Origin: Alphaproteobacteria bacterium
Lineage (GTDB): Bacteria; Pseudomonadota; Alphaproteobacteria; MPNO01; UBA2964
Reading direction: 5' to 3'
DNA length: 64,000 nt
Assembly: GCA_009377375.1 (NCBI GenBank)
Contig: WHUE01000002.1
Location: 33,350 to 97,349 of the forward strand
Within the stretch, counting starts at the first letter, position 1; every line of letters starts with the position of its first letter. This document shows positions 1-64,000 of the stretch, piece after piece. The position numbers and the translations under genes are program-made. The notes under the pieces were generated by a model that did not search any database, was not told the DNA's origin, and saw only the letters and a list, made by a program, of their open reading frames with translations.

Positions 1-834
1 GAGATCGCCGCCGCGCGCCGCTGCCTGCCGCAGGCCTTCGCCGGCCCGTCGCAGGGCGCGCTGCTCTGCTGGCTCTGCTGGATCGCGCTCGCCCTGCTGA
101 CGGTCTACTGCCTGGCGCGGTTCGATTTTTCTCCGGCCCGGCTGCTGGGCGGGATGGACCAGCTCGGCATCGTCGTGCGCGAGATGTTTCCGCCCAGCCA
201 GGGCGACGATCCGGGGGAAATCCTCTGGGCGCTGCTGGAGACGCTGGCGATGGCCTTCCTCGGTACGCTCCTCGCCGCGGTTGCGGCGGCGCCGCTGTCC
301 TTCCTCGCGGCGCGGAATACCTTTCCGTTTCGCCTCCCGCGGTTCGGCGTGCGCCGGTTCATGGATATGCTGCGCGGGGTGGACCAGCTCATCTGGGCCC
401 TGATCTTCGTGCGTGCCGTGGGACTCGGCCCGCTCGCCGGCATCATGGCGATCTTCATCTCCGACACCGGCACCCTCGCCAAGCTGTTCTCGGAATCGGT
501 TGAGAACATCGAAAAAAGGCAGATCGACGGGGTGCGATCCGCCGGCGCGGGCCAGGTGCAGACCCTGCGCTTCGCGGTCCTGCCGCAGGTGCTGCCGATG
601 TTCCTCTCCAGCGCGCTGTACATGTTCGAGTCCAACGTGCGCTCGGCGACCATACTCGGCATCGTCGGCGCCGGCGGCATCGGCTTCCAGCTTTCCGACC
701 GCATCCGGGCGCACCGCTGGGAAGAGGCGTGCTTCATCCTGATCCTGATCCTGGTCACGGTGGCGATTATCGACCGGATCTCGAAACGGCTGCGCGAGCG
801 GCTGATCGGTCCGGAAACGGCAACGGCCGGATAG
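1..834 (+). CDS. phnE: phosphonate ABC transporter permease PhnE (5'-partial, enters from upstream of window)
   Basis: Frame 1 is open from nt 1 with no stop (EIAAARRCLPQAFAG..LLCWLCWIALALLTVYC..). The ATG-started ORF 154..834 has multiple TM stretches and an ABC-permease loop (SNVRSATILGIVGAGGIGF). It is typical PhnE and sits directly upstream of the C-P lyase genes. Confidence 0.8.
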   Translation, partial: EIAAARRCLPQAFAGPSQGALLCWLCWIALALLTVYCLARFDFSPARLLGGMDQLGIVVREMFPPSQGDDPGEILWALLETLAMAFLGTLLAAVAAAPLSFLAARNTFPFRLPRFGVRRFMDMLRGVDQLIWALIFVRAVGLGPLAGIMAIFISDTGTLAKLFSESVENIEKRQIDGVRSAGAGQVQTLRFAVLPQVLPMFLSSALYMFESNVRSATILGIVGAGGIGFQLSDRIRAHRWEEACFILILILVTVAIIDRISKRLRERLIGPETATAG

Positions 835-864
835 CACGGCTTCCTGCGTGCGTGCGACCCTGCG

Positions 865-1632
865 TTACCGCGCCCGACCCGCCGTCGCAGCGCCTGCGCA
901 GGCGGGCGATCCGTCCTGCCTGCCCGGCGCCGATTTTGGTGCGCCCAGCACGTGCTGCTCGACGGCGCGGAACTGCGCCCCGAGGCGGTTCTGCTCGAAC
1001 AGCCACAGGCAGTCTACCGCCACCGGCCGGCGCAGGGTTTCGCCGAACCGGTCCCCGATCGCCGCTTCCATCGACGCCGCCTCGTCCGGCCGCAGCGGCC
1101 CGGTCAGGCTCAGGTGAAAGCGGAACTCGTCCATCACATAGGGATAGCCCCATTCGCAGAGCATCGCCTCCTGGCGCGGCGTCAGCCCGGCACGGCGTCG
1201 GCGCGTGAACTCTGGCTCGGTCGGCGGGCCGCGGAACGACTCGAACGCGCGCATCGCGTCCGCCGCCAGCGCATCCATCGCCCTGCTGCGCGGGACCGGA
1301 GCCAGTGCGAGGAACCGGCCGATCCGGACGACTTTCATTCCGCCCAGGCGGAACGGCAGCTGCCGGGCGGCGAAGGCGGCGACGGCCGCGCGCAGCATGC
1401 CGCGCGTGGTGTCGGGGGCGAGGCGGAAGGGCGGCTTCAGCGTGCCGTGAAACCCGTACTTGCGGGGTTCGGAGGTCACCTGGAACAGCCGGTCCGGCTC
1501 TATCCCGGACATCAGCGGCTGGGCGACGGTCTCGCCGGTGAAGGCGTCGCGGCCGAGCCATGCGCTGCCCCATTGCCAGAATGCGCTGTCACGGCGCGGC
1601 GCGAAGAAGATGGCATAGCGGTACGCAGTCAT
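865..1632 (-). CDS. DUF1045-family (2H-phosphoesterase-like) phosphonate metabolism-associated protein
   Basis: 255-aa ORF (MTAYRYAIFFAPRRDSAFWQW..) matching the DUF1045 proteins that accompany phn operons. It is divergent from phnG across an intergenic region that carries a Pho-box-like repeat. Confidence 0.6.
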   Translation of the reverse strand: MTAYRYAIFFAPRRDSAFWQWGSAWLGRDAFTGETVAQPLMSGIEPDRLFQVTSEPRKYGFHGTLKPPFRLAPDTTRGMLRAAVAAFAARQLPFRLGGMKVVRIGRFLALAPVPRSRAMDALAADAMRAFESFRGPPTEPEFTRRRRAGLTPRQEAMLCEWGYPYVMDEFRFHLSLTGPLRPDEAASMEAAIGDRFGETLRRPVAVDCLWLFEQNRLGAQFRAVEQHVLGAPKSAPGRQDGSPACAGAATAGRAR

Positions 1633-1726
1633 TGGACCTCCGACAATACGACGCTTCGATGACAGAAATATTGCGTGCGATACCGCGCGGCGCAGCGGAT
1701 GAAGGCGTCTTGAAACTTAAACCCTC

Positions 1727-1744
1727 CTGTCACATTCGCGTCAC
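1727..1744 (+). promoter_or_regulatory. Pho-box-like direct repeat (CTGTCAC-ATTC-GCGTCAC) in the phnG / DUF1045 divergent promoter
   Basis: 7-4-7 direct repeat resembling the PhoB consensus CTGTCAT-N4-CTGTCAT, about 50 bp upstream of the phnG start codon. Confidence 0.4.
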
Positions 1745-1795
1745 CCAGGACTGTTTGATTGCAGTTCCGCAATCGCTTTGTCCGAGCCGCCCTTC

Positions 1796-2269
1796 ATGCC
1801 TGCCCAGCACCCTGAAACAGCCGCACCCGTCGAGCGAAGGCGCTGGATGGGGCTGCTCGCACGGGCCCGGCTGCCGGAGCTCGAGGAAGCCTGGGCCGCG
1901 CTGGACGACGCGCCCGCTTTCGAGGCGCTGCGCCGGCCGGAAACCGGTCTGGTGATGGTGCGCGGCCGGGCCGGCGGGTCCGGCACGGCCTTCAACCTGG
2001 GCGAGATGACGATGACGCGCGCTTCGGTGCGGCTGGCCGACGGCCCGGTCGGGCACGGCTATGTCGCCGGGCGCGACGTCCGTCACGCCGAGCTGGCCGC
2101 GCTGTTCGACGCGCTGATGCAGCTGCCGGCGCGGCGCGGCGCCATCGACGCGGCGCTTCTGCGGCCCGTCAGCCGCCGCATCGAGAATGCAAGGCGGCGC
2201 GCCCGCGCGAAAACCATGGCGACCGCGGTCGATTTCTTCACCCTGGTCCGCGGCGAGGACGAGGCATGA
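1796..2269 (+). CDS. phnG: C-P lyase core complex subunit PhnG
   Basis: Translation (..VMVRGRAGGSGTAFNLGEMTMTRASVRL..) is PhnG-like. ATG at 1796; a TTG at 1778 would extend it by 6 aa. Its stop overlaps the phnH ATG. Confidence 0.8.
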   Translation: MPAQHPETAAPVERRRWMGLLARARLPELEEAWAALDDAPAFEALRRPETGLVMVRGRAGGSGTAFNLGEMTMTRASVRLADGPVGHGYVAGRDVRHAELAALFDALMQLPARRGAIDAALLRPVSRRIENARRRARAKTMATAVDFFTLVRGEDEA

Positions 2270-2868
2270 GCGCCGCCGTGCTCGCCCCCGGATTTGCCGA
2301 TCCGGTGTCGGATGCTCAGGCGACGTTCCGCGCGGCGCTGCATGCCATGGCGCATCCCGGGCGGGTGATGGAAGCCGGCGTCGGGCTGGCGCCGCCTGCG
2401 CCGCTGTTTCCGGCCACGGCGGCCATCGCGCTGGCGCTGCTCGACATGGACACGCCGCTCTGGCTGGACGTCGCGGCGGACACCGATGAAGTGCGCGGCT
2501 GGTTCGCGTTCCATTGCGGCTGCCCGGTGACCGGCGATGCGGCGGAGGCTGCTTTCGTCATCGTCGCGGCGCCGGGCGTCTCGACCGGCTTCGGCGATTT
2601 TCCGAGCGGCAGCGACGAGGCGCCGGAACGGGCGGCCACGCTGATCGTACAGGCCGCGCGGTTCCGTCCGGGGCAGGGGCGGCTTCTGTCGGGGCCGGGG
2701 ATCGACGGCGCTTCGCTGTTGCAGGTCGACGGCGTGCCGGAGGCGTTCTGGGCCTGGCGCGGGGGGCAGGAAGGCGCGTTCCCACGCGGAGCGGATGTGC
2801 TGTTCACAGCCGGTTTCGCGCTGTGCGCGCTGCCGCGCACCACCATCGTTTCCGGTGCGGAGGGCTGA
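2266..2868 (+). CDS. phnH: C-P lyase subunit PhnH
   Basis: 200-aa ORF, ATGA overlap with phnG, conserved operon position between phnG and phnI. Confidence 0.8.
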   Translation: MSAAVLAPGFADPVSDAQATFRAALHAMAHPGRVMEAGVGLAPPAPLFPATAAIALALLDMDTPLWLDVAADTDEVRGWFAFHCGCPVTGDAAEAAFVIVAAPGVSTGFGDFPSGSDEAPERAATLIVQAARFRPGQGRLLSGPGIDGASLLQVDGVPEAFWAWRGGQEGAFPRGADVLFTAGFALCALPRTTIVSGAEG

Positions 2869-2871
2869 CCG

Positions 2872-3966
2872 ATGTATGTCGCGGTCAAGGGCGGCGAAAA
2901 GGCGATCTCGGCGGCGCACTGCTTGCTCGCCGAGACGCGGCGCGGCGACGTCGCCGTGCCGGAGCTCACGCTCGAGCAGATCGGGCAGCAGATGGCGCTG
3001 GCGGTGGACCGGGTGATGACCGAAGGCTCGGTCTACGACCGTGACCTCGCGGCGCTCGCCATCAAGCAGGCGCGCGGCGACCTGGTGGAGGCGATCTTCC
3101 TGCTGCGCGCCTATCGCACCACCCTGCCGCGCCTTGCCGCCTCGATGCCGATCGACACCGCGGCGATGGACGTGCGCCGCCGCATCTCGGCCACCTACAA
3201 GGACCTTCCGGGCGGGCAGGTGCTGGGGCCGACCTTCGACTATACCCACCGGCTGCTCGATTTCGCGCTGGCGGCGGAGGGCGCGCCGCCCGCCAAGGCG
3301 CCGACCGCGCCGGCGGACAATACCTCCGCCATGCCGCGCGCGCTCGACATTCTCGACCGCGAGGGGCTGATCGAGCCGCCCGGCGAGAGCAAGGGTGGGG
3401 CCGCACCCGGCGACCTGACGCGCGAGCCGCTCGCCTTTCCCGCGGACCGGGCGGTGCGGCTGCAGAACCTCGCGCGCGGCGACGAGGGCTTCCTGCTGGC
3501 GCTGGGCTATTCCACCCAGCGCGGCTACGGCAACACCCACCCCTTCGCCGGCGAGATCCGCATGGGCGAGGTGGCGGTGGAGATCGTGCCCGAGGAACTG
3601 GGATTTGCCGTCGAGATCGGCGACATCACCGTCACCGAATGCGAGATGGTCAACCAGTTCCTCGGTTCGGAGCGCGCGCCGCCCCGCTTCACCCGCGGCT
3701 ACGGCCTCGCCTTCGGCGAGCAGGATCGCAAGGCGATGGCGATGTCGCTGGTCGACCGCGCGCTGCGCGCCGCCGAGCTGGGCGAGGACGCGGATACCCC
3801 GGCGCACGACGCCGAGTTCGTGCTCTACCACAGCGACAACGTCGAGGCGCAGGGCTTCGTGCAGCATCTGAAGCTGCCGCACTACGTGGATTTCCAGTCC
3901 GAGCTGGAGCTGATTCGCCGGCTGCGGAAAACCTATGCGGCGGACGCCCCGGCGGCAGCGGAGTGA
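2872..3966 (+). CDS. phnI: C-P lyase subunit PhnI (alpha-D-ribose 1-methylphosphonate 5-triphosphate synthase)
   Basis: 364-aa ORF; MYVAVKGGEKAI..LRAYRTTLPR.. is strongly PhnI-like. Confidence 0.9.
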   Translation: MYVAVKGGEKAISAAHCLLAETRRGDVAVPELTLEQIGQQMALAVDRVMTEGSVYDRDLAALAIKQARGDLVEAIFLLRAYRTTLPRLAASMPIDTAAMDVRRRISATYKDLPGGQVLGPTFDYTHRLLDFALAAEGAPPAKAPTAPADNTSAMPRALDILDREGLIEPPGESKGGAAPGDLTREPLAFPADRAVRLQNLARGDEGFLLALGYSTQRGYGNTHPFAGEIRMGEVAVEIVPEELGFAVEIGDITVTECEMVNQFLGSERAPPRFTRGYGLAFGEQDRKAMAMSLVDRALRAAELGEDADTPAHDAEFVLYHSDNVEAQGFVQHLKLPHYVDFQSELELIRRLRKTYAADAPAAAE

Positions 3967-4841
3967 TGGCGATGGACGGAATGCCGGCGCAGAGCGGATA
4001 CAACTTCGCCTATCTGGACGAGCAGACCAAGCGCATGATCCGCCGCGCCATCCTCAAGGCCGTGGCGATCCCGGGCTACCAGGTGCCGTTCGGCAGCCGC
4101 GAGATGCCGCTGCCCTATGGCTGGGGCACCGGCGGCATCCAGGTCACGGCCAGCGTGATCGGTCCGGCGGACGTGCTCAAGGTGATCGACCAGGGCGCGG
4201 ACGACACCACCAACGCGGTCAGCATCCGCGCCTTCTTCGCCCGCACCACCGGCGTCGCTACCACCGAGCGCACGGCGGAGGCGACTCTGATCCAGACCCG
4301 GCACCGGATTCCCGAGACTCCGCTGAAGGAAGGCCAGATCCTGGTCTACCAGGTGCCGACCCCCGAGCCGCTGCGCTGGCTGGAGCCGCGCGAGTCCGAG
4401 ACGCGCAAGATGCACGCCCTGCAGGAATACGGCGTCATGCATGTGCGGCTGTACGAGGACGTGGCGAAGTTCGGCCGCATCGCGATGTCCTACGACTATC
4501 CGGTGCGGGTGAACGGCCGCTACATCATGCGCCCGTCGCCGATCCCGAAATTCGACAATCCGAAGATGGACCGCTGCCCGACCCTCCAGCTCTTCGGCGC
4601 GGGGCGCGAGAAGCGGATCTACGCCGTGCCGCCCTATACCGAGGTGCGCAGCCTGGATTTCGAGGACCACCCGTTCGAGATCCAGAAATGGGACGAGGCC
4701 TGCGCGCTCTGCGGCGCCGAAGACAGCTTCCTCGACGAGGTCGTCACCGACGACGCGGGCGGGCGGATGTTCGTCTGCTCGGACACCGACTACTGCGCGG
4801 AGCGTTGCCGGGCCGCCGAAGCCGATGGAGACGCGGCATGA
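3966..4841 (+). CDS. phnJ: C-P lyase PhnJ (radical-SAM-like, Cys-rich C-terminus)
   Basis: ATG overlaps the phnI stop (TGATGG). MAMDGMPAQSGYNFAYLDEQTKR.. and the C-terminal CxxC..C..C cluster (CPTLQ..CALCGAEDSFLDEV..CSDTDYCAERC) are typical PhnJ. 291 aa. Confidence 0.9.
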   Translation: MAMDGMPAQSGYNFAYLDEQTKRMIRRAILKAVAIPGYQVPFGSREMPLPYGWGTGGIQVTASVIGPADVLKVIDQGADDTTNAVSIRAFFARTTGVATTERTAEATLIQTRHRIPETPLKEGQILVYQVPTPEPLRWLEPRESETRKMHALQEYGVMHVRLYEDVAKFGRIAMSYDYPVRVNGRYIMRPSPIPKFDNPKMDRCPTLQLFGAGREKRIYAVPPYTEVRSLDFEDHPFEIQKWDEACALCGAEDSFLDEVVTDDAGGRMFVCSDTDYCAERCRAAEADGDAA

Positions 4842-5623
4842 GCGCCGCCGCGGAATCGCCGCTGCTGCGGGTGCGCGGGCTCGCGCGCCACTACGGCGCC
4901 ATCGTCGGCTGCCGCGCGGTGTCGTTCGATCTGTGGCCGGGCGAGGTGCTGGGCGTCGTGGGCGAATCCGGCTCCGGCAAGTCCACCCTGCTGAACTGCC
5001 TCTCCGGCCGCCTGGGACTGACCGTGGGCACGGTCGAATTCGACATGCGGGGCAGGGGGCTGACCGATCTCGCCGCGCTGTCGGAGGCCGAGCGCCGCAT
5101 GCTGATGCGCACCGACTGGGGCTTCGTCTTCCAGAGCCCGCGCGAAGGGCTGCGGATGAACGTCAGCGCGGGGGCCAATATCGGCGAACGGCTGATGGCG
5201 GTCGGCGCCCGCCACTACGGCGCGATCCGCGCGGAGGCGGCCGACTGGCTGGAAAAGGTGGAGTTCGACCTCGCCCGCATCGACCACATGCCGGAAACCT
5301 TCTCCGGCGGCATGCAGCAGCGGGTGCAGATCGCGCGCACGCTGGTGACGCGTCCCCGGCTGGTGTTCATGGACGAGCCGACGGGCGGGCTCGACGTCTC
5401 GGTGCAGGCGCGGCTGCTCGATCTCGTCCGTGCGCTGGTGGAGGAGTTGCGGCTGGCGGCGATCGTCGTCACCCACGACCTGGCGGTTGCACGGCTGATC
5501 ACCCACCGGCTGATGGTAATGCGCGGCGGCGCGGTGGTGGAGACCGGGCTGACCGACCAGTTGCTGGACGATCCGCACCATCCCTACACCCAGCTTCTCG
5601 TGTCCTCGGTGCTGCAGCCGTGA
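4838..5623 (+). CDS. phnK: C-P lyase-associated ABC-type ATPase PhnK
   Basis: ATGA overlap with phnJ. Walker A GESGSGKST, ABC signature FSGGMQQR, Walker B LVFMDEPT. Confidence 0.85.
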   Translation: MSAAAESPLLRVRGLARHYGAIVGCRAVSFDLWPGEVLGVVGESGSGKSTLLNCLSGRLGLTVGTVEFDMRGRGLTDLAALSEAERRMLMRTDWGFVFQSPREGLRMNVSAGANIGERLMAVGARHYGAIRAEAADWLEKVEFDLARIDHMPETFSGGMQQRVQIARTLVTRPRLVFMDEPTGGLDVSVQARLLDLVRALVEELRLAAIVVTHDLAVARLITHRLMVMRGGAVVETGLTDQLLDDPHHPYTQLLVSSVLQP

Positions 5624-5640
5624 GCGCGGCGGGCGAGGCG

Positions 5641-6330
5641 ATGCTGCAGACAGAGGGGCTGAAAAAGAGCTTCCTGCTGCACACCCAGGACGGGGTGCGG
5701 CTGGACGTGCTGCGCGGCGTCAATCTTGAAGCGCGCGCGGGCGAATGCCTGGCGCTGCACGGACCGTCCGGATCCGGCAAGTCGTCGCTGATGCGCTGCC
5801 TCTACGGCAACTACCGCGCCGAGTCAGGGCGCATCCTGGTGCGCCATGACGGGCGCGAGGTGGACATCGCCGCCGCCGCGCCGCGCGAAATCCTGGCCGT
5901 GCGACGGACCACGATGGGCTATGTCAGCCAGTTCCTGCGCGCGGTGCCGCGCGTGCCCGCTCTGGACATCGTCGCCGCGCCGCTGCGCAGCGCCGGGGTG
6001 GCGGCGGCGGACGCCCGCGCCCGCGCCGGGGCGATGCTGGAGCGGCTCAATATCCCGTCGCGGCTGTGGCCGCTGGCCCCGGCCACGTTCTCCGGCGGCG
6101 AACAGCAGCGTGTCAACGTTGCCCGCGGGCTTCTCGCCGATTTCCCGATCCTGTTGCTGGACGAGCCGACCTCCGCGCTCGATGCCAGGAACCGCGAGGT
6201 CGTCGCCGCCATGATCCGGGAGAAGGCGGAAGCGGGCTGCGCCGTCGTCGGCATCTTTCACGATGCCGAGGTGCGCGACGCGGTGGCGGACAGGCTGTTC
6301 GAAATGAAGGCGGGGAAGGTCGGGGCATGA
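5641..6330 (+). CDS. phnL: C-P lyase-associated ABC-type ATPase PhnL
   Basis: Walker A GPSGSGKSS, FSGGEQQR, LLLDEPTS. A GTG at 5620 overlapping the phnK stop is an alternative start. Confidence 0.8.
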   Translation: MLQTEGLKKSFLLHTQDGVRLDVLRGVNLEARAGECLALHGPSGSGKSSLMRCLYGNYRAESGRILVRHDGREVDIAAAAPREILAVRRTTMGYVSQFLRAVPRVPALDIVAAPLRSAGVAAADARARAGAMLERLNIPSRLWPLAPATFSGGEQQRVNVARGLLADFPILLLDEPTSALDARNREVVAAMIREKAEAGCAVVGIFHDAEVRDAVADRLFEMKAGKVGA

Positions 6331-7478
6331 ACATTCGGGCGGACACGGTGCTGACCAACGCGCGCATCGTGCTGCGCGACGAGGTGATCCGCGGCACGGT
6401 GCAGGTGAAGGACGGATGCATCGAAGCCGTCGATTCCGGCCGGTCCAACCTGCCTTCGGCGACCGACTGCGACGGCGACTACCTGCTGCCCGGCTTCGTG
6501 GAGCTGCACACCGACAATCTGGAGAAGCATTTCAGCCCCCGCCCCGGTGTCGCCTGGCCGGCGGTGCCGGCGGCGATGGGCCACGACGCGCAGCTTGCCG
6601 CGGCCGGCATCACCACCGTATTCGATGCGGTGTGTCTCGGCGACCTGTTCAAGGACTCGGGCCGCGTCGTCCACCTGCGCCGCATGATGGGCGCCATCAC
6701 GGCTGCGCAGGAGGCCGGGCTGCTGCGCGCCGATCACCGCATCCACCTGCGCTGCGAGCTGAGCTTCGACGGGGTGGTGGCACTGTTCGACGAACATGCG
6801 GGCAGCCCGCTGGTCGGGCTGATCTCGCTGATGGACCACACGCCGGGGCAGCGCCAGTTCGTCCACCCGGAAGCCTATCGCACCTACTACCAGAAGAAGT
6901 ACGGGCTGACCGATGAGGCGCTGGCGGAATTCACCGCCAGCCAGAAACGCGCGCATGAGGAACACAGCGCCCCCAACCGCGCCCGTATCGTCGAGCGCGC
7001 CCGTGCCCGCGGCCTCGCCATCGCCAGCCACGACGACGCGACGCCCGACCATGTGCGCGAGGCGGCTGCGCTGGGCGCTGTGATCTCGGAGTTTCCGACC
7101 ACGGTGGAGGCGGCGGAAGAGGCGCGGCGCCACGAGCTGAAGGTGCTCATGGGCGCGCCGAACCTGGTGCTCGGCGGTTCGCATTCCGGCAACGTCTCGG
7201 CGGCGGAGCTGGCGCGGCGCGGGCTGCTCGACGTGATCTCGTCCGACTACGTGCCCGGCTCAATGCTGCATGCGGTGTTCGGGCTGGCCGACGGGGACGA
7301 TGCCATCCGCCTGCCGGATGCCGTCGCCAAGGTCTCGGCCAACCCGGCCGACGCTGCCGGCATGGACGACCGGGGCGTGATCGCGCGTGGGCGGCGCGCC
7401 GATCTGCTCAGGGTCCGCCTGTACGGGGGCGTTCCCGCCGTCGCCGCGGTGTGGCGCCAGGGCGAGCGGGTGCTCTGA
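6327..7478 (+). CDS. phnM: alpha-D-ribose 1-methylphosphonate 5-triphosphate diphosphatase PhnM (amidohydrolase fold)
   Basis: ATGA overlap with phnL. MNIRADTVLTNARIV..LLPGFVELHTDNLEKH.. is the PhnM metal-dependent hydrolase signature. Confidence 0.85.
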   Translation: MNIRADTVLTNARIVLRDEVIRGTVQVKDGCIEAVDSGRSNLPSATDCDGDYLLPGFVELHTDNLEKHFSPRPGVAWPAVPAAMGHDAQLAAAGITTVFDAVCLGDLFKDSGRVVHLRRMMGAITAAQEAGLLRADHRIHLRCELSFDGVVALFDEHAGSPLVGLISLMDHTPGQRQFVHPEAYRTYYQKKYGLTDEALAEFTASQKRAHEEHSAPNRARIVERARARGLAIASHDDATPDHVREAAALGAVISEFPTTVEAAEEARRHELKVLMGAPNLVLGGSHSGNVSAAELARRGLLDVISSDYVPGSMLHAVFGLADGDDAIRLPDAVAKVSANPADAAGMDDRGVIARGRRADLLRVRLYGGVPAVAAVWRQGERVL

Positions 7479-8071
7479 TGGACAACGAAACGGGGAAACC
7501 GGAAATGGGCTCGGCGGATTTCCTGCTTGAAACGCTGGCGGTTCATGGCGAACGGTCTTACGGCACCGAGAAGGTGACCCAGCTCGAACACGCGCTGCAA
7601 AGCGCGGCACTGGCCGAGGCCGACGGCGCGGCCGACGCGCTGGTGATCGCGGCGCTGCTGCACGATATCGGCCATCTGCTGCACCGGTTCGAGCGCGACG
7701 CGATCCGGCGCGGCTTCGACGACCTGCACGAGGAGCGCGGCGCGGAGCTGCTGTCCCGGTGGTTCGGACCCGACGTGTCGGAGCCCGTGCGGCTGCACGT
7801 GCCCGCCAAGCGCTATCTCTGCGCGGTGGAGCCCGGCTATTGGGGCACGCTGTCGCGCGTCTCCGTGCGCACGCTGGAGCTTCAGGGCGGCCCGTTCGAT
7901 GAACATATGGCGGCCGCCTTCATCGCCCGACCCTATGCGCCGGATGCCGTCCGGCTTCGCCGCTGGGACGATCTCGCCAAGGCGCCGGGCCGGCGGGTGC
8001 CGGTTCCCGACCATTACCGCGGCCGCATGCAGGGGCTGATGCGCGGCACCCTGGCCGCCGCGATCCGTTGA
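7478..8071 (+). CDS. phn-operon-associated HD (HDIG) domain phosphohydrolase
   Basis: TGATG overlap with phnM. HD motif (AALLHDIGHLL). Proteins of this type occupy the 3' end of C-P lyase operons. Confidence 0.65.
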   Translation: MDNETGKPEMGSADFLLETLAVHGERSYGTEKVTQLEHALQSAALAEADGAADALVIAALLHDIGHLLHRFERDAIRRGFDDLHEERGAELLSRWFGPDVSEPVRLHVPAKRYLCAVEPGYWGTLSRVSVRTLELQGGPFDEHMAAAFIARPYAPDAVRLRRWDDLAKAPGRRVPVPDHYRGRMQGLMRGTLAAAIR

Positions 8072-8388
8072 CGCCTCGGGCGGGCTCGAGGCGCGGGCCG
8101 CGCGTGGAATCCTCCACAGCCTGCTATTTCGCCCGAATCCGATCGACGGGCACGCGGCGCCAACGGTTCCCGTAACCCGTCCTTCGCCTCCATCCGGCCC
8201 GGACCGCCCGCTGCAGGCCGATCCGTCCTCGGTCGAACGATCCTTGCCCCCGCCCCTAAACCGTTTGCGCCCCGCGGCTAAACCCGGTACGTAAACGCGG
8301 AAAAGGGGCGTTTCCCCGAAGAAGGATGTCATTCTCCCGCAACCGGCCGCGCATCGCGCCCGGGGGCGGGTCCGGACCCAAGCGCATC

Positions 8389-9549
8389 ATGAGCGATCTG
8401 GAACACAAGGCCCTGCTGCCGGCGGGGCTGCGCGACATGCTGCCGCCCGACGCGGCGTTCGAGGCGGAGATCGTCGAAAGGCTGGTCGCCTTTCTCGGCG
8501 CGCGCGGCTACGTGCGCGTCAAGCCGCCGCTGGTGGAGTTCGAGGACAGCCTGCTTTCGGGGGCCGGCGTCGCCGTGTCGCCCGACACGTTCCGCCTGAT
8601 GGACCCGGTATCGCAGCGGATGATGGGGGTGCGCGCCGACATCACGCCGCAGATCGCCCGCATCGCGCTCAGCCGGCTGGCGGCCGCCGCGCGGCCGCTG
8701 CGCCTGTCCTATGCCGGCGAGGTGCTGCGCGTGCGCGGCACGCAGCTTCGCCCCGAGCGCCAGTTCGTCCAGGTGGGCGCCGAGCTGATCGGCGCCGCCG
8801 GGCCGCTGGCGGATGCGGAGATCATCGTGACCGCGACAGAGGCGCTGGCCGCGATCGGCGTCGGCGGGCTCAGCGTCGATCTGACGACGCCCCGGCTGGT
8901 GCCGCTGGTCTGCGCCCGGTTCGGGCTCGAGGGCGAGGCGGGACGGATGGTGCGCGCGGCGCTCGATCGCAAGGATTCGGTCGGCGTGGCGGCGCATGCC
9001 GGACCGGCGGCGGAAACGCTGGCCGCGCTGCTGGCCGCCACCGGCCGGTTCGAGGACGTCTATCCGCGGCTCCAGACCGTGTCCCTGCCCGACGAGGCAG
9101 CGGAGGAGCGCGACCGCGTCGGCGCCATCGCCGCGCTGATCCGCAACGGCGCGCCCGACCTCCCGCTGACGCTGGACCCGGTCGAGCATCGCGGGTTCGA
9201 ATACCATACCGGCATCGGTTTCACCGTCTTCGCGGGCGGGGTGCGCGGTGAGTTGGCCGGCGGCGGGCGCTACCGCGCGCGCGGCGGCGAGGACGACGGC
9301 GAGGGCGAACGCGCCACCGGCTTCACGCTCTACGTGGATACCATCCTGCGCACGCTGACACCGCCGCCCGCGCAGCGCTGCATCCTGCTGCCGGTGGGCG
9401 TGGACGCCGCCGCGGCGCAGGCGCTGCACGAGGCGGGCTGGGTGACGGTGGCGTCGCTGGACGAAAACGCCGATCCGCGCGCCGAGGCGGCGCGGCTGGG
9501 CTGCGATCATGTGCTCGACGGCGGTGTGCCGTCGCCGGTAAGGGGTTGA
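8389..9549 (+). CDS. hisZ: ATP phosphoribosyltransferase regulatory subunit HisZ (HisRS paralog)
   Basis: Class II aaRS-like core without an anticodon domain (..RDMLPPDAAFEAEIVE..YAGEVLR..). ATG at 8389 is preferred over the upstream ORF start at 8326. Confidence 0.75.
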   Translation: MSDLEHKALLPAGLRDMLPPDAAFEAEIVERLVAFLGARGYVRVKPPLVEFEDSLLSGAGVAVSPDTFRLMDPVSQRMMGVRADITPQIARIALSRLAAAARPLRLSYAGEVLRVRGTQLRPERQFVQVGAELIGAAGPLADAEIIVTATEALAAIGVGGLSVDLTTPRLVPLVCARFGLEGEAGRMVRAALDRKDSVGVAAHAGPAAETLAALLAATGRFEDVYPRLQTVSLPDEAAEERDRVGAIAALIRNGAPDLPLTLDPVEHRGFEYHTGIGFTVFAGGVRGELAGGGRYRARGGEDDGEGERATGFTLYVDTILRTLTPPPAQRCILLPVGVDAAAAQALHEAGWVTVASLDENADPRAEAARLGCDHVLDGGVPSPVRG

Positions 9550-9552
9550 ATC

Positions 9553-10845
9553 ATGGCCAATGTGGCTGTCGTCGGCGCCCAGTGGGGCGATGAAGGCAAG
9601 GGCAAGATCGTCGACTGGCTGTCCAGTCGGGCGGACGTGGTGGTGCGGTTCCAGGGCGGGCACAACGCCGGCCACACCCTGGTCATCGAAGGCAAGGTCT
9701 ACAAGCTGAGCCTGCTGCCCTCCGGCGTGGTGCGCCAGGGCAAGCTCTCGATCATCGGCAACGGCGTGGTGATCGACCCCTGGGCGCTGTTCAGGGAGAT
9801 CGACGGGCTGGCGGAGCAGGGGGTGGACGTGACCCCGGATCGGCTGCGCATCGCCGAGAACGCTGCGCTGATCCTGCCGCTGCACGGCATCCTCGACCGC
9901 GCGCGCGAGGAAGCCAAGGGCGCGGGCAAGATCGGCACCACCGGGCGCGGCATCGGCCCGGCCTACGAGGACAAGGTGGCGCGGCGCGCGATCCGGATCT
10001 GCGATCTCGCCGACGAGGCGGAACTGCCCGCGCTGGTGGACGACCTGCTGCTGCACCACAACGCGCTGCTGACCGGACTCGGCGCGCCCAGGGTCGACGC
10101 GGCGTCGGTGCTCGATCCCCTGCGCGAGGTCGCGCCCCGGCTGCTGCCCTATGCGGACAGCGTCTGGCGCTGCCTCGACGAGGCGAAGCGCGCCGGAAAG
10201 CGCGTTCTGTTCGAGGGCGCGCAGGGCGCGATGCTGGATGTCGACCACGGCACCTATCCCTACGTCACCTCGTCCAACACCCATGCCGCGCAGGCGGCGG
10301 TTGGCTCGGGCATCGCGGCCAGGGCGACCGGCTTCGTGCTCGGCATCACCAAGGCATACACCACCCGCGTCGGCAGCGGTCCGTTCCCGACCGAGCAGGA
10401 CAACGAGGTCGGCCAGCATCTGGGCGACCGCGGCCGCGAGTTCGGCACCGTGACCGGGCGCAAGCGCCGCTGCGGCTGGTTCGACGCGGTGATGGTGCGA
10501 CAGGCGGTGAAGGTCGGCGGCATCGACGGCATCGCGCTGACCAAGCTCGACGTGCTCGACGAGTTGAAGGAGCTGAAGGTCTGCACCGGCTACCGGTTCG
10601 AGGGCCGCGAATACAGCCATTTCCCGGCCAGCCGCGTGCTCCAGGCCGGGGTCGAGCCGGTTTACGAGACGCTGGAAGGCTGGTCGGACAGCACCTACGG
10701 CGCGCGCAGCTGGGCCGATCTGCCGGCGACTGCGATCAAGTATATCCGCCGCATCGAGGAGCTGATCGAGGCGCCGGTCGCCATGCTGTCCACCAGCCCG
10801 GAGCGCGACGACACCATATTGGTCCGCGACCCCTTCGCGAGCTGA
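9553..10845 (+). CDS. purA: adenylosuccinate synthetase
   Basis: [21 protein letters not shown].. and [20 protein letters not shown] motifs; 430 aa. Confidence 0.95.
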
Positions 10846-11045
10846 ACGCGCCGGGGCCGCCGCCGGTGGTGCGTGCCCGGGGGCAGAAGAACGTCCCACG
10901 CGGAACATTTTTAACGCCCCGGCCCGATTCCGCTCCGGAAACCGCCGGTTTCCGCCGCATGCGCCGCACCGGCATTAACGGTCTGTTTGCCCTCGCCGCC
11001 TAGACTGGTCCGGTTCCGGGAACTGTCTTTGCGGGAGTTGCGCGC

Positions 11046-13085
11046 GTGTCTGCTGAACCGGCGGCCACAGAGAACGACCGGTCGCCCGTGTTCGGCGGGG
11101 ATCGCGACACGGTGATCGCCAGGCGCTTTCGCCTCGCGCCCGATTCGCGCCTGCCCGAGCTGGATCTGGGCGCGGCGGAGGCCTACGCGGTGCATGACGA
11201 GCGCGCGCCGGACGACCCGCTGTTCGCCCGCGTGCTGCCCGGCGACGCCCAGCCGCGGCTGGTGATGATGAACAACCTGCGCCACATGCGCGAGGCCAAG
11301 GTGCTGCAGCCGCTCGACTGGGGGCCGGTGCGGGTGCCCGGCTCGCCCCGGCAGCATCTCGCGGTGGTGTTCCGCCGGCCCTCGAACCCGCCCCTCATGA
11401 CGGACTGGAAGGGCAGGATCGTGCCGATGTCCGGCGACGACATTTCCCGCCGGGTGCTGGCGCCGGCCCTGCTGACCCTGGCCTTTCTCGGCCAGCGCGG
11501 GCTGACGCACCGGTCGATCCGGCCCGAGAACATCTACTGGGACGGCGAGGTCAAGGCATCCGTGCTGCTGGGCGACTGCGTGACCAGCGCGCCGGCGGCG
11601 ACCCAGCCGGCGGTGTTCGAAACCATCGAATCCGCGATGACCCCGGCCTATGCGCGGGGCAACGGCTCGATCCAGGACGATTTCTACGCCTTGGGGGCGA
11701 CGCTGCTGATCCTCTCCATGGGACGCTGCCCCGTCGCCGAACTGAGCGACGACAAGATCAACATGCTGAAGCTCCAGAAGGGGTCCTATACGGCGCTGAT
11801 GGCCGGCGAGCGGCCGCCCTTCGGGCTGCGCGAGCTGCTGCGCGGGTTGCTGTCCGACGACATGAACGAGCGCTGGGGGCTGGAGGAGCTCGAACAGTGG
11901 CTCGGCGGCGGGCTGCGCTCCTCGGTGCAGGAGGTCCGCAAGGCCGCGGCCGACCGGCCGTTCCATTTCCAGGGACAGGACTATTTCAACTGCCGCGCCC
12001 TGGCTGACGGGTTCGGGCGCAACTGGAAGGCGGCGGCGAAGGTGCTGCGTGGCGACGGTATGGTCAACTGGCTTCGGCGCAGCGGCGGGGACGCCGAGCT
12101 GGCCGAGCGCGTCGTTGCCATCGTCGCCGCTTCGGAAGGCGGCAAGGGCGGCGAGGGCGACGCGGTCATGGTCGCCCATATCTGCATGCTGCTCGATCAG
12201 ACCGGGCCGCTCCGCTACAAAGGGTTGGTGGTGATGCCGAACGCGCTGGGCTCCATGCTCGCCGCGGCGTTCGACGCCGGCGATGCCACGCAGATACAGC
12301 TTCTCGCGGAAGCCATCAGCAACAATGTGGCGCTGGACTGGTTCCTCGCCCAGTCGGCCCGCAACCAGCTTCTGATGGAAGACCAGATGAAGGAGCTGAA
12401 ATCAGCCCAGGCCCTGTTGCGTCACAAGGGGCCGGGCTACGGCGTGGAACGGCTGCTCTACCAGCTCAACCCGGCGCTGCCCTGCCGCAGCGACCTGGTC
12501 GGCGGGGTCTATATCGACAACGTCCGCGATCTGCTGCCGGTGCTCGACCGGACGGTGGAGAAGCGCGGCGAGCTGAGCCCGCTGGTGGACCGCCACCTGA
12601 CCGCGTTCATCGCCGCCCGGATCAAGGGACAGATCGACCGCATCCTGTCGCGGCTCGAATCCGCCGGCGGGGCGTCGCTGGACATGAAGCTCGGCGTGCT
12701 GCGGCTGTTCGCCAAGCTGCAGGCCACCTACGGGCCCGACGAGGTCCCGTTCCTGACCCAGTGGCTGGCGGTCGAGCTGGAACAGACCGTGCAGCGGATC
12801 AACGGGCGCAGCATGCGCGAGGAGCTGCGCAAGCGGCTTTCGGCGGTCGGGCAGGGCGGCAGCCTTGTGCAGCTCAACGCCTATCTGAACAACGAGACCA
12901 TGCTGAAGCGCGACGAGGCCGGACGGCGGGGGGCGCAGCGGGAATTCTCCGCCGCGGCGCGCGAAATCTCGCAGCTCGAGTCGCACGAGTTCCAGGAATC
13001 GGCGCAGCGTCTCGGCTGGCGCCTCGCGTCCGGCATCAGCGGCGCGGTGTCGCTCGCCGCGATGGCCCTCGTCGTGCTGATATGA
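11046..13085 (+). CDS. membrane-anchored protein kinase-like (probable pseudokinase) protein
   Basis: 679-aa ORF with a catalytic-loop-like HRSIRPENIYWD. It has no clear Gly-rich loop or VAIK motif, and LLGDCV stands in place of DFG. A single C-terminal TM helix (ISGAVSLAAMALVVLI). GTG start; several in-frame ATGs lie downstream. Confidence 0.55.
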   Translation: MSAEPAATENDRSPVFGGDRDTVIARRFRLAPDSRLPELDLGAAEAYAVHDERAPDDPLFARVLPGDAQPRLVMMNNLRHMREAKVLQPLDWGPVRVPGSPRQHLAVVFRRPSNPPLMTDWKGRIVPMSGDDISRRVLAPALLTLAFLGQRGLTHRSIRPENIYWDGEVKASVLLGDCVTSAPAATQPAVFETIESAMTPAYARGNGSIQDDFYALGATLLILSMGRCPVAELSDDKINMLKLQKGSYTALMAGERPPFGLRELLRGLLSDDMNERWGLEELEQWLGGGLRSSVQEVRKAAADRPFHFQGQDYFNCRALADGFGRNWKAAAKVLRGDGMVNWLRRSGGDAELAERVVAIVAASEGGKGGEGDAVMVAHICMLLDQTGPLRYKGLVVMPNALGSMLAAAFDAGDATQIQLLAEAISNNVALDWFLAQSARNQLLMEDQMKELKSAQALLRHKGPGYGVERLLYQLNPALPCRSDLVGGVYIDNVRDLLPVLDRTVEKRGELSPLVDRHLTAFIAARIKGQIDRILSRLESAGGASLDMKLGVLRLFAKLQATYGPDEVPFLTQWLAVELEQTVQRINGRSMREELRKRLSAVGQGGSLVQLNAYLNNETMLKRDEAGRRGAQREFSAAAREISQLESHEFQESAQRLGWRLASGISGAVSLAAMALVVLI

Positions 13086-13099
13086 GGAGGCTCTAGGCC

Positions 13100-13657
13100 A
13101 TGGCGAAGCAGAACGCGGCCAGGAAGCGCCGCCTTGGCAGCCCGACCCTGATCGCCGTGACGCTGGTCGGGACGATCTTCGCCGCCCTGCCGACGGCGAC
13201 TCTGCTGTTCATCGGCATGGCGCCGACGCTCGTCGCCTTCATCGTCGACATGACGCCGGGCCGCTATCTGACGCGCTGCGTCGCCGGGATGAACCTGGCC
13301 GGGCTGGCCCCGTTCCTGCACAACCTGTGGATGAAGGGCAATACCATGTCGCTGGCGATGAACATCGTCACCGACGTCTTCGCCTGGTTCGTCATTTACG
13401 GCGCTTCGGCGCTGGGATGGCTGCTGTTCCTGGGCCTGCCGGGGGCGGTGGCGATGGTCCGCACGCTGAACGGCAGGCGACGCATCTACATGCTGCGCGA
13501 GAAGCAGAAGCAGCTCATCAACGAGTGGGGCGATTCGATCCTGCCCGGTGGCGAGGCCAAGGAGGAAAAGGCGGCGGACAAGCCGGCCGACGAAGCCCGT
13601 AGCCGCGCTGCCGCCGCCCTCGACTCCGCCATCCGCGCCGAGAAGGCGATCTCCTGA
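13100..13657 (+). CDS. small polytopic membrane protein (hypothetical), probably co-transcribed with the kinase-like gene
   Basis: 185 aa, 3-4 predicted TM helices, Lys/Glu-rich C-terminal tail. Starts 15 nt after the upstream stop and has coding-like codon usage. Confidence 0.5.
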   Translation: MAKQNAARKRRLGSPTLIAVTLVGTIFAALPTATLLFIGMAPTLVAFIVDMTPGRYLTRCVAGMNLAGLAPFLHNLWMKGNTMSLAMNIVTDVFAWFVIYGASALGWLLFLGLPGAVAMVRTLNGRRRIYMLREKQKQLINEWGDSILPGGEAKEEKAADKPADEARSRAAAALDSAIRAEKAIS

Positions 13658-13663
13658 ATCGAC

Positions 13664-13685
13664 GGCGGCCCCCGTGGGGGCCGCC
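13664..13685. terminator. perfect GC hairpin (GGCGGCCCCC-GT-GGGGGCCGCC) between convergent genes, candidate bidirectional terminator
   Basis: 10-bp perfect inverted repeat between the + strand membrane-protein gene (ends 13657) and rpoH (- strand, ends 13710). No U-tract, so possibly Rho-assisted. Confidence 0.4.
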
Positions 13686-13709
13686 GCACGCCGTCTCGCC
13701 GGGAACCTG

Positions 13710-14603
13710 TCAGTGCTGCAGCTCGGGCTGCTGCTCGACCGCGGCGTTGCGGATGGCCTTCTGCACCTTCTCGAAGGCGCGGACCTCGATCTGGCGCACG
13801 CGCTCGCGCGAGATGTCGTACTGCGTGCTGAGCTCTTCCAGCGTCTGCGGGCTTTCCTTCAGCCGGCGCTCGGTGAAGATGTGGCGCTCGCGCTCGTTCA
13901 GCATTTTCAGCGCCGCGCCGAGCATCTTGCGGCGGCTCGCCAGCTCCTCGCGCTCGGCCAGGATTTCCTCTTGGCTTTCCGAGTCGTCGACCAGCCAGTC
14001 CTGCCATTCGCCCTCGCCTTCCACGCGCAGCGGCGCGTTCAGCGAGTTGTCCGGCGCGGCGAGGCGGCGGTTCATCGAGATCACGTCCTCCTCCGACACG
14101 TTCAGCGCGGTGGAGATATGCTTCACGTGCTCGGGCGTCAGGTCGCCGTCCTCGATCGCCTGGATCTGCCCCTTCAGCTTGCGCAGGTTGAAGAACAGCT
14201 TCTTCTGCGCCGCCGTGGTGCCGATCTTCACCAGCGACCAGGTGTGCAGGATATATTCCTGGATCGAGGCCTTGATCCACCACATGGCGTAGGTGGCCAG
14301 CCGGAAGCCGCGGTCCGGATCGAACCGCTTGACCGCCTGCATCAGCCCGACATTGCCTTCCGAGATCAGCTCGCCCAGCGGCAGGCCGTAGCCCCGATAG
14401 CCCATCGCGATCTTCGCGACGAGCCGCAGATGGCTGGTCACCATCCGGTGCGCGGCTTCGGTGTCGCCCTCGTCGGCCCAGCGCTTGGCCAGCATGAACT
14501 CTTCCTGCGGCTCCAGGACCGGAAATTTCCGGATTTCCTGGAGGTACCGCGTCAGGTTCGTGCCGGGATCGAGAGACGGAACGGAGGGAACGTTGCTGGC
14601 CAT
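13710..14603 (-). CDS. rpoH: RNA polymerase sigma-32 factor RpoH
   Basis: Sigma-70 regions 2-4 plus an RpoH-box-like segment (QRKLFFNLRKLKG). ATG at 14603 is preceded by a GAAGGAGAAG RBS; the ORF-track start at 14645 is an upstream extension. Confidence 0.9.
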   Translation of the reverse strand: MASNVPSVPSLDPGTNLTRYLQEIRKFPVLEPQEEFMLAKRWADEGDTEAAHRMVTSHLRLVAKIAMGYRGYGLPLGELISEGNVGLMQAVKRFDPDRGFRLATYAMWWIKASIQEYILHTWSLVKIGTTAAQKKLFFNLRKLKGQIQAIEDGDLTPEHVKHISTALNVSEEDVISMNRRLAAPDNSLNAPLRVEGEGEWQDWLVDDSESQEEILAEREELASRRKMLGAALKMLNERERHIFTERRLKESPQTLEELSTQYDISRERVRQIEVRAFEKVQKAIRNAAVEQQPELQH

Positions 14604-14710
14604 TTCGTGCTTCTCCTTCGTAATTGGTCGGCAGTTGCCGCACATACACCGGCGGAGCGCCTGATGGCGCCCGGACCCCCTTCCCCCGACCTTCCTTGTG
14701 ATTGCCAGAA

Positions 14711-14739
14711 AGAATACCGGCTCGGCCCGCAGCGATCAA
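14711..14739 (-). promoter_or_regulatory. candidate sigma-70-type promoter of rpoH (TTGATC-N17-TATTCT)
   Basis: Minus strand reads cTTGATCgctgcgggccgagccggTATTCTttc about 100 nt upstream of the rpoH ATG, followed upstream by an AT-rich UP-like stretch. Confidence 0.3.
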
Positions 14740-14746
14740 GCTAAAA

Positions 14747-15772
14747 TTACACTATCTCTAAACTGTCGATTAAGCTCCTCATATCCTGTGGCAACTCTGA
14801 GGCAAAAATAAGCCACTGTTCGGTCACGGGATGGCGGAATCCCAGCGTACGGGCGTGCAGCGCCTGGCGGCCCAGCGCGCGGACGGCTGCCGCCGCGTCC
14901 TCGCCCAGCGCCCGCCGCCGCGCCGCGCCCGGCCCGCCGCCATAGGCCGGGTCGCCGAGCAGCGCGTGACCGATATGCGCCATGTGAACGCGGATCTGGT
15001 GGGTGCGGCCCGTCGCCAGCCGGCAATCGACCAGGCTTGCCGCCGGGCCCAGCGCGCGCACCGTCCGGTAGCGCGTCAGCGCCGGCTTGCCGCCGCGGGC
15101 CACCACCGCCATCTTCTTCCGGTTGTGCGGGCTGCGGCCGATATTGCCCTCGATCTCGCCGGCGGCGGGCGACGGCGCGCCCCACACCACGGCGCGGTAG
15201 AGGCGCTCTATGCTGCGGTCGGCGAACTGCGCCGCGAGGGCGGCGAGCGCCGGCTCGGTCTTGGCGACCACCATCAGCCCGCTGGTGTCCTTGTCCAGCC
15301 GATGGACGATGCCCGGCCGGCGCACCCCGCCGATCCCGGACAGGCTGTCGCCGCAATGGGCCAGCAGCGCGTTGACCAGCGTGCCGGTCGCGTTGCCCGG
15401 CGCCGGATGGACGACCAGCCCGGGCGGCTTGTCGAGCACCAGCAGCGCGTCGTCCTCGAACACCACGCGCAGGGCGATATCCTCCGCCTCGGGAAGGGCG
15501 GGGGTAGCCTCCGGTACGAAGACGGCGAAGCGCTCGCCCGGTTTGACCCGGCGGGAGGGCTCGGTTATCGTCGCGCCCGCCGCCGACACGTGGCCCGCCT
15601 CGATCAGCGCCTTCAGCCGCGAGCGAGACAGGTGCGGCAGCGCGGCCGTCAGCGCCCGGTCCAGCCGGGCGCCGGCCTCCGCCGCGGCGACGCGATGGAT
15701 CACGCCGCGCCCGGACGAGACAGGGCCGGCGCCGGCGGTTCCGGGCTCGGGGTCGGGCGTGGTTTCGATCAT
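14747..15772 (-). CDS. rluD: 23S rRNA pseudouridine synthase, RluD/RluC (RluA) family
   Basis: S4 domain (RLDRAL..SRSRLKALIEAGHV) and catalytic HRLDKDTSG motif. ATG at 15772; the ORF track begins at a TTG at 15790. The rpoH-rluD arrangement is common in alphaproteobacteria. Confidence 0.85.
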   Translation of the reverse strand: MIETTPDPEPGTAGAGPVSSGRGVIHRVAAAEAGARLDRALTAALPHLSRSRLKALIEAGHVSAAGATITEPSRRVKPGERFAVFVPEATPALPEAEDIALRVVFEDDALLVLDKPPGLVVHPAPGNATGTLVNALLAHCGDSLSGIGGVRRPGIVHRLDKDTSGLMVVAKTEPALAALAAQFADRSIERLYRAVVWGAPSPAAGEIEGNIGRSPHNRKKMAVVARGGKPALTRYRTVRALGPAASLVDCRLATGRTHQIRVHMAHIGHALLGDPAYGGGPGAARRRALGEDAAAAVRALGRQALHARTLGFRHPVTEQWLIFASELPQDMRSLIDSLEIV

Positions 15773-15793
15773 GAACGGAGAGTGGGGCAAACC

Positions 15794-16126
15794 ATGCGGG
15801 CGCTCAAGGCCTTGGTTATCGGAATGGGCGTGCTGATCGCCGCCGGTCTCGTCGTCATCGTCTATGCGGTGGTGGAGCGCGCCTCCGCGCCCAGCGAATC
15901 CGCGCCGGTCGCGGCCGGAGAAGGCACCGGGCCGGAAGCGGCGCGGTCGGCGGCCGAGGAATCGCGTATCGCCCTGCCCTGGGGGGCGGAGATCGCGGAG
16001 ACGCGGCTCGCCGGCGACCGGGTGCTGCTGCGGCTGCGCCTCGCCGACGGGTCGGAAACGGTCGAGATCTTCGAGGCGGCGACCGGCCGCCGGCTCCAGC
16101 GGCTGACCATCGACCGGACGCGCTGA
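15794..16126 (+). CDS. small signal-anchored hypothetical protein
   Basis: 110 aa with an N-terminal TM (ALVIGMGVLIAAGLVVIVYAVV) and a beta-rich C-terminal domain. Its stop lies 2 nt before the GTG of the MPN gene, so the two form an operon-like pair. Confidence 0.5.
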   Translation: MRALKALVIGMGVLIAAGLVVIVYAVVERASAPSESAPVAAGEGTGPEAARSAAEESRIALPWGAEIAETRLAGDRVLLRLRLADGSETVEIFEAATGRRLQRLTIDRTR

Positions 16127-16128
16127 CC

Positions 16129-16614
16129 GTGGCGGCGGCGACCGTGGAGCCCGCGCCCGATGCCGTCCTCCTGCCGCCCGGCATCGCGGGGGCGATCCGC
16201 GCCGCCGCCGAAGCCGCCTGGCCGGAGGAAGCCTGCGGCCTGCTCGCCGGCCGGCGGGACGGCGCGCCGCTCCGCGTGACCCGCGCCGTGCCCTGCGCCA
16301 ACCTCGCCGCCGACCGCCGACGCGCCTTCGAGATCGACCCCCAGGCCTGGCTAGACCTGCGCGCCGCGCTGGCCCGCGAGACGGAGGCGGGCGGGGGCGG
16401 GCAAGACATCGTCGGCTGCTGGCACAGCCATCCCGACGGCCGGGCCGGCCCGTCGCCCCGCGACCTCGCCGCCGCGTGGGAGCCCGGCTTCCTCTGGCTG
16501 GTCGTCGCCGTCACGGGCGGCCGCGCCGCCGCGCCGACCGCGCATCTGTTCGAGGCCGAGGGGCCGGGCCTGGCGCAGCGCCGCTTCCGCCGCCTCGCGG
16601 TGAAGGACGGCTGA
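16129..16614 (+). CDS. Mov34/MPN/JAMM-family metalloprotease-like protein
   Basis: JAMM-like E..HSHP..S..D arrangement (EEACGLLAG..IVGCWHSHPDGRAGPSPRDL). 161 aa. Confidence 0.6.
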   Translation: MAAATVEPAPDAVLLPPGIAGAIRAAAEAAWPEEACGLLAGRRDGAPLRVTRAVPCANLAADRRRAFEIDPQAWLDLRAALARETEAGGGGQDIVGCWHSHPDGRAGPSPRDLAAAWEPGFLWLVVAVTGGRAAAPTAHLFEAEGPGLAQRRFRRLAVKDG

Positions 16615-16704
16615 TCCGGGGCGCTGCGGCGACTATCGCGCCGCGGCCGCGGAATGGGCTTGATCGCCGGCGCCGCTTCTCCTATGAAGTGGGCCATCGG
16701 CCAC

Positions 16705-16780
16705 GTCCCCTTCGTCTAGTGGCCCAGGACGTCGCCCTCTCACGGCGAAAACAGGGGTTCGACTCCCCTAGGGGACGCCA
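16705..16780 (+). tRNA. tRNA-Glu (anticodon CTC)
   Basis: GTCCCCTTCGTCTAGTGGCCCAGGACGTCGCCCTCTCACGGCGAAAACAGGGGTTCGACTCCCCTAGGGGACGCCA gives a cloverleaf with a 7-bp acceptor stem, anticodon loop CTCTCAC, T-arm GGTTCGACTCC and an encoded CCA. Confidence 0.85.
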
Positions 16781-16798
16781 ATTTTTTCAATGCATTAG

Positions 16799-16820
16799 CC
16801 GCCTGCGGGCGGCTTTTTGT
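16799..16820 (+). terminator. Rho-independent terminator after tRNA-Glu
   Basis: GCCGCC-TGCG-GGCGGC hairpin followed by TTTTTGTT. Confidence 0.65.
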
Positions 16821-16865
16821 TGCCCTGTACGGAAAGTATACGGACAACCTGTTGACGCTCCACGG

Positions 16866-17231
16866 CTAGCCGCTGATCGTGCCGATCTCCCTGAGGGCCT
16901 CGAGGAGAGAGTCGCGCTCGAGCGGTTTCGTCAGCAGCGTGTGATGCATGAACCGCTCCGGCACTTCGGCGCCGCTATAGGCGGTCGCGAAAACGAACGG
17001 TACTCCGCGCTCCTTCAGTACTTCCGCGACTGGCCAGACCCGCTCGCGATCGAGGTTGATGTCGAGAACGGCGCCTTCGAGGCCAGTATATCCTGCTACG
17101 TGCAGCGCCTCGCTGACGCTCGCGGCGGGGCCGACCACCGCACAGCCGCACTCCTCCACCAGAGACTCCGTCTCCATGGCGATGAGCAGGTTGTCCTCGA
17201 CAACAAGCACGCGCGGCTGGCCCTGGTCCAC
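16866..17231 (-). CDS. single-domain response regulator (CheY-like receiver)
   Basis: Receiver hallmarks RVLVVEDN..D.., VLDINLDRE, TAYS..., and a K in LLTKPLE. The real start is most likely the GTG at 17231, preceded by a perfect AGGAGAAGCT RBS. The 169-aa ORF-track model adds 48 Arg/Pro-rich residues upstream. Confidence 0.7.
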   Translation of the reverse strand: MDQGQPRVLVVEDNLLIAMETESLVEECGCAVVGPAASVSEALHVAGYTGLEGAVLDINLDRERVWPVAEVLKERGVPFVFATAYSGAEVPERFMHHTLLTKPLERDSLLEALREIGTISG

Positions 17232-17569
17232 AGCTTCTCCTCTTCGTCTCGGCGCCAATCGGTGCGTCCTTGTGCCGGGGGGCGCGGATCGCCCCTTCTC
17301 CGGCGGAACGGAGAGCCGGCACCGCGAACCTTTTCGAGGTCGGGACGGGGCCCTCATGCGGCGCCATCGGCGCAATCCGGCCCATAGTCTTCAACAGCGC
17401 CTTCTCCAGAAAGTTCCCCGCCCGCCCTCAAATAATTCTGGGAATTTTGCCGCCCCCCGGTCGTCCGCCCTAGGCATGCGGGAGAGCAGGTGAGCGGTGG
17501 AGCAGGCAACGGCGGGCAAGCCGGAGCGCCCGTACCGAGCCCCGGCGCCATATCGAACGGGAGTAGACG

Positions 17570-18496
17570 TTGAGCATGCACCTCGCCAGGGAAGTCGTGA
17601 AAGCCTTCGTTCCGCGTCGCCATCGTTTTGCCCTCCGCAGAGCGACATTGGGGCTGGTCCACAAGGGGAACAGCCGGTTTTGCAGGTGCTGCCGAAGCAG
17701 GGTGCGCCGGTTCAGGAGCTTCGGCCACCGGAAGCGCGAGAATGCGCAATGTCCGGTGTGCGGCGCGCTCGAGCGCGACAGGGCCGTCAGCTACTATTTC
17801 GATCTTCACCCGGGGCTCCTCACCGGCACGCGCCGGGTTCTGCATGTGGCGCCGGAGCGGGCCATAGCCTACCGGTTGCAGCGCTGGGACCGGCGGTCCT
17901 ACGTGTCGATCGACATCGAGCCGGGGGCCGCGGACCGGGTCATGGACCTGACCGATCTCGACTTCCGCGACAACAGCTTCGACGCCGTGTACTGCAGCAA
18001 CGTGCTGGAGCACATCGACCGCGACCGAGAGGCGATAACGGAGATGCGCCGCGTGCTGACGCCCTTCGGCTGGGCGATGATCCTGGTGCCGCTGTTCGGC
18101 GAAACCACGCATGAGGATCTCTCGATCGCGGACCCGGCGGAGCGCGAGCGCCTGTACGGCCAGCCCGATCACGTGCGGGCCTACGGCATCGATGTGGCGG
18201 AAAGGCTCGCCGGGTGCGGGTTCGACGTCTGGGTCGAGCAGCCGGCGCGCGGACTCACACAGGAGGAGGCGGAGGCCCAGGGCGTAGCGCCGGACGAGGT
18301 GGTCTTCCTGTGCAAGAAGCCGGCCCCGGGCGAGAAGCCGGCCGCTCGCACGCTGCCGGGTAACTTCGTCCCGGCCTACAGCCGCCAGCCCGCGCTGCGG
18401 AACCGCTACACCGCGGCGTTCTACGTCAATCCTCCGCTAGAGCGGCTGCGGGAGCAGGAGGCGCCGCCTTCCGCTCGCCGGGCCGGTTGGGGTTAG
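17570..18496 (+). CDS. class I SAM-dependent methyltransferase with N-terminal Cys4 zinc-ribbon
   Basis: CRCC..CPVC zinc-ribbon motif followed by a Rossmann MTase core (VLHVAPE.., DAVYCSNVLEHI). TTG start 7 nt after GGGAG; an alternative ATG lies at 17576. Confidence 0.65.
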   Translation: MSMHLAREVVKAFVPRRHRFALRRATLGLVHKGNSRFCRCCRSRVRRFRSFGHRKRENAQCPVCGALERDRAVSYYFDLHPGLLTGTRRVLHVAPERAIAYRLQRWDRRSYVSIDIEPGAADRVMDLTDLDFRDNSFDAVYCSNVLEHIDRDREAITEMRRVLTPFGWAMILVPLFGETTHEDLSIADPAERERLYGQPDHVRAYGIDVAERLAGCGFDVWVEQPARGLTQEEAEAQGVAPDEVVFLCKKPAPGEKPAARTLPGNFVPAYSRQPALRNRYTAAFYVNPPLERLREQEAPPSARRAGWG

Positions 18497-18693
18497 CCGG
18501 CCGGGGCGCCGGTCGCCCGCAGCACGACGATCAGCGCCCCGTATGCGAGCGTCCCCACGATCAGGACATGTCCGATGCCGCCCCAGCCGTCGAAGAGCAT
18601 TATTTCCATCTTCTTCAGCCGCCGCCCCGCCGCGGTCTGACGGCAGCGGGCGGGGCCGGCCGGTTGCCGTCGCGCTGGCCGCCCGCGCCGGGA

Positions 18694-19095
18694 TCAGTGC
18701 ACCTCGGCCATGGCGTCGCGGCACGCGTCGGCGCAGCGGATGCAGGCATCGGCGCAGATGCGGCAGTGCTCATGCTGCTCCGCGTGCTTCCGGCACTCCT
18801 CGCCGCAGGTCCGGCAGGCGGTCTCGCAGGCCTGGATCGCGGCGCGCAGCACCTCGATGTTCGAGCCCGTGCGGCGCGAGGCCATCGCGCCGGCGGCGAT
18901 GCAGATGTCGGCGCAGTCGAGGTCGAGCCGGATGCACTGCTTCAGCTGCTCGACCTTCTGCTCGGCGAGGCAGGCATCGGCGCAGGCCGTGCAGGTCTGC
19001 GCGCAGCCGTAGCATTCCTCGATGCAGCGCAGCAGCCGGTCGGCGGTGCTGCCCTGGACATCGGGATGGGTGCTGATCATTTCCTGGACTTGCAT
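18694..19095 (-). CDS. Cys-rich four-helix-bundle copper-binding protein (DUF326 family)
   Basis: 133 aa with repeated CxxxC/CxxC spacing (CYGCAQTCTACADAC, CADICIAAG, CETACRTCGEEC, CRICADACIRCADAC). ATG at 19095 with a GGAGAACATC RBS. Confidence 0.75.
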   Translation of the reverse strand: MQVQEMISTHPDVQGSTADRLLRCIEECYGCAQTCTACADACLAEQKVEQLKQCIRLDLDCADICIAAGAMASRRTGSNIEVLRAAIQACETACRTCGEECRKHAEQHEHCRICADACIRCADACRDAMAEVH

Positions 19096-19208
19096 GATGT
19101 TCTCCGCTGTTGAGATCGTGGTTGCTCCCTCCCTGACTCCAACAGCGCCCCCCCGCCGGAAGGTTCCGCCTCCGGTCGCGGCCGGTCTCGAATTCGGCGC
19201 AAAGCCCG

Positions 19209-19670
19209 TTACGCCGGGCCCATGCCCTTGTTCGCCAGCTCCTTCCTGGCGCTGTCGGTCTTGGCGAGGTGCGCTAGCCCCATACCGCGCAGCACGTCCG
19301 GGGCCTTGGTGAACTGGATGTCGTCGTAGCCGACGATCTCGATCCGGTTGCCCCACGGGTCCATGAAATCGAGGAAGCGGCCGGGCAGCGGCTCGACCCC
19401 GGCCTCGATCAGTGCCCGGCGGACGGCTTCCCTGTCGTCGACGACGAGGCCGAAATGGCGGCCGTCGTCGGCCGGCTGGAGGCGGCCCTTCTCCAGCGCG
19501 AGAAACTGGTCGCCGAGGTCGATGAAGGCCGCGGTCACGCTCCTGCCGCGCAGCTCGAAGGCGAACAGCCCGCCGTAGAACGCCAGCGCCTCCTCGATAT
19601 CGCCGACTTCCAGCGCGACGTGGTTCAGTCCCACGGCGCGGGCCTTCCTCCCTTGGGTCGTATCGGTCAT
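19209..19670 (-). CDS. VOC-family (glyoxalase/bleomycin-resistance/dioxygenase fold) protein
   Basis: LNHVALEVGDIEEALAFY.. at the N-terminus and ..DPWGNRIEIV at the C-terminus fit the VOC fold. Confidence 0.7.
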   Translation of the reverse strand: MTDTTQGRKARAVGLNHVALEVGDIEEALAFYGGLFAFELRGRSVTAAFIDLGDQFLALEKGRLQPADDGRHFGLVVDDREAVRRALIEAGVEPLPGRFLDFMDPWGNRIEIVGYDDIQFTKAPDVLRGMGLAHLAKTDSARKELANKGMGPA

Positions 19671-19760
19671 GCGGTTTCTCCCTATCTTCACCGAGTTCTG
19701 CGATGATACGACTATGATGGGACCGCCCGGCGGGTTTTCCAGCCCTCCCGCTCCTGCGTC

Positions 19761-20963
19761 CTACCTTATTTCCATGCAGTTGGCGTAGAAGGTGGTCGTC
19801 GCGGGCCAGTCGGAGAACAGGCCCGCGATGCCGACCTCGCGGGCCAGCACGTCGATCACGGTCAGGATGTCGCCGTCGTTGCGCAGCGCGGCGCGAATCG
19901 ACCGGTAGTAGTAGCCGCCGTCGCCCCGCAGCACCTCCGCGCCGATGCGGCCCGACCGCTCGACGGTCCAGGAGAGGATCTCGAGCCCGGCCCGCTTCGC
20001 CGCCTCGGCGTAGCGCGAGGGTACGATCCTGCCGTTCCGGGTCGTCAGCAGGATCCAGATCGGCGGGGCGACGGCGCGCACGCCCAAGGCGCGGAGCTGC
20101 CGCATGTTCGGGTCGAGCCGGTCGTCGGAGGGATCGGCGGGGTCGATCTCCCGGTCGCGCCCCTCCAGGAACACGGCCCGGCGGCCGAACACGGGCTCCG
20201 TCCGCAACCAGAAGAGGATGTCGTCCAGGCTGAAGGACTGGGGGCGCACCCGCTCCGGCGCGATTCCGGCCTCCTTGTACTCGGCGATCATCCTGCGGGC
20301 GAAGTCCTCCCGGGTGAGGCCGTCGAACGGCATCGTCACCGCGGGCGCCTTGAGCTCGGGCGTGAAGCCGACGCCGAGCCGGTCGAGCAGCGCGATACTT
20401 TCGGCATGCGTCATCGGCCTGCCGCCGGTGGCGTAGAGATCGGTGCGCCAGCGCGGCGTCGGGCCCTTCGCGTCCATCCGGCCTTCGAGCGTGCGGAACT
20501 CGGCCAGGGTGATGTCGCTGGCGCAGCACACATCCTGCCGGCCGGTCGACCGGCCGCATCTGGCGGCGAGCGGCGTCTCCAGGATGTTCGTCGTGCGGTG
20601 CAGGTCGCACTGCGCATGGCGGCAGACCAGCGCCTTGTCGGCGGTGAAGGTCACGTCGCATTCAATGACGCCGGCGCCCATCCGCGCGGCCGCCTCGTAA
20701 GAGTCCTTCGTGTGTTCCGGGAACTGGAGCGGCGCGCCGCGATGGCCGATGGAGAACGCCGCCGGCGCGAAGGCCGTCCGCTCCGCCGCGCATTGCGCGA
20801 GCCTGTCCTTGAGCGCCCCCTCCGCCATCCGCTCGACCAGGTAGTAGGGGCGGGGGCCGAGCTGGACCGCCGGCCCGTCCTGCGCCGCGGCCGGCGTGAC
20901 GGCGAGGAGGAGCAGAAGCAGCGCCGCGCAGCGGCGCAGGGCGTGGAACGGATCTAACCGCAT
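19761..20963 (-). CDS. secreted glycerophosphodiester phosphodiesterase-family protein
   Basis: Signal peptide ([16 protein letters not shown]) and GDPD catalytic motifs (IGHRGAP..PEHT, IECDV). Confidence 0.8.
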
Positions 20964-21029
20964 CGCGTCGACTCGTTGCCTTTTCCGCACATAGTCTGGC
21001 GCGGAAACGTTACGGAACGACAGGCCGCG

Positions 21030-21656
21030 TCAGCCCTTCGGCCCGGCGATGGCCGGGTCGGGCACGACGACGACAATCACGTTCAGGTCGCCCGGCGGGC
21101 CGCCGCCGAAGCCCTCGATGCCGAAGCCGGGGACGGTGACGACGGCGCGGGGCCGGACCCCGGCGGGGATGTCCACGGCCACGGTCAGTCCGGTCATGGT
21201 GGTGACCAGCTTGCATGCGCCCTCGCGCGCCTCGGTCTCGGTGACGGTCGCGTCGGCGGCGACGTCCTGGCCCTTCATCCACAGCGAGGTCGCGGCGGCG
21301 CCCTTCACCCGCCCCATCCGCGTGCCGGCGACGTCGCCGTAGAGGTCGGCGATGCGCTCGCCGGTGGCCTCGTCCAGCTCGAAATCGTACCACGCGCCGC
21401 CTTTCTCCCATGGCTGCGGCGCCGCGCCCGGCGGCGCGTCGAAGGCGTTGGACGCGCGGTCGTACTCCGCCCGCTTTCGCCGGTCCGCGAGGATGTTGTA
21501 GGCCGCGGTGACGTCCTTGAACCGCTCGGCGGCGCGCGTGTCGCCGGCGTTGACGTCGGGATGCAGCTTCTTCGCCAGCCGGCGGTAGGCGCTCTTGATC
21601 GTCTCGATTCCGGCGTCGCGGGGCACGCCGAGCAGGTCGTAGAGATTCATCGCCAT
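21030..21656 (-). CDS. J-domain (DnaJ-like) protein
   Basis: N-terminal J-domain (NLYDLLGVPRDAGIETIKSAYRRLAKKLHPDVN) with a DnaJ C-terminal-like beta region and no zinc finger. Confidence 0.7.
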   Translation of the reverse strand: MAMNLYDLLGVPRDAGIETIKSAYRRLAKKLHPDVNAGDTRAAERFKDVTAAYNILADRRKRAEYDRASNAFDAPPGAAPQPWEKGGAWYDFELDEATGERIADLYGDVAGTRMGRVKGAAATSLWMKGQDVAADATVTETEAREGACKLVTTMTGLTVAVDIPAGVRPRAVVTVPGFGIEGFGGGPPGDLNVIVVVVPDPAIAGPKG

Positions 21657-21816
21657 CGCCGTTGCCGTTCCATCGGATTGCGTTCCGCGCGCCGGCCGGC
21701 ATTATCCCCGCAATGCCCCGCCGGCCGCAAGTTGCCGCCGCCCCCGCCTCCGCCTATCGTGCGCGGGCGCGGCATCGGCGGGGCCGGTGCACCCCATGAG
21801 CGAAAGGACTCCCTGC

Positions 21817-22284
21817 ATGACACTGGAAATCCGCCGGGTCGTCACCGGCCATGACGAGAACGGCAAGGCCGTCGTCAGCATCGACGAGATCTCGAAAAAC
21901 GTCGTCACGCGGCGGGCCAACCAGTGGTCCACCGTGATCTGGGCGACCGAAGGCATGCCGCCCAGCCTCGACGGCGACAGGGACATCTCCGCCGGTATCG
22001 AAAAGACGATCTTCCCCGGCGGCACGGTCTTCCGCATCGGCAAGCTGGAGCCCGGCGTCGCGCCACGCGTCCACCGCACGGCGTCGATCGACTACGCCAT
22101 CGTCATCTCGGGCGAGCTCGACATGGAGCTGGACGAGGGGGTGATCGTGCATCTGAAGCCCGGCGACACCGTGGTGCAGCGCGGCACGGTGCATAACTGG
22201 ATCAATAACGGGACCGAACCGGTGGTCATCGCCTTCATCCTGATCGGCGCGGACATGCCGGAGGGCTGGGAGGCGTTCGGCTGA
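21817..22284 (+). CDS. cupin-domain protein
   Basis: Cupin beta-barrel motifs (PGGTVFRIGKLEPG.., GTVHNWINNG). ATG at 21817 (AAGGAC 9 nt upstream) is preferred over 21787. Confidence 0.6.
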   Translation: MTLEIRRVVTGHDENGKAVVSIDEISKNVVTRRANQWSTVIWATEGMPPSLDGDRDISAGIEKTIFPGGTVFRIGKLEPGVAPRVHRTASIDYAIVISGELDMELDEGVIVHLKPGDTVVQRGTVHNWINNGTEPVVIAFILIGADMPEGWEAFG

Positions 22285-22389
22285 GCGGCCGCCGCCGCGC
22301 CCCGGCCCATTGAAGGGCAGGCGGGCGGGGGCTATCTATTGGCGCGACATGCGTGACCCCCACCCGCTCCACAGAGACTGCGCCCGCCC

Positions 22390-23484
22390 ATGGATTCGGT
22401 AACCCAGGCCGTTCTGGGCGCGGGCGTCGGCGTGGCGGTGATGGGCCGCCGCCTCGGGCCGCGCCGTGCCGCCGTCGCGGGCGCGGTGCTGGGGACCCTG
22501 CCCGATCTCGATGTCTTCATCCCGTCGCCGGGCCCGGTCGAATCCTTCGTCGGCCACCGCGGGCCCAGCCATTCGATCGTCGTGCAGGCCCTTGCCACGC
22601 CGCTGATCGGCGAGGCGTTGATTCGGATCTTCCGGGAGCTGCGCGACGCGCGGCTGCTCGCCTATCTCGCCGTCTATCTCTGCCTTGCCACCCATGCGCT
22701 GCTGGATGCCATGACGGTGTACGGCACACGGCTGTTCTGGCCGATCCTCGAGGGCCCGGTCGCGATGGGCTCGGTCTTCATCATCGACCCGCTCTATACG
22801 CTGCCGCTGCTGGCCGTCTTCATATGGGCGCTGTTCCAGGGGCGCTGGACGCGGCGGTTTCGGACAGCGCTGACCGTCTGCCTCGGTCTCTCCACGGCCT
22901 ATCTGGGCTGGAGCGTCGTCGCACAGGCGCTGGTGGCGCAGCGGGCGGAGGCGATGCTGGCCGACGCCGGGGTGCGCCATGTCCGGATGCTGGTCACGCC
23001 GACGCCGTTCAACACGCTGTTCTGGAAGGTCGTGGCGCTGGACGGGGACCGCTACCTGAACCTCTATCTGCCGGTTTTCGGCGGTGGACAGCCCTCGGCC
23101 TACGCCTATCCCTCGGGCGTGCGGCTCGCCGCCTGCCTGTCCGGCGTGCCGGCCTTCGAACGCCTGGCCGCGTTCGGCCGCGGCTTCTACCGGCTGGAGC
23201 GGATGCCGGACGGGCGGATCGTCTACGCGGATCTGCGGATGGGGCTGACGCCGAACTATTCCTTCCGCTTCGCCATCGCGCGGCAGGCGGAGGGCGGCGC
23301 CATCCGGCCGGTGCCGCCGCAACGCCTCGCGCGCGCCCGCCGCGCGCCGGGCGATCTGGACTGGCTGCTCGCCGCGCTGCAGGGCGATGTCCGGCCACGC
23401 CCGGCGGAGGCGGAGGCCGCGATCGCGCTGGCGGGCCCCCGCGCGGCGGCGGTCGCGCCGCCGCCGGGCAGCGCATGCGGATGA
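22390..23484 (+). CDS. membrane-bound metal-dependent hydrolase, YdjM/DUF457-like
   Basis: Polytopic N-terminal domain with conserved H/D residues (GHRGPSHS, HALLD) typical of DUF457, plus a ~150-aa soluble extension. Confidence 0.6.
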   Translation: MDSVTQAVLGAGVGVAVMGRRLGPRRAAVAGAVLGTLPDLDVFIPSPGPVESFVGHRGPSHSIVVQALATPLIGEALIRIFRELRDARLLAYLAVYLCLATHALLDAMTVYGTRLFWPILEGPVAMGSVFIIDPLYTLPLLAVFIWALFQGRWTRRFRTALTVCLGLSTAYLGWSVVAQALVAQRAEAMLADAGVRHVRMLVTPTPFNTLFWKVVALDGDRYLNLYLPVFGGGQPSAYAYPSGVRLAACLSGVPAFERLAAFGRGFYRLERMPDGRIVYADLRMGLTPNYSFRFAIARQAEGGAIRPVPPQRLARARRAPGDLDWLLAALQGDVRPRPAEAEAAIALAGPRAAAVAPPPGSACG

Positions 23485-23727
23485 CCGCCGGCAGGTCGGC
23501 GGGTTCCGCCCGGCCGGCCGCCTACGTGTAACGCGATGAAAAATAATCGAAAAAATGTGTCGGGATATTTTACAGTCGCGCCGGCCGTTAACCAGCGGCG
23601 ACTCGACAAGTCTTTGAAAAACAATGAATTAACCTGTTTGGCACGGTTCTTGCTTTAAAACCTGGTGCGACCTCAAGGACTGGAGTCTTCGGGGATTTTG
23701 GGCTATGTTGATGTGGGGACTGGGACG

Positions 23728-24606
23728 ATGCATGGAAAGCTGATTTCGGCGGTTGCCGGGCTTGCGCTCAGCATCGCGGCGGGGACGACGGCGGCCAAGG
23801 CCACCGAGATCACCTGGAATCTGGGCGGGAGCTGCGCCAGCGGCTATGCCTGCAATTCCACTGCGCGCACGTTCCTGGGCAGCGACGGCAGCACGACCGT
23901 CACCGCGAAGGCCTGGGGCCGCACCCAGAGTTACAACAATACCGAGTTCGAAAGCGCCTATCTCGGGCATTATTCCGGCAACGGCCTCGGCGTCACCAAC
24001 GACGAGGAGCCGAGCTACAGCCCGCATCACGCGGTCGACAATAACGATCGCTACGACATCGTCAGCTTCTTCTTCAGCGAGACGGTGGATATGCTGAGCG
24101 CATTCCTGGTGGCCTATGGCGACACCGACATCTCGGTGTGGATCAGCAATGTCGAGGTCATGCCGGATCTGACGGGCGAGACGATCACCGATCTCGACAA
24201 CATGTTCGGCGACCATTTCGACAACTACGGCGACTACAGCAACCGGACCGCCTATTTCGGCGCCGGCGGCGAGAGCGGGACCGAGGGCAACTTCCTGATC
24301 ATCGGGGCCAAGATCGGCAACAGCAACGACGACTTCAAGCTCAAGGCGCTGGCCGCCTCCTACACGGTCGAGGAACCGCCGGTTCCGGACACCGACGTTC
24401 CGGCCCCGGGCACGCTCTCCGTCTTCGGCCTCGGCGTGCTGGGCTTCATCGGGCTGCGCCGCCGCAACGCCCGTCGCGCGGACGGCCGCGCCGTCTCCAC
24501 CCGGACCCTGTTCGCCGGCCTGAAGGCCCTCGTCGCCCGCGCCAACAACGCCTTCGCGCTGGCCAGCGTCTCGAATGAGGGCTTCTTTCCGGTTCGCGCG
24601 CGCTGA
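23728..24606 (+). CDS. secreted protein with PEP-CTERM-like sorting signal (VPAP-TM-RRRNARR) near the C-terminus
   Basis: Signal peptide (MHGKLISAVAGLALSIAAGTTAA) and an Asp/Gly/Asn-rich body. VPAPGTLSVFGLGVLGFIGLRRRNARR matches the PEP-CTERM architecture (motif, TM, basic cluster) but is followed by about 40 more residues. AT-rich promoter region upstream. Confidence 0.6.
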   Translation: MHGKLISAVAGLALSIAAGTTAAKATEITWNLGGSCASGYACNSTARTFLGSDGSTTVTAKAWGRTQSYNNTEFESAYLGHYSGNGLGVTNDEEPSYSPHHAVDNNDRYDIVSFFFSETVDMLSAFLVAYGDTDISVWISNVEVMPDLTGETITDLDNMFGDHFDNYGDYSNRTAYFGAGGESGTEGNFLIIGAKIGNSNDDFKLKALAASYTVEEPPVPDTDVPAPGTLSVFGLGVLGFIGLRRRNARRADGRAVSTRTLFAGLKALVARANNAFALASVSNEGFFPVRAR

Positions 24607-24698
24607 GAGATACAACCTGAGATAGTCGTTCTACGGCGGTCCTGCACGGGTCGCTTTTATTTTGCCCGCCCGCCGGCCGGTTTCCCCAAGGTCCTTCC

Positions 24699-25466
24699 TC
24701 AGAACAGCCCGCTGTCCCGCGCCGCGCGCCACAGCAGCCGGAGCGCCAGCGCCGTCACCACCACCTGGAAGACGACCCGGAAGCCCTTCTCCGGCATGCG
24801 CGACAGCAGCCGGCTGCCGATCCAGTTGCCGAGCGTGGCCGAGGCGATCATCGCCAGCATCAGCGGCAGGTACGCGTGCAGCGCCACTCCCAGCAGTCCG
24901 AACGCCGCCAGCTTGGCGGTATGGACGATGGTCATCAGCGCGGCGAAGGTGGCGGCGTGGTTGCGCCTGTCCGGGCTGGACCCGGCGACGAAGGGCGCGA
25001 TCAGCGTGCCGGTGGCGCTGACGAACATGCCGAGAAAGGTGGCGCCGAACCCGATCGCGGCGAAACGGTTGCGGTCGCCGCCCATCCGCGTCAGTCCCGG
25101 CATCCAGGTCATCACGATGATGAAGCCGCCCAGGATGGCCTGCAGCGTCGCGGTGGACAGGCTGACGAACACCTGCGCCCCCAGCGCGGCGCCCAGCACC
25201 GATCCGACGAGGAAGGGCAGCACCGTCCAGCGCATCACCCAGGACCACATGATCGCCACCCGGGTCGCCCCGGCGCCCATCTGCACCACCGTATGCACGG
25301 GGATCAGCACCGCCGGGGGAAACACCAGGCTGAGCAGCGACAGCAGCAGCAGCCCGCCGGCGGAGCCCGTCACGATCCCCAGCGCCGCCGTGCCCACCGG
25401 CGCCAGCGTCAGCGCGGCGAAGGTCAGCATCGAGACGTCGGGGACGCCGAGAAACGAGGTTTCCAT
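24699..25466 (-). CDS. TauE/SafE-family sulfite/anion exporter (DUF81)
   Basis: About 8 TM helices and the internal repeat typical of the TauE/SafE family. ATG at 25466; the ORF track starts at an upstream TTG. Confidence 0.75.
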   Translation of the reverse strand: METSFLGVPDVSMLTFAALTLAPVGTAALGIVTGSAGGLLLLSLLSLVFPPAVLIPVHTVVQMGAGATRVAIMWSWVMRWTVLPFLVGSVLGAALGAQVFVSLSTATLQAILGGFIIVMTWMPGLTRMGGDRNRFAAIGFGATFLGMFVSATGTLIAPFVAGSSPDRRNHAATFAALMTIVHTAKLAAFGLLGVALHAYLPLMLAMIASATLGNWIGSRLLSRMPEKGFRVVFQVVVTALALRLLWRAARDSGLF

Positions 25467-25650
25467 CAGCTCTGACCGGGTTGGGGGCAAATGGCGCGCA
25501 CCGCGCGGCTGCGGCGGGCCGTATAAGGTTTCTACCCCGCCCGCCGCGCCGCCGCCACCCGCCGACGCGCATTATCGAAAAACGGGACGTTTGAGCCCGA
25601 TTTTCGGCTTTGTGCGCCCCGAGGCGGCGGATAGACTGCGACAGACCGCC

Positions 25651-25675
25651 GGGCATAACCGGGCATAACCGGAAC
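25651..25675 (+). repeat. tandem 10-bp repeat (GGGCATAACC x2 plus a partial copy) upstream of tctC
   Basis: gggcataacc gggcataacc ggaaccgg sits about 30 bp upstream of the tctC ATG at 25706 and its AGGGAGG RBS. Confidence 0.4.
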
Positions 25676-25705
25676 CGGCTTCGCACTGTCTTCAGGGAGG
25701 AACCC

Positions 25706-26743
25706 ATGACCGTCACTACATTCCGCCGCGGCGCGGCGGCAGCCGTGCTTGCCGCCGCCATGCTGACCGCGGCCCCGGCCGGGGCCGACGCCGTCTCCGA
25801 TTTCTATACCGGCAAGCAGGTCACCTGGATCGTGTCCTACGGCGCGGGCGGCAGCTACGGCCGCTACACCCAGATCGGCGCACGCCATCTCGGCAGGTTC
25901 CTGCCGGGGAATCCGGCGGTCACGGTCCAGTACATGCCCGGCGCCGGCGGCATCAAGGCGACCAACTACCTCTACAACGCCGCCCCGAAGGACGGCGGCA
26001 TGCTTGGCACCGTGACCAAGGATCTCGCCCTCGAACAGGCGCTGCGTCCGGAAAAGGCCAAGTACGACGCCCGCAAGTTCAGTTGGGTCGGCAGCTTCGC
26101 CGAGTACATCGCGGTCATCGCGGTGTGGTCGGCTTCCGGCGTCAAGACCATTGAGGACGCGAAGACGCGCAGCGTCATCATGGCGACCAGCGGCCGCGGC
26201 CATCAGGGCTCGCAGCTCGCCGTGCTGCTGAACGAATACGCCGGCACCAGGTTCAGGCTGGTGACCGGCTACCGCGGCGCGAAGGACATGAACCTGGCGA
26301 TGGAGCAGGGTGAGGCGCAGATGCGCATCAGCTCGTGGAGCGGTTTCAAGAGCCAGCAGGGCGACTGGCTGCGCGACGGCAAGGCCGCGGTGCTGGCCCA
26401 GGGCGGCAGCAAGCGCCAGCCCGACCTGCAGAACGCCTCCCTGTTCATCGACCTGGTGAAGGACCCGGAAGGCCGCAAGGTGCTCGCCATCGTGGAATCC
26501 GGCTCCAGCGTCGGCTGGCCCGCGCTGATGCCGCCCGACGTGCCCGCCGACCGGCTTGCGGCGATGCGCAAGGCGTTCGATGAGATGACGAAGGACAAGG
26601 CCTTCATCGCCGAGGTCGAGAAGAGCAAGCTGGAGGTCGCCCCGAAATCCGGCGCGGAACTCGCCAAGGTCATCGACGAGGTGCTGTCGGCTGACGAGAA
26701 GGTGCTGGCCCGCGCCCGCGCCATCGCCGGCATCAAGCCGTAG
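25706..26743 (+). CDS. tripartite tricarboxylate transporter substrate-binding protein (TctC/Bug family), orphan
   Basis: Signal peptide; conserved Bug-family signature (VSYGAGGSYGRY..PGAGGIKATNY). No adjacent tctAB genes. Confidence 0.8.
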   Translation: MTVTTFRRGAAAAVLAAAMLTAAPAGADAVSDFYTGKQVTWIVSYGAGGSYGRYTQIGARHLGRFLPGNPAVTVQYMPGAGGIKATNYLYNAAPKDGGMLGTVTKDLALEQALRPEKAKYDARKFSWVGSFAEYIAVIAVWSASGVKTIEDAKTRSVIMATSGRGHQGSQLAVLLNEYAGTRFRLVTGYRGAKDMNLAMEQGEAQMRISSWSGFKSQQGDWLRDGKAAVLAQGGSKRQPDLQNASLFIDLVKDPEGRKVLAIVESGSSVGWPALMPPDVPADRLAAMRKAFDEMTKDKAFIAEVEKSKLEVAPKSGAELAKVIDEVLSADEKVLARARAIAGIKP

Positions 26744-26827
26744 CCGATCGATCCGGGCTGGCGGGCGGGGCCGCGCGTCTCCCGCCCGCAGCCGCTTCCG
26801 GCCGCAACGATCCACGGAGCCGTCCCC

Positions 26828-27811
26828 ATGGCCACGTCCTATCGCACCCCGCCCGAAACCATGAAGGCGGAGCTCGATGCGCTCTACGCCCGGCTCGACC
26901 CGCTTTATCTCGACCCCGGCTTCCGGGTGATGGACGTCTCCATCTGGAAGGAGCCGAAGAAGGCGCTGGAGCCCGCCATCTGGAAATGGTCGGAGGGACG
27001 CGAGGCGCTGTCGGAGCTCGCCCGCGTCATCGGCACCGAGCACGCGGAGCGCCGCAACCTGATCATGCGCAACCCGGCCGAGGGCCATGTCTACGGCACG
27101 CTGCGCACCATGATCAGCGCCTACCAGCTCATGCTGCCGGGCGAATTCGCCCGCTCGCACTGGCATTCGCCGCACGCGCTGAGGGTGATCCTCGAGGGCG
27201 CGGGCAGCTATACCGTCGTCAACGGCGTGCGCATCGACATGCATCCGGGCGACGTGGTGCTGACCCCCGGCGGCGACTGGCACTGGCACGGAGTGGACGG
27301 CAGCGCGCCCTGCGCCTGGCTCGACATCCTCGACCGGCCGCTGACCATCATGCTGGAGCCGCTGTTCCAGGACTATCATCCGGACGGGCACGAGCCGATG
27401 CGCAACGCCGACCCTGACTCGCCGCTGCTGTTTTCCTGGGCCGATACCGTGGCGCGGCTGGACGGCGCCGCGCGCGATGCCGGCGGCTGCTTCGGCGCGC
27501 GGATCGAGTTGGGCGGGGCCGCGCCCGCCCTGCCGACGCTGGCGCTGCACATGCAGCGCCTGGCGGCGGGGGAGAGGACGACGCGGTTCCGGTCCTCGGC
27601 GAACTACCTGTACTTGCCGCTGGAAGGCGAGGGGCGGTCGGTCGTCGACGGCAAGGTGCTGGACTGGGCGCGGGGCGATGTGTTCGTGGTGCCCTGCTGG
27701 CGTCCGGTGGAGCACGAGGCGTCGTCCGACGCGATCCTGTTCTCCGCCACCGACGAGCCGTTGCAGCGCGCCTGCGGCTATCTGCGCGAGGAGCGCGGCC
27801 TGCCGGGCTGA
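26828..27811 (+). CDS. bicupin protein, gentisate 1,2-dioxygenase-like
   Basis: Two cupin modules with metal-ligand-like His clusters (HWHSPHALRV.., GDWHWHG). Convergent with senA. Confidence 0.6.
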   Translation: MATSYRTPPETMKAELDALYARLDPLYLDPGFRVMDVSIWKEPKKALEPAIWKWSEGREALSELARVIGTEHAERRNLIMRNPAEGHVYGTLRTMISAYQLMLPGEFARSHWHSPHALRVILEGAGSYTVVNGVRIDMHPGDVVLTPGGDWHWHGVDGSAPCAWLDILDRPLTIMLEPLFQDYHPDGHEPMRNADPDSPLLFSWADTVARLDGAARDAGGCFGARIELGGAAPALPTLALHMQRLAAGERTTRFRSSANYLYLPLEGEGRSVVDGKVLDWARGDVFVVPCWRPVEHEASSDAILFSATDEPLQRACGYLREERGLPG

Positions 27812-27826
27812 AGGCCCCGGCGGCTC

Positions 27827-29131
27827 CTACAGGGCGCAGGTGCGGAACCCGGAGAAGATGTCCCTCCGCGTCGGCTCGAAGAAGTTGCGGTAGGTGCCGG
27901 TGACCATGCGGCTCCGCGTCGTCCAGGCACCGCCCCGCAGCACCATGGTCGACCCGAAAAGCGGCTCGGAATACTCTCTGTAATCGTCGGGCGCGAAGCC
28001 GGGGAACGGCCGGAACGTGTCCGACGTCCATTCCCAGGCGTTACCCAGCATCTGCCGGCAGCCCCAGGCGTTGTCCCCCGCCTCGTGCGCCGCCACGCTC
28101 ACGCAGCCCAGCGCGAACCCGTCGAGATTGGCGTGCGCGGCGGTGGGCGCCGCGTCTCCCCACGGGTAGCGCGTCTTGACGAGCGCGCCGTGCGCGCCGG
28201 GGCGCATGGTCGCCGCGAACTCCCACTCCGCCTCGCCCGGCAGGCGCCGGCCGGCCCAACGGCACCAGGCGTCGGCCTCGTACCAGTTGACGTGGATCGC
28301 CGGCTCGTCCTCCTCCAGCGGCATCCACCGGTCGAAGCGGCGCGCCCGCCAGCCGCCGCCGGATTCCGGCTTCCAGTAAACGGGATGCTCCGCCCCGGCC
28401 TGCCCGCGCCAGCGCCAGCCGTCCTCGGACCAGAGGGCGCGGCGCCGGTAGCCGCCGTCCTCGACGAATGCCGCGAATTCGCGGTTGGTCACCGGCGCCC
28501 GCGCCATGCGAAACGGCGCGACGGTCGCCTCATGGGTCCATTTCTCGTTGTCGAACAGGAAAGGCGCATCGGGGGCGGAGCCGAGCGGGAAGACGCCGCC
28601 CGGTATCGCGGCGTCTCCGGAAAGCCCGCCGCGCTCCGGCACATGAGACCCGCCCGACCCGTCCGCGGCGAATTCCGGCGTCGGATAGGCGAGCGTCTGG
28701 CGGGTCCAGAGGAACGCCTCGTCGTGCATGTCCTCGTGAAAGGTGGTGAACTGGTAGAGATAGCTGTCGCGCTCGTCCGCCATGCCGGCCGGCAAACGGT
28801 CGAGCAGGGTGTCCTGGACGCGCTGCATGTAGTCGAGCAGTTCGCCGAGAGGATAGAGCGGGAGGTCCCAGCGCGTCTCGTGCGCGATCGCGATCGAGTC
28901 GTAGAGCGCGTCGCCGCGTTCCAGCAACGGCGCATGGCCATGCTCGCGGCGCAGGATGAAGTGCTCGTGGAACCAGGCGACGTGACCGATCTCCCACAGC
29001 ATCGGATTGACGGCGGCGAGCTTCGGCCCGATAAGCTGATCTTGTGTCAGCCCGGCCAGAAGCTCTAACGTGCGCTGCCGCGCGCTTTCCATCATCGCGG
29101 CCAGCCGGTCTGCAGTTACGGGTGTCGTCAT
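27827..29131 (-). CDS. senA: EgtB-family sulfoxide/selenoxide synthase (DinB_2 plus FGE-sulfatase domains); by gene context selenoneine synthase SenA
   Basis: N-terminal DinB_2 metal-binding domain (WEIGHVAWFHEHF..HEDMHDE) and C-terminal FGE-like domain (NAWEWT..RGGAW). 434 aa. Placed next to a GT-like gene and selD, as in described sen clusters. Confidence 0.75.
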   Translation of the reverse strand: MTTPVTADRLAAMMESARQRTLELLAGLTQDQLIGPKLAAVNPMLWEIGHVAWFHEHFILRREHGHAPLLERGDALYDSIAIAHETRWDLPLYPLGELLDYMQRVQDTLLDRLPAGMADERDSYLYQFTTFHEDMHDEAFLWTRQTLAYPTPEFAADGSGGSHVPERGGLSGDAAIPGGVFPLGSAPDAPFLFDNEKWTHEATVAPFRMARAPVTNREFAAFVEDGGYRRRALWSEDGWRWRGQAGAEHPVYWKPESGGGWRARRFDRWMPLEEDEPAIHVNWYEADAWCRWAGRRLPGEAEWEFAATMRPGAHGALVKTRYPWGDAAPTAAHANLDGFALGCVSVAAHEAGDNAWGCRQMLGNAWEWTSDTFRPFPGFAPDDYREYSEPLFGSTMVLRGGAWTTRSRMVTGTYRNFFEPTRRDIFSGFRTCAL

Positions 29132-29154
29132 GTCCTCGCGCTCTTTGCCGTTCC

Positions 29155-30132
29155 GTGAAGATTAGTCTCGTCACCCCGGCCGGAAAACAGTCGCGCGCCG
29201 GAAATCGCACCACCGCGGTCCGCTGGGCGCGCATCCTGCGCGCCCTCGGCCAGCGCGTCGCGATCTCGGAAGCGGACGAGACCGTCGACGCCGACATGAT
29301 GGTGGCAGTTCATGCCTGGCGCAGCGCACCCTCTATCCGGGCCTTCGCCGAGCGCCATCCCTCACGGCCGCTGGTGGTGCTGCTCGCCGGCACCGACATC
29401 TACCGCTTCCAGCACAGCAATCCGAACGAGACGCTCGCCTCGATGGAGCGGGCGACGGCGCTGGTCTGCCTGCACGATCTCGTCCACCGCGACATCCCGC
29501 GCCGCTTCGCGTCGAAGCTTCGGGTCATCCGCCAGTCGGCGTCGCCGCTGAGCGCGCCGCGGGCGCCGTCGCGGCGCGCCTTCGAAGTCTGCGTCGCGGG
29601 CCATCTGCGCGAGGAGAAGGATTCGCTGCGCGCCGCGCTCGCCGCCCGCCTGGTGCCGGTGGACTCCCGCCTGCGCGTCGTCCATCTCGGCAAGGCGCAC
29701 GACGAGAGCTGGGCGCGCGCCGCGGCGGCGGAGATGGAGCGCAACCGCCGCTACCTCTGGCGCGGCGAGGTGCCCGGCTGGCAGGTGCGCCGCCAGTTCG
29801 CGCGCAGCCACGCCATGGTCATCAGCTCGGTGATGGAGGGCGGCGCGAACGTCGTCTCGGAAGCCGTTGTGGCCGGCCTGCCGGTGGTCGCATCGCATAT
29901 CGCCGGCAATGTGGGCCTGCTGGGCGACGATTATAACGGCTACTTCCCGCCGGGGGATACCGCCGCGCTGGCGGCGCTGCTGCGCCGGGCGGAGACCGAG
30001 CCCGCCTTCCTGCGCGGTCTCGCCGCGCAATGCCGCAGGCTGCAACCCCTGTTCCGGCCCGCGCGCGAGCAGGCCGCCTGGCGCGGCCTCATGGACGAGC
30101 TCGTCGGCGGCGCCTTCAGGGCCGGATGCTGA
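29155..30132 (+). CDS. senB: GT-B fold glycosyltransferase-like protein; by context selenosugar synthase SenB
   Basis: C-terminal GT1/GT4-like nucleotide-sugar binding region (HAMVISSVMEGGANVVSEAVVAGLPVVAS). Start is uncertain: the GTG at 29155 is only 23 bp from the divergent senA start; the ORF track begins at 29044 and overlaps senA. Confidence 0.6.
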   Translation: MKISLVTPAGKQSRAGNRTTAVRWARILRALGQRVAISEADETVDADMMVAVHAWRSAPSIRAFAERHPSRPLVVLLAGTDIYRFQHSNPNETLASMERATALVCLHDLVHRDIPRRFASKLRVIRQSASPLSAPRAPSRRAFEVCVAGHLREEKDSLRAALAARLVPVDSRLRVVHLGKAHDESWARAAAAEMERNRRYLWRGEVPGWQVRRQFARSHAMVISSVMEGGANVVSEAVVAGLPVVASHIAGNVGLLGDDYNGYFPPGDTAALAALLRRAETEPAFLRGLAAQCRRLQPLFRPAREQAAWRGLMDELVGGAFRAGC

Positions 30133-32383
30133 CCGGCTCCAGCCGATCGCTCCGGGGCCGGACGCATCCGATGATGGCCGCGCGGCTGTAGCCCATCGCC
30201 CGCAGCTCCTCGACACATCGCTCCGCCTCCGCCTCGGGCACGCTCGCCAGCAGCCCGCCGGCCGTCTGCGGGTCGAAGATCAGCGGGTAGCGCGGATCGC
30301 CGGCGGCCTCGGCCGGATTGGCGATCGCGCGCCGCAGCCGCAGATTCTGCGGCTGCAGCGAGCTCAGGATGCCGGCGCGCACCGTCTCCTCCGCGCCGTC
30401 GAGAAACGGAATGGCGCCGAGATCGAGCTCCACGTCCACCTCGGAGGCGCGGATCATCTCCACCAGGTGGCCGAGCAGCCCGAACCCGGTGACGTCGGTG
30501 CAGGCATGCGCGCCGTGCGCCATCAGGCATTCGGCGCCCTTGCGGTTCGACTGAACCATGGAGTCCAGCGCCGCCGCGATCCAGCGGCCCTTGGCCTTGT
30601 GGCGCATGTCGGCGGCAAACAGCGTGCCGGTGCCGAGCGGCTTGGTCAGCACCAGACGGTCGCCGGGCGCCATGCCCGCCTTGCGCATGACCCTGGCGCG
30701 GTCGATCAGCCCGTTGATCGCGAAGCCGAGCGTCAGCTCCACGCCTTCGCTGGTGTGCCCGCCGACCAGCGCCGCGCCGGCGTCGCGCAGAACCTCCATC
30801 GCGCCGGTCATCATCTGCGTCAGCGTGTCCTCGATCTTCTCCTCGATGCCGAAGGGGATGGTGGCCACCGCGAGCGCGGTCTGCGGCTCGGCGCCCATGG
30901 CGTATATGTCGCCCAGGCTGTGGTTGGCGGCGATCTTGCCGAACAGGTAGGGGTCGTCGATCATCGTGCGGAAGGAATCGACGGTGTGCACCATCGCCTT
31001 GCCCGGCGGCACCTCCACCACGGCCGCGTCGTCCGGCTCGTGCAGCCCGATCAGAACGTCCGCCCGCGGGACCGGCTCGAGGCCGCCCAGGGCGCGTCCC
31101 AGCACAGTGGCCCCCACCTTGGCGCCGCAGCCGCCGCAGCGCATCGCGATGGCGGAAATCTCCTTGATCGCCTCGGCGCTGGCGAGGCCGCGCGGCAGGG
31201 CGGCCGGCGTCTCCTCGGCCATGTCGGGCAGGTCGTTGTACTTGCGCATGAATCGCCGGTCGATCCAGTCCTTCCACAACCACACCCAGCGTCCCTTGAC
31301 CGACCAGTCCCCGCGCCCGGCGACGGCGTAGCGGTCGCCGGTGGTGACCAGGCTGAGAAACTTCTCCTGCGGACGGAACGGGCGGGGCGCGCGTCCCCGC
31401 AGCGCGCGGTCCAGGTTGCGGGCGAGCGGCTTGCCCTGGCGCACGGCGAACACGCCGGATTTGGGGCGCGGGTGGTTCACCATGGAAGCGACATCCCCCG
31501 CAGCGAACACGTCGGCATGCGAGACCGATTGCAGCGTGTCGGAGACCTTGATGAAGCCGTGCGCGTCCACCTCCAGCCCGGCTTCGCCCGGCCAGGACGG
31601 TGCGCCGGCCGCGGTGACCCAGAGTATCTCGTCGGCCTCGATTCCATCGCCGCTCTCCGTGCGCAGCCGGTTGCCGCTGACCTCGACCACGGGCTCGCCC
31701 GCGTGCACGCTGACGCCGCGCGCCCACAGGACCTGCTCGAAGGCGCGCCGCGCGCGCGCATTGTGGGTCGGCAGGATTTCGGGCGAGTCGCTGAACAGGT
31801 CGAACGCGATGTCGTCGGCGGTGCGGCCGGCCTCGCGGCGCAGCGTCGCCAGCCGATACTGGATGGCGAGCAGGATTTCGACCCCGCCGGCGCCGGCGCC
31901 GACGACGGCGATGCGCATCGGCCCGTCGTGGTGCAGGCTGCGCTCGGCCAGGGCCTCCCAGCGATCGAGAAAGCGGTTGATCGGCTTCACCGGGACGGCG
32001 GCCTCGGTCGCACCGGGTACGTCCGACGTCCGCGGGGCGGAACCTGTATTGATCGATAGCACGTCGTAGGGCACGGGCGGGCGGTTGTCGCAGAGAACGC
32101 GCTTGCCCGCCAGGTCGAGCGCCGTCACCTCGCTGTGATAGAAGCGCGCGCCGGCGAAGCGTGCGAGCGCGCCGAGATCGATATGGGCGTCGTCGAAGCT
32201 GTAATGCCCCGCCACGTAGCCGGGCAGCATGCCCGAATAGGGCGTGTGCACGTCGCGGCAGATCAGCGTGAGCCGGACGCCCGGCACCGGCTTCATGCCG
32301 AAACGTTTGAGAACGGCGACATGGCTGTGCCCGCCGCCGGCGAGAACGAGGTCCTTAACGATGGGAGTATTGTCGTTTTTCAT
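30116..32383 (-). CDS. selD: fusion protein: N-terminal FAD/NAD(P)-binding pyridine nucleotide-disulfide oxidoreductase domain plus C-terminal selenide, water dikinase SelD (SenC role)
   Basis: N-terminus has Rossmann GxGxxG motifs (LVLAGGGHSHVAV.., IAVVGAGAGGVE). The C-terminal half is SelD, with the active-site loop MRCGGCGAKVG (a Cys-type, not Sec-type, enzyme) and the AIR-synthase-like fold. 755 aa. Overlaps the 3' end of senB (convergent). Confidence 0.85.
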   Translation of the reverse strand: MKNDNTPIVKDLVLAGGGHSHVAVLKRFGMKPVPGVRLTLICRDVHTPYSGMLPGYVAGHYSFDDAHIDLGALARFAGARFYHSEVTALDLAGKRVLCDNRPPVPYDVLSINTGSAPRTSDVPGATEAAVPVKPINRFLDRWEALAERSLHHDGPMRIAVVGAGAGGVEILLAIQYRLATLRREAGRTADDIAFDLFSDSPEILPTHNARARRAFEQVLWARGVSVHAGEPVVEVSGNRLRTESGDGIEADEILWVTAAGAPSWPGEAGLEVDAHGFIKVSDTLQSVSHADVFAAGDVASMVNHPRPKSGVFAVRQGKPLARNLDRALRGRAPRPFRPQEKFLSLVTTGDRYAVAGRGDWSVKGRWVWLWKDWIDRRFMRKYNDLPDMAEETPAALPRGLASAEAIKEISAIAMRCGGCGAKVGATVLGRALGGLEPVPRADVLIGLHEPDDAAVVEVPPGKAMVHTVDSFRTMIDDPYLFGKIAANHSLGDIYAMGAEPQTALAVATIPFGIEEKIEDTLTQMMTGAMEVLRDAGAALVGGHTSEGVELTLGFAINGLIDRARVMRKAGMAPGDRLVLTKPLGTGTLFAADMRHKAKGRWIAAALDSMVQSNRKGAECLMAHGAHACTDVTGFGLLGHLVEMIRASEVDVELDLGAIPFLDGAEETVRAGILSSLQPQNLRLRRAIANPAEAAGDPRYPLIFDPQTAGGLLASVPEAEAERCVEELRAMGYSRAAIIGCVRPRSDRLEPVSIRP

Positions 32384-32387
32384 GGCC

Positions 32388-33875
32388 TCAACGGTGTTTC
32401 AGCGTCGTCTGCAGGCGGAGCCGCGCGCGGATGGCGCGGGAGATCGCGTCGACGCATATGTTCAGCATGGCGGTGATCAGGATGAGGAACAGCGCGCGGT
32501 CGAAACGCAAATCGGCAAAGGCACTGTCCACGTAAAAGCCCAGCGTCGCGATTCCGAGTATGCCGAGTATCGCCGTCTCGCGCAGGATCACCTCCCAGCG
32601 GTAGAATAGCAGAGCCATCATCGGCCGGTAGATGCGGGGCGAGACCTCGTATACGTAGCGGTCGATTCCGCGCGACGCATCGGGACGCAGCTTCACGGTC
32701 TCGGTGAACCGGCCGATCAGGTGGCCGATAATGGCCCCGTTGTGCAGCGACAGCGCCACTATGGCCGGCAGCATCGACGGCCCCCAAAGCTGCAGCAGGA
32801 CGAAGGCAAGAATATATTCCGGCGTCGAGCGGACAACGACGAGGAAGACGTGACCGGCCCCCCGCGCCCACCGGCCGAGCAGCAGGGGCGAGACCAGCGG
32901 GAAGAAGAACATCGTGAGCACGCCCGTCGCGACCAGGGCGACCATGGTGAGCTGAATCGTCGCGGCGGCCCCGGGCAGGGCCTGCTCGAAGAGCATCAGA
33001 TGCAGCCAGTCGCCGAGCGCCGCCAGCGTGTCGCCCCCCGGCGCGCGCAGCGGATAAGGAACGATGTCATGGGTGAAGAAGCGGAGCATATTGGCAGCGG
33101 AGACGGTGAGCCCCCAGGGCAGGATCGCCGCCGCCGCGACCAGCCAGACCGGCAGCAGCGGCTTCCGCATCCACAGCCGCATGCTGGCGATGACGACGTA
33201 GAACAGGATCAGCAGCGCCGAGACCTCGGAATAGCGCCCCTGGCTGAACGACGATTCGAGATGGAACCCGAGCGTCGGCAGCCCCACGAATCCGAGCACG
33301 GCGCTCGAGCGCAGCCCGCATTCGAGCCGGTACATCGAATAGGTCCGGAAATGCGCCCACGCATCCGGCAGGCGGGCGAACAGGAAGGTGGAGATGAGTC
33401 CGCTGCCGAGCGGGACGGCGCGCAGCGGAGCGGGGTCCGCCTCCTCGAGTATTTCCGCATAGACCTTGGCGATGATGCCGGCATAGGGGATGCCGATCGC
33501 GAGGATGCCGGTCAGCGGCGACAGGCCGAAGATCTGCAGGAAGATGAGCGCCCAGAACAGCTCGTGGATCGCCCGCACGAAGGCGCAGCCGGTGCGCACG
33601 ATCCGGCTGAAGAACAGCAGCGCGAGACCGAAGCCGAGCACGTTGCCGAACGCGACGCCGAGCAGCGCGAAGGCGAGCGTGTAGGCAAGCGCGCTCCCCA
33701 GATTGTCGGTGGCGTAGAAATCGGGCGTGACGACGCCCGCGAGCAGGCGCACCAGTTCCTGGTACGGATTGACCGTGGTGACGGCCAGATCGGCGAACAG
33801 CGCGCAGACCAGCGCGACCGCGACGAACGCGAGCGTCGTGCGGGCCAGCGGCGAGGCTTCGCGCAGGCTGGCCAT
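32388..33875 (-). CDS. fused tandem PhnE-like ABC transporter permease (two permease modules in one chain)
   Basis: 495 aa with about 12 TM helices and two PhnE-like permease repeats. Its stop lies 4 nt from the senC start and its ATG overlaps the upstream ATPase stop (TGATG). Confidence 0.75.
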   Translation of the reverse strand: MASLREASPLARTTLAFVAVALVCALFADLAVTTVNPYQELVRLLAGVVTPDFYATDNLGSALAYTLAFALLGVAFGNVLGFGLALLFFSRIVRTGCAFVRAIHELFWALIFLQIFGLSPLTGILAIGIPYAGIIAKVYAEILEEADPAPLRAVPLGSGLISTFLFARLPDAWAHFRTYSMYRLECGLRSSAVLGFVGLPTLGFHLESSFSQGRYSEVSALLILFYVVIASMRLWMRKPLLPVWLVAAAAILPWGLTVSAANMLRFFTHDIVPYPLRAPGGDTLAALGDWLHLMLFEQALPGAAATIQLTMVALVATGVLTMFFFPLVSPLLLGRWARGAGHVFLVVVRSTPEYILAFVLLQLWGPSMLPAIVALSLHNGAIIGHLIGRFTETVKLRPDASRGIDRYVYEVSPRIYRPMMALLFYRWEVILRETAILGILGIATLGFYVDSAFADLRFDRALFLILITAMLNICVDAISRAIRARLRLQTTLKHR

Positions 33876-34537
33876 CAGCCGGCCGGTCGGTACAGGTGAT
33901 CGAGGTCGTCCGGTTTCATGCCCGCGGCCGGCTCGTCGAGGACGATCCGCCCGTTCCTCAGCCCGACGAGCCGGTCGGCGAAGGCGATCGCCAGCGCCCG
34001 GTCGTGCATCGCGAGGACGACCGTGCGCTTTTCGCCGTTCATCGTCTCCAGAATCTCGCGCGCCTGGTGTTCGTCCACGGCGGAAACCGGCTCGTCGGCG
34101 ATGAGGATTTCGCCGGGGTGATAGAGCGCGCGGCCGACTGCCGTGCGCTGCTGCTGGCCTCCCGAGAGCTCGCCGACCGCGGCGAACAGCTTGTCCTCGA
34201 GGCGGAGTTGGGAGAGCACGGCCCCGACCTCCCTGACCTCCGCCGGGGCCGGGCGGACGAGATTGCGCAGGTTTCGCCACGTCGAATGCCGGTGCAGCCG
34301 TCCCATATAGACGTTGTGGAAGACGGTCAGCGACTGGACGAGGCCGAGTTCCTGCGGCACCAGCGCCGCACCGTTCCGGCAACGCTCGTAGGCGAGGCGC
34401 AGGAGCGTCGACTTGCCCGCCCCGCTCTCGCCGACGACCGCTACCTTCTCGCCGGGCTCGATCCTGAGCGTGATCCCCTCGAGGATCGCCGTGCCGCCGT
34501 AGCCGGCGGTCTCGTCGCGGAAGTCGATCAGCGCCAT
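33875..34537 (-). CDS. PhnC-like ABC transporter ATP-binding protein
   Basis: Walker A GESGAGKST, signature LSGGQQQR, Walker B LIADEP. Translationally coupled on both sides. Confidence 0.8.
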   Translation of the reverse strand: MALIDFRDETAGYGGTAILEGITLRIEPGEKVAVVGESGAGKSTLLRLAYERCRNGAALVPQELGLVQSLTVFHNVYMGRLHRHSTWRNLRNLVRPAPAEVREVGAVLSQLRLEDKLFAAVGELSGGQQQRTAVGRALYHPGEILIADEPVSAVDEHQAREILETMNGEKRTVVLAMHDRALAIAFADRLVGLRNGRIVLDEPAAGMKPDDLDHLYRPAG

Positions 34538-35424
34538 CAGTCGATCAGGCCGAGCGACCGCGCCGTCTTCCGGATCGGCTCGTAGTCCGAGTTCTCGGCC
34601 GGGATGAAAGCGGAACGGGGGAATGAGTCGAGCAGGTCGGGATCCTTCATCGAAAGCAGCGCAGCCTTTACCCTTTGCGCGAAGCCGTTGCCGTAGCGCT
34701 CGTCCACGTCGCCCCGGATGGTCCACTGATAGTCGGGATAGGGCGGGGTGCGCCAGATCACGCGTACGCGCTTCGGATCGATCTTGCCGTCCTTCAGCTC
34801 CCGCTCCCACACCGCGAAATTGACCGCGCCCACCTGGTACGCCCCGGTCTGGACCAGCGCGAGCGTTCGCGAGTGATCGCCGCTGAAGCCTACCCGGCTG
34901 AAGATTTCCTCCGGCGCCTTGCCGAAGGCTTCGCGGATATGGAACTCGGGCATCAGCCGGCCCGAGGTCGATCCCTTGGAGCCGAAGGTGAAGGTCTTGC
35001 CCGCCATCTCCTTCGGCAAGCTCTTCGATTCGGAGAGCCCGGTGCTCTCATGGGCGATGAAGTAGGTCACGAAGGCGCGATCCTCCGCACCCTGTGCGAG
35101 CGCCCGGGAACCCGGCACCATGGCGCGGGCCCGCACCCCGGAGAGCCCGCCGAACCAGGCGAGCTGAACCTGGCCGTTGCGGAACGCCGTCACCGCCGCG
35201 GCGTAGGACTTGACCGGGATGTAGCGCGTCTCGACGCCGAGCGTCCGCGCGAGGTAGCGCGCGACCTTGTCGAACCGCGTGCGCAGCTGGCTCGCGTCCT
35301 CATCGGGAATGGCCGTGAAGACAAACGGTTCCGCCTGCGCCGCGCCCGCTCCGGGCAGGAGCCCCGACAGCGCCCCGAGGACGGCGTATATCGCCGCGAC
35401 CGAACGAATTCTCATGGTCATCAT
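34537..35424 (-). CDS. PhnD/SsuA-like periplasmic substrate-binding protein (phosphonate/phosphite-type)
   Basis: Signal peptide (MRIRSVAAIYAVLGALSGLLPGAGAAQA), then a PhnD-family fold (FTAIPDED..YIPVKSYAA..FGSKGSTSG). First gene of the SBP-ATPase-permease-senC string. Confidence 0.75.
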   Translation of the reverse strand: MMTMRIRSVAAIYAVLGALSGLLPGAGAAQAEPFVFTAIPDEDASQLRTRFDKVARYLARTLGVETRYIPVKSYAAAVTAFRNGQVQLAWFGGLSGVRARAMVPGSRALAQGAEDRAFVTYFIAHESTGLSESKSLPKEMAGKTFTFGSKGSTSGRLMPEFHIREAFGKAPEEIFSRVGFSGDHSRTLALVQTGAYQVGAVNFAVWERELKDGKIDPKRVRVIWRTPPYPDYQWTIRGDVDERYGNGFAQRVKAALLSMKDPDLLDSFPRSAFIPAENSDYEPIRKTARSLGLID

Positions 35425-36125
35425 GGTGCACCTTTCCTGTCCGACAGCCGGATGTCCCCCGGGCCCGCGCAAAGGCGGCTCGCCGGCGAATTCCTGCAAA
35501 CCGGCACGACGGATGACATCCCGTGACCCGAACGTAGCGCCACAGGAGGAAACCCGCAAAGGGAGGGAGCACAGCCGTGGACGGCGCGGCAGGCGGCTTC
35601 GACGTTTTACGCGAACCCGGCAACCGGGTCATGGCGGCGGTGGGCGCCGCCGCTGCGCCCGCGCCGGCCCTCAGCGTCGTTCGGGCGACGGGCATAGCCG
35701 CATCGGCACCGGCTTCTGGAAGCCGGGAAGGCACACCGGCCGCATCTCGCATTGGGCCGGGGCGGCGGGTATGGCGGCGCCGGTTTCCGTCGCATCCGGG
35801 CCTTCGCCGTCGGCGGCATCGGCAAGCGCGGTGCGGCATTCTTCCGAGATTTCCGTCTCGGAGACGCGGAGCGCTTCGGCGATCGTGGGATCGTAGCGGC
35901 CGTTCTGAGCGGAGGATTCCGGGCCGCCGGCCGCGTATTGCCGAGTTTCGGCGCATCCCCCGACCCGTCGATCAGCCCGGCGCCCGCCATCAGGGCCAGC
36001 GGGAGACAGCCGGCGGTCGTGCCGGCGCACAGCAGCATCGCGAAGATTGCACGGAGGCCGGGCGCGACCGGCGGCGGGTGGCGCACCAGACCGGATGTCG
36101 CGCCCGGCGGCATCTTTCCGCGCCG

Positions 36126-36689
36126 TCAGCGGAGATGGCTGAGCCCGCGCCGTTCCGTCATCTCGCGCCAGATCGCGGCCATGTCGGGCTGCATGAGCCG
36201 CTTCCGGGCCCAGGGGAAGAAGGTCTGTTCCTCCCAGTCCATATGCTGGCGGACCAGCTCTTCGGCACGGATGAGATTGACCGAAAACGTGGCCGGCATG
36301 ATGGGAATGACGCCTCCCATCAGAGCGCACAGCCTCTCCTCGATATCCGTCACCGCGTGCCGTATGAGGTCGTGATTCTGCCCCAGCGTCGTCTGCATGC
36401 GGCGCGCCGTCTCCGTCGCCCCCTGGCGGGCCAGCAGCCGCGGCATCAGGGAGTATTCCTCGTCATCCACGCGGAGCGGCCATTCCTCCTTGAAGAACGA
36501 GAGCACGGAATGGGCGTAGCACTCCCTGCCGCGTTGCCAGAGATCGTCGGCCAGAATGGACATCATCCCCGCCACGATGCGAACTCTCTCCTGCTCCTGA
36601 AGCAGCAGATCTATCGGCTCCCTGCTCGTCGCCGCCGAGCGGCGGGAAGAGGTGCCGTCTTCGAAGCATTCCTGCTGGCCCGAAATCAT
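36126..36689 (-). CDS. hemerythrin-like (HHE cation-binding) domain protein
   Basis: Repeated H-x3-E motifs (HSVLSFFKEE, HAVTDIEE, HMDWEE). 187 aa. Confidence 0.5.
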   Translation of the reverse strand: MISGQQECFEDGTSSRRSAATSREPIDLLLQEQERVRIVAGMMSILADDLWQRGRECYAHSVLSFFKEEWPLRVDDEEYSLMPRLLARQGATETARRMQTTLGQNHDLIRHAVTDIEERLCALMGGVIPIMPATFSVNLIRAEELVRQHMDWEEQTFFPWARKRLMQPDMAAIWREMTERRGLSHLR

Positions 36690-36899
36690 TTTGCCCCCCG
36701 TCTTTGCATGGCTCCGCGTCCCGGCGGAGCGTGCGCCGACTGTGGCATGACCTCACCATACAGAGAAGACTTCAAAAGAATGCATATATAGATATTTCTG
36801 ACTATAACCTATCCGTTGGTAGTAGTACTGAACCACAATATTAATAATAAATGACGTTATATACGATCACCGTGCCTGATTTCATGACGGGGCACGGAT

Positions 36900-37256
36900 A
36901 TGCGCAAGCTACTCCTCAGCGTCTGGATCGCAGTGGCCGTCGGCGCCGCCGGCGTCGTTCCGGATACTGCCGGCAACAGCGCGGCGTCCGGTTTCTCGAT
37001 GCTGCGGGCCGACGACCGCGGCCGGGTCCTTGTCGAGAGCCGCTGTCTCGGGTGCCATGCCGACGCCGATGTCGTCGCGCTTGCGCCCGGCGCAAGAGCC
37101 CCCGGTCTCGCCGAGATCGCGGAGCGGTACCGGAACCGTCCGGCGGAGATCGTGGATATCCTGCTGAACCGGCATCCGCCGATGCCGCGGTCTCTGCTGC
37201 GCGACGACGAGATCAACGACATCGTCGCCTATATCGGCACGCTGGACGGGTCCTGA
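36900..37256 (+). CDS. small secreted class-I c-type cytochrome
   Basis: Signal peptide, one CxxCH heme-binding motif (CLGCH) and a distal Met ligand region (HPPMP). 118 aa. AT-rich sequence lies immediately upstream. Confidence 0.6.
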   Translation: MRKLLLSVWIAVAVGAAGVVPDTAGNSAASGFSMLRADDRGRVLVESRCLGCHADADVVALAPGARAPGLAEIAERYRNRPAEIVDILLNRHPPMPRSLLRDDEINDIVAYIGTLDGS

Positions 37257-37327
37257 CGGCGCGATGGCGGCGGGTCGCCCCGCCGCCATCGATCACCGAT
37301 CAACCATCGAATCGGGCAGCCATCAAA

Positions 37328-37843
37328 TCAGGAAGCGTCGCTGTGACCGCTGTAGAGCTGCGATATCCAGCCGTCGATCGGCGACGACGCGGGGGACGAA
37401 TACGAAACCAGAGTCCCGCCGCTGTCCGGCAGGCCGTATTCGAGGCCGATCCCGGCGCCGAGGCCGACACCCCCGATGGAGAAGCCGATTCCCGCGCCCC
37501 CGCCGAACACCGGGAAGCTGCCGCCGGAACGGGCCACGCCCGCGCTGGCGCCGGGCAGGAACGGCGACGCCTGTTGCCGCGCGAAAGCCTGGTTGGACGG
37601 GCCGCGTTCAACCTCGAGCAGGGCGCCCGTCGCGTCGCGCAACAGGTTTTCCGGCCGCCGGTTGAACAGCTTCTCCTCGATGATCGCCTGCCGGTAGCCG
37701 AGGCTCATTCCGACCCCGCCGCCGCCTCGACGGCTGAACTCGAACGGCTTGTTGGAGATCAGCTGCGCGGCCGCGTCGCCGGCAATGCCGCTCAGAGCCG
37801 CCGCAAGCACGAGGGCGCTGAGAAAAGATCCTCTGGATGACAT
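37328..37843 (-). CDS. secreted glycine-rich hypothetical protein
   Basis: Signal peptide (LSALVLAAALSGIAGDAAAQ), then Gly-rich low-complexity sequence (GGGAGIGFSIGGVGLGAGIG). Confidence 0.4.
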   Translation of the reverse strand: MSSRGSFLSALVLAAALSGIAGDAAAQLISNKPFEFSRRGGGGVGMSLGYRQAIIEEKLFNRRPENLLRDATGALLEVERGPSNQAFARQQASPFLPGASAGVARSGGSFPVFGGGAGIGFSIGGVGLGAGIGLEYGLPDSGGTLVSYSSPASSPIDGWISQLYSGHSDAS

Positions 37844-38055
37844 CTGCTAAAATCCTTCCCGCCCATCGTCCGCGCATACAGGGAAGGCGAGCCGCCGGCT
37901 TTCTGCATGGCGCGCTCCTGCATGGCACGGGCGGTCGTGGGCTGATCGACCGGGCCCGTTCGTTGCCGGCTCGCTGGCAATATTCATGAACTGGGAACCC
38001 GCTGCGCAACCAGCAAGCCGGGTAATCCCTAATCGCCGCGCCGCCGGCTTCTTTT

Positions 38056-38742
38056 TCAGCGCCGGTCCGGCTTTCTCCCGGCCACGCGGTTCCATGCGCG
38101 CCTGAGGAAGGAGAGAAAGGAGCCAACGGGACCTTCGACGGGCCTGGCGGGCGCCGGACGGTGCGCGCCCTGCGGCACGCGATCGCTCGCCCCCGGTTGC
38201 GGCCGTTCGACCTGATCGGCGTGCGCATATATCGGGGCCGCGCCGTTCCCGCGATTGCGGTCTGTCCCCCGGGCCTCTGGCGCCGGGCGGGACAGCAGCT
38301 GTTCGACCAGTTCGCGCGGAAAGCTCCTCACCCCGCTTTTCGCCGACCGGACGATCTCGAGGGCCATGCCCCGATGCAGGTCCTGCAGCAGCACCGCGTC
38401 CACGCCTGGGAAATGCGTCCGGACGAGCTCTATCTCGTCCGAGGACGCGACGAGCACGACCGTGATGTCCGCAGAGAGACGCGCCCATCTCCGCCGGTGG
38501 TGCTCTGTCATGTCGGACAGGGAGCATCCGCTTATCAGCAGAACGGGATCGCCGGCGCTCGCCCCGAGAGCCCGGAAGATGTCCTGCACCCCGTCTGCCG
38601 TCCGAATCCGCCCCTGCCAGTCCGGGGCCAGCTCGGACACGATCCAACTGCGGATGGCGCCAGGTGCGACCGCCACGACCAGCAGCCTGCCGGGGGGCGT
38701 TTCGGGATCGGGCTGACGCGGGTTCGATGGTCCGGATGACAT
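38056..38742 (-). CDS. hypothetical protein with a degenerate receiver-like (CheY-fold?) core
   Basis: Alternating hydrophobic beta-strand/helix pattern (LLVVAVAPG.., VLLISGCSLSD, VVLVASSDE) without canonical phospho-acceptor residues, and a Pro/Arg-rich tail. Weak support. Confidence 0.3.
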   Translation of the reverse strand: MSSGPSNPRQPDPETPPGRLLVVAVAPGAIRSWIVSELAPDWQGRIRTADGVQDIFRALGASAGDPVLLISGCSLSDMTEHHRRRWARLSADITVVLVASSDEIELVRTHFPGVDAVLLQDLHRGMALEIVRSAKSGVRSFPRELVEQLLSRPAPEARGTDRNRGNGAAPIYAHADQVERPQPGASDRVPQGAHRPAPARPVEGPVGSFLSFLRRAWNRVAGRKPDRR

Positions 38743-39149
38743 GGCGGTCTACTGCGGGCGGGTGTCGCCTGAGCCTCTCTTGTCGCTTTTCCGGCTTGTC
38801 GCTTTTCCGGCGCATCCGGATCGGTGGCGCCGGACCGGAGCCGTGGCGTGGCGGGGCGATCAGCCGCGCGCCCGGTCCCGGATCATACCTTCGCCCGGGT
38901 CATCCGCTCCCGCCTATTATTGATTACACCCAAGGTGCTCATGTCCACCATAAATAGACGGAGTAAATAAGTGAGATTCATAAATATTCACAGGGGATTA
39001 ATCCGAATTTATGCGAGACGAGTACTAAAGGGCGCTTAGCCTGCCGCCCGTTCCCGTATACACCTGTTGCCGTAACTCTCTTCGGGGGGGGCGGGACGTC
39101 CGTCCCCCGGTTTTTCCGGCCGAGCGCCGGACCAGAAGGAGGAATTGTC

Positions 39150-39641
39150 ATGAAGTACACGTTCTTTGCCGCCGCGGCGGCACTGCTTGCGCTGGGTCCC
39201 GCGATCGAGGGGAACAGCGGACGGCTTTTCGGTGTCGGCGTTGCCTCCGCCCAGCAGATGGGAAGCCAGCCCTGGGGATTCTCGGGACGAAGCCGGAGCC
39301 TGGCCGCCCAGTTCCAGTTCCAGCGCGACCTCGTCAACGGTTCGGGTGCGGTGGACGGAATGGCGGCACTGCAGCAATACGTCACCCAGTACAACTCCAG
39401 CTCGACCTCGATCGGCAATTTGAACGAGGTGACGCAGGTTCTGTCCGGCGGGTCCACGGGCTCGGTGGGCCAGACCACCGACCAGACCTCGCAGGGCAAC
39501 CAGGGATCCTCCGCCACCACCGATACGACCGTCAACAACACCGCGGTTTCGGTCGAGGGCGGCGGTACTGCGCAGGGCACAGCCGCCCAGAACCAGACCG
39601 CCGATCAGTCGCAGAACGGCGAACAACCGGCCGCCCAGTAA
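39150..39641 (+). CDS. secreted Ser/Thr/Gln/Asn-rich low-complexity protein (hypothetical)
   Basis: Strong RBS (AGAAGGAGGAATTGTC-ATG), a signal peptide, and a T/S/Q/N-rich C-terminal half. Flanked by AT-rich DNA. Confidence 0.55.
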   Translation: MKYTFFAAAAALLALGPAIEGNSGRLFGVGVASAQQMGSQPWGFSGRSRSLAAQFQFQRDLVNGSGAVDGMAALQQYVTQYNSSSTSIGNLNEVTQVLSGGSTGSVGQTTDQTSQGNQGSSATTDTTVNNTAVSVEGGGTAQGTAAQNQTADQSQNGEQPAAQ

Positions 39642-39693
39642 TCCCGTCTGTTCCGTCCGGGACAGACGGATCGAGACCATTCCCTGTCTGGAG

Positions 39694-40066
39694 TTGAAAA
39701 TGTCGGTATCGAGCGATGTCATGCCCGCGAGGCTGTCCGTCTCCCCAACCCGCCGAACTCAGCGGGACGCCATCCGCAGGAGGCGGACCTGCGCAGCGGT
39801 CGTTCTCGCCTTTGCAGCCGTCCTCGGCCGATCCGGCGAAGGCATTCGAGTGGTACCGCCGCGCCGCCGTCGGCGGCGAAGCAAGGGCGCAATACAATAT
39901 CGGCCTTCTGTATCTGAGCGGAAAGGGCGTGGTCGCCGATCCGGTCCAGGCCGTCAAGTGGCTGGTTCTCGCTGCCTCCACAGCGGCGGGATCCCGACAT
40001 CAGGCGAAAGGCGCAGGCCACGCTGAACGGGATTTCACCCGCGCTGAAATCCGGCGATTTCCATGA
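39694..40066 (+). pseudogene. degraded Sel1-repeat (TPR-like) protein gene, frameshifted
   Basis: A signal-peptide-like N-terminus is in frame 39694 (RRRRTCAAVVLAFAAVLG) while Sel1 repeat units are in frame 39716 (AKAFEWYRRAAVGGEARAQYNIGLLYLSGKGV..AVKWLVLAA). The repeats decay after about 1.5 units. Confidence 0.3.
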
Positions 40067-40379
40067 AGGAGCCCAGGCCGCAAGGCTCTGGCTGGTGCGC
40101 CGGCAATGGACGAGCCGCTCGGCCGGGCGGAGCGGGGGCTGAGTCCGACTGCCCGCCGGCGGATCGCCGCGTCGCGGCCGTCGACTGTTCGGGGCGACGC
40201 GGAGGAAAGCGGGCGGGACGCCGATCCGGTCCTGTCCGCGCGAGGGGCGGCGCCTGAAGACCGGGCCGGCGGCCCCGACCCATAGCCCGTCCGGCTTCGG
40301 TGCTGTCCCTCGCACGCCGCGCCGCATTGCGGGCGGCGCGGTCTTGTTCCGTTTTCCCCGTTCCGTCCGCGCGGCAAGT

Positions 40380-40959
40380 ACAACCGTTGGTGATGCCGCC
40401 TGTCCACCATTTTTATGACAGGATTTTCTTGACAATCCTGATCTTTAAGTCTGCCTATAATATATATAATAATTTTTAATAAATATATACTCGAACATTT
40501 ATGTAATAAGTCATTTTAATCGAAGCATATCATGCTGTGACACAGATTTATCACAGACAAGAACCTTCCTCCTCCCCCATATGTGACCTAATGTAAGGCG
40601 GCTCGTGACATCTCGTGACATATCGTAAGTCCGATGGGCGGTATGGCGCGACTGGCTGCGGCCTCCCCCGTCGGAAGGTCAGGCGGATCTGTAAGAAGGA
40701 TTAGTCCCGATAGAGACATTAATCATTAAGCTTAGAGGAATACCCATTTTCCGTTCTCTTTAATAATCATCTTTAAGGTTAAACAATTATTTGTAGGGAC
40801 GCGTATTTTGGCTCTGTAAGAATTTGTGGTTAATCCTTCATGCTTGGTCCAATTTTGTAATGAGGCGCAAATCGGTGGTCGGCATGTTAAGTCTGCCGAA
40901 TCACGGGGCAAGACTCGGCGAATCCGATGATTCGTAAGAGTCGTATCAGAGGGTTGATC
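40380..40959. other. about 580-bp AT-rich intergenic tract (under ~40% GC in a ~68% GC genome) upstream of the LuxR-type regulator and the polysaccharide locus
   Basis: Runs such as taatatatataataatttttaataaatatatac; contains the 10-bp tandem repeat CTCGTGACAT x2 (40602-40621) and TGTGACACAG..TATCACAGAC (40536-40559). Confidence 0.6.
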
Positions 40960-41631
40960 ATGGCTATCCAGGAAGACTGCGCGCTGCGCGCAATGATTGT
41001 AGACCATAACCGCCTGTACCGGGCCGGTCTGAAGCTGACGCTGGAATCCGCGAATGTCAGGGTGGTTGCCGAAGGAGACGATCTCAAGGCTCTCATGGCC
41101 GGCTCGGATGAGGCCGGCGGCGACATCCTGCTGCTGAAGCTGCCGAGGGCGGCCGCCGTGGCGGAGGCGCTGGGAAACGCAAGACAGGCGTTTCCCGCCG
41201 CCAAGCTGGTGGTGATTGCGGATGCCAATCTGAATTCCGATGCGATGGTGACGGCGATTCAGGCGGGCGCGGACGGCGTCCTGCTGTCCGAGCTCTCTCC
41301 GGATGTGTTCCTGCAGTCGCTGCGTCTGGTCCGTCTGGGCGAGAAGGTCCTGCCTGCGCAGCTCGCCCGGATGCTCATCGGGGGCGACGCCCGTGTCTCG
41401 CATATGCCGAGCCAGATGCGTCAGCTGGGACTGTCGGCGCGGGAGATGGAAATCCTCCGGCTTCTGGTCGACGGCAGTTCGAACAAGGGCATTGCACGAC
41501 GCCTCGACATCGCGGAGGCAACCGTGAAGGTGCATGTCAAGGCCGTGCTGCGGAAGATCCAGGTGACGAACAGGACTCAGGCCGCGGTCTGGGCGCTCAA
41601 CCACGGGGTGGCCTGCGAGCAGGAGGCCTGA
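40960..41631 (+). CDS. LuxR/FixJ/NarL-family response regulator (receiver plus C-terminal LuxR HTH)
   Basis: C-terminal LuxR-type HTH (LSAREMEILRLLVDGSSNKGIARRLDIAEATVKVHVKAVLRKI) and an N-terminal receiver-like domain with an atypical acidic pocket. ATG at 40960 after a GAGGG RBS. Confidence 0.75.
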   Translation: MAIQEDCALRAMIVDHNRLYRAGLKLTLESANVRVVAEGDDLKALMAGSDEAGGDILLLKLPRAAAVAEALGNARQAFPAAKLVVIADANLNSDAMVTAIQAGADGVLLSELSPDVFLQSLRLVRLGEKVLPAQLARMLIGGDARVSHMPSQMRQLGLSAREMEILRLLVDGSSNKGIARRLDIAEATVKVHVKAVLRKIQVTNRTQAAVWALNHGVACEQEA

Positions 41632-41901
41632 GCGAATGGCCAGCGTTGCATGTCGTAGCGCGGGCGCGGCGATGTCTGACGCCGCGCGCCATACACGCCG
41701 GCCGGGGATGTCGCTCCGGCCGGCAGTGCGCTGTGACTGCCTCCCCGCCGGGGTCTGGGACGTCGCCCGCGTGCCGGAACCGCGTCGCCGCCGCCCCGAT
41801 ATGTTCTCAGAATGGTCACAGCCGCCATCGGCGCGCGCGGCTAGTGTTTGCGCCGACCGCCGCTCTTTCCCGTCGGGCACTCAAACACCGCGAAGGCGCA
41901 G

Positions 41902-43239
41902 ATGATCATCGTCGACACCGCACTGAATGACCTGGAAGCGAACGGAACGCCTGTCCGGGTGGGCCTGGTGGGGCCGGGCTTCATGGGATATGCCATCGCG
42001 CGGCAACTCATCCTTTATGCGAAGGGCATACGCCTTGCCGCCGTCTCCAGCCGGGATCCGGCAAGGGCGGCGAAGGCCTTCACCGATGCCGGCGTCGCGC
42101 ACCCCCGGTTCGCCGACGACCTGGCCGGCTTTTCGGAGGCCGTACGTTGCGGCATTCCCGTGTTCACGAGCAACTGGCGCCTGCTGTGCGAGAGCGACGA
42201 GATCGATGTCGTGATCGATGTGACGGGCGCGGTGGAATTCGGCGCCCACCTCGCCCTGGCCGCCATCGAACACGGCAAGCATCTGATTCTGAGCAACGCG
42301 GAGCTCGACGGCACAGTGGGGGCCCTGCTGAAGCGCAGGGGCGAGGAGGCCGGGGCGATCGTCACGACCTGCGACGGCGATCAGCCGGGCGTCCAGATGA
42401 ACCTGTACCGGTTCGTGCGCGGCATGGGCATCCGGCCGGTGCTCTGCGGCAACATCAAGGGGCTGCAGGATCGCTACCGCAACCCGACGACCCAGATTCC
42501 CTTTGCAAAAAAATGGGGCCAGAAGCCGGAAATGGTGTCCGCCTTCGCCGACGGCACGAAAATCTCCTTCGAGCAGGCACTGGTCGCCAACGCGACCGGC
42601 ATGACCGTGGCACGGCGCGGGATGACGGGCGCCAGCTTTGAGCTCGGCACCCCGCTGGAGGAAGCGATCGCGTCACTGCCCCTCGAGCGTGCGGCAGAAG
42701 GCACGGGTTTCGTGGATTACATTGTCGGGGCGTCGCCGTTGCCGGCTGTGTTCGTCGTCGGCACGACCGACGACCCCGTCCAGCAGCACTATCTGCGGCT
42801 TTACAAGCTGGGGGACGGCCCCTTTTACCTCTACTACACGCCGTACCACCTGTGCCACTTCGAGATGCCCAACACGGTCGGGCGCGTCATGCTGTTCGGC
42901 GACACGGTGGGCGCACCGATTTCCGGGCTCATGGTCGAGGTGGTCACGGCGGCGAAGACCGATCTGCGGGCAGGCGTCACGCTGGACGGCATGGGGCAGT
43001 ACATGACTTACGGCACCTGCGAGAACGCCGACGTCGCGCGGCAGGAAAACCTGTTGCCGATCGGCGTCGCCGAAGGATGCCGTCTGACCCGCGACGTGAG
43101 GCGGGACGAAGCCCTCACCTATGACGATGTCGAACTTCCTCCGGGCCGCCTGATCGACAGGCTTCGCCGCGAGCAGGATGACCTGTTTTGCGACCGCGCG
43201 CCCGCGGCGGAACGGCGGGAGAGCCAGGCCGTCGTCTGA
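41902..43239 (+). CDS. NAD(P)-binding oxidoreductase with C-terminal SAF domain (COG4091 'homoserine dehydrogenase-like' family)
   Basis: N-terminal Rossmann motif (VRVGLVGPGFMGYAIARQL) and Gfo/Idh/HSDH-like architecture. First structural gene after the regulator. Confidence 0.55.
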   Translation: MIIVDTALNDLEANGTPVRVGLVGPGFMGYAIARQLILYAKGIRLAAVSSRDPARAAKAFTDAGVAHPRFADDLAGFSEAVRCGIPVFTSNWRLLCESDEIDVVIDVTGAVEFGAHLALAAIEHGKHLILSNAELDGTVGALLKRRGEEAGAIVTTCDGDQPGVQMNLYRFVRGMGIRPVLCGNIKGLQDRYRNPTTQIPFAKKWGQKPEMVSAFADGTKISFEQALVANATGMTVARRGMTGASFELGTPLEEAIASLPLERAAEGTGFVDYIVGASPLPAVFVVGTTDDPVQQHYLRLYKLGDGPFYLYYTPYHLCHFEMPNTVGRVMLFGDTVGAPISGLMVEVVTAAKTDLRAGVTLDGMGQYMTYGTCENADVARQENLLPIGVAEGCRLTRDVRRDEALTYDDVELPPGRLIDRLRREQDDLFCDRAPAAERRESQAVV

Positions 43240-43250
43240 CGCGACATCCG

Positions 43251-44264
43251 TTACCGGTCATCCCAGATGTAGCGCCCGCGCTCGTGCCAATGGAGCCGCG
43301 TGCGAACGTGCTTGACGGCGAGAAGCGGACGCAGCACGGCGCGTTCCAGCTCTCCCATCGCGGCGCGCGCCAGATCGCCTGCGCCGGGCAGGCGGCCGAC
43401 CTGCCGCAGGGCGTTCACGTGAAAGTCGAAAAGCTGCCGCTCGCGCAGCAGGATCGCGCTGCGGATCAGGAACCGATAGTACCGACGCAGGAACCCCGCC
43501 TCGATCGCGGAGAGCTCGTCGGGCGCCAGGTAACGCGGGCCGAATTCGTGCAGCATGAGCAGGCTGTCCCGGAATTGCGTGCCCTTGCGGTCCGCCACGG
43601 TCGACGTCACCGAATCCTCATGCTCGCGGGAGAACATCAGCATCTCGTGGGCGAAGCCGAAATCCACGCGATCCAGCACGTCGAAGAACCCGGCTATGTC
43701 GGCGTGCAGGTAGCGATCGGGATAGAACGGCTTCGCGGGGTCGATCAGGTCGCGGCGGATCAGGCTGCCGGTCGGCGAAAACGCGAAGACTTCCTCCCGA
43801 AGAAACAGGCGCACGATCTCGCGGCCGCTGAAAACTTCCTGGTCCGGAGTCAGGCCGGCGCACTGGATCCGGCCCCCGCGCAGGCGCAGCGAGGCGACGA
43901 TTCCGACCGTCGGGTTCTGCTGTGCGATCGTCACCATTCGCGTCAGGCTGTCGCCTATCAGGGCGTCGTCCGCCGGCAGAACCCAGACGAACCTGCTCTC
44001 GTCGGAGATAAATCCGAGGGCCCGGTTCCAGTTTGCAACGACCGGCAGGTGATCCGTGCATTCCACGAGGCGTATGCGGGGACAGCGTGCGGCGTAGCCG
44101 GCGATAATGGCGCGCGTATCGTCGGTGCTCGCATTGTCCACGAAAACATGTTCGAAGCATGGATACTGCTGCGCCATCACGCTTTCAATGCATTCAGCAA
44201 GATAGCGACCGCCGTTGTAGACCGGCGTTACAATACTCACAAAGGGTAGATTCTGATTATCCAT
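43251..44264 (-). CDS. family-2 glycosyltransferase (GT-A fold)
   Basis: VSIVTPVYNGGRYLAECIESV.., DxD-like VDNASTDDT, and an acceptor-side ..PADD.. region. ATG at 44264 with an AGGGAGG RBS. Confidence 0.8.
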   Translation of the reverse strand: MDNQNLPFVSIVTPVYNGGRYLAECIESVMAQQYPCFEHVFVDNASTDDTRAIIAGYAARCPRIRLVECTDHLPVVANWNRALGFISDESRFVWVLPADDALIGDSLTRMVTIAQQNPTVGIVASLRLRGGRIQCAGLTPDQEVFSGREIVRLFLREEVFAFSPTGSLIRRDLIDPAKPFYPDRYLHADIAGFFDVLDRVDFGFAHEMLMFSREHEDSVTSTVADRKGTQFRDSLLMLHEFGPRYLAPDELSAIEAGFLRRYYRFLIRSAILLRERQLFDFHVNALRQVGRLPGAGDLARAAMGELERAVLRPLLAVKHVRTRLHWHERGRYIWDDR

Positions 44265-44347
44265 GGAACAGATCCCGCTGCCTCCCTTTAGTCGCAATCT
44301 AGGAGGTAGTCGATTTTAAGCTCCGGGCCAACCGGAATCCACGTGGC

Positions 44348-44453
44348 CCCTGAATGCTCACAGCAGATCACAGTTCGGCCACGGGTCCTTTCCGGACACC
44401 GCGCAGACCCTGAACGCTCACAGCTATCACAGTATGGCCACGGGCGCCTGTCG
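44348..44453 (+). promoter_or_regulatory. two about 46-bp imperfect direct repeats, each with paired (C)TCACAG elements, in the divergent GT2/rfbF promoter region
   Basis: cctgaatgCTCACAGcagaTCACAGttcggccacgggtcctttccgg (44348-44395) and cctgaacgCTCACAGctaTCACAGtatggccacgggcgcctgtcgg (44408-44453), spaced about 60 bp apart. Confidence 0.5.
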
Positions 44454-44626
44454 GCAAAATCCGATATCTACCTCTGACGAAAGCGCAACCGAATGTAACA
44501 CGCCATGTACGCACCGGGAGACGCATCACCAGATGGGAAGGGTCCGCACATGAAGGGAGTCGGCCGGCAGAAAAAGAATGTTTACGTGTTGATCAGAGGG
44601 CGAGCGCATCAAGGCGGAGCGGTGAC

Positions 44627-45400
44627 ATGAAAGTCGTGATCCTTGCGGGCGGCTATGGAACCCGCATCAGCGAAGAAACCACGGTGAAGCCGAAGCCGCT
44701 TGTTGAGATCGGCGGACGGCCTATTCTCTGGCACATCATGAAGATCTATTCGGCCTACGGCCTGACCGACTTCATCATATGCGGCGGATACAAGTGCTCG
44801 ATGATCAAGTCCTATTTCCGGGATTATGCGCTGGACTCCTCGGATGTGGAGTTCGACTACGCCAACGGGACGATGAACTTCCTCCGGCGCGAGGTCGAGC
44901 CGTGGCGGATCACCGTGATCGACACCGGCGAACACACCATGACCGGCGGGCGGATAAAGCGGATCCTGGATCGCGTCGACGACGACACGTTCTGCCTGAC
45001 CTACGGCGACGGAGTTTCCAACGTCGATATCCGCGACCTCATTCGCTATCACAAGGAGTCGGGGGCGCTGGCGACGCTGACGGCGGTGCAGCAGCCGGGC
45101 CGCTTCGGCGCCCTCGCGCTCGAACCGGACGACCGGCTCGTCCGCGCGTTCCGCGAGAAATCGAACGCCGACGGCGGCCTCATCAACGGCGGCTACTTCG
45201 TCGTCGACCGCGGGGTGGACGATTACATCGACGGAGACGACACCGTCTGGGAGCAGGAGCCGATGCAGTCGATGGCGCGCGACGGCATGCTCGCCGCGTA
45301 CCGCCATCTGGGCTTCTGGCAGAACATGGACACGCTGCGCGACAAGATGGTTCTCGAGAACCTCTGGCAGGAGAGTCCCCCGTGGAAGATCTGGCAATAA
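44627..45400 (+). CDS. rfbF: glucose-1-phosphate cytidylyltransferase (CDP-glucose pyrophosphorylase)
   Basis: [45 protein letters not shown] is a near-canonical RfbF/DdhA N-terminus. 257 aa. Confidence 0.9.
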
Positions 45401-45494
45401 CGCACGCCCGCGCCCCCGGCGCCGGCCGGGAGTCCTGCCTGGGCGTCGCGAAGCCCCGGCCCCTCCCATTGTCTGAACGGATTGAGAGACTGTC

Positions 45495-46787
45495 ATGGAT
45501 GCTGTCATGAATGTCGCCGCAAGCCCTGCAACCGAAGCGCAGCCCGATACCGGCCCGGGGCGTCCGCCCTGCCGGCTCTGCGGCGCGGCGCTGCACCGGA
45601 CATTCGTGGATCTGGGCGCCCAGCCGTCCGCCAACGCCTATCTGACCGCCAACCGGCTTTCGGGGATGGAGCCGACCTGGCCGCTGCACGCCTATGTCTG
45701 CGACGAGTGCCATCTGGTCCAGCTCGAGGCCCTGCACAACTCGGAGGAACTCTTCGCCGATTACGCCTATTTTTCCTCCTACGCGGATTCATGGCTCCGT
45801 CATGCGGAGATATACGCGGAACGGATGCTGGAGCGGTTCGCCCCGGACCGGCCGGAACTCGTGGTCGAGATCGCGAGCAACGACGGCTATCTCCTGCAGT
45901 ATTTCGTGCGCGAGGGCATCCCCGTGCTGGGGATCGATCCCGCAGCGAACGTGGCCGCCGCGGCCGAGGCGCGCGGCATACCCACCCTGGTCCGCTTTTT
46001 CGGACGCAAGCTGGCGACGGAGCTGGCGACGGGCGGGCGGTTCGCGGATCTGATCGTCGCCAACAACGTGCTGGCGCATGTCCCCGACATCAACGATTTC
46101 GCCGCTGGGTTCGCGCCGATCCTGCGGCCGCAGGGAATGGTGACGGTGGAGTTTCCCCATCTGCTCAGGCTGATCCAGGGCAACCAGTTCGACACGATCT
46201 ATCACGAGCATTTCTCCTATCTGTCGCTCGGCGTCGTGGAACGGCTGTTCGCAGCCCACGGGCTCGTCGTGTTCGATGTCGAGGAGCTGTCCACCCACGG
46301 CGGCTCGCTGAGAGTGTTCGCGGCGCGGCGCGATTCGGACCACGTCGTGTCGGAACGGGTCGCCGCCGTGCACGCGGACGAGGCCGCGGCGGGCATGGAC
46401 GGGCCGGAGGTCTACGACGCCTTCGCGGCGCGCGCGGCCCGCCTCAAGCGCGACCTGGTGCGGACCCTGATGGACCTGCGGGACGCCGGCAAGACGGTCG
46501 CCGCCTACGGCGCCCCGGCCAAGGGCAACACGCTCCTGAACTACTGCGGCATCGGCACCGACCTGGTGAAATTCACCGTCGACCGCAGCCCGCACAAGCA
46601 GGGGCGCTGGCTGCCCGGCAGCCGCATCCCGGTCTTCGAGCCTGAGCGGCTGCGCCAGGAGCGGCCGGACTACGTCCTGATCCTGCCCTGGAACCTGAAG
46701 TCGGAGATCATGATGGGCTGCGGTTTCATCCGCGAATGGGGCGGCAAGTTCATCGTGCCGATCCCCGCGGTCACGATCGTCCCATGA
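45495..46787 (+). CDS. NDP-hexose C-methyltransferase-family protein (zinc-ribbon, Methyltransf_13 and C-terminal C-MT domains; TylCIII/EryBIII-like)
   Basis: N-terminal CxxC..CxxC (CRLCGAAL..CDECHLV), a Rossmann MTase core (VVEIASNDGYLL), and a C-terminal C-methyltransferase-like domain. ATGA overlap with the downstream gene. Confidence 0.7.
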   Translation: MDAVMNVAASPATEAQPDTGPGRPPCRLCGAALHRTFVDLGAQPSANAYLTANRLSGMEPTWPLHAYVCDECHLVQLEALHNSEELFADYAYFSSYADSWLRHAEIYAERMLERFAPDRPELVVEIASNDGYLLQYFVREGIPVLGIDPAANVAAAAEARGIPTLVRFFGRKLATELATGGRFADLIVANNVLAHVPDINDFAAGFAPILRPQGMVTVEFPHLLRLIQGNQFDTIYHEHFSYLSLGVVERLFAAHGLVVFDVEELSTHGGSLRVFAARRDSDHVVSERVAAVHADEAAAGMDGPEVYDAFAARAARLKRDLVRTLMDLRDAGKTVAAYGAPAKGNTLLNYCGIGTDLVKFTVDRSPHKQGRWLPGSRIPVFEPERLRQERPDYVLILPWNLKSEIMMGCGFIREWGGKFIVPIPAVTIVP

Positions 46788-47332
46788 TCTTCCAGGCGAC
46801 GGAGATCGACGGCGCGTTCATCGTCGGCCTGGAGCGTCACGAGGACGAGCGCGGCTTCTTCGCCCGGACCTATTGCGCCGAGGAGTTCGGACAGCGGGGC
46901 CTGAACACGCGCTGGCCCCAGTGCAACCTGTCGCATTCCGACCGCACGGGCACGCTGCGCGGCATTCATTATCAGGCGCCCCCGGAGCCGGACGCCAAGC
47001 TGGTCCGGGTGACCCGGGGACGGATCTTCGGCGTGGTGGTGGAGCTTCGGCCGGATCGTCCGGCCTTCGGGCGTTCCCTGTGCCGCACGATGTCCGAGCA
47101 CGACGGCGCGATGTTCTACATCCCTGCCGGCTGCGGCTTCGGCTTTCAGACCCTGGCGGACGGAACCGAGCTGTTCTACCAGATGTCCGTCTCCTACCGC
47201 CCCGAGCTCGCGCGCGGCGTCCGGTGGGACGATCCGGATCTCGGGATAGAATGGCCGCTCGCGCCGAGCTGCGTGTCGGCCCGGGACGCCGCGTTTCCGC
47301 GGCTGCGCGACATCGCGCCGGCGCCCGTCTGA
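46784..47332 (+). CDS. dTDP/NDP-4-dehydro-6-deoxyhexose 3,5-epimerase-family (RmlC-like cupin) protein
   Basis: RmlC signature (..ERGFFARTY..NLSHSDRTGTLRGIHYQ..KLVRVTRGRIFGVVVELR..). 182 aa. Confidence 0.75.
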   Translation: MIFQATEIDGAFIVGLERHEDERGFFARTYCAEEFGQRGLNTRWPQCNLSHSDRTGTLRGIHYQAPPEPDAKLVRVTRGRIFGVVVELRPDRPAFGRSLCRTMSEHDGAMFYIPAGCGFGFQTLADGTELFYQMSVSYRPELARGVRWDDPDLGIEWPLAPSCVSARDAAFPRLRDIAPAPV

Positions 47333-47353
47333 ACCCGTCCCGCGCCGGCGGCG

Positions 47354-48808
47354 TCAGCGCGCCGCGGCCATCGTCTTGATCGTGCTCAGCGCGAAACGCT
47401 GAAGCGTCGGGCTCAGAATCCGGATCGCGATCCAGTAGACCAGCATCCCGACGGCGACGTCGAGCGAGAGCGCCGCCAACGCGCCGACCTTGCCGGAAAG
47501 CCACCGATCCGCGCCGAACACTGCTGCCCCCATGATCAGGCTGGCCGCCGCCGGCACATAGACGGGCTGCAGTAGCCAGGCGGCTCCGACGCCGAGCAGG
47601 CGGCGCAGAAGGAGCACGTGGACGGGCATCCAGGCAAAGGCCTTGCACACCCAGAACGCCGCCACCCAGACCACCGGCTCATGACGGAGCGCCAGGATGC
47701 CGGCGATCGTCAGCACGAGGTCCACGGCCATGAGGTACAGCACCCAGTCCGCGCGGCCCTTCGCGCGGTAGCACGCCGTGAAGAACATGGCGAAGAAGAC
47801 CGGGATGAAGTGCAGCGCGAGCCAGGCGAGGATCGGGACGCTCGCGGCCCACTTTGCGCCGTAAAACGCGACGATCAGGTGAGGCGCCACCAGGGCGAGG
47901 CCGATGCCGAGGGGGAGGCCGACCAGGCAGCTGAGCTGCGTGGCCTGCAGAAAGCTCGACCGCAGCGCCTCGCTGTTGTCCTGCAGGCGGGAGAACATGC
48001 TGAACCCGACCTGGTAGAGCGCGCTCGCGATCAGGGACCGCAGAAGCTGCATGGTCCGCCAGGCGATGTTGAAATAGCCGAGCACGACCGGCCCGTACAG
48101 AATGCCGAGCATCAGGTTGACCGCCTGCTCGGCGATGCCGGAGATCAGCTGGCCGGCCGAGACATGCAGGCCGAACCCGGCCATCGAACGAAAGCACGAC
48201 GTCGAGAAGCGAAGGCGCGGCATCCACCGGTACACCAGCGCCAGCGCGGCGTTCGTCGTCACCGCCGCGGCCAGCTGCTGTCCCACGAGGCTCCATGCGC
48301 CGCCGCCCAGAGCCGCCATCGTCAGCCCCACGACGGCGCCCGCCGTGCGGCCGACCAATGTCGCTCCCGCGACGTCGCGGAACCGGAGGTCGCGCCGAAG
48401 CATCGCCGTCTGCACGCTGCCCATCGCATTCAACGGCAGGATCAGGGCAAGCCAGTGCAGAATATCGGTGACCGCCGGCTCGCCTGTGATTCGGGCGATC
48501 GTGCCCGCGCCCGATGCCGTGGCGGCGGCCAGGAGAAGGGCGATGGCCAGCGTGCTCCAGAACGCGGTGTGGACATGATCGGGGCCGATCTCCCGCGCTT
48601 GCACCAAGGCGTCGGGAAAGCCATGGCCGATGACCAGGTTGAGCATCAGCACGACGGCGCCGGCCATGGCGACGATGCCGAAATCGACCGGCTCCAGGAG
48701 CCGGGCCATTCCGAGAAACGCGATCAGCGAGATGACGGCCGCGCCGGTACTCTCCGAAAGCGCCCAGAAGACGCTCCCCAGGCTGCGGTGTTTCAGACTT
48801 TCAGCCAT
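47354..48808 (-). CDS. wzx: polysaccharide/O-antigen flippase Wzx (MOP/PST superfamily)
   Basis: 484 aa with about 12-14 TM helices, typical of the Wzx/PST 'polysaccharide biosynthesis protein' family. Confidence 0.75.
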   Translation of the reverse strand: MAESLKHRSLGSVFWALSESTGAAVISLIAFLGMARLLEPVDFGIVAMAGAVVLMLNLVIGHGFPDALVQAREIGPDHVHTAFWSTLAIALLLAAATASGAGTIARITGEPAVTDILHWLALILPLNAMGSVQTAMLRRDLRFRDVAGATLVGRTAGAVVGLTMAALGGGAWSLVGQQLAAAVTTNAALALVYRWMPRLRFSTSCFRSMAGFGLHVSAGQLISGIAEQAVNLMLGILYGPVVLGYFNIAWRTMQLLRSLIASALYQVGFSMFSRLQDNSEALRSSFLQATQLSCLVGLPLGIGLALVAPHLIVAFYGAKWAASVPILAWLALHFIPVFFAMFFTACYRAKGRADWVLYLMAVDLVLTIAGILALRHEPVVWVAAFWVCKAFAWMPVHVLLLRRLLGVGAAWLLQPVYVPAAASLIMGAAVFGADRWLSGKVGALAALSLDVAVGMLVYWIAIRILSPTLQRFALSTIKTMAAAR

Positions 48809-48920
48809 CCCTGGCCGGACCCTTGTGGACGCCGGGCGTCATGGCCGGCCGCTGCCTATTCATAACCTGAACTGCCTCAAAAAAGAGTAATGAATTTAGG
48901 CATTTAATACCTATGCCCGG

Positions 48921-48960
48921 GTCACAACGTAGTCACATAGGATCACAACGTAGTCACATG
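48921..48960 (+). promoter_or_regulatory. four TCACA elements at 10-11 bp phasing (2x tandem 20-bp unit) in the divergent wzx/maoC promoter
   Basis: gGTCACAacgtaGTCACAtaggaTCACAacgtaGTCACAtgg, preceded by AT-rich aaaaaagagtaatgaatttaggcatttaatac. Confidence 0.5.
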
Positions 48961-48983
48961 GAAGTTTCTGTGAAACCGGTACC

Positions 48984-49439
48984 ATGTCTCCATATCTACC
49001 GCGTCCAGTATACGGTGGAGCAGAGATGGGTATCGACGGACAGAAAGCTATTGCGGAATTCCGGATTACGCACGCGGAAATGGATGTCTTCCGCGCGCTG
49101 AGCGGAGACACCAATCCGATTCATGATGAATCCGACTATCCGCGCCGGCACGGGTTCGACGGCGCGGTGGTCTACGGCGGACTCCTGGTCGCGCAGATTT
49201 CGCGCTTCCTGGGCACCCGGCTGCCCGGGCCCGGCTGCGTCGAGCGGTCGATCACGCTGCGATACCGCGCCCCGCTCTATGTCGGTGAGCCGGCGCGTCT
49301 GATTGTCGAGGTTGTTCACGCGAACGAGGGGCTCGGGCTGGTCGACATGAAGCTCCGGATCGAATCCGGTTCACGCCGCATCGCGGAAGGCGAGGCGGCC
49401 GCGATGCTGGCCCGCGAGCGCGTCCTTGTGGAGGCATGA
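48984..49439 (+). CDS. MaoC-like (R)-specific hot-dog dehydratase
   Basis: MaoC dehydratase motifs (FRALSGDTNPIHDESDY.., GAVVYGGLLVAQISRFLG). An alternative ATG at 49026 has a better RBS (GGTGGAG). Confidence 0.7.
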   Translation: MSPYLPRPVYGGAEMGIDGQKAIAEFRITHAEMDVFRALSGDTNPIHDESDYPRRHGFDGAVVYGGLLVAQISRFLGTRLPGPGCVERSITLRYRAPLYVGEPARLIVEVVHANEGLGLVDMKLRIESGSRRIAEGEAAAMLARERVLVEA

Positions 49440-49475
49440 CCGGAACGGTCGCGTCTTCTCCGTAATCTGAATCGA

Positions 49476-51419
49476 ATGAGGCCCTGCGAAATGAGTGGCT
49501 CGCATTCCCCCTGCTCCCTCCACTGGCTGCCCCCGGCGGATCGCTTCGCGGCGCGGGTGGCGGAACTCCGCGACCGGACGGATGACGATCCGGAGCAGCG
49601 CTTCGCCGCGCTGCGCGCGGTCGCTGACCACCGGCTCGACTTTCTTGAAACCCGGCGCCTCGACCGCTTGCTCGAGGAGACGGCGGACACGGTGCCCGCC
49701 GACGTTCCGCGTCTCCGGTTGTCGCTGCTGGGCAGCGCGACGCTCGACCACCTGGTTCCGGCAATCCGCGTAGCGGCACTCCGGCGGGGCCTGGTCGTCG
49801 ATGTCGATGTCACGCCCTTCGGGCAGTGGCGCCAGCAGATACTGGACCCGGAATCCGCCCTCTACGCGTTCGAGCCCGGCTGCGTCCTCCTCGCGCCCGA
49901 CCTGTCGGCCCTCCTGTCCGAGCTGCCGCTGGACGCCACGGCCGCAGAGGCCGCGCTGGCGGTGGACGAGGCCGTCGACGATCTGGCGCAGCTCTGGCGC
50001 ATGGTCCGGGACCGGACCGGCGCCGCCATCCTGCAGGAGACGCCGTGGCTCGACGCACCGCCCCTTTACGGACATTTCGAACGGCACGTGCCGGGCTCGC
50101 CGGGCGCGGTCGCCCGCCGGCTGGACCGCGCACTGGACGAGGCGGCCGCCAAGGAAGGCGTGCTGCTGCTCGACCTGCGCAGCGCCGTCTACGGGATCGG
50201 CGCGCACCACGTTTCCGACAGCGCGTTGTGGCATCACGCGAAACAGGCGGTGTCTCCCCTCGCGGCGCCCTGGGTCGGCGATCACATCGCGCGAATCCTC
50301 GCCGCCATTCGCGGGCTGTCGAAGAAGGTCCTGGTGCTCGATCTCGACAACACGCTGTGGGGCGGCGTGATCGGGGACGACGGCCTGGACGGCATCGTCG
50401 TCGGTCAGGGCTCCGCCGCAGGCGAAGCCTTCGCCGCCTTTCAGCGCTACCTGAAGCGGCTCGGCGGGCGCGGCGTGGTGCTCGCGGTCAGCTCCAAGAA
50501 CGACCGGGCGGTCGCGCGCGCGGCGTTCACCGACCATCCCGAGATGGTGCTGCGGATCGACGACTTCGCATCCTTCGAGGCGGACTGGAACGACAAGCCG
50601 GCCGCGCTGCGGCGGATAGCGGAGGAGCTTTCGCTCGGCCTGGACTCGTTCGTCTTCGTGGACGACAACCCGGCGGAGCGGGCGCTCATGCGGCAGATCC
50701 TGCCGCAGGTCGCCGTCCCCGAGCTGCCGGAAGCGCCGGAGCTTTATGTCCGGTGCCTCGCCGATGCGGGGTATTTCGAGGCGGTCTCCTTCACCGCGGA
50801 AGACACCAGGCGGAACGCACAGTACGTGGCGAACCGGGAGCGGCGCGAGCTGGAGTCCTCGACGCAGGACATCGAGAGCTTCCTGCGCGACCTCCGGATG
50901 ACGCTGCAGGTCTCTCCCTTCCGTTCCGCGGACGTGCCCCGGATCACGCAGCTCATCAACAAGACCAACCAGTTCAACATGACGACGCGGCGCTATACCG
51001 AGGCCGAGGTGCGGGGCTTCATGCAGGATCCGAAGGTGCTCACCTTCGCCGCTCGCCTCAGCGATCGCTTCGGCGACAACGGGCTGACGAGCGTCGTCAT
51101 CTGCAGGCCATCCGACGACGGCCGCACGGAAGCGGGGCTGGAAATCGACACCTGGCTGATGAGCTGCCGCATTCTCGGCCGCCGCATCGAGCAGGCCATG
51201 CTGGCGGTGGTGGCGGAGAAGGCGTCGGAAGCGGGGGCGGACGTGCTGCTTGGCCGCTACCGTCCCACCAAGAAGAACGGCCTGGTGAAGGAGCTCTACC
51301 GGAACCTGGGCTTCGAGCTCCGCGAGATCAACAACCGGACCGGCGAGTCGACCTGGGCGTTTCCCCTCTCGATGCCGGCCCGTCCCGCCACGGATCATCT
51401 CCAACTGCAATACGAGTGA
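49476..51419 (+). CDS. FkbH-like / HAD-IIIC family protein (glyceryl-ACP-forming type) with about 280-aa N-terminal extension
   Basis: HAD-IIIC core (KVLVLDLDNTLWGGVIGDDG..VLAVSSKND..FVFVDDNPAE) typical of FkbH-like enzymes that load a glycerate-derived unit onto a carrier protein. 647 aa. Confidence 0.7.
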   Translation: MRPCEMSGSHSPCSLHWLPPADRFAARVAELRDRTDDDPEQRFAALRAVADHRLDFLETRRLDRLLEETADTVPADVPRLRLSLLGSATLDHLVPAIRVAALRRGLVVDVDVTPFGQWRQQILDPESALYAFEPGCVLLAPDLSALLSELPLDATAAEAALAVDEAVDDLAQLWRMVRDRTGAAILQETPWLDAPPLYGHFERHVPGSPGAVARRLDRALDEAAAKEGVLLLDLRSAVYGIGAHHVSDSALWHHAKQAVSPLAAPWVGDHIARILAAIRGLSKKVLVLDLDNTLWGGVIGDDGLDGIVVGQGSAAGEAFAAFQRYLKRLGGRGVVLAVSSKNDRAVARAAFTDHPEMVLRIDDFASFEADWNDKPAALRRIAEELSLGLDSFVFVDDNPAERALMRQILPQVAVPELPEAPELYVRCLADAGYFEAVSFTAEDTRRNAQYVANRERRELESSTQDIESFLRDLRMTLQVSPFRSADVPRITQLINKTNQFNMTTRRYTEAEVRGFMQDPKVLTFAARLSDRFGDNGLTSVVICRPSDDGRTEAGLEIDTWLMSCRILGRRIEQAMLAVVAEKASEAGADVLLGRYRPTKKNGLVKELYRNLGFELREINNRTGESTWAFPLSMPARPATDHLQLQYE

Positions 51420-51427
51420 GGATTCCC

Positions 51428-51676
51428 ATGGACGTTCCAGACATCCAGGCCAGTCTCGCAGAGATCATACGCGATGTTCTCGACGACCCCGACTTCGAGG
51501 TCACGCCGGAAACGTCCGCGGCCGATCATTCCGACTGGGATTCCTTCAGCCACATTTCGATCATCGTCGCGGCCGAGATGCGGTTCGGCATCAAGTTCCA
51601 GACCGCCGAGATCGAGAGCGCCTGCAATGTCGGAGACTTCGCCGCCCTGATTGCCCGGAAGTGCCAGGCGGCCTGA
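51428..51676 (+). CDS. acyl/peptidyl carrier protein (phosphopantetheine attachment site)
   Basis: 82 aa, acidic, with a DSxS-type attachment motif (DHSDWDSFSHISIIVAAE). RBS GAGGAT. Lies directly between the FkbH-like and MBOAT genes. Confidence 0.7.
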   Translation: MDVPDIQASLAEIIRDVLDDPDFEVTPETSAADHSDWDSFSHISIIVAAEMRFGIKFQTAEIESACNVGDFAALIARKCQAA

Positions 51677-51699
51677 GCCGGTAAAGGCGGGCCCGCAAG

Positions 51700-53322
51700 A
51701 TGCTCTTCAACGCCCCGGAGTTTCTCGTCGGTTTCCTTCCCGTCACGCTGATCGGCTTCTTCGCCATCGGCGCGTTCGGACGACCTTATCTCGCCATCCT
51801 CTGGCTGGTTGCCGCGTCGCTGTTCTTCTACGGCTGGTGGCGGCCCGAATTCGTGCTTCTGATCCTCGGCTCCGCGAGCTTCAACTACCTGGTCGGGCTC
51901 CGGCTCGGCCGGACGCCGAGCAGGAGCCTGCTGACCTTCGGCATCGCCGGCAATCTCGTCCTGTTGGGCTGGTTCAAGTATTCCGGCTTTCTGGCGGAGC
52001 TGATGAACGACCTTTCGGGCGCCGGTCTGCCGATCCCGTCGGTGGTGCTGCCGCTGGGAATTTCCTTCTATACCTTCCAGCAGATCGCCTACCTCGTGGA
52101 CGCCCATTCCGGCGACGCCCACGAAAAGAGCTTCGCCCATTACGCGCTGTTCGTGACGTTCTTTCCGCAGCTGATCGCGGGTCCCATCGTGCACCACCGC
52201 GAGATGCTGTCGCAGTTCCATCTGCCGGAAACGTACCGGCCGAAGCTGTCCAACCTGATCCTCGGCCTCGCTACGTTCTCGATCGGGCTGTTCAAGAAGG
52301 TGTTTATCGCCGATCCGCTCGGGGGGCAGGCGCAGCTGGCCTTCGGGCCGGCGGCGGAGGGCATCGTGCCGATGTTCGCCGATGCCTGGTTCGGCACGCT
52401 GGCCTACACGCTGCAACTCTACTTCGATTTCTCCGGTTACTCGGACATGGCCGTCGGGCTTGGCCTCATGTTCGGCATCCGGCTTCCCCTCAACTTCGCC
52501 TCGTCCTTCAAGTCGGGCAGCATCATCGAGTTCTGGTCGCGCTGGCACATGACGCTGACGCGGTTCCTGACCGCCTACATCTACAATCCTGTCGTCGTGG
52601 CGATCACGCGGCGCCGTGTGGCCGCCGGCAAGCCGGTCCTGCGCCAGAAGCGTCCGGAGGCGGTGCCGTTCGCGGTCCAGCTCGCGTTCCCGACGCTGCT
52701 CACCATGGGCCTCGCCGGGATCTGGCACGGCGCGGGCTGGCAGTTCCTCGTCTTCGGGCTGTTTCACGGCATGCTGCTGGTCATCAACCATGGCTGGCGC
52801 GCACTCCGTCGCGTTTACGGCGTCGACCGGAAATTCGGGCGCCCGGGGCAGATCGCGGCCGTGCTCGTGACGTTCCTGTCGGTGACCGTCAGCTTCGTCT
52901 TCTTCCGCTCGGACAGCCTCGAACACGCGCTGCTGATCGTGCAGGCCATGGCAGGGTTCGGCGGAGAGTTCCGGGGCATCCCCTCCGCGACCGGACCAGA
53001 TCTCGCGGCCATGGGCGGATCCGAGATGCTGCTCTGGCGCTTTACCACCTTGCCGGGGATTCTCGTGATCGCCGGCCTGGCCATCGTGTGGACGCTGCCC
53101 AACACCGCCCAGATCATCGAACGCATCGCCGCCGGGGCGGAGCGGCCGACGGAGGCCGCCCGGCGCGTGATCCGCTGGCCGCTGCTGCGCTGGGACATGC
53201 CGGTCCGGCTTCCGTTCGAGAATCGCTTTCTGCAGGGGTCTTGCGTCGGCGCCCTGCTCGCCCTGGCCCTGCTCCGGGTTCTTTCCGCTGCGCCCACCGA
53301 GTTCCTTTACTTTACCTTCTAG
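51700..53322 (+). CDS. MBOAT-family membrane-bound O-acyltransferase (AlgI/DltB-like)
   Basis: 540 aa, polytopic, with conserved MBOAT His region (..WSRWHMTLTRFL.. and GIWHGAGWQFL). Confidence 0.85.
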   Translation: MLFNAPEFLVGFLPVTLIGFFAIGAFGRPYLAILWLVAASLFFYGWWRPEFVLLILGSASFNYLVGLRLGRTPSRSLLTFGIAGNLVLLGWFKYSGFLAELMNDLSGAGLPIPSVVLPLGISFYTFQQIAYLVDAHSGDAHEKSFAHYALFVTFFPQLIAGPIVHHREMLSQFHLPETYRPKLSNLILGLATFSIGLFKKVFIADPLGGQAQLAFGPAAEGIVPMFADAWFGTLAYTLQLYFDFSGYSDMAVGLGLMFGIRLPLNFASSFKSGSIIEFWSRWHMTLTRFLTAYIYNPVVVAITRRRVAAGKPVLRQKRPEAVPFAVQLAFPTLLTMGLAGIWHGAGWQFLVFGLFHGMLLVINHGWRALRRVYGVDRKFGRPGQIAAVLVTFLSVTVSFVFFRSDSLEHALLIVQAMAGFGGEFRGIPSATGPDLAAMGGSEMLLWRFTTLPGILVIAGLAIVWTLPNTAQIIERIAAGAERPTEAARRVIRWPLLRWDMPVRLPFENRFLQGSCVGALLALALLRVLSAAPTEFLYFTF

Positions 53323-53331
53323 GTGCGTGTG

Positions 53332-54330
53332 ATGAAGAAGTTCGGCTACGGCATTCTCGCGGGGCTCCTCGCCGTTCCTCTCTGCATCGTCGCGGCGTTC
53401 GCCGGCCTTGCGGTCTTCGCGCCGGCCAGCATGCCGGCGCCGGCAATCTCGAGCCTTGTTCATCTGGACGAGAAGTTCCGGTTTCTGCGCGAGCACCCGG
53501 AATTCGACCCGAGGATACTCGCCGTGGGATCGTCCATCACATGGCGCCAGCTGGCCGGCAAGGCCCTCGAGGCGGAGGCCGGCGGCCCGCACGGCTTCCT
53601 GAACGGCGGCACCGGCTATCTCCGGGTTCACCAGACGCATGCCTTGACGCGGTTCTACCTTTCGCGCTTCCGGAACGTCCGTGTCGTCCTCGTCATGATC
53701 GGCCCGCCAGATTTCCGGGGCTGCACCGAGGACCCGGCGGAACTCTTCGTGCAGAAGGACGCGGCGCGTTATGCGTTCGAAGGCTGGCCGGCGCTGTATT
53801 TCTACCTGCGCTACTTCACGCCCCGGCGCTACCTGGAGACAACGATGAAGCTGGCCGGCCGGCAGGCGCCGCTCGGCGGCGATCTCTATCTCGATCCCTA
53901 CGGCTCGGGTCCCGTTCAGTTGCCGGACGGCGTGAAAACCGGGCTCCGCTACGGCAAGCTCGACAAGGATCCTGCCTGTGTCGACGCGCTGGTCGGGCTG
54001 GCGCAGGATTTGAAGGACCGGGGTATCCACCTGATGCTCGTCTTTCCCCCGGTCCACCCGGAATACCGGGCGCGTTTCCCCGACGAAATGCGCTGGCTCG
54101 AGAATGCGGCTGCGCGCATGGAGCGTGAGCGGCAAAAGAACCCCCGCCATCTCACGGTTCTCCGAATGTACGGCGACAATTCGTTCGCGGCGCGGGATTA
54201 CTTCGATGCCTTTCACCTGCAATGGCCGGCGGTGAAAATTCTGTCGACACGCATCGCCCAGGCGATGGCGGTCAGGCCGTTCGTTCCGCCGGAGGAAGGA
54301 CTCTACTCGCAGAGGAAAGGCAGCAGCTGA
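53332..54330 (+). CDS. signal-anchored DltD/AlgJ/AlgX-like (SGNH-type) periplasmic acyl-transfer partner of the MBOAT
   Basis: N-terminal anchor (FGYGILAGLLAVPLCIVAAFAGLAVFA) and SGNH-like block (ILAVGSSITW). Position immediately after the MBOAT mirrors dltB-dltD and algI-algJ. A GTG at 53323 is an alternative start. Confidence 0.5.
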   Translation: MKKFGYGILAGLLAVPLCIVAAFAGLAVFAPASMPAPAISSLVHLDEKFRFLREHPEFDPRILAVGSSITWRQLAGKALEAEAGGPHGFLNGGTGYLRVHQTHALTRFYLSRFRNVRVVLVMIGPPDFRGCTEDPAELFVQKDAARYAFEGWPALYFYLRYFTPRRYLETTMKLAGRQAPLGGDLYLDPYGSGPVQLPDGVKTGLRYGKLDKDPACVDALVGLAQDLKDRGIHLMLVFPPVHPEYRARFPDEMRWLENAAARMERERQKNPRHLTVLRMYGDNSFAARDYFDAFHLQWPAVKILSTRIAQAMAVRPFVPPEEGLYSQRKGSS

Positions 54331-54488
54331 GGGCAAATCTGCCTCGCCCTGTCGCGGCCTTCCTGCGCCGGGCGGCCGCTTTTCTGCCCTTGCGCAAATT
54401 TAGCCCCGCCGGGCTGTTTTTCGGGGGCCGGTTCGCATTAGACTGCGCGCGCCGCATCGGGCAGACCGGTACGAAGGAAAGACCGCGG

Positions 54489-55157
54489 GTGATCGACAAG
54501 CAGGTGCATGATTTCGACGCCGCCCTGGCGGGGGTCGGCGACGGGGCGACAATGATGGTCAGCGGGTTCGGCGCCGCCGGCGCGCCGCAGGACCTGATGG
54601 AGGCGATTCTCGACCGCGGCTGGCGCGACCTGGTGGTGATCTCCAACAACGCGGGCGAGGGCGAGCGCGGGCTGGCGCAGCTGATCCGGGCGGGACGGGT
54701 GCGCAAGGTGGTGTGCTCGTTCCCCACCTCGTCCAATGCCGAATATGTCCGCGACGCCTGGGCGCGCGGCGCGCTGGAGCTGGAGATCGTGCCCCAGGGC
54801 ACGCTGTCCGAGCGCATCCGCGCGGCCGGGGCGGGGATCGGCGGGTTCTACACCCGCACCTCCGTCGGCACGCCGCTGGCGGAGGGCAAGGAGCAGCGGT
54901 GCTTCGACGGCGTGGATTACGTGCTGGAACCGCCCCTTCGCGCCGGTTTCGCTTTCGTCAGGGCGCGGCTCGCCGACCGCTGGGGGAACCTCACCTACAA
55001 CAAGTCGGCGCGCAATTTCGGCCCGTCGATGGCGATGGCGGCCGACGTGACCGTGGTGCAGGTGGACCGCGTCGTCGGGCTGGGCGAGATCGACCCCGAG
55101 CAGGTGGTCACGCCCGGCATTTTCGTCGATCGCGTGATCGAGGTGGCGGCGACATGA
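54489..55157 (+). CDS. scoA: 3-oxoacid CoA-transferase subunit A
   Basis: ..MVSGFGAAGAPQDLMEAI.. and SENG-region motifs of the family I CoA-transferase alpha subunit. GTG start after an AAGGAAAG RBS. Confidence 0.85.
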   Translation: MIDKQVHDFDAALAGVGDGATMMVSGFGAAGAPQDLMEAILDRGWRDLVVISNNAGEGERGLAQLIRAGRVRKVVCSFPTSSNAEYVRDAWARGALELEIVPQGTLSERIRAAGAGIGGFYTRTSVGTPLAEGKEQRCFDGVDYVLEPPLRAGFAFVRARLADRWGNLTYNKSARNFGPSMAMAADVTVVQVDRVVGLGEIDPEQVVTPGIFVDRVIEVAAT

Positions 55158-55831
55158 CCGCGGCCAAGCTGACCCGCGCGCAGGTCGCCTGGCGGATCGC
55201 GCAGGACATCCCCGACGGCGCCGTCGTCAATCTGGGCATAGGCGCGCCGGTGATGGTGGCCGACTACCTGCCCGCCGACCGCGAGATCGTGATCCACAGC
55301 GAGAACGGCATCCTCGGCATGGGCCCGACCCCGCCGGCGGGCGAGGAGGACCCGGACCTGATCAATGCCGGCAAGCAGCCTGTGACGCTTCTGGCCGGCG
55401 GCAGCTATTTCAACCACACCGATTCCTTCGCGATGATCCGCGGCGGGCATCTCGACTGCTGTGTGCTGGGCGCGTTCCAGGTGGCGCAGAACGGCGATCT
55501 CGCCAACTGGTCGACCGGCGACAACGCGCGTCCGCCCGGCGTCGGCGGGGCGATGGATCTGGCTGTGGGGGCGAAGCGGGTGCTGGTGATGACCGACCAC
55601 TGCACCCGCGACGGTTCGCCGAAGCTGCTGGAGGTCTGCACCTATCCGCTGACCGGGCGCGGCGTGGTCGACCGGGTCTATACCGACCTTGCCGTGATCG
55701 ATATCGCGGACGGTCGCTTCGTCGTGCGCGAGATGGTCGCGGGGCTGGATGCGGACGGGCTGGAGGCGCTGACCGGCGCGCCGCTGGATTTCGCCGACGG
55801 CTGCGGCGTGCTTTCCGCCGCCATCGGCTGA
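55154..55831 (+). CDS. scoB: 3-oxoacid CoA-transferase subunit B
   Basis: ATGA overlap with scoA. Active-site Glu region (IHSENGILGMG). Confidence 0.9.
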   Translation: MTAAKLTRAQVAWRIAQDIPDGAVVNLGIGAPVMVADYLPADREIVIHSENGILGMGPTPPAGEEDPDLINAGKQPVTLLAGGSYFNHTDSFAMIRGGHLDCCVLGAFQVAQNGDLANWSTGDNARPPGVGGAMDLAVGAKRVLVMTDHCTRDGSPKLLEVCTYPLTGRGVVDRVYTDLAVIDIADGRFVVREMVAGLDADGLEALTGAPLDFADGCGVLSAAIG

Positions 55832-55894
55832 TCCGCTCCGACGCCGCCCGTCCCCGTGCTATGCTGGCGCCGGACGAGAACCGGCGGTCCGACC

Positions 55895-56935
55895 ATGTCT
55901 GAACGGCATCCCTTCGCGGTCTTCATCCGCACCATCGGCACGGGGCCCGGCCGCGCGCGGCCGCTGACGGAGGACGAGGCGCGCCGCGCCGCGTCCATGA
56001 TGCTCGACGGCTCGGCCGAGGAGGCCCAGTGCGCGGCGCTTCTGATGCTGCTGCGCTACCGCAAGGAAACGCCGGAGGAACTGGCCGGCTTCGTCCGCGC
56101 GGTGCGCGACGGCATCGCTCTGCCCGATCCGGCGCCCGCGGTCGATCTCGACTGGCCGTCCTATGCCTTCTCGCGCAACCGCGGCGCGCCGCTGTTCCTG
56201 CTTTCGGCGCTGCTGCTCGCGGGCGCGGGCGTGAAGGTGCTGATGCACGGGCTCGACGCGGCGGCGCCCTATGCCGGGCCAACGGCGTCGGCGCTGGCCG
56301 AGCTCGGCATTCCCGCCGCGCCCGGACCGGAGGAGGCCGCGCGGCGGCTCGCCGCTTCCGGCTTCGCCTTCCTGCCGCTGTCGGCGTTCCAGCCGGGGCT
56401 GCAGCGGCTTCTGAACCTGCGCGCGCTGATGGGGCTGCGCTCGCCCGCCAACACCGTGGCGCGGCTGATGAACCCCTTCGCGTCGGCGGCGACCGTCGGC
56501 GGCGTGTTCCACCCGGCCTACCGCGATCTGCAGCAGAGGACGGCGGGGCTCCTCGGCGACACTCGAATCGGCGTGTTCAAGGGCGGCGGCGGCGAGGCGG
56601 AGCGCAACCCTGCCAAGGAGTGCGAGCTGTTCGTGGTGGAAGGCGGCGACGCCGCGACCGAGATCTGGCCGGCCCTGCTCGGCGGGCCCGCGCGCCGCGC
56701 GATGGATGCGCCCGCGCCGCCGTCCCTGGCGGCGCTGTGGCGCGGCGACTGGACCGACGATCACGCGGTCGCCACGGTGACGGGCACGGCGGCGATCGCG
56801 CTGCGGCTCGCCGGCCGGGCCGACGGGGCGGAGGCCGCGGACAGGGCGGCGCACGATCTGTGGGAGGCGCGCGACCGGGCGCGCCTTCCCGCATCCTCCG
56901 GACTGCCGCCGCACCCCGCGCGCGCCCGCGCCTGA
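55895..56935 (+). CDS. anthranilate phosphoribosyltransferase-like (TrpD2/glycosyl-transferase family 3) paralog
   Basis: Glycos_trans_3N helical domain plus the TrpD-fold core (..HGLDAAAPYAGPTASAL.., VFKGGGGEAE). It is not in a trp operon context. Confidence 0.6.
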   Translation: MSERHPFAVFIRTIGTGPGRARPLTEDEARRAASMMLDGSAEEAQCAALLMLLRYRKETPEELAGFVRAVRDGIALPDPAPAVDLDWPSYAFSRNRGAPLFLLSALLLAGAGVKVLMHGLDAAAPYAGPTASALAELGIPAAPGPEEAARRLAASGFAFLPLSAFQPGLQRLLNLRALMGLRSPANTVARLMNPFASAATVGGVFHPAYRDLQQRTAGLLGDTRIGVFKGGGGEAERNPAKECELFVVEGGDAATEIWPALLGGPARRAMDAPAPPSLAALWRGDWTDDHAVATVTGTAAIALRLAGRADGAEAADRAAHDLWEARDRARLPASSGLPPHPARARA

Positions 56936-57173
56936 TCCCGCCGCGGCGGGACGGATTCGCCGCTTCCGCGCGCGGCCGTCGCGGCGCCGATCTTCCCCGC
57001 CATCGGAAAATTCACATTCTCGCCGGTTGTTTTCTGTGCCATCCTTTTTGCATGTCGAAGAAATAACGGCGGCAATAACCGCGCTGTCTCGACTTTGTTC
57101 TGGGAGGAACGCACACAGCCCGATCCGACTCTGCGTTTCCGCACGACGTACCGGCTACTGGGAGGAGCTTGTC

Positions 57174-59306
57174 ATGTCTCGAAGCAGAATTCGTGGGTCC
57201 CTGGCCCGCCTTGCCGTCTCAACCATGGCGATTGTCGCGCTCGGCGCGGGCGCCGCGCAGGCGCAGGACGTCGCCATCGACAATGACGATATCGGCGGCG
57301 TGGTCACCGGACCCTCGGGCCCTGAGGCCGGCGTCTGGGTCATCGCCGAGAGCGAGGATTTCGAGACCCGCTTCATCAAGGCGGTCGTGACCGACGACCG
57401 GGGGCGCTACGTCCTGCCCGACCTGCCCAGCGCCAACTATCAGATATGGGTGCGCGGCTACGGGCTGGTGGACTCGCCCAAGCGGCGCAGCGGGCCTGGC
57501 CGCATCGTCAATCTGACCGCCGTGCCCGCGCCGGACGAGGCGACGGCGGCGCAGTACTACCCGGCGATCTACTGGTACTCCATGATGAAGGTTCCGCCGA
57601 AGGAAGCCTTCGGCGGCGAGGGCGACATTCCCCAGGGCATCGCCCAGCACGACTGGCTCGCCAACCTGAAGAACCGCAGCTGCGTCGGCTGCCATCAGCT
57701 CGGGAATCTTCGCACGCGAACGATCCCGCACCAGTTCGGGACAGGCGAGGACGGCTGGATGCGGCGGACGCAGTCCGGCCAGGCCGGCGAGTCGATGACC
57801 GGCGTGCTGGCGGGCAAGCTGGGGGGCGTTCCCTACAAGTACCTGGCCGACTGGACCGACCGCGTCGCCAAGGGAGAGCTGCCGCACACGAAGCCGGAGC
57901 GGCCCCAGGGGGTGGAGCGGAACGTCGTGGTCACGGTGCGCGACTGGCTGACGCCGAAGCACTACCTGCACGACCTGATATCGACGGACAAGCGCAACCC
58001 GACCGTCAATGCCAACGGGCTGCTCTATGGCTCGCCCGAATTCAGCACCGACCACCTGCCCATCCTCGACCCCGTGAAGAACAGGGCGTGGAGCTTCGAG
58101 GCTCCGACCATGCCGGGCACCGACTATGCCCGCGCCGGCCATGCGAAGGCGGAACCGGTGGCGCCGTCGGCCTACTGGGGCGACGAGGCGATCTGGAACA
58201 GCAGGACCAGCAATCACAACCCGATGCTCGACGAGGCCGGCCGCGTCTGGTACGCGGCCCGGGTGCGCAACGACGCCAATCCGGATTTCTGCAAGAAGGG
58301 CTCGGACCACCCGTCGGCGAAGCTGACCTCGCTTGAGAAGAGCGACCGGCACCTCGCCGTGTACGACCCGAAGACCAGGGACTACAAGTTCGTCAACACC
58401 TGCTTCTCCACGCATCACCTGCAATTCGACAGGAACGGCATGCTGTGGACCAGCGGCGGGCGGTCCGTGATGGGCTGGCTCGACACGAAGAAGTTTCTCG
58501 AGACGGGGGACGCCGCCGCCTCGCAGTACTGGAGCGCGATGGTGCTGGACACCAACGGCAACGGCAAGCGCGATGAGGGCTACGTCGGACCCAAGGACAA
58601 GGTCGACCCGTCGAAGGACAAGCGGGTTATGGCGGGCTTCTATGCGGTGATGCCGAATCCTGCGGACGGCTCGGTCTGGGGCACCGCCGGCGTGTTCGGA
58701 GGCAGGGGCATGATCGTGCGCGTCGTGCCCGGCGACAATCCGCCGGCGACGACGCTGACGGAGATATTCAAGGTGCCTGCCCCCTATTTCGGGGTGCGCG
58801 GCGGCGACATCGACAAGAACGGCGTCGTCTGGGTCTCGCTCGGCAGCGGCCACATGGGCAGCTTCGACCGGCGCAAGTGCAAGGGGCCGCTCAACGGCCC
58901 CAAGGCCACCGGCGATCACTGCCCCGAAGGCTGGTCGTTCCACAAGTACCCCGGTCCGGGCTTCGAAGGGATCGGGGACAACAGCGCGGAGTCCAGCTAC
59001 TACAGCTGGGTCGACCAGCACAACACGGCGGGGCTCGGCGAGGACGTGCCGATGTCGACTGGCAACCTCAATGACGGGCTGATCGCGCTGAAGGACGGCA
59101 GGATGGTCACGCTGCGCGTGCCGTACCCGATGGGCTTCTACGCCAAGGGGTTCGACGGGCGCATCGACGACCCGAACGCCGGCTGGAAGGGCCGTGGGCT
59201 GTGGACCACCAGCGGCGACCGCACCCCGTGGCTGATGGAAGGCGGCAAGGGCTCCAAGCCCCTCGTCGTCCATTTCCAGGTCCGGCCCGACCCGCTGGCC
59301 AAGTAG
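57174..59306 (+). CDS. large secreted protein with N-terminal carboxypeptidase-regulatory-like domain and a single CxxCH heme-binding motif
   Basis: GGGAGGAG RBS and signal peptide (LAVSTMAIVALGAGAAQAQ). CarboxypepD_reg-like beta sandwich (GVVTGPSGPEAGVWVIAES..DDRGRYVLPDLPSANYQIWV). CVGCH at about residue 165. Gly/Trp-rich repeats in the C-terminal part suggest a beta-propeller. 710 aa. Confidence 0.55.
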   Translation: MSRSRIRGSLARLAVSTMAIVALGAGAAQAQDVAIDNDDIGGVVTGPSGPEAGVWVIAESEDFETRFIKAVVTDDRGRYVLPDLPSANYQIWVRGYGLVDSPKRRSGPGRIVNLTAVPAPDEATAAQYYPAIYWYSMMKVPPKEAFGGEGDIPQGIAQHDWLANLKNRSCVGCHQLGNLRTRTIPHQFGTGEDGWMRRTQSGQAGESMTGVLAGKLGGVPYKYLADWTDRVAKGELPHTKPERPQGVERNVVVTVRDWLTPKHYLHDLISTDKRNPTVNANGLLYGSPEFSTDHLPILDPVKNRAWSFEAPTMPGTDYARAGHAKAEPVAPSAYWGDEAIWNSRTSNHNPMLDEAGRVWYAARVRNDANPDFCKKGSDHPSAKLTSLEKSDRHLAVYDPKTRDYKFVNTCFSTHHLQFDRNGMLWTSGGRSVMGWLDTKKFLETGDAAASQYWSAMVLDTNGNGKRDEGYVGPKDKVDPSKDKRVMAGFYAVMPNPADGSVWGTAGVFGGRGMIVRVVPGDNPPATTLTEIFKVPAPYFGVRGGDIDKNGVVWVSLGSGHMGSFDRRKCKGPLNGPKATGDHCPEGWSFHKYPGPGFEGIGDNSAESSYYSWVDQHNTAGLGEDVPMSTGNLNDGLIALKDGRMVTLRVPYPMGFYAKGFDGRIDDPNAGWKGRGLWTTSGDRTPWLMEGGKGSKPLVVHFQVRPDPLAK

Positions 59307-59458
59307 CCGCCGCGCCGCCGCGAACGACGAAGGGCCTGCCCTTGGGGGCGGGCCCTTTTCCGTTGCCGTCCCTGTCCCCGGGGGACGTTACAATGTTCCA
59401 CGTGGAACATTCTTGATGTGTAGCGTGAAGACCGGCCGGATAAGGTCGCGACACGCCG

Positions 59459-60340
59459 TCAGCCGAACCAGGCCATCGCCACGAGCCCGGCCATGAGCGC
59501 CAGCAGCCCCCAGGACGCCGGATCGCGCGCGGCGAAGACGATGGGGTCGTCCGTCATCCGGCCGCGCCGCGATGCCAGCCACATGCGGGCGATCCAGTAC
59601 AGCATCACCGGGCAGACCCCCCACAGCAGGGCGGGCCGCGCGTAGATGTTGCCGACGACGGCGCTGTTGATATAGAGGGCGAGCGTGATCACCGACGCCA
59701 TCCCCGCGGACGTGCCGAACGACATCAGCAGCCCCTCGTCGTCCGCCTGGTAGCCGCGCCCGTCCACCGACAGCCGGCCGGCATCCGCCATCTCCGTCAC
59801 CTCCGCATGGCGTTTCAGGCAGGCGAGGCTGGTGAACAGGAACATCGAGAACGCCAGCAGCCAGAGCGTCATCGGGTTCCCCGTAGCCGCGCCGCCGGCG
59901 ATCACGCGGACGGTATAGAGCCCGGCCAGCACCACCACGTCGAACAGCGCGATGCGCTTGAACCAGAACGAGTAGCCCAGCGTGGCCGCGACATAGACCG
60001 CCAGCCAGGCGGCGAATTCGGCGGCGACGAACGGCGCCGCGCCGAGTCCCACCGCCACCAGCGCGACCGCCGCGGCCCGGCCCGCACCCGCCGGCAGTCG
60101 CCCGGCGGCGAAGGGACGTTCGCGCTTTCGCGGGTGTGCCCGGTCGGCCTCCAGGTCGCGCAGGTCGTTGATCAGGTAGGCGGCGGAGGCGCACAGCCCG
60201 AAACAGGCGAAGGCGGCGACGCCGGCGATCGCCGCGTCGGCCGAGACGTCATGCGCCGCCACCATGGGCACGAAGACCAGCAGGTTCTTGACCCACTGGT
60301 AAAGCCGCATCGCGCGCAGAAATTCTGTGGCTGTGCTCAT
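59459..60340 (-). CDS. UbiA-family prenyltransferase (decaprenyl-phosphate phosphoribosyltransferase-like)
   Basis: NDLRDLEADRAHPRKRERP (first Asp-rich motif) and a second D-rich region, 8-9 TM helices. Start ATG at 60340 (MSTATEFLRAMRLYQWVKN). The ORF track's N-terminal extension is Arg/Ala-rich and non-coding-like. Confidence 0.75.
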   Translation of the reverse strand: MSTATEFLRAMRLYQWVKNLLVFVPMVAAHDVSADAAIAGVAAFACFGLCASAAYLINDLRDLEADRAHPRKRERPFAAGRLPAGAGRAAAVALVAVGLGAAPFVAAEFAAWLAVYVAATLGYSFWFKRIALFDVVVLAGLYTVRVIAGGAATGNPMTLWLLAFSMFLFTSLACLKRHAEVTEMADAGRLSVDGRGYQADDEGLLMSFGTSAGMASVITLALYINSAVVGNIYARPALLWGVCPVMLYWIARMWLASRRGRMTDDPIVFAARDPASWGLLALMAGLVAMAWFG

Positions 60341-60435
60341 CGACCCCGGCGGCGCAGGCGGGACGGCCCCAGCGTCCCCTGACAACGCAACGATAGCCGG
60401 AAAAGCGGGGAATCGGTATGGGAAGGTCCGTGGGG

Positions 60436-60921
60436 TCAGGCGTGCTGCCGCGCCCGCCGCCGCGCGGCGGCCCGGCGCACGGGCCAGCCGGCCGCGTCCC
60501 ACAGCGCCCAGCCCACCACGATCCCGGCGACCGTGAAGACGATGCTCGGCGTATCGACGGGGATGGACGGGGTGAAATGCTCCATCGCCGCGTCGGCGAT
60601 GGCGGGATCGAGATGGGTGGCGAGCTGCCACGGGCGGGCGAACGGGCCCGCCTGGCCGATCGCGTCCCGCGCGGCTTCGAGCTCGGCCAGACGGTGGCTG
60701 AAGGAATCGACCAGCTGCTGCCGCGTCGCATCGTCCTTGATGGCTTCGCCGATGGACCCCGACCTGATCCCGGCCAGGGTATGGCGGGTCTCGTCGATAT
60801 GCCCGCCGAGGCGCTGCAGATAGGCCTGGATATAGGCCATCGTCTGCGACGCGCCCGCGCCCGCCGTGCCGGCCACCGCGGCGCCCATCAGCGCGCCGAA
60901 CTTGCGAAACAGCCATCTCAT
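60436..60921 (-). CDS. hypothetical membrane-associated protein
   Basis: 161 aa with coding-like composition, an N-terminal hydrophobic segment and a C-terminal TM (IVFTVAGIVVGWALW). Directly upstream of the UbiA gene on the same strand. Confidence 0.4.
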   Translation of the reverse strand: MRWLFRKFGALMGAAVAGTAGAGASQTMAYIQAYLQRLGGHIDETRHTLAGIRSGSIGEAIKDDATRQQLVDSFSHRLAELEAARDAIGQAGPFARPWQLATHLDPAIADAAMEHFTPSIPVDTPSIVFTVAGIVVGWALWDAAGWPVRRAAARRRARQHA

Positions 60922-61032
60922 GACAGCCTATATGGGGACGACGCCGAACCGGGCCAATCGGCTCGGCTTGCGCGATGCCCCGCCCGCCGATAGCGTGCGC
61001 GCATCGCGGGCGGGAGAAACAGGGAGAAGACC

Positions 61033-61896
61033 ATGCACTGGGGCGATCGGCGGGCGCGGTTCCGCGCCATTCTCGAAGGCGGCAGATGCGTGCATCCGGG
61101 GTCCGTGTTCGATCCCGTCTCGGCCCGCATTGCCGAGGAGGTCGGGTTCGAGGCGATGATGTTCGCGGGCTCCGTCGGCTCGCACGCGGTGCTCGGCGCG
61201 CCCGACCTGATCGTGCTCACCCTCACCGAATTCGCCGACCAGGCCTACCGCATCAACCGCGCCGGCAGCCTGCCGCTGCTGGTGGATGCCGACCACGGCT
61301 ACGGCAACGCGCTCAACGTCAAGCGCACGGTGGAGGAGCTGGAGACCGCGGGCGTCGCCGCGCTGACCATCGAGGACACCGACCTGCCGGAGCCGTTCGG
61401 CGCGGGCGGCAAGGCGCGGCTGATCCCGATAGAGGAAGGCGTCGGCAAGATGAAGGCGGCGCTGGCCGGGCGGCAGGATCCGGCGCTCTGCGTCTGCGGC
61501 CGCACCAGCGCGCCGTCGATCGCCGGCATGGACGAGGCGGTGAAGCGGGCGAAGGCATACGAGGCGGCCGGGGTGGATGCGATGTTCCTGTCCGGCGTCA
61601 AGACGCTGGACGAACTGGACGCCGTGGCGGGCGCGGTGGAGATTCCGCTGATCCTCGGCGGGGGCGCGCCGGGGCTCGGCAGCCTCGACGACCTCTCAGC
61701 CCGCAACGTGCGCGTCTGCCTTCAGGGGCACCATCCGTTCATGGCCTCGGTGCAGGCGACCTATGACACGCTCAAGGCGCTGCGCGACGGGGTGAAGCCC
61801 GCCGACCTGCCGCGCGTGGCCTCCGGCGACACCATGAAGCGGCTGCTGCGCGACGGCGACTACCGAAGCTGGATGAAGGACTTTCTCGGCGGGTGA
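61033..61896 (+). CDS. isocitrate lyase/PEP mutase-superfamily enzyme (oxaloacetate decarboxylase / carboxyvinyl-carboxyphosphonate phosphorylmutase-like)
   Basis: AGGGAGAAG RBS. ICL/PEPM motifs (..LLVDADHGYGNALNV..VAALTIEDT..). 287 aa. Confidence 0.75.
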   Translation: MHWGDRRARFRAILEGGRCVHPGSVFDPVSARIAEEVGFEAMMFAGSVGSHAVLGAPDLIVLTLTEFADQAYRINRAGSLPLLVDADHGYGNALNVKRTVEELETAGVAALTIEDTDLPEPFGAGGKARLIPIEEGVGKMKAALAGRQDPALCVCGRTSAPSIAGMDEAVKRAKAYEAAGVDAMFLSGVKTLDELDAVAGAVEIPLILGGGAPGLGSLDDLSARNVRVCLQGHHPFMASVQATYDTLKALRDGVKPADLPRVASGDTMKRLLRDGDYRSWMKDFLGG

Positions 61897-61976
61897 CGGG
61901 GCTGCGAATCCGCGTGCGCGGCGGCGGGTTCGGGAGGATAATCCGGTTTCGTCCCAACTTTCGGGGAGTGCGGACC

Positions 61977-62513
61977 ATGGGCATCATGCGGAATGCCACC
62001 ACGGCGGCTTCGTGCATCTGCGTTGCGCTTTTCGTTTCCGGTGCGGCGCGCGCCGCCGATATCACCGTCACCATGAACGCCATCGACGGCGACGGCGTCG
62101 GCAAGAAGCTCGGCACGGTGCGCGCCTTCGATACGCCGAAGGGGCTGCGGCTGGCGCCGCGGCTCAAGGGGCTGGCGGCCGGCCCGCACGGGTTCCACGT
62201 GCATGAGAAGAAAAGCTGCAAGCCGGGCATGAGCGACGGAAAGAAGGCCGCCGGTCTCGGCGCCGGCGGTCATTACGATCCGGCCGGCGCGGGCAAGCAC
62301 GGCGGACCCGACGGACAGGGCCATCTCGGCGATCTGCCGGTGCTGGTGGCGAAGGCGGACGGCTCGACCGGCGGCTCGCTGCTGGCGCCCCGGCTCAAGG
62401 TCTCCGATCTCAGGGGCCGGGCGCTGATGATCCATGCCGGCGGCGACAACTTCTCCGACCAGCCCGCTCCCCTCGGCGGCGGCGGCGGCCGGATCGCCTG
62501 CGGCGTGATGTAA
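61977..62513 (+). CDS. sodC: periplasmic Cu/Zn superoxide dismutase
   Basis: Signal peptide. Cu/Zn ligand motifs (GFHVHEKKSC.., GGHYDPAGAGKHGGPDG..HLGDLP..) and a C-terminal disulfide Cys (RIACGV). Confidence 0.85.
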   Translation: MGIMRNATTAASCICVALFVSGAARAADITVTMNAIDGDGVGKKLGTVRAFDTPKGLRLAPRLKGLAAGPHGFHVHEKKSCKPGMSDGKKAAGLGAGGHYDPAGAGKHGGPDGQGHLGDLPVLVAKADGSTGGSLLAPRLKVSDLRGRALMIHAGGDNFSDQPAPLGGGGGRIACGVM

Positions 62514-62517
62514 CGGC

Positions 62518-63423
62518 TCACCGCCCGTTATAGTCGTCCCGGTCGCCCCACCAGCGGCGGCTCTGGCGCTCGCCGGCATCGCAGGGCGGCGCCGTACGCG
62601 GTTCCGCAGTGCCGGGTCCGGCGGCGAGGCGCGAGCCCGCCCAGCGCGCCGCGCGCGGCGGCTGCGGCGCGAGCCCCCGCAGCAGCGCATGGCCGGAGTC
62701 GCGCACCGGGTGCAGCCCGGCGATCTCCAGGATCAGCTTGCGCAGCACGGCGCGGGAGAAATCCTCGAAACTGCTGGCGACGATCAGGAAGGCGCGGGGT
62801 CCGCCGATCACGCAGTCGCGGTAGTACAGGTCGAGATCGGGCATCGGCGGCCGGCCGGAGAAGCTCGGCCGGTCGTTCACGATCGGCAGGCCGTTGATCG
62901 TGATGCGCCTGGCGACCGCGCGGTCGCGGGCGACGCTGACCAGATCGCCCCAGTTGTTGGGCCCGTCTCCGGACAGGTCGATCACGCGCCGCAGGCCTTC
63001 GACGCCGTTCCTGTCGAAAAGGTTCGCGCCGAAATCGATGGCCGCCGAGAGGCCGGTGCGGCTGCCGATTTCGGGCTGGTTCGCGGCGAGGGCGTCTGCG
63101 AACCCGTTGGCCGAGGCCATGTCCCCGATCACCGTCCAGTTGGCGACGATGCGCTGCTCGTAGCCGGACCACTCGTAATAGGCGACCGCGATCCGCCCCA
63201 TCATGCCGGCGCGGATGGCGGCGTGCACCTTGGGGTGGCGAAAGGCGGCGACATAGCCGTTGCGCTGAAGCTGCGCCTCGTCGGGATCGATGCTGCGGGA
63301 GATGTCGACGCCCAGGGCCAGCTCCAGGTCCACAGGCGTCTCCGGCCCCGCGGCGCGCGCGTCCGGGACCGCCCAGGCCAGCGTGGCGCACACCGCCATA
63401 CCCGTGATCCAGCGCCGTCCCAT
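62518..63423 (-). CDS. DUF1194 (vWA-like) secreted protein
   Basis: Signal peptide (MGRRWITGMAVCATLAWAVPDARAAGP) and the DUF1194 conserved core (LELALGVDISRSID..VAYYEWSGY..DLSGDGPNN). GGAGG RBS. Confidence 0.6.
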   Translation of the reverse strand: MGRRWITGMAVCATLAWAVPDARAAGPETPVDLELALGVDISRSIDPDEAQLQRNGYVAAFRHPKVHAAIRAGMMGRIAVAYYEWSGYEQRIVANWTVIGDMASANGFADALAANQPEIGSRTGLSAAIDFGANLFDRNGVEGLRRVIDLSGDGPNNWGDLVSVARDRAVARRITINGLPIVNDRPSFSGRPPMPDLDLYYRDCVIGGPRAFLIVASSFEDFSRAVLRKLILEIAGLHPVRDSGHALLRGLAPQPPRAARWAGSRLAAGPGTAEPRTAPPCDAGERQSRRWWGDRDDYNGR

Positions 63424-63517
63424 GCCTGCCTCCAGCTCGTCCGCTGATGGTAAATGTACGCCTTCGGCGTCTCCATCAACAGCAATTGCGGCGGATGGAC
63501 GACACGCAGCCGACGGG

Positions 63518-63895
63518 TTATGGCGATTTCGGTCCCTGGACCAGCGCCGCCGCGACGAGCGCGAGCCAGCCCGTCGCCAGCATGATTCCGCCGAGCGGGG
63601 CAATGAAGGCGGCGCGATCCGCGATGACCATGGCGTAGAGCGCCCCCACGAAGACCGTCGTCCCCAGCACGAACAGCACGCCCGCCGTGTGAAGCAGCCA
63701 GAGCCGCGCCCCGGCGCTCTGGGCGACGAGCGCGGCGACCGCCGCCAGCGCCACGGCGTGCAGCGCATGCCACATTACGGCGGTCTCGTACCAGTGCGTG
63801 CGCTCAGGCGTGGTTTCCAGCCCGTGGGCGCCCAGCGCGCCCATAATCACGGACGAAGCCCCGCCCAGCCCCGCAGCGATCAGCCATATTCTCAT
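63518..63895 (-). CDS. DUF423-family small membrane protein
   Basis: Four TM helices with the DUF423 His-containing pattern (GALGAHGL, WHALHAVAL). ATG at 63895 with a GGAGA RBS; a GTG at 63919 is the alternative start. Confidence 0.6.
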   Translation of the reverse strand: MRIWLIAAGLGGASSVIMGALGAHGLETTPERTHWYETAVMWHALHAVALAAVAALVAQSAGARLWLLHTAGVLFVLGTTVFVGALYAMVIADRAAFIAPLGGIMLATGWLALVAAALVQGPKSP

Positions 63896-64000
63896 TTCGG
63901 CGTCTCCATTTGCCGCCACCCGGCGCGGAGCGTAAAACCGTGCAACCCGACGGGGAGGCCAGAACGATGCCCGAACTCTACCATCATCATAGCGCCGTCC

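What the first reader, a model, noticed from the sequence alone, without database searches (positions are those of the whole stretch)
27827..32383. Selenoneine-type biosynthetic cluster: EgtB-like SenA, GT-like SenB and a SelD fusion (SenC)
Three adjacent genes fit the recently described bacterial selenoneine (sen) pathway. They encode a DinB_2 plus FGE-sulfatase (EgtB-fold) enzyme, a GT-B-fold glycosyltransferase-like protein divergent from it, and a selenophosphate synthetase (SelD; active-site loop CGGCGAKV, so a Cys-type enzyme). In that pathway SelD makes selenophosphate, SenB makes a selenosugar from UDP-GlcNAc, and SenA couples it to hercynine. I found no EgtD (histidine N-methyltransferase) or egtB/egtD pair in the window, so hercynine would come from elsewhere. 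I saw no SECIS-like signal or selA/selB; this SelD would serve small-molecule selenium metabolism, not selenoprotein synthesis. Distinguishing SenA from EgtB rests on gene context, not on residues I can read by eye.
Basis: partly seen in the sequence, partly recalled or inferred. Interest (0 to 1): 0.75.

Follow-up and report, generated by a model that had tools for sequence, protein, structure and literature searches.

The report
Selenoneine gene cluster with selenium importer
This is a typical bacterial gene cluster for making the selenium antioxidant selenoneine, joined to a likely selenium-uptake transporter; the pathway was described in 2022, so this is a clear new example and not a new kind of system.

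Summary
All pass NCBI's curated models: SenA 499 bits (cutoff 420; EgtB model fails, 338 vs 360), SenB 412 (cutoff 300), SelD 308 (cutoff 125), fused to the 'N-terminal-to-SelD' flavoprotein domain (498, cutoff 310).

The closest solved structure is OvsA (ovoselenol). I excluded that rival with the published 17-position active-site rule: the window protein reads xNEH--HRHMHYYNFFR, which fits SenA, not OvsA or EgtB. SenB and the SelD domain keep their catalytic residues.

The other three genes encode an ABC importer whose binding protein matches the 'putative selenate transporter' model, so the locus runs 27827-35424.

The same layout (importer-senC, reversed senB, senA) recurs in roughly 30 related, mostly alphaproteobacterial genomes. 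No egtD, tRNA-Sec, SECIS, selA or selB is in the window, whereas 21 of 80 relatives carry egtD next to senA. Hercynine must therefore come from elsewhere.

Verdict: interpretation supported; a new member of a known kind; modest interest.

The parts
34537..35424 (-). Periplasmic substrate-binding protein of an ABC importer (295 aa, PhnD-like); first gene of the operon.
   Evidence: Pfam Phosphonate-bd 203 bits. NCBIfam TIGR04553 'putative selenate ABC transporter substrate-binding protein' 395 bits, cutoff 250. ATG at 35424; its stop overlaps the next start by 1 nt (TGATG). Found beside senC in about 30 related loci.
33875..34537 (-). ABC transporter ATPase (220 aa, PhnC-like).
   Evidence: Pfam ABC_tran. 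Best NCBIfam match is phnC, 154 bits, below its cutoff of 266. TGATG overlaps at both ends. Conserved position in relatives.
32388..33875 (-). ABC transporter permease (495 aa, two PhnE-like halves).
   Evidence: NCBIfam PhnE 209 bits in two stretches, just under the cutoff of 217. The stop lies 4 nt before the senC ATG. Conserved position in relatives.
31199..32383 (-). SenC N-terminal domain (aa 1-395): FAD/NAD(P)H flavoprotein of the NDH-2 / pyridine-nucleotide-disulfide-oxidoreductase type. Predicted reductase that supplies reduced selenium to SelD.
   Evidence: Pfam Pyr_redox_2 94 bits. NCBIfam TIGR03169 'Nterm_to_SelD' 498 bits, cutoff 310. PDB sequence hits to NDH-2 enzymes at E about 1e-22. 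Both GxGxxG motifs are invariant and Cys98 is kept in 33/34 sequences (window plus 33 fused relatives). The role is predicted in PMC2432076 and is untested.
30116..31198 (-). SenC C-terminal domain (aa 396-755): selenophosphate synthetase SelD, Cys type.
   Evidence: TIGR00476 selD 308 bits, cutoff 125. The 'fusion_not_SelD' model TIGR04369 scores 487 bits, below its cutoff of 700. C419/K422, D452, D469, N487, D492 and D630 align with E. coli C17/K20, D51, D68, N87, D91 and D227 (the E. coli numbering is from my own knowledge).
29155..30132 (+). SenB, selenosugar synthase (Se-glycosyltransferase, GT-B fold), 325 aa with a GTG start. It lies on the opposite strand to senA and senC.
   Evidence: TIGR04348 SenB 412 bits, cutoff 300. 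182 bits to V. paradoxus SenB structures 8jjq/8fbx. N20, T23, H58, D86, Q131, R155, K158, E231 and E239 are conserved; V157 is E and H235 is N (EGGANV).
27827..29131 (-). SenA, selenoneine synthase (non-heme iron selenoxide synthase, DinB_2 + FGE-like fold), 434 aa. It is a 'long form' that keeps about 50 aa (313-362) absent from V. paradoxus SenA.
   Evidence: NF041186 SenA 499 bits, cutoff 420; EgtB TIGR03440 338 bits, below its cutoff of 360. Composite motif xNEH--HRHMHYYNFFR fits the SenA rule. 45% identical to VpSenA and 41% to OvsA and to EgtB-I.
29132..29154 (.). 23-bp spacer between the back-to-back senA and senB start codons.
   Evidence: Sequence read directly. The spacer length is conserved (median about 24 bp in 52 relatives) but the sequence is not. 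No sigma-70-like promoter was found.
30116..30132 (.). 17-bp tail-to-tail overlap of the senB and senC 3' ends.
   Evidence: ORF coordinates. Overlap or near-abutment recurs in relatives that lack an inserted gene.

Best explanation
The locus (27827-35424) is a selenoneine (sen) biosynthetic cluster joined to a selenium importer. I propose five steps.

1. A PhnCDE-like ABC importer takes up a selenium oxyanion, probably selenate or selenite. This is inferred from the family assignment only.
2. The NDH-2-like flavoprotein domain at the N-terminus of SenC reduces the imported selenium, or a thiol adduct of it, to the selenide level. This is inferred from a published prediction and is untested.
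3. The SelD domain of the same polypeptide converts selenide and ATP to selenophosphate. Support is strong: the curated model is passed and all catalytic residues are present.
4. SenB couples selenophosphate to a UDP-sugar (UDP-GlcNAc in the characterised enzyme) and hydrolyses the Se-P bond through Lys158, giving a 1-seleno-sugar. This rests on homology and conserved catalytic residues.
5. SenA uses Fe(II) and O2 to join the selenosugar to C2 of hercynine. The resulting selenoxide eliminates the sugar and leaves selenoneine. This rests on homology and the full SenA active-site motif.

Hercynine is not made by any gene in the window. It must come from an egtD elsewhere in the genome, or from uptake.
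For: - **Curated models passed.** SenA, SenB, selD, Nterm_to_SelD and the putative selenate-binding protein all pass their cutoffs, while the EgtB and 'fusion_not_SelD' models fail theirs.
- **SenA motif.** N42, E47, H50 / H84, R87 / H132, M135, H136 / Y384, Y387 / N416, F417, F418, R422 match the SenA rule published in PMC11030361. They include the R87-to-H and D416-to-F changes that Kayrouz et al. give as the SenA signature. 75 of the 81 sequences (window plus 80 relatives) fit the same rule.
- **SenB.** The catalytic Lys and the sugar- and UDP-binding residues are kept.
- **SelD.** The Cys/Lys loop and the Asp/Asn ligands are kept.
- **Operon structure.** The three transporter genes and senC are joined by 1-nt overlaps and a 4-nt gap.
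- **Synteny.** The order transporter-senC, reversed senB, senA recurs in roughly 30 of the 80 related loci.
- **Literature.** Sen clusters are often found with a putative selenate transporter, and only a small subset carry egtD. The NADH-dehydrogenase-like/SelD fusion is common and is predicted to supply SelD's substrate.
Against: - No egtD lies in the 64 kb window, so the hercynine supply is unverified.
- SenB differs from the characterised enzyme at two sugar-contacting residues, V157E and H235N, so the sugar donor could differ.
- The transporter's substrate and the flavoprotein domain's reaction have never been shown experimentally. TIGR04553 and TIGR03169 are both 'hypothetical equivalog' models.
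- The ATPase and permease score below the cutoffs of their nearest named models.
- senB is antisense between senC and senA, with no room for ordinary promoters in the 23-bp spacer. How senA and senB are transcribed is unknown.
Confidence: 0.8

Rival explanations
1. The locus makes only a selenosugar, or some other seleno-imidazole, as its end product. The organism would lack hercynine, or the variant SenB/SenA pair would use different substrates from the V. paradoxus enzymes.
For: No egtD in the window, although 21 of 80 relatives have it beside senA. SenB carries V157E and H235N at positions that contact the sugar's C2 acetyl and C4 groups. An ovsA mutant of M. vinifirmus accumulates SeGlcNAc.
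Against: SenA keeps the full hercynine-binding set Y387/N416/F417. In OvsA, these three residues alone were enough to switch the enzyme to hercynine and C2 chemistry. Most published sen clusters also lack a local egtD and draw hercynine from the egt pathway. Because the sugar is eliminated, a different sugar donor would not change the final product.
Confidence: 0.1
2. It is an ovoselenol (ovs) cluster. The EgtB-like enzyme would be OvsA, which selenylates C5 of free histidine, and that would explain the missing egtD.
For: The best-scoring solved structures are OvsA entries (8ux5 at 306 bits and 8u41 at 296 bits, against 244 for V. paradoxus SenA). ovs organisms usually lack egtD.
Against: The OvsA rule needs M, Q and A at the three histidine-binding positions. 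The window has Y387, N416 and F417. The top hit, 8ux5, is the OvsA-YNF mutant engineered to resemble SenA, and it outscores wild type by 10 bits. Per aligned residue the protein is closer to VpSenA (45%) than to OvsA (41%); OvsA's higher score comes from about 50 extra alignable residues. No OvsM-like methyltransferase is present: the only nearby methyltransferase (17570-18496) is generic and about 9 kb away. OvsA is almost confined to aquatic Gammaproteobacteria, whereas the relatives here are mainly alphaproteobacterial.
Confidence: 0.02
3. The EgtB-like gene is an ordinary sulfur-specific EgtB (ergothioneine), and its position next to a GT4 gene and selD is coincidental.
For: 41% identity to M. 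thermoresistibile EgtB-I over the full length, including the 50-aa segment missing from VpSenA. The EgtB model scores 338 bits, not far below its cutoff of 360.
Against: It fails the EgtB cutoff and passes SenA's. The thiol-binding residues S/D, R87, Q137, W415 and D416 are all replaced: N42/E47, H84, M135, F417, F418. The three-gene linkage is conserved across many genomes. No egtA, egtC, egtD or egtE is in the window.
Confidence: 0.02
4. The SelD fusion mainly serves selenocysteine or selenouridine synthesis encoded elsewhere, and only incidentally feeds SenB.
For: Mariotti et al. found selenoproteins and Sec machinery in genomes carrying NADH-dehydrogenase-like/SelD fusions. The genome outside the window was not examined.
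Against: senC overlaps senB and sits in an operon with a transporter that recurs next to sen genes in roughly 30 related genomes. The window has no selA, selB, tRNA-Sec or SECIS. The two roles are not mutually exclusive.
Confidence: 0.05

Closest known systems
senABC selenoneine cluster of Variovorax paradoxus (Kayrouz and Seyedsayamdost 2022; bioRxiv 10.1101/2022.04.13.486033)
   Same: The same three enzyme families, each passing its curated NCBIfam model. The same SenA active-site motif and the same SenB catalytic Lys and sugar/UDP ligands. A putative selenate transporter nearby and egtD absent from the cluster, as in many published examples.
   Different: - SenC here carries an N-terminal NDH-2-like flavoprotein domain (755 aa). 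The residue numbers cited for V. paradoxus SenC (A56 to H243) suggest that enzyme is a plain SelD.
- SenA here is a long form with about 50 extra residues (aa 313-362) that EgtB-I and OvsA also have.
- SenB has E in place of V157 and N in place of H235.
- senB is on the opposite strand, back to back with senA and tail to tail with senC.
OvsA / ovoselenol cluster of Halomonas utahensis and Marinobacter (Kayrouz et al. 2024, PMC11030361)
   Same: It uses the same senB/senC selenosugar cassette and an EgtB-fold selenoxide synthase of similar length. OvsA gives the highest bit score among solved structures. N/E/H, H/R, HxH, the catalytic Tyr and the final Arg are shared.
   Different: The three substrate-selecting residues are Y/N/F here and M/Q/A in OvsA. 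There is no OvsM methyltransferase. The taxonomic range differs.
EgtB type I (Mycobacterium thermoresistibile, PDB 4X8B/4X8D), ergothioneine sulfoxide synthase
   Same: The same DinB_2 + FGE-like fold, the 3-His iron site, the catalytic Tyr and the hercynine-binding Tyr/Asn. 41% identity across the full length.
   Different: The thiol-donor pocket is replaced (S to N, D to E, R87 to H, Q137 to M, W415 to F, D416 to F). The protein scores below the EgtB cutoff. Its neighbours are senB and senC, not egtA/C/D/E.
NADH-dehydrogenase-like/SelD fusion proteins (Zhang et al. 2008, PMC2432076; Mariotti et al. 2015, PMC4561486; NCBIfam TIGR03169)
   Same: An N-terminal flavoprotein fused to a Cys-type SelD, exactly the architecture described as the commonest SelD fusion.
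   Different: Those papers linked the fusion to the known Sec and SeU uses. Here, and in about 35 related genomes, it is embedded in a sen cluster and usually co-transcribed with an ABC importer.

Membership tests
SenA (selenoneine synthase) | DinB_2 + FGE-sulfatase (EgtB-fold) architecture. | tested here: met
   Pfam DinB_2 (aa 14-121) and FGE-sulfatase (aa 176-431).
SenA (selenoneine synthase) | Score above the curated cutoff of NCBIfam NF041186 (equivalog) and below that of the EgtB model. | tested here: met
   SenA 499.2 bits against 420; EgtB TIGR03440 338.4 bits against 360.
SenA (selenoneine synthase) | Composite active-site motif xNEH--HRHxHYYN(F/Y)(F/Y)R (PMC11030361). | tested here: met
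   The window reads xNEH--HRHMHYYNFFR, mapped through alignments to 4x8b, 8u41 and 8k5i. 75 of the 81 sequences (window plus 80 relatives) also fit the rule.
SenA (selenoneine synthase) | EgtB Arg87/Asp416 thiol-binding pair replaced by His and Phe/Tyr. | tested here: met
   H84 and F418.
SenA (selenoneine synthase) | Clustered with senB (TIGR04348) and selD. | tested here: met
   senB is 23 bp away, and senC overlaps senB.
SenA (selenoneine synthase) | Catalyses C2 selenylation of hercynine with a selenosugar. | not testable with these tools
   Requires enzymology.
OvsA (ovoselenol synthase) | Composite motif xNEH--HRHxHYMQAYR (Met, Gln, Ala at the histidine-binding positions). | tested here: not met
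   The window has Y387, N416 and F417 at those positions.
OvsA (ovoselenol synthase) | Co-occurring OvsM N-pi-methyltransferase. | tested here: not met
   None found in the window. The only nearby methyltransferase (17570-18496) has weak, generic hits only. The rest of the genome was not examined.
EgtB type I | Composite motif xSDH--RRHQHYYNWDR and a score above the TIGR03440 cutoff. | tested here: not met
   Six of the 14 specified residues in the rule differ, and the score of 338 bits is below the cutoff of 360.
SenB (selenosugar synthase, TIGR04348) | Score above the curated TIGR04348 cutoff; GT-B/GT4 fold. | tested here: met
   412.3 bits against 300. Pfam Glycos_transf_1. 182 bits to the SenB structures.
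SenB (selenosugar synthase, TIGR04348) | Catalytic Lys158 (Se-P cleavage), the N20/T23/E231 sugar triad and the E239 ribose ligand. | tested here: met
   All are conserved in the window and in all 60 aligned SenB sequences (window plus 59 relatives).
SenB (selenosugar synthase, TIGR04348) | 'EGGAHV' motif as written for the V. paradoxus, Comamonadaceae and Ramlibacter enzymes. | tested here: inconclusive
   The window has EGGANV (H235N), as do all 60 aligned SenB sequences. V157 is E in 52 of the 60. Mutating H235 only partly lowered activity in the published enzyme.
SelD (selenophosphate synthetase) / SenC | Score above the TIGR00476 cutoff; N-terminal Cys(Sec)-x-x-Lys loop; Asp/Asn ATP-metal ligands. 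| tested here: met
   307.6 bits against 125. C419/K422, D452, D469, N487, D492 and D630 align with the E. coli catalytic residues.
Nterm_to_SelD flavoprotein domain (TIGR03169) | Score above the cutoff; two dinucleotide-binding GxGxxG motifs; located N-terminal to SelD. | tested here: met
   498.5 bits against 310. G16/G18 and G162/G164/G166/G167 are invariant.
Nterm_to_SelD flavoprotein domain (TIGR03169) | Reduces a selenium compound to supply SelD. | not testable with these tools
   A prediction only (PMC2432076).
Putative selenate ABC transporter (TIGR04553 binding protein) | Binding protein above the curated cutoff, with adjacent ATPase and permease genes. | tested here: met
   394.8 bits against 250. 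The ATPase and permease genes overlap their neighbours by 1 nt. The substrate has not been shown experimentally; the model is a 'hypothetical equivalog'.

The most novel reading that the evidence does not exclude
This sen subtype is found mainly in Alphaproteobacteria. It combines a long-form SenA, a SenB with E157/N235, a flavoprotein-SelD fusion and a co-transcribed importer. It could be a self-contained route from selenate to selenoneine. On this reading the NDH-2-like domain would be a dedicated selenium reductase that passes selenide to SelD through the near-invariant Cys98, and the variant SenB would use a different UDP-sugar from the V. paradoxus enzyme. In a genome with no egtD, the end product might be a selenosugar or an undescribed seleno-imidazole.
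Probability: 0.12. Interest if true: 0.5.

Novelty: new member of a known kind. Interest (0 to 1): 0.25.

Why it matters
Selenoneine is a potent selenium antioxidant, and its bacterial pathway was worked out only in 2022. This locus adds little that is conceptually new. It is, however, a clean example of a widespread and uncharacterised subtype. In this subtype, uptake, a predicted reduction step and selenium activation are all linked in one operon, and the C-Se bond-forming enzyme keeps an EgtB-like segment that the only crystallised SenA lacks.

The subtype would be a good system for testing two open points: what the flavoprotein domain fused to SelD actually reduces, and what the 'putative selenate' ABC transporter carries. 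It also shows that raw similarity to solved structures (best hit OvsA) can mislead, whereas the published active-site motif gives the right assignment.

Tried and rejected
- **Ovoselenol (OvsA).** Raised by the PDB ranking. Rejected by the composite motif, by per-residue identity and by the lack of OvsM.
- **Sulfur EgtB.** Rejected by model cutoffs and pocket residues.
- **Exact-sequence look-up of SenA in public assemblies.** Not on record.
- **Source organism.** Not identified. The nearest species representative is an uncultured Hyphomicrobiales MAG at 83% SenA identity.
- **Megablast of 26000-36000 against plasmids.** No match.
- **egtD.** Pfam scan of 56 predicted ORFs and tblastn with five EgtD probes: nothing in the window. 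The first probe was a sequence recalled from memory. It was validated because its hits in L061 and L056 pass the EgtD model TIGR03438.
- **Extra gene between senC and senB in some relatives.** Suspected to be egtD, but it is a panE/apbA-type 2-dehydropantoate reductase homologue and is absent from the window.
- **Conserved operator in the senA/senB spacer, or a conserved element upstream of the transporter.** The spacer is conserved in length only, and there is no meaningful upstream conservation. No Rfam family. No sigma-70-like promoter, and the terminator-like sites (2) were fewer than the 3.9 expected from shuffles.
- **Neighbours as cluster members.** The cupin dioxygenase (26828-27811), TauE (24699-25490), the TctC-like protein (25610-26743) and the hemerythrin (36126-36689) are not conserved next to sen genes in any of the 80 loci, so I exclude them.
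- **Not run.** The large homology searches, structure prediction and fold search, because curated models, solved-structure alignments and synteny had already settled the question.

Full report
**Observation.** The three ORFs are real and lie at the stated coordinates.
- 27827-29131(-), 434 aa.
- 29044-30132(+), whose conserved N-terminus fixes the start at the GTG at 29155 (325 aa).
- 30116-32383(-), 755 aa.

Their third-position GC (0.86-0.91) is that of genuine genes in this 69% GC window. Pfam gives DinB_2 + FGE-sulfatase, Glycos_transf_1, and Pyr_redox_2 + AIRS + AIRS_C respectively. The loop RCGGCGAKV is present.

**Family assignment.** NCBI's curated equivalog models decide the main question.

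| Protein | Model | Bits | Cutoff |
|---|---|---|---|
| EgtB-like | SenA NF041186 | 499 | 420 |
| EgtB-like | EgtB TIGR03440 | 338 | 360 |
| Glycosyltransferase | SenB TIGR04348 | 412 | 300 |
| 755-aa protein | selD TIGR00476 | 308 | 125 |
| 755-aa protein | Nterm_to_SelD TIGR03169 | 498 | 310 |
| 755-aa protein | SelD-like-but-not-SelD fusion TIGR04369 | 487 | 700 |

Among solved structures the best hits are OvsA, the ovoselenol selenoxide synthase (8ux5 at 306 bits, 8u41 at 296). These score ahead of EgtB-I (275) and V. paradoxus SenA (244, in two pieces). Ovoselenol clusters also use senB and senC and typically lack egtD, so this needed a real test.

Kayrouz et al. publish a 17-position composite active-site rule for each subfamily. 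I mapped those positions through the residue-level alignments to 4x8b, 8u41 and 8k5i. The window protein reads N42, E47, H50 / H84, R87 / H132, M135, H136 / Y384, Y387 / N416, F417, F418, R422, that is xNEH--HRHMHYYNFFR.
- This satisfies the SenA rule xNEH--HRHxHYYN(F/Y)(F/Y)R.
- It fails the OvsA rule, which needs M, Q and A where the window has Y387, N416 and F417.
- It fails the EgtB-I rule, which needs S, D, R, Q, W and D where the window has N, E, H, M, F and F.

The top hit, 8ux5, is the OvsA-M401Y/Q430N/A431F mutant engineered to mimic SenA. It beats wild type by 10 bits for that reason. The R87-to-H and D416-to-F changes are the SenA signature named in the original paper.

OvsA outscores V. 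paradoxus SenA only because VpSenA lacks about 50 residues (window aa 313-362) that the window protein, OvsA and EgtB-I all keep. Per aligned residue the window protein is 45% identical to VpSenA and 41% to each of the others. It is therefore a long-form SenA.

**SenB and SelD residues.** Against V. paradoxus SenB and its mutagenesis data, the window protein keeps N20, T23, H58, D86, Q131, R155, the catalytic K158, E231 and E239. It differs at two sugar-contacting residues: V157 is E, and H235 is N, giving EGGANV in place of EGGAHV. Both substitutions are the norm in this clade: N235 in all 60 aligned SenB sequences (window plus 59 relatives) and E157 in 52 of the 60.

The SelD domain aligns C419/K422, D452, D469, N487, D492 and D630 with the E. 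coli catalytic residues C17/K20, D51, D68, N87, D91 and D227 (the E. coli numbering is from my own knowledge). The N-terminal domain resembles NDH-2-type flavoproteins. Both dinucleotide-binding motifs are invariant, and Cys98 is present in 33 of 34 sequences (window plus 33 fused relatives).

Immediately upstream of senC on the same strand lie three genes:
- a binding protein (34537-35424),
- an ABC ATPase (33875-34537),
- a double PhnE-like permease (32388-33875).

The binding protein passes the 'putative selenate ABC transporter' model TIGR04553 (395 bits, cutoff 250). The three transporter genes overlap by single nucleotides (TGATG), and senC starts 4 nt after the permease stop. Uptake and selenium activation are thus encoded by one operon. 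Kayrouz et al. had already noted a putative selenate transporter near many sen clusters.

**Relatives.** A scan of one genome per species found more than 570 relatives of the SenA-like protein. The best was 83% identical, from an uncultured Hyphomicrobiales MAG, so the source genome itself is not among the representatives. I mapped the window's proteins onto the best 80 loci.
- Roughly 30 genomes, mostly Alphaproteobacteria and Rhodospirillales, share the order binding protein-ATPase-permease-fused senC, then senB on the opposite strand, then senA.
- Methylobacterium species have an unfused SelD instead.
- The odd geometry is conserved. The senA and senB start codons lie back to back, with a median of about 24 bp between them in 52 loci. 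The spacer sequence is not conserved. senB and senC overlap or abut tail to tail wherever no gene is inserted between them.
- 75 of the 81 SenA sequences (window plus 80 relatives) satisfy the SenA rule.

**Hercynine supply.** No ORF in the window matches EgtD (Pfam scans of 56 ORFs). tblastn with five EgtD probes finds nothing better than E = 0.15. The same probes find egtD next to senA in 21 of the 80 relatives, and two of those hits pass the EgtD equivalog model (405 and 371 bits, cutoff 291). The search was therefore sensitive enough, and the window truly lacks egtD. This is normal for sen clusters, which usually draw hercynine from the separate egt pathway. The rest of the genome could not be examined.

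**Selenoprotein machinery.** The window has one tRNA (Glu), no other Rfam family, and no SelA or SelB domain. The inference that this SelD serves small-molecule metabolism is reasonable from the operon context. It is not proven, because genomes with this fusion often also have Sec machinery.

**Mechanism.** I propose five steps:
1. import of a selenium oxyanion (inferred);
2. reduction by the flavoprotein domain (a published prediction; untested);
3. selenophosphate synthesis by the SelD domain (strongly supported);
4. selenosugar formation by SenB, with Lys158-assisted Se-P cleavage (homology plus conserved residues);
5. Fe/O2-dependent coupling to C2 of hercynine by SenA, with spontaneous loss of the sugar (homology plus the full motif).

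How senA and senB are transcribed with only 23 bp between them, and with senB antisense to any read-through from senC, is unexplained.

**Comparison and verdict.** The locus is a member of the sen selenoneine cluster family on every feature I could test. Its differences from the characterised V. paradoxus system are the fused SenC, the long-form SenA, two SenB pocket substitutions and the strand arrangement. All of these are shared with dozens of sequenced genomes. The fusion itself has been known since 2008.

The finding is a new member of a known kind, and its interest is modest. The main value lies in pointing to an uncharacterised but common subtype suited to testing the reductase and transporter predictions.

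Noticed in passing
window 29132-29154, and the equivalent spacer in 52 related loci: The senA and senB start codons lie back to back, 23 bp apart. The length is conserved (median about 24 bp) but the sequence is not. There is no room for ordinary divergent promoters, so each promoter must lie inside the other gene, or senA is read through from senC antisense to senB.
   Followed up: partly
window 30116-30132: The senB and senC 3' ends overlap tail to tail by 17 bp. Overlap or near-abutment recurs in relatives that have no inserted gene. Convergent transcription could couple or interfere with expression of the two genes.
   Followed up: partly
L004 8102-9055 (also L009, L013, L015, L016, L018, L019, L021, L033): About ten related loci carry an extra gene of about 0.95 kb between senC and senB. 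It encodes a 2-dehydropantoate 2-reductase (PanE/ApbA)-family oxidoreductase (TIGR00745 246 bits, cutoff 141). The window lacks it, and its role in a sen cluster is unknown.
   Followed up: partly
L045, L049, L054, L056, L060, L063, L071, L080 (NC10 / Methylomirabilis MAGs): egtD lies directly upstream of a gene for a SenA-like protein that carries the SenA composite motif or a near-variant of it. No senB or senC is detectable in the flanking sequence held (up to 10 kb each side). The selenosugar genes are either elsewhere or these enzymes use another donor.
   Followed up: no
window 31199-32383 (SenC aa 1-395): In the flavoprotein domain, Cys98 is kept in 33 of 34 sequences (window plus 33 fused relatives) and Cys42 in 27 of 34. 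A 'TPYSGMLPG' stretch (aa 47-55) is invariant. A single conserved cysteine could carry selenium to the SelD domain.
   Followed up: partly
window 865-7478: Carbon-phosphorus lyase genes: DUF1045 (865-1632, minus strand), PhnG, PhnH, PhnI, PhnJ (1778-4841), and a PhnM-like amidohydrolase (6066-7478). The window therefore has genuine phosphonate-catabolism genes as well as the PhnCDE-like transporter in the sen operon.
   Followed up: no
window 41848-53322: A polysaccharide or deoxysugar cluster: DRL-type oxidoreductase, GT2, nucleotidyltransferase, C-methyltransferase, dTDP-sugar 3,5-epimerase, flippase, FkbH-like protein and MBOAT acyltransferase. It lies within a broader stretch of lower GC (0.61-0.69 over 40-54 kb, lowest at 40-46 kb, against about 0.70 upstream), which suggests horizontal acquisition.
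   Followed up: no
window 11046-13085 (+) and 57027-59306 (+): Two large ORFs (679 and 759 aa) with coding-like GC3 but no Pfam family. The first has weak kinase-like matches (LanL, MAD6; E 1e-7 to 1e-9). The second matches nothing.
   Followed up: no
window 23665-24606 (+): Similar to the exosortase-dependent surface protein XDP1 (120 bits, just under the cutoff of 125). This hints at a PEP-CTERM/exosortase system in the genome.
   Followed up: no
window 24699-27811: Next to senA lie a TauE/SafE-family anion exporter, a TctC-like binding protein and a gentisate-dioxygenase-like bicupin. None is conserved next to sen genes in the 80 relatives, so they are probably unrelated neighbours.
   Followed up: yes
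window 61033-62513: A PEP-mutase-family gene (61033-61896) overlaps the start of a Cu/Zn superoxide dismutase gene (61893-62513).
   Followed up: no

Follow-up and report, generated by a model that had tools for sequence, protein, structure and literature searches.

Fusions of an NDH-2-like flavoprotein to selenophosphate synthetase (Ndh-SelD) were described, together with their CxxC motif, by Zhang et al. 2008, who found the motif in all fusions and in less than 5% of single-domain SelD proteins, and put forward the idea that SelD is supplied with a selenium compound reduced by the flavoprotein (PMC2398784); Ndh-SelD fusions were also described by Mariotti et al. 2015. The first-pass annotation of the DNA studied here had remarked that such fusions are annotated in databases and lack biochemical characterisation. 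NCBI does carry them, as 'bifunctional NADH dehydrogenase FAD-containing subunit/selenide, water dikinase SelD', and a literature search likewise found no characterisation of the fusion, nor any report testing the fused flavoprotein domain or characterising the TIGR04553 importer biochemically. Where SelD gets its reduced selenium in the cell, and how this is kept apart from sulfur, is an old question.

The only SenC assayed so far, that of Variovorax paradoxus, makes selenophosphate for SenB in vitro (Kayrouz et al. 2022; bioRxiv 10.1101/2022.04.13.486033), and the same work remarked on a putative selenate transporter in the neighbourhood of many sen clusters. The published SenC assays that were found used this unfused enzyme and chemical selenide; because sodium selenide and DTT were supplied, any reductive step was bypassed (bioRxiv 10.1101/2022.04.13.486033). 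Like the senC described here, V. paradoxus SenC provides the SelD function for SenB and SenA, but it is a single-domain protein with the motif HGGGCGCK, no upstream cysteine and no CxxC, whereas the present protein is fused and has CxxC. In the NifS-SelD fusions of Geobacter sp. FRC-32, Naegleria and Acanthamoeba, a selenium-supplying enzyme is likewise N-terminal to SelD, beside a mobile Cys/Sec loop, but that partner is a PLP-dependent enzyme of the selenocysteine lyase type that takes selenium from selenocysteine, whereas here it is a flavoprotein for which an oxidised selenium source is proposed.

Compared with the known Ndh-SelD (COG1252-SelD) family, the present protein has no structural difference: domain order, CxxC, cysteine rather than selenocysteine, and a length of about 750 aa are all shared. 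Here, however, it serves as SelD in a selenoneine cluster, and its gene closes an importer operon, a context that is not discussed in the Ndh-SelD papers found. The architecture and the idea of selenium reduction were published in 2008 and the sen cluster in 2022, and neither is new here. The window (the whole 64,000-nucleotide stretch that was analysed) adds a clean example and a sharper proposed mechanism, with the CxxC loop as redox partner of the flavin, rather than a discovery. With a flavoprotein-SelD in one operon with an importer, beside consumers of selenophosphate, it offers a compact test system for selenium reduction.

The fusion gene, its neighbours and its operon

The fusion gene occupies positions 30116..32383 as a 755-aa open reading frame running from ATG to stop; the first-pass annotation had given the same frame without a strand, which is the minus strand. 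GC content by codon position (0.71/0.49/0.91) matches the coding pattern of a 70% GC genome, and the start codon and length are backed by many homologues of 751-755 aa, the best of them 95% identical; genes called independently on related contigs agree. It is a real gene and no chance ORF. The closest relatives of its product are a JGI metagenome protein (the 95% match) and proteins of Rhodospirillaceae/Alphaproteobacteria MAGs (77-78% identity).

The gene is convergent with senB (29155..30132, plus strand), and the two share 17 nt at their 3' ends; senB encodes a putative selenosugar synthase of 325 aa from a GTG start (TIGR04348, 412.3 bits, cut-off 300), and a 325-aa counterpart of it was called in related contig L086. 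Divergent from senB, with start codons 23 nt apart, is senA (27827..29131, minus strand), encoding a predicted selenoneine synthase of 434 aa (NF041186 SenA, 499.2 bits against a cut-off of 420; Pfam DinB_2 and FGE-sulfatase). The co-location of senA, senB and SelD that holds here is repeated, in the same arrangement, in related contigs L086 and L087. The predicted products identify the fusion gene as senC within a selenoneine cluster. In the window, which comes from an uncultured organism, tRNA-Glu is the only tRNA and tRNA-Sec is missing, and selA, selB, ybbB and egtD (hercynine supply) were absent from the about 40 window ORFs scanned.

Upstream of senC on the minus strand are three genes of an ABC importer, in the order binding protein, ATPase, permease, senC. 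The periplasmic binding protein (34537..35424; 295 aa, with signal peptide and start mapped) belongs to TIGR04553, 'putative selenate ABC transporter substrate-binding protein' (394.8-395.4 bits against a cut-off of 250). The ATPase (33875..34537; 220 aa), recognised from its translation and junctions, has the Walker A motif GESGAGKST and the signature LSGGQQQR, and its L087 counterpart is a 221-aa ABC_tran gene. The permease (32388..33875; 495 aa, also called as a gene in L087) consists of two PhnE-like halves (TIGR01097 PhnE, two stretches, 208.7 bits). The ATPase gene is coupled by TGATG overlaps to the binding-protein gene on one side and the permease gene on the other, and the permease stop lies 4 nt before the senC ATG; as read from these junctions, senC is translationally coupled to the importer as the last gene of a tight operon. 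A search for regulatory RNAs, promoters and terminators around the operon gave nothing above background. An importer with a putative selenate-type binding protein fits a need for reduction. The binding protein is 45% identical to Synechococcus PhnD1 (PDB 7S6G), and its closest solved relatives bind phosphite or phosphate, which counts against the proposed import of selenium; the phosphite binder PhnD1 of picocyanobacteria is a member of the same family.

Domains, motifs and cysteines of the fusion protein

Domain boundary mapping by HMM bears out the two-domain fusion that had been claimed: NCBIfam TIGR03169 'Nterm_to_SelD' covers residues 11-382 (31238..32353, minus strand; 498.5 bits against a cut-off of 310), upstream of TIGR00476 selD on residues 414-719 (307.6 bits against a cut-off of 125) within the single ORF. 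Pfam places Pyr_redox_2 at 11-317 (E 1e-26), AIRS at 451-559 and AIRS_C at 573-744, and the AF2 model of the 755-aa chain also has two domains (pLDDT 84.7, pTM 0.86). Between the two HMM envelopes is a linker, residues 384-413 (31145..31234, minus strand), with pLDDT of about 71-77 and a helix at 403-413. NCBIfam TIGR04369, 'oxidoreductase/SelD-related fusion protein', has the same two-domain layout, and its match spans 14-736, but identity with this 'fusion_not_SelD' family was rejected at 487.2 bits against a cut-off of 700; the difference from TIGR04369 proteins is that here the C-terminal half scores above the cut-off of the true SelD model and has retained its catalytic residues.

The SelD domain (residues 414-755; 30119..31144, minus strand) matches PDB 3u0o at 1.3e-49 and 2yye at 9e-43. 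Aligned with E. coli SelD (3u0o), the domain has C419 and K422 at the positions of the catalytic Cys17 and Lys20, and D452, D469, N487, D492 and D630 at those of D51, D68, N87, D91 and D227, which we take to be the metal- and ATP-binding residues. With the TIGR00476 score, AIRS and AIRS_C domains and catalytic and acidic residues all in place, the description of the second half as a complete SelD stands, and it is almost certain from these alignments that this half would be a working selenophosphate synthetase supplying SenB, whose product SenA would then use to make selenoneine. The active-site loop, C416-G-G-C419-G-A-K422 (31118..31138, minus strand; 3u0o alignment), has the CxxC motif, the only invariant cysteine pair in the fusion protein, and is probably mobile, given a pLDDT below 50 there in the model. 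Sec-containing variants were considered and rejected: an in-frame UGA in the CxxC motif does not account for the homologues of about 390-450 aa, which break off at contig edges, at frameshifts or at a genuine stop codon behind the flavoprotein domain and not at the active site.

In the flavoprotein half, both Rossmann motifs quoted in the first-pass annotation were located. GGGHSH (residues 16-21) is the FAD-binding motif G16-G-G-H-S-H21 (32321..32338, minus strand), of which G16, G17, G18, H19 and H21 are invariant among 44 homologues; GAGAGG (residues 162-167) begins the NAD(P)H-binding motif G162-A-G-A-G-G-V-E169 (31877..31900, minus strand), with G162, G164, A165, G166 and E169 invariant. 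A second FAD-binding 'GD' motif, G296-D297 (31493..31498, minus strand), is invariant as well, as are about 90 positions of the domain among homologues down to about 58% identity. With all three motifs (FAD, NAD(P)H and GD) invariant, an active flavoenzyme is likely. A catalytically inert appendage serving as a scaffold, oligomerisation or regulatory domain would agree with the full in vitro activity of unfused SelD and SenC and with the fact that SelD needs no flavin, but conservation of every cofactor motif and of so many other positions is unlike a decayed enzyme and makes this extremely improbable.

The flavoprotein half resembles NDH-2 most closely, both in sequence (PDB matches 9pxk at 1e-22 and 4nwz at 7e-19) and in its two-Rossmann fold, for which Foldseek gave target-normalised TM values of 0.82-0.88 to NDH-2 structures (B. 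subtilis YjlD 0.88, C. thermarum NDH-2 4nwz 0.83; S. aureus 5na1); the NDH-2-type layout with two dinucleotide sites was therefore correctly recognised at the outset. The GxGxxG-type motifs, the GD motif and the K..ID.R helix are also shared. That helix is Trp-rich and amphipathic (residues 365-383, RWVWLWKDWIDRRFMRKYN; 31235..31291, minus strand; AF2 helix and 4nwz alignment), and its K371, I374, D375 and R377 align with K376, I379, D380 and R382 of the C. thermarum enzyme; W368, K371, W373, I374 and D375 are invariant. These likenesses would suit a true NDH-2 acting as a quinone reductase, or a tether to the membrane that docks SelD beside the importer through the Trp-rich helix. Identity to NDH-2 is only 20-25%, however, and the Glu that in NDH-2 ends the next beta-strand after the NAD(P)H motif is S/T/D/N in the fusion family. 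The quinone-site motif of NDH-2 is AQxAxQ; it is absent here, the aligned segment being K308-S-G-V-F-A-V-R-Q-G, invariant in that other form, against T-A-Q-I-A-I-Q-H-G in 4nwz. Of the amphipathic C-terminal membrane anchor of NDH-2, the one Trp-rich helix is kept, and the hydrophobic part that follows it appears to be replaced by the acidic linker into SelD; neither a quinone reductase nor a tether gives a reason for the coupling of CxxC to the fusion. Both are regarded as improbable.

The label of FAD/NAD(P)-dependent disulfide oxidoreductase, given in the first-pass annotation, holds as far as a two-dinucleotide flavoprotein is concerned and fails for a classical disulfide reductase, since motif checks and the alignment of relatives found no CxxxxC pair and no invariant cysteine in residues 1-400. 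The flavoprotein domain has only C42 (conserved in 84%) and C98 (98%), with no invariant pair, and both lie in strands that, in this fold, are presumably placed away from the flavin. Class I pyridine-nucleotide disulfide reductases (GR, TrxR, LipDH, MerA) were rejected on the missing CxxxxC and the lack of a Pyr_redox_dim match; the MerA and LipDH models score far under their cut-offs. Glutathione reductase and thioredoxin reductase act on selenodiglutathione and selenite, passing electrons from NADPH through FAD and a dithiol to reduce the S-Se bond and yield selenide, but they have their own CxxxxC or CxxC by the flavin and a dimerisation domain; because the flavoprotein half has neither, it falls outside their class.

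Sulfide:quinone reductases are the second-best Foldseek class (target-normalised TM about 0.75), one match being the selenide complex 3sz0, and there is a weak match to the seleno-type SQR model NF049943. An SQR-like oxidase would use quinone or NAD(P)+ as acceptor in oxidising selenide or sulfide, and would load Se(0) as perselenide on SelD or remove competing sulfide. Yet the catalytic cysteines of SQR are not conserved in a domain that has no invariant cysteine, PDB SQR matches have E values of only about 1e-5, and no SQR-type HMM comes anywhere near its cut-off. The second Rossmann motif, which in SQR is not known to serve NAD(P)H binding, is invariant here and looks NAD(P)H-competent. SQR identity was rejected, and an SQR-like activity is considered very unlikely. 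From the motifs and fold together, we infer that the N-terminal half is an NDH-2-fold FAD flavoprotein taking electrons from NAD(P)H.

Relatives of the fusion in other genomes

Relatives of the fusion are encoded by at least 587 species-level genomes, and the 80 closest species-level loci were examined for gene context and for CxxC. An RCGGCG[AS]K-type motif, with its CxxC, is present in all 80 fused homologues. SenB is encoded within 10 kb in 54/80 loci and the binding protein in 38/80, and the importer is found near Ndh-SelD in three different gene arrangements. At the remaining 26/80 loci neither SenB nor the importer is nearby and the neighbours share no family, so a link between the fusion and imported oxyanions is not universal; a shared partner was sought among 120 neighbouring ORFs at 22 SenB-less loci, where no family occurred more than 4 times and none was selenium-related. 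Homologues of the flavoprotein domain also exist as stand-alone proteins of about 393 aa without SelD next door.

A proposed route of electrons and selenium

Because the flavoprotein has no redox-active cysteine pair of its own, its electrons most likely go to selenium on the CxxC loop of SelD. The helix aligned to residues 365-383 lines the acceptor (quinone) pocket in NDH-2, and since helix 365-383 ends only about 33 residues before the loop, the loop may be tethered beside the acceptor side of the flavin. In the proposed sequence of events, the co-transcribed ABC importer would bring in an oxidised selenium oxyanion, most plausibly selenite, which would combine with the dithiol of Cys416 and Cys419 into a selenotrisulfide or selenopersulfide; the S-Se and S-S bonds on the loop would then be reduced by the flavin, over and over; and selenide, or perselenide bound to Cys419, would be freed inside the SelD ATP site and phosphorylated. 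The best explanation overall is electron flow from NAD(P)H through FAD to selenium on the CxxC loop, and thence to SelD and selenophosphate, to which a probability of about 0.5 is given on the strength of sequence comparisons. Reduction of selenate by such a flavoprotein is not plausible.

The strict coupling of CxxC to the fusion, beside a flavoprotein without a Cys pair, would also follow if the flavoprotein were an NAD(P)H:disulfide reductase that keeps the CxxC of SelD reduced, re-activating SelD after formation of a Cys416-Cys419 disulfide, without acting on selenium compounds and with selenide coming from general thiol chemistry. In keeping with such maintenance in aerobic hosts, Ndh-SelD is abundant among bacteria of oxic marine and aquatic habitats (PMC2398784), and most of the hosts identified here are aerobic Proteobacteria. 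Maintenance alone leaves the repeated linkage to an oxyanion importer unexplained, and is considered unlikely, although it overlaps chemically with electron delivery to loop-bound selenium, the final step on a selenotrisulfide being reduction of that same disulfide.

A bolder form of delivery to loop-bound selenium is that flavoprotein and CxxC loop constitute a dedicated NAD(P)H-driven selenite or selenotrisulfide reductase, fed by the TIGR04553 importer and handing selenide straight to the kinase site, in a complete pathway, independent of the thiol pool, by which selenium would be imported, reduced, activated and incorporated. This is put forward tentatively, as a possibility with the odds somewhat against it, together with its corollary that the picocyanobacterial PhnD1C1E1 system, a high-affinity phosphite binder in cells unable to use phosphite, would be a selenite importer. 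If true, the dedicated reductase would answer where the selenide of SelD comes from and how it is kept from sulfur. The first-pass annotation had suggested that the fused reductase could turn an oxidised selenium species into selenide and channel it to the SelD active site, a reading that the present results support in part; its further idea, a self-sufficient module separate from sulfur metabolism, is speculation. The flavoprotein domain appears dispensable in some hosts, because unfused SenC works in sen clusters.

For the engineering of selenoneine and ovoselenol, a fused SenC might let hosts start from selenite. In favour of the proposed route, Marinobacter vinifirmus and Halomonas utahensis convert selenite to a SenB/SenC-dependent selenometabolite, and sampled genomes of Marinobacter and Halomonas carry the fused form.

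Architecture of the SenC fusion and its flavoprotein half

The gene claimed at 30116..32383 (senC) is real: an ATG-to-stop open reading frame on the minus strand encodes a protein of 755 aa, and its codon-position GC (0.71/0.49/0.91) follows the pattern normal for genes of this ~70% GC window. The domain boundary check proposed in the first-pass annotation was run with HMMs, which place a flavoprotein domain at residues 11-382 (NCBIfam TIGR03169 "Nterm_to_SelD", 498.5 bits versus a cut-off of 310) and then SelD at residues 414-719 (TIGR00476 selD, 307.6 bits versus 125), with Pfam matches to Pyr_redox_2 (11-317), AIRS (451-559) and AIRS_C (573-744). Both of the Rossmann motifs that had been named were found, the first (GGGHSH) at residues 16-21 and the second (GAGAGG) at 162-167. 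Membership of TIGR04369 ("fusion, not SelD") was rejected (487 bits, below the cut-off of 700). The closest protein is a metagenome sequence (95% identical), and the closest genomes among the matches listed are Rhodospirillaceae/Alphaproteobacteria MAGs, with 77-78% identity to SenC. The protein belongs to a well-known family that is curated as NCBIfam TIGR03169, has a named entry at NCBI, was described together with its CxxC motif by Zhang et al. 2008 (PMC2398784), who put its share of the Cys-type SelD proteins of ocean metagenomes at about 40%, and is by far the commonest SelD fusion (Mariotti et al. 2015, PMC4561486).

The solved structures nearest to the first half by sequence are B. subtilis YjlD (1e-22), C. 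thermarum NDH-2 (7e-19) and S. aureus NDH-2, with FSP1 and sulfide:quinone reductases (SQR) ranking far below NDH-2 in the structure-sequence search. The full-length protein was modelled with AlphaFold2 from 44 aligned sequences (mean pLDDT 84.7, pTM 0.86), and in Foldseek this half of the model had target-normalised TM scores of 0.88 with YjlD, 0.83 with 4NWZ, 0.82-0.84 with S. aureus and about 0.75 with SQR. The NDH-2-like layout that had been read from the sequence is thus borne out by both searches. In the homologue alignment, residues G16/G17/G18/H19/H21, G162/G164/A165/G166/E169 and G296/D297 are invariant down to about 58% identity, and this invariance of the cofactor motifs speaks for a working enzyme that binds FAD and NAD(P)H; an inert scaffold appears the remotest of the alternatives.

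The likeness to NDH-2 extends to the Trp-rich helix (365-383), where K371/I374/D375/R377 correspond to K376/I379/D380/R382 of 4NWZ. In contrast, the segment TAQIAIQHG of 4NWZ, which carries the NDH-2 quinone motif AQxAxQ, is replaced by an invariant K308-S-G-V-F-A-V-R-Q-G in the fusion family, and past the Trp-rich helix NDH-2 has a hydrophobic C-terminal anchor whereas SenC has an acidic linker into SelD. A true quinone reductase or membrane tether, to which the NDH-2 fold would be suited, is unlikely with both of these features altered. The Glu that ends the beta-strand of the NAD(P)H domain in NDH-2 (lvEa/nvEa) is S/T/D/N in the fusion family, a substitution compatible with NADPH or dual specificity.

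The disulfide-oxidoreductase label given to the first half did not hold in its classical sense. The flavoprotein domain lacks a CxxxxC motif, and none of its cysteines is invariant: among 80 species, C42 is kept in 84% and C98 in 98%. In the model they lie in beta-strands (36-42 and 95-98) that are presumably placed away from the flavin in this fold. On these grounds a classical disulfide reductase and an SQR identity are both ruled out, and an SQR-like oxidase, for which the fold match to SQR would speak, is very improbable. Stand-alone homologues of the flavoprotein domain were also observed: those at 8001-9182 of three loci (L001-L003, protein P0072; about 393 aa, 60% identical) run to a genuine stop codon and have neither a SelD domain nor a neighbouring SelD gene, and many further proteins of 385-398 aa in the homologue list resemble them.

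The SelD half and its CxxC loop

The second half is a complete SelD, as had been claimed. It aligns to E. coli SelD (PDB 3u0o) with an E value of 1.3e-49, such that C419 and K422 correspond to Cys17 and Lys20, and D452, D469, N487, D492 and D630 to D51, D68, N87, D91 and D227; with these catalytic and acidic residues kept, it is apparently competent. Foldseek pairs the second half of the model with the SelD structures of A. aeolicus and E. coli. CxxC is present at the SelD loop in all 80 fused proteins from species-representative genomes (as RCGGCGAK in 75 and as close variants in 5), and was reported in all fusions versus <5% of single-domain SelDs (Zhang et al. 2008, PMC2398784). SenC of V. 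paradoxus, unlike that of the window, is unfused and has the loop motif HGGGCGCK. The loop (416-421) has pLDDT <50 in the model and is therefore predicted to be mobile, and it is located ~33 residues C-terminal to the helix that matches the NDH-2 acceptor-pocket helix in the 4NWZ alignment and the model. The sole invariant dithiol of the whole protein is therefore that of the SelD loop, tethered beside the acceptor side of the flavoprotein. C723 (window 30215-30217), towards the C-terminus of SelD, is also invariant in 80/80 fused proteins.

We put at roughly 0.5 the probability of a route in which an imported oxyanion would form a selenotrisulfide or selenopersulfide on the Cys416/Cys419 loop, electrons from NAD(P)H would reach the loop-bound selenium via FAD, and selenide would then be set free into the ATP site of SelD. 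The invariant dithiol would also suit a flavoprotein that merely maintains the CxxC in its dithiol state, a reading that we consider doubtful. Reduction of selenium by the flavoprotein is plausible and backed in part by gene context; it is not new, since Zhang et al. 2008 proposed the same idea. Literature searches turned up no biochemical study of either the flavoprotein domain or the importer, and Kayrouz et al. 2022 assayed solely unfused SenC, with Na2Se plus DTT. The present observations are of modest interest: they offer a good system for experiments on where SelD obtains its selenide, and would not surprise a selenium specialist.

The sen cluster and the importer operon

In a selenoneine cluster, the fusion is the SelD component (SenC), and its role in feeding the selenosugar synthase SenB (29155..30132, plus strand; TIGR04348, 412 bits versus 300) and the selenoneine synthase SenA (29131..27827, minus strand; NF041186, 499 bits versus 420) is effectively shown by homology. 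These genes are packed in an unusual way: the start codons of senA and senB are divergent and only 23 nt apart, so that both promoters must fall within neighbouring coding sequence, and senB and senC are convergent with 3' ends overlapping by 17 nt. On the minus strand, genes for a binding protein (35424..34537; TIGR04553 "putative selenate ABC transporter substrate-binding protein", 395 bits versus 250), an ABC ATPase (34537..33875) and a double PhnE-type permease (33875..32388) are joined by TGATG overlaps, and senC begins at 32383, 4 nt past the permease gene, with GAGG in the gap; judged by this layout, the four genes form a tightly coupled operon with the importer genes upstream. Independent gene calls on two related contigs (L086 and L087) gave the same six genes with the same sizes, and both the senA/senB and the senB/senC arrangements are kept there. 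A sen cluster with a nearby "putative selenate transporter" was described by Kayrouz et al. 2022. Housekeeping genes (purA, hisZ, rpoH, rluD) are present in the rest of the window, indicating that the cluster is chromosomal. Between the start of the binding-protein gene and the next gene on the same strand, which encodes a hemerythrin-domain protein (36126-36752, minus strand), are ~700 nt (35425-36125) with no convincing ORF, Rfam match or sigma-70-like promoter match.

The binding protein is 45% identical to PhnD1 of Synechococcus MITS9220 (7S6G), and the TIGR04553 cut-off of 250 is passed by 7S6G (334 bits) and by PhnD1 of Prochlorococcus MIT9301 (5LQ5, 297 bits). Phosphite is the tightest ligand of these picocyanobacterial proteins, yet the cells cannot use phosphite; its binding was termed fortuitous, and selenium is nowhere mentioned (ISME J 2023, PMC10284923). 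The Ndh-SelD fusion occurs in cyanobacteria. The true ligand of the TIGR04553 family may be selenite, which like phosphite is a trigonal XO3 anion. Selenite is a more plausible imported species than selenate, both because selenate is not plausibly reducible by a flavoprotein and because the closest solved relatives of the binding protein prefer the trigonal XO3 anion phosphite.

Distribution of the fusion and neighbouring genes

Across 185,579 species genomes, at least 600 stretches were matched, and at least 587 of them encode a relative. Within 10 kb of the best 80 of these loci were found SenB (54), an ABC ATPase (40), a TIGR04553-type binding protein (38), a permease (35) and SenA (27). 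The best 80 loci show three distinct gene arrangements (window, Marinobacter and Burkholderiales types); thus, the association of fusion, SenB and importer outlasts rearrangement. The 26 loci with neither SenB nor importer have no recurrent neighbour family in common, which agrees with the use of the fusion for Sec and selenouridine traits also (PMC4561486).

In loci of Marinobacter (L030, L035, L039, L045, L047-L049, L051, L056, L057, L062, L064) and the Halomonas group (L044, L053, L060), Ndh-SelD is followed by convergent SenB and then the importer; SenA is absent from the former, and the latter have a homologue merely 37-38% identical. These loci match published ovoselenol (ovs) organisms, which make ovoselenol from added selenite (bioRxiv 10.1101/2024.04.10.588772), and from this match ovoselenol producers appear to have a SenC of the fused type, which goes unmentioned in that paper.

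Beside senA are genes of a TauE/SafE-family permease (24699-25490, minus strand), a TctC-like binding protein (25610-26743, plus strand; weak match) and a gentisate-dioxygenase-like bicupin (26828-27811, plus strand), none of which was found in the best 80 genome loci; the last two also flank senA on L086, a 95%-identical metagenome contig. ORFs at 36.8-41.8 kb are without the usual codon-position GC pattern and had no family matches where tested, and GC falls to 0.547 at 40000-41000 against the 70% background; this region may be foreign or non-coding DNA. A surface-glycan-type gene group (47354-59306) includes an MOP flippase (47354-48838, minus strand), an FkbH-domain protein (49440-51419), a DltB-like MBOAT (51685-53322) and a glycosyl transferase family protein (55832-56935), and a PEP-CTERM protein is encoded at 23665-24606.

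Follow-up and report, generated by a model that had tools for sequence, protein, structure and literature searches.

Gene arrangement at the locus

The analyzed window, a stretch of 64,000 nucleotides, contained three minus-strand genes predicted to encode a substrate-binding protein (SBP), an ABC ATPase, and a fused permease (Table 1). This transporter cassette was bordered by a hemerythrin-domain gene and by senC, which was followed by senB and senA. All three transporter genes are real rather than chance open reading frames, as matches to Pfam PF12974 and PF00005 and to the NCBIfam PhnE model indicated.

Table 1. Transporter and selenium genes in the window
Gene	Position	Strand	Length (aa)	Predicted product and features	Family match (cutoff)
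SBP gene	34537-35424	minus	295	Substrate-binding protein, PhnD/PtxB fold, periplasmic (predicted)	TIGR04553
ABC ATPase gene	33875-34537	minus	220	PhnC-like ATPase without extra C-terminal domain	
Permease gene	32388-33875	minus	495	Fused double permease, two PhnE-like transmembrane modules in a single chain	
senC	30116-32383	minus	755	Ndh-like pyridine-nucleotide-disulfide oxidoreductase fused to selenophosphate synthetase SelD	
senB	29155-30132	plus		Selenosugar synthase	TIGR04348 SenB, 412.3 bits (300)
senA	27827-29131	minus		Selenoneine synthase (EgtB-like)	NF041186 SenA, 499.2 bits (420)

The minus-strand sequence was read directly at each junction. The SBP gene starts with an ATG at 35424, with aggaaagg just 5' of it, and its TGA stop (34539 to 34537) shares its A with the ATG of the ATPase gene (34537 to 34535; ctgaTGgcg), giving a TGATG overlap of 1 nt. 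A second 1-nt TGATG overlap joins the ATPase stop (33877 to 33875) to the permease ATG at 33875, and the permease stop (32390 to 32388) is separated by 4 nt (ggcc) from the ATG of the SelD fusion at 32383. An earlier note on this DNA had described the cassette and senC as strung together on the minus strand by TGATG overlaps and a 4-nt gap, which was correct to the base, and the protein lengths that it gave for the cassette agreed with the sequence. Close spacing was also common in related loci, with at most 10 nt between the SBP and ATPase genes in 58 of 76 loci, at most 10 nt between the ATPase and permease genes in 49 of 69, and at most 30 nt between the permease gene and the SelD fusion in 22 of 27. 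Neither terminator-like sites (30116 to 35424) nor sigma-70 promoters within the operon were found, which is weak evidence because the counts were the same as in shuffled sequences. The gene arrangement supports a single operon in which the transporter and the Ndh-SelD fusion would be cotranscribed and translationally coupled. An Rfam E-value scan of positions 27000 to 38000 for riboswitches and other RNA elements, within the operon or 5' of it, returned just a meaningless lncRNA match (11.9 bits), and a plasmid origin was not supported by megablast of positions 30116 to 35424 against PLSDB, which gave no match.

SenC matched TIGR03169 (Nterm_to_SelD; 498.5 bits) and TIGR00476 (selD; 307.6 bits) and fell below the cutoff of 700 for TIGR04369 ("fusion_not_SelD"; 487 bits). 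It contained the Pfam domains Pyr_redox_2, AIRS, and AIRS_C, with a CxxC motif (RCGGCGAK) in the SelD active-site loop. Ndh-SelD fusions with this motif have been described (PMC2398784, PMC2432076), and the Ndh domain was long ago proposed to be the reductant that makes the SelD substrate (PMC2432076). The senB gene is convergent with senC, the two 3' ends overlapping by 17 nt, and the same arrangement was present in related loci. The start of senB is uncertain, the reading frame being open from 29044 and the family match beginning at residue 40. Genes for egtD and mnmH were absent from the 64-kb window (tblastn). No ptxD, C-P lyase, or pho-type genes adjoined the transporter in the window, and the operon contained no selenate reductase or sulfate-activation gene.

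Family, fold, and ligand pocket of the transporter

The SBP matched NCBIfam TIGR04553 over its full length (positions 2 to 266 of 266; 395.4 bits, E = 1e-118; cutoff, 250). This family, ABC_peri_selen, is named "putative selenate ABC transporter substrate-binding protein" and is graded a hypothetical equivalog. The SBP also matched PF12974 (203.6 bits), and its residues 1 to 31 resemble a Sec signal peptide ending in AQA|EP. The ATPase matched PF00005 (76.6 bits) and, as its best NCBIfam match, PhnC TIGR02315 (156.6 bits, under the cutoff of 266); Walker A (GESGAGKS), LSGGQ, Walker B (ILIADE), and H-loop motifs were all present. The permease matched PhnE TIGR01097 over two stretches (210.3 bits; cutoff, 216.7). 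Each permease half contained hydrophobic segments, and the halves aligned in register (29% identity, E = 2e-13), which bears out the earlier description of two fused PhnE modules. That note had also called the permease unusual; fusion is instead the norm of the subfamily, occurring in 70 of 70 related loci (median, 505 aa). With a signal-peptide-like N terminus, complete ATPase motifs, and a duplicated permease, the system is best explained as a binding-protein-dependent type I ABC importer in which a periplasmic SBP works with an ATPase homodimer and a single fused, pseudoheterodimeric permease. We infer the direction of transport (import) from this architecture.

The AlphaFold2 model of the SBP (pLDDT 88) had the two-lobe PhnD fold of PF12974. 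Its top Foldseek match was 7S6G (TM score 0.89, root mean square deviation 1.9 Å), and it also matched 5LQ5, PtxB, HtxB, and PhnD. The nearest solved structures are thus PhnD1 proteins of the picocyanobacterial PhnD1C1E1 system (Synechococcus MITS9220, 7S6G, 45% identity; Prochlorococcus MIT9301, 5LQ5 and 5LQ8, 40% identity to 5LQ5). Like the window SBP, both 7S6G (334 bits) and 5LQ5 (297 bits) scored above the TIGR04553 cutoff of 250, and the permease that accompanies PhnD1 is likewise a long, fused chain (alignments of up to 460 aa). The reported neighbor of the PhnD1 gene is tesA. PhnD1 binds phosphite in preference to phosphate and phosphate in preference to methylphosphonate, with phosphite bound at sub-micromolar to low micromolar levels; all ligands assayed with 7S6G and 5LQ5 were phosphorus compounds, and neither paper mentions selenium compounds.

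Other known systems were more distant. The PtxABC and HtxBCDE importers (Pseudomonas stutzeri PtxB, 5O2J, and HtxB, 5ME4; Trichodesmium PtxB, 5JVB) share the SBP fold and the principle of a capped pocket for a small anion, but their SBPs are just 22 to 27% identical to the window SBP, have Tyr100 in place of the Asp acceptor, and have genetic linkage to ptxD (phosphite dehydrogenase), a gene missing from the window locus. Escherichia coli PhnCDE (PhnD, 3P7I) has PF12974 and the SBP/ATPase/PhnE-type permease architecture in common with the window system. Its PhnD is 18 to 20% identical to the window SBP, which scored 128.9 bits against the PhnD equivalog TIGR03431, under the cutoff of 261.1; the E. 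coli pocket is far larger, for 2-aminoethylphosphonate, and the E. coli genes are linked to C-P lyase, unlike those of the window. PhnE of E. coli has one permease module only. A precedent for metalloid oxyanions within the PhnD-like fold is provided by AioX, which binds arsenite, and ArrX, which binds arsenate (17 to 20% identity to the window SBP). These two proteins are sensors coupled to two-component systems and not transporter subunits.

In 5LQ5 and 7S6G, binding of phosphite or phosphate involves Y44, S124-T125-S126, H156, D203, the cap Y204, D11, and N174. The window SBP has the equivalents Y74, S152-T153-S154, H184, D231, the cap Y232, and the cap anchors D41 and N202, and these first-shell residues were invariant in the window SBP and all 80 relatives examined. 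With F118 and D231, the window pocket is of the Phe88/Asp203 (PhnD1) type and lacks the PtxB-type Tyr100. In PhnD1, three oxygens are held in a trigonal arrangement with a tight Tyr cap above, the Asp carboxylate is a hydrogen bond acceptor that requires a protonated ligand oxygen, and the capped, wholly buried pocket shuts out ligands much bigger than methylphosphonate. The window clade differs from PhnD1 in the second shell (K150-G151 versus E122-S123, S185 versus D157, Q233 versus H205, and S95 versus T65). The window SBP shares the first-shell residues of PhnD1 but not its second-shell residues or its selenium-free gene context.

Selenite is pyramidal, like phosphite, and is mostly HSeO3- near pH 7 to 8, and selenate is fully ionized, like sulfate. 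Because the conserved Asp needs a protonated ligand oxygen, hydrogen selenite would be favored over selenate, and selenite is suggested to be the better guess for the TIGR04553 ligand. The conserved phosphite-type pocket is consistent with the earlier idea of selenite as a phosphite mimic, the selenium ligand itself being the hypothetical part. Se-O bonds are longer than P-O bonds, and a fit to a phosphite-sized pocket is not guaranteed.

Selenium genes beside related cassettes

The SBP loci most similar to that of the window among GTDB genomes (80 loci, 64 to 77% identity) came from Alpha- and Gammaproteobacteria and from Nitrospinaceae and Acidimicrobiia metagenome-assembled genomes. Cultured species with such a locus include Marinobacter profundi, Marinobacterium lutimaris, and Litchfieldella anticariensis. 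The cassette of SBP, ATPase, and fused permease was constant across them. Gene context was scored in 10-kb flanks, and 48 of the 80 loci had enough flank; at least one selenium gene (SelD, MnmH, SenA, or SenB) lay beside the cassette in 40 of these, and the other 8 had no selenium gene within 10 kb. Three kinds of context were found: Ox-SelD/senB/senA, in some cases with egtD; plain selD-mnmH upstream of the cassette; and mnmH upstream with Ox-SelD downstream. Since mnmH encodes tRNA 2-selenouridine synthase and the same cassette was coupled to plain selD and mnmH, the transporter is, judged from gene context, not specific to sen or selenoneine loci. As a control, 80 loci of the PhnD1 clade of picocyanobacteria were scored, and none had any gene of the same selenium set, which makes a selenium role for the whole family less likely. 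A predicted role of the cassette in selenium uptake is well supported by comparative genomics. The earlier proposal of one operon whose transporter feeds SelD thereby gains strong comparative-genomic support, with the selenium function still putative. In one related locus (L001), an ORF at 2183 to 4453 (756 aa) that had seemed a possible divergent SelD fusion proved to encode a xanthine-dehydrogenase-like molybdenum hydroxylase subunit.

A selenium-uptake role had been described in the earlier note as undocumented for this transporter family. It is already known as a proposal, both from databases and from the paper reporting the discovery of selenoneine: the TIGR04553 name and the names of homologues at NCBI (putative selenate ABC transporter SBP) precede it, as do Kayrouz et al. 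(2022), who reported a putative selenate transporter gene beside many sen clusters. Judging from the NCBI name, the transporter of Kayrouz et al. presumably belongs to TIGR04553. The window system differs from it in nothing essential and is another member with the same senC/senB/senA adjacency, one more instance of a known candidate and its sen link rather than a discovery. Reviews, and an experimental paper from 2024, describe selenium transporters that are specific or of high affinity as not yet identified; among genomic candidates for such a transporter, this cassette is the best.

Proposed route and alternative ligands

We consider it reasonably probable that this importer, from the PhnD1/TIGR04553 branch of phosphonate/phosphite-binding systems, performs the selenium uptake step for selenophosphate synthesis, with hydrogen selenite as the best-fitting ligand. 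In the periplasm, the SBP would capture a small selenium oxyanion of the XO3 type, HSeO3- fitting best, and the transporter would move it into the cytoplasm. There, reduction to the selenide level, of the oxyanion itself or of its thiol adduct, would fall to the flavoprotein oxidoreductase domain fused to SelD; the SelD domain would produce selenophosphate, and SenB and SenA would turn this into selenoneine. The proposal builds on the gene order and coupling, family membership, fold, conserved ligand residues, and recurrent link to three kinds of selenium genes observed here; from these we infer which ligand is bound and that the Ndh domain acts as reductant. A literature search for experimental selenium binding, uptake, or expression involving PhnD-type or TIGR04553 proteins found none. 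The Ndh domain as proposed reductant and the lack of a selenate-reducing enzyme in the operon were counted in favor of a selenite route. Counted against the proposal were the database family name, which says selenate; the only characterized TIGR04553 members, which bind phosphorus ligands with the same first-shell residues as the window SBP; the 8 related loci lacking a selenium gene within 10 kb; and the absence of egtD and mnmH from the window.

Selenate is a major dissolved selenium species of oxic water, and the transporter might import it (SeO4 2-), with reduction elsewhere in the cell. Such a ligand would match the family name and the term used by Kayrouz et al., and the 7S6G pocket does accommodate a tetrahedral anion, phosphate. 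The acceptor D231, however, needs a protonated ligand oxygen, which selenate, like sulfate, lacks at neutral pH; sulfate was specifically excluded from the 7S6G site by Shah et al.; tetrahedral phosphate binds relatives at least 10-fold more weakly than phosphite; and no selenate reductase or sulfate-activation gene accompanies the transporter. Import of selenate is therefore regarded as unlikely.

A phosphite or phosphate transporter like picocyanobacterial PhnD1CE, adjoining selD for a reason besides selenium supply, is judged equally improbable. The identical first-shell residues, the phosphite, phosphate, and methylphosphonate binding of the nearest solved homologues, and the JGI annotation of homologues as phosphonate transport SBPs all agree with it. 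Selenium genes of three independent kinds in 40 of 48 related loci, versus 0 of 80 PhnD1 loci, argue against it, as do second-shell residues systematically unlike those of PhnD1, the low identity of the window ATPase (30 to 38%) and permease (25 to 38%) to their cyanobacterial partners, and the lack of adjoining phosphorus genes; furthermore, SelD requires ATP and not phosphorus from import. Least probable, and in our view very unlikely, is an importer of small oxyanions in general, or of another selenium species (an organoselenium oxyanion or a thiol-selenium adduct, for instance), a scavenging system that selenium loci would have recruited and that would not be specific to selenite. In its favor are the several ligands of PhnD1 relatives, the binders of arsenite, arsenate, hypophosphite, and glycerol-phosphate that have arisen within the fold family, and Methanococcus maripaludis, which uses several selenium species with no single transporter proved essential. 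The small buried pocket and the strict invariance of the binding residues in 80 relatives argue for one defined ligand.

Hydrogen selenite uptake may also be framed more narrowly, in a tentative form that is possible rather than probable. The proteobacterial, selenium-linked TIGR04553 clade would be a dedicated high-affinity HSeO3- importer that owes its selectivity over phosphite and phosphate to a few second-shell changes on an unchanged phosphite pocket (E to K and S to G before the STS loop, D to S after the ligand His, and H to Q after the cap Tyr). By extension, the same pyramidal-oxyanion chemistry might underlie the "paradoxical" affinity for phosphite of picocyanobacterial PhnD1, which is very abundant, with PhnD1 also carrying selenite; this extension is the bolder part. 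Crystal structures of relatives at 40 to 45% identity make the ligand question accessible to simple binding assays, and a selenite ligand would mean that the database name "selenate" has to be corrected.

Gene string and protein families

Direct reading of the minus-strand sequence exactly confirmed the layout proposed in the earlier note, in which genes for a PhnD-type substrate-binding protein (SBP), an ATPase, and a fused permease are strung together at 32388-35424 (see table). The ATPase contained Walker A, LSGGQ, Walker B, and H-loop motifs, and the two permease halves aligned in register (29% identity, E = 2e-13). Judged from sequence, the three ORFs are genuine genes. The SelD fusion that follows contained a CxxC motif (RCGGCGAK). 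No terminator-like sites were seen within the four-gene string of cassette and fusion, and no Rfam families matched at the operon. The 3' ends of senC and senB overlapped convergently by 17 nt (30116-30132), so senB would need a separate promoter on the opposite strand; convergent overlaps were also present in relatives (e.g., 13755-13780 in related SBP locus L031 and 15358-15383 in L040).

Features of the cassette and its surroundings (window positions)
Feature	Position	Strand	Evidence
SBP, 295 aa	34537-35424	minus	PF12974, 203.6 bits; ATG at 35424, aggaaagg just 5' of start
ABC ATPase, 220 aa	33875-34537	minus	PF00005, 76.6 bits; ATG shares A with SBP TGA (TGATG)
Permease, 495 aa	32388-33875	minus	NCBIfam PhnE match in two stretches; ATG shares A with ATPase TGA
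senC, pyridine-nucleotide-disulfide oxidoreductase fused to SelD, 755 aa	30116-32383	minus	TIGR03169, 498 bits; TIGR00476, 308 bits; start 4 nt (ggcc) past permease stop
senB	29155-30132	plus	TIGR04348, 412 bits; next after SelD fusion, convergent
senA	27827-29131	minus	NF041186, 499 bits; beyond senB
Gentisate-dioxygenase-like cupin gene	26828-27811	opposite TauE/SafE permease	
Weak TctC-like gene	25610-26743	opposite TauE/SafE permease	below Pfam threshold
TauE/SafE-family anion permease ("sulfite exporter")	24699-25490	minus	PF01925, 68.8 bits; 2.3 kb beyond senA
XDP1-like exosortase-dependent surface protein	23665-24606	plus	NF041927, 120.4 bits (cutoff of 125 just missed); PEP-CTERM-like end
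Hemerythrin HHE-domain protein	36126-36689	minus	PF01814, 35.9 bits
Cytochrome-c-like ORF	36900-37256		
Three ORFs	37328-37843, 38056-38742, 39150-39641		no family match

The SBP was a member of TIGR04553, the NCBIfam family "putative selenate ABC transporter substrate-binding protein" (395.4 bits; cutoff, 250), and scored far below the cutoff for the C-P-lyase-type PhnD equivalog (128.9 bits; cutoff, 261.1). The system falls in TIGR04553 and the PF12974 fold family and would work in like manner to PhnD1C1E1 or PtxABC-type importers, but it is neither a C-P-lyase-type PhnCDE nor PtxABC itself. The PhnD fold also yields binders of arsenite (AioX) and arsenate (ArrX). Homologues in a large protein collection carried either the NCBI "putative selenate" name or the JGI name "phosphonate transport system substrate-binding protein." Family membership and these names make selenium transport a preexisting curated annotation hypothesis, and the idea is also in the published literature. 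Kayrouz et al. (2022) described a gene for a putative selenate transporter adjoining many sen clusters, and before them Peng et al. (2016) placed an ABC ATPase among genes neighboring orphan selD. The proposal therefore repeats a database annotation and a remark already in print, and the claim that this role is undocumented for the transporter family does not hold. Ndh-SelD fusions with CxxC were described in 2008 (PMC2398784, PMC2432076), with the suggestion that they supply SelD by reducing a selenium compound (PMC2432076).

Linkage to selenium genes

The 80 closest SBP loci in one-genome-per-species GTDB contigs (64 to 77% identity) came from Alpha- and Gammaproteobacteria; Marinobacter, Marinobacterium, Litchfieldella, Motiliproteus, and numerous marine MAGs were among the sources. 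The SBP gene was present in all 80 loci, the ATPase gene in 77, and the fused permease gene in 70; the three occurred together wherever the DNA extended far enough and kept their tight spacing throughout. With a fused permease in 70 loci (median, 505 aa), the fusion is not the unusual feature that it had been taken for.

Among 53 loci with at least 4.6 kb past the SBP gene, 36 contained the oxidoreductase-SelD fusion and 6 contained plain SelD. The fusion lay downstream on the same strand in 30 loci, about 50 nt or less from the permease in all but three. In 10 loci, the gene immediately upstream of the SBP was mnmH, encoding tRNA 2-selenouridine synthase (NF008751, 524 bits). Three architectures recurred: SBP-ATPase-permease-OxSelD-senB(reverse)-senA, the window type, followed by egtD in several relatives; selD-mnmH-SBP-ATPase-permease; and mnmH-SBP-ATPase-permease-OxSelD. 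The second occurred without sen genes in Marinobacterium and related Gammaproteobacteria (loci L054, L060, L065, L069, L073, and L077, at about 7400-13100), and the third was seen in three loci (L056, L075, and L076); L071 belongs with this group of loci. At least one selenium gene was found at 40 of 48 relatives with adequate flanks; none was found inside the 10-kb flanks of the other 8. The recurring architectures and this linkage indicate that the transporter tracks selenium use generally, not selenoneine alone. In relative L001 (9890-15281), the cassette was followed directly by senB and senA, no selD was found within 10 kb on either side, and a xanthine-dehydrogenase-like molybdenum hydroxylase subunit was encoded upstream (2183-4453).

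The co-occurrence was compared with that in the picocyanobacterial PhnD1 clade, represented by 80 loci from marine metagenomes (70 to 100% identical to 7S6G, Synechococcus MITS9220 PhnD1), and SelD, MnmH, SenA, SenB, and EgtD were found in the flanks of none (0/80). The linkage is therefore specific, and the TIGR04553 cutoff, also passed by the PDB sequences 7S6G (334 bits) and 5LQ5 (297 bits), covers two clades differing in gene context. Either the "putative selenate" name has been overpropagated to PhnD1 or the "paradoxical" ligand question there merits consideration of selenite.

Binding pocket and probable cargo

The nearest solved structure was 7S6G, with phosphate (E = 1e-68, 45% identity), followed by Prochlorococcus MIT9301 PhnD1 with phosphite or methylphosphonate (5LQ5/5LQ8, 40% identity). 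An AF2 model of the SBP (pLDDT 88) superposed on 7S6G with a TM score of 0.89 (rmsd, 1.9 Å). Phosphite is the best ligand of both PhnD1 proteins (0.67 to 2.8 µM in Synechococcus, submicromolar in Prochlorococcus), affinity is about 10-fold lower for phosphate, and it is lower again for methylphosphonate. The physiological role puzzled the authors of both papers: P does not regulate the genes, phosphite/phosphonate catabolic genes are absent, and the strains cannot grow on phosphite; neither paper mentions selenium. Ligand contacts in PhnD1 are Y44, S124-T125-S126, H156, D203, and cap Y204, with D11 and N174 holding the cap; three oxygen subsites form a trigonal set beneath the tight tyrosine cap, a protonated oxygen of the ligand donates a hydrogen bond to the aspartate, and sulfate was excluded from the 7S6G site by Shah et al. 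The SBP equivalents (Y74, S152-T153-S154, H184, D231, Y232, D41, and N202) were invariant across the 80 relatives.

Selenite shares the pyramidal shape of phosphite, its lone pair taking the place of the P-H bond, and is mostly HSeO3- around pH 7 to 8. Selenate is tetrahedral and fully ionized, like sulfate, against which PstS discriminates through an Asp acceptor. The flavoprotein disulfide-reductase-type domain of the operon would be suited to reducing selenite or a thiol-selenium adduct, and no selenate-reducing function was found encoded in the operon. Pocket, chemistry, sulfate exclusion, and reductase content together favor hydrogen selenite, which we infer to be the most likely cargo, contrary to the "selenate" of the family name; the selenite-phosphite analogy of the earlier note agrees with the conserved pocket. 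The interpretation in that note is thus supported in part: its functional reading is likely right, and the system is rather probably a selenium-oxyanion importer feeding SelD.

Second-shell positions separated the selenium-linked and PhnD1 clades in every sequence examined: K150-G151 versus E122-S123 before the STS loop, K72-S73 versus S42-N43 before the ligand Tyr, S185 versus D157 after the ligand His, Q233 versus H205 after the cap Tyr, and S95 versus T65 at a buried-water contact. The selenium-linked clade has lost two acidic residues close to the anion site. These differences are plausible candidate specificity determinants.

Surroundings in the window

By tblastn, neither egtD (hercynine synthesis) nor mnmH was found in the whole 64-kb window; hercynine for SenA would therefore be made or obtained elsewhere. 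In several relatives, by contrast, egtD immediately follows senA. The TctC-like and cupin genes stand between senA and the TauE/SafE permease, which may take part in handling sulfur or selenium oxyanions. The XDP1-like ORF appears unrelated to the transporter. About 700 bp without a convincing gene lies between the start of the SBP gene and the hemerythrin HHE-domain gene, which comes next on the minus strand, and no Rfam match or sigma-70-like promoter was found at 35425-36689. G+C content was 0.61 to 0.66 at 36001-46000 versus 0.68 to 0.72 across most of the window; several ORFs there match no family, and this stretch adjoining the operon may be foreign or fast-evolving DNA.
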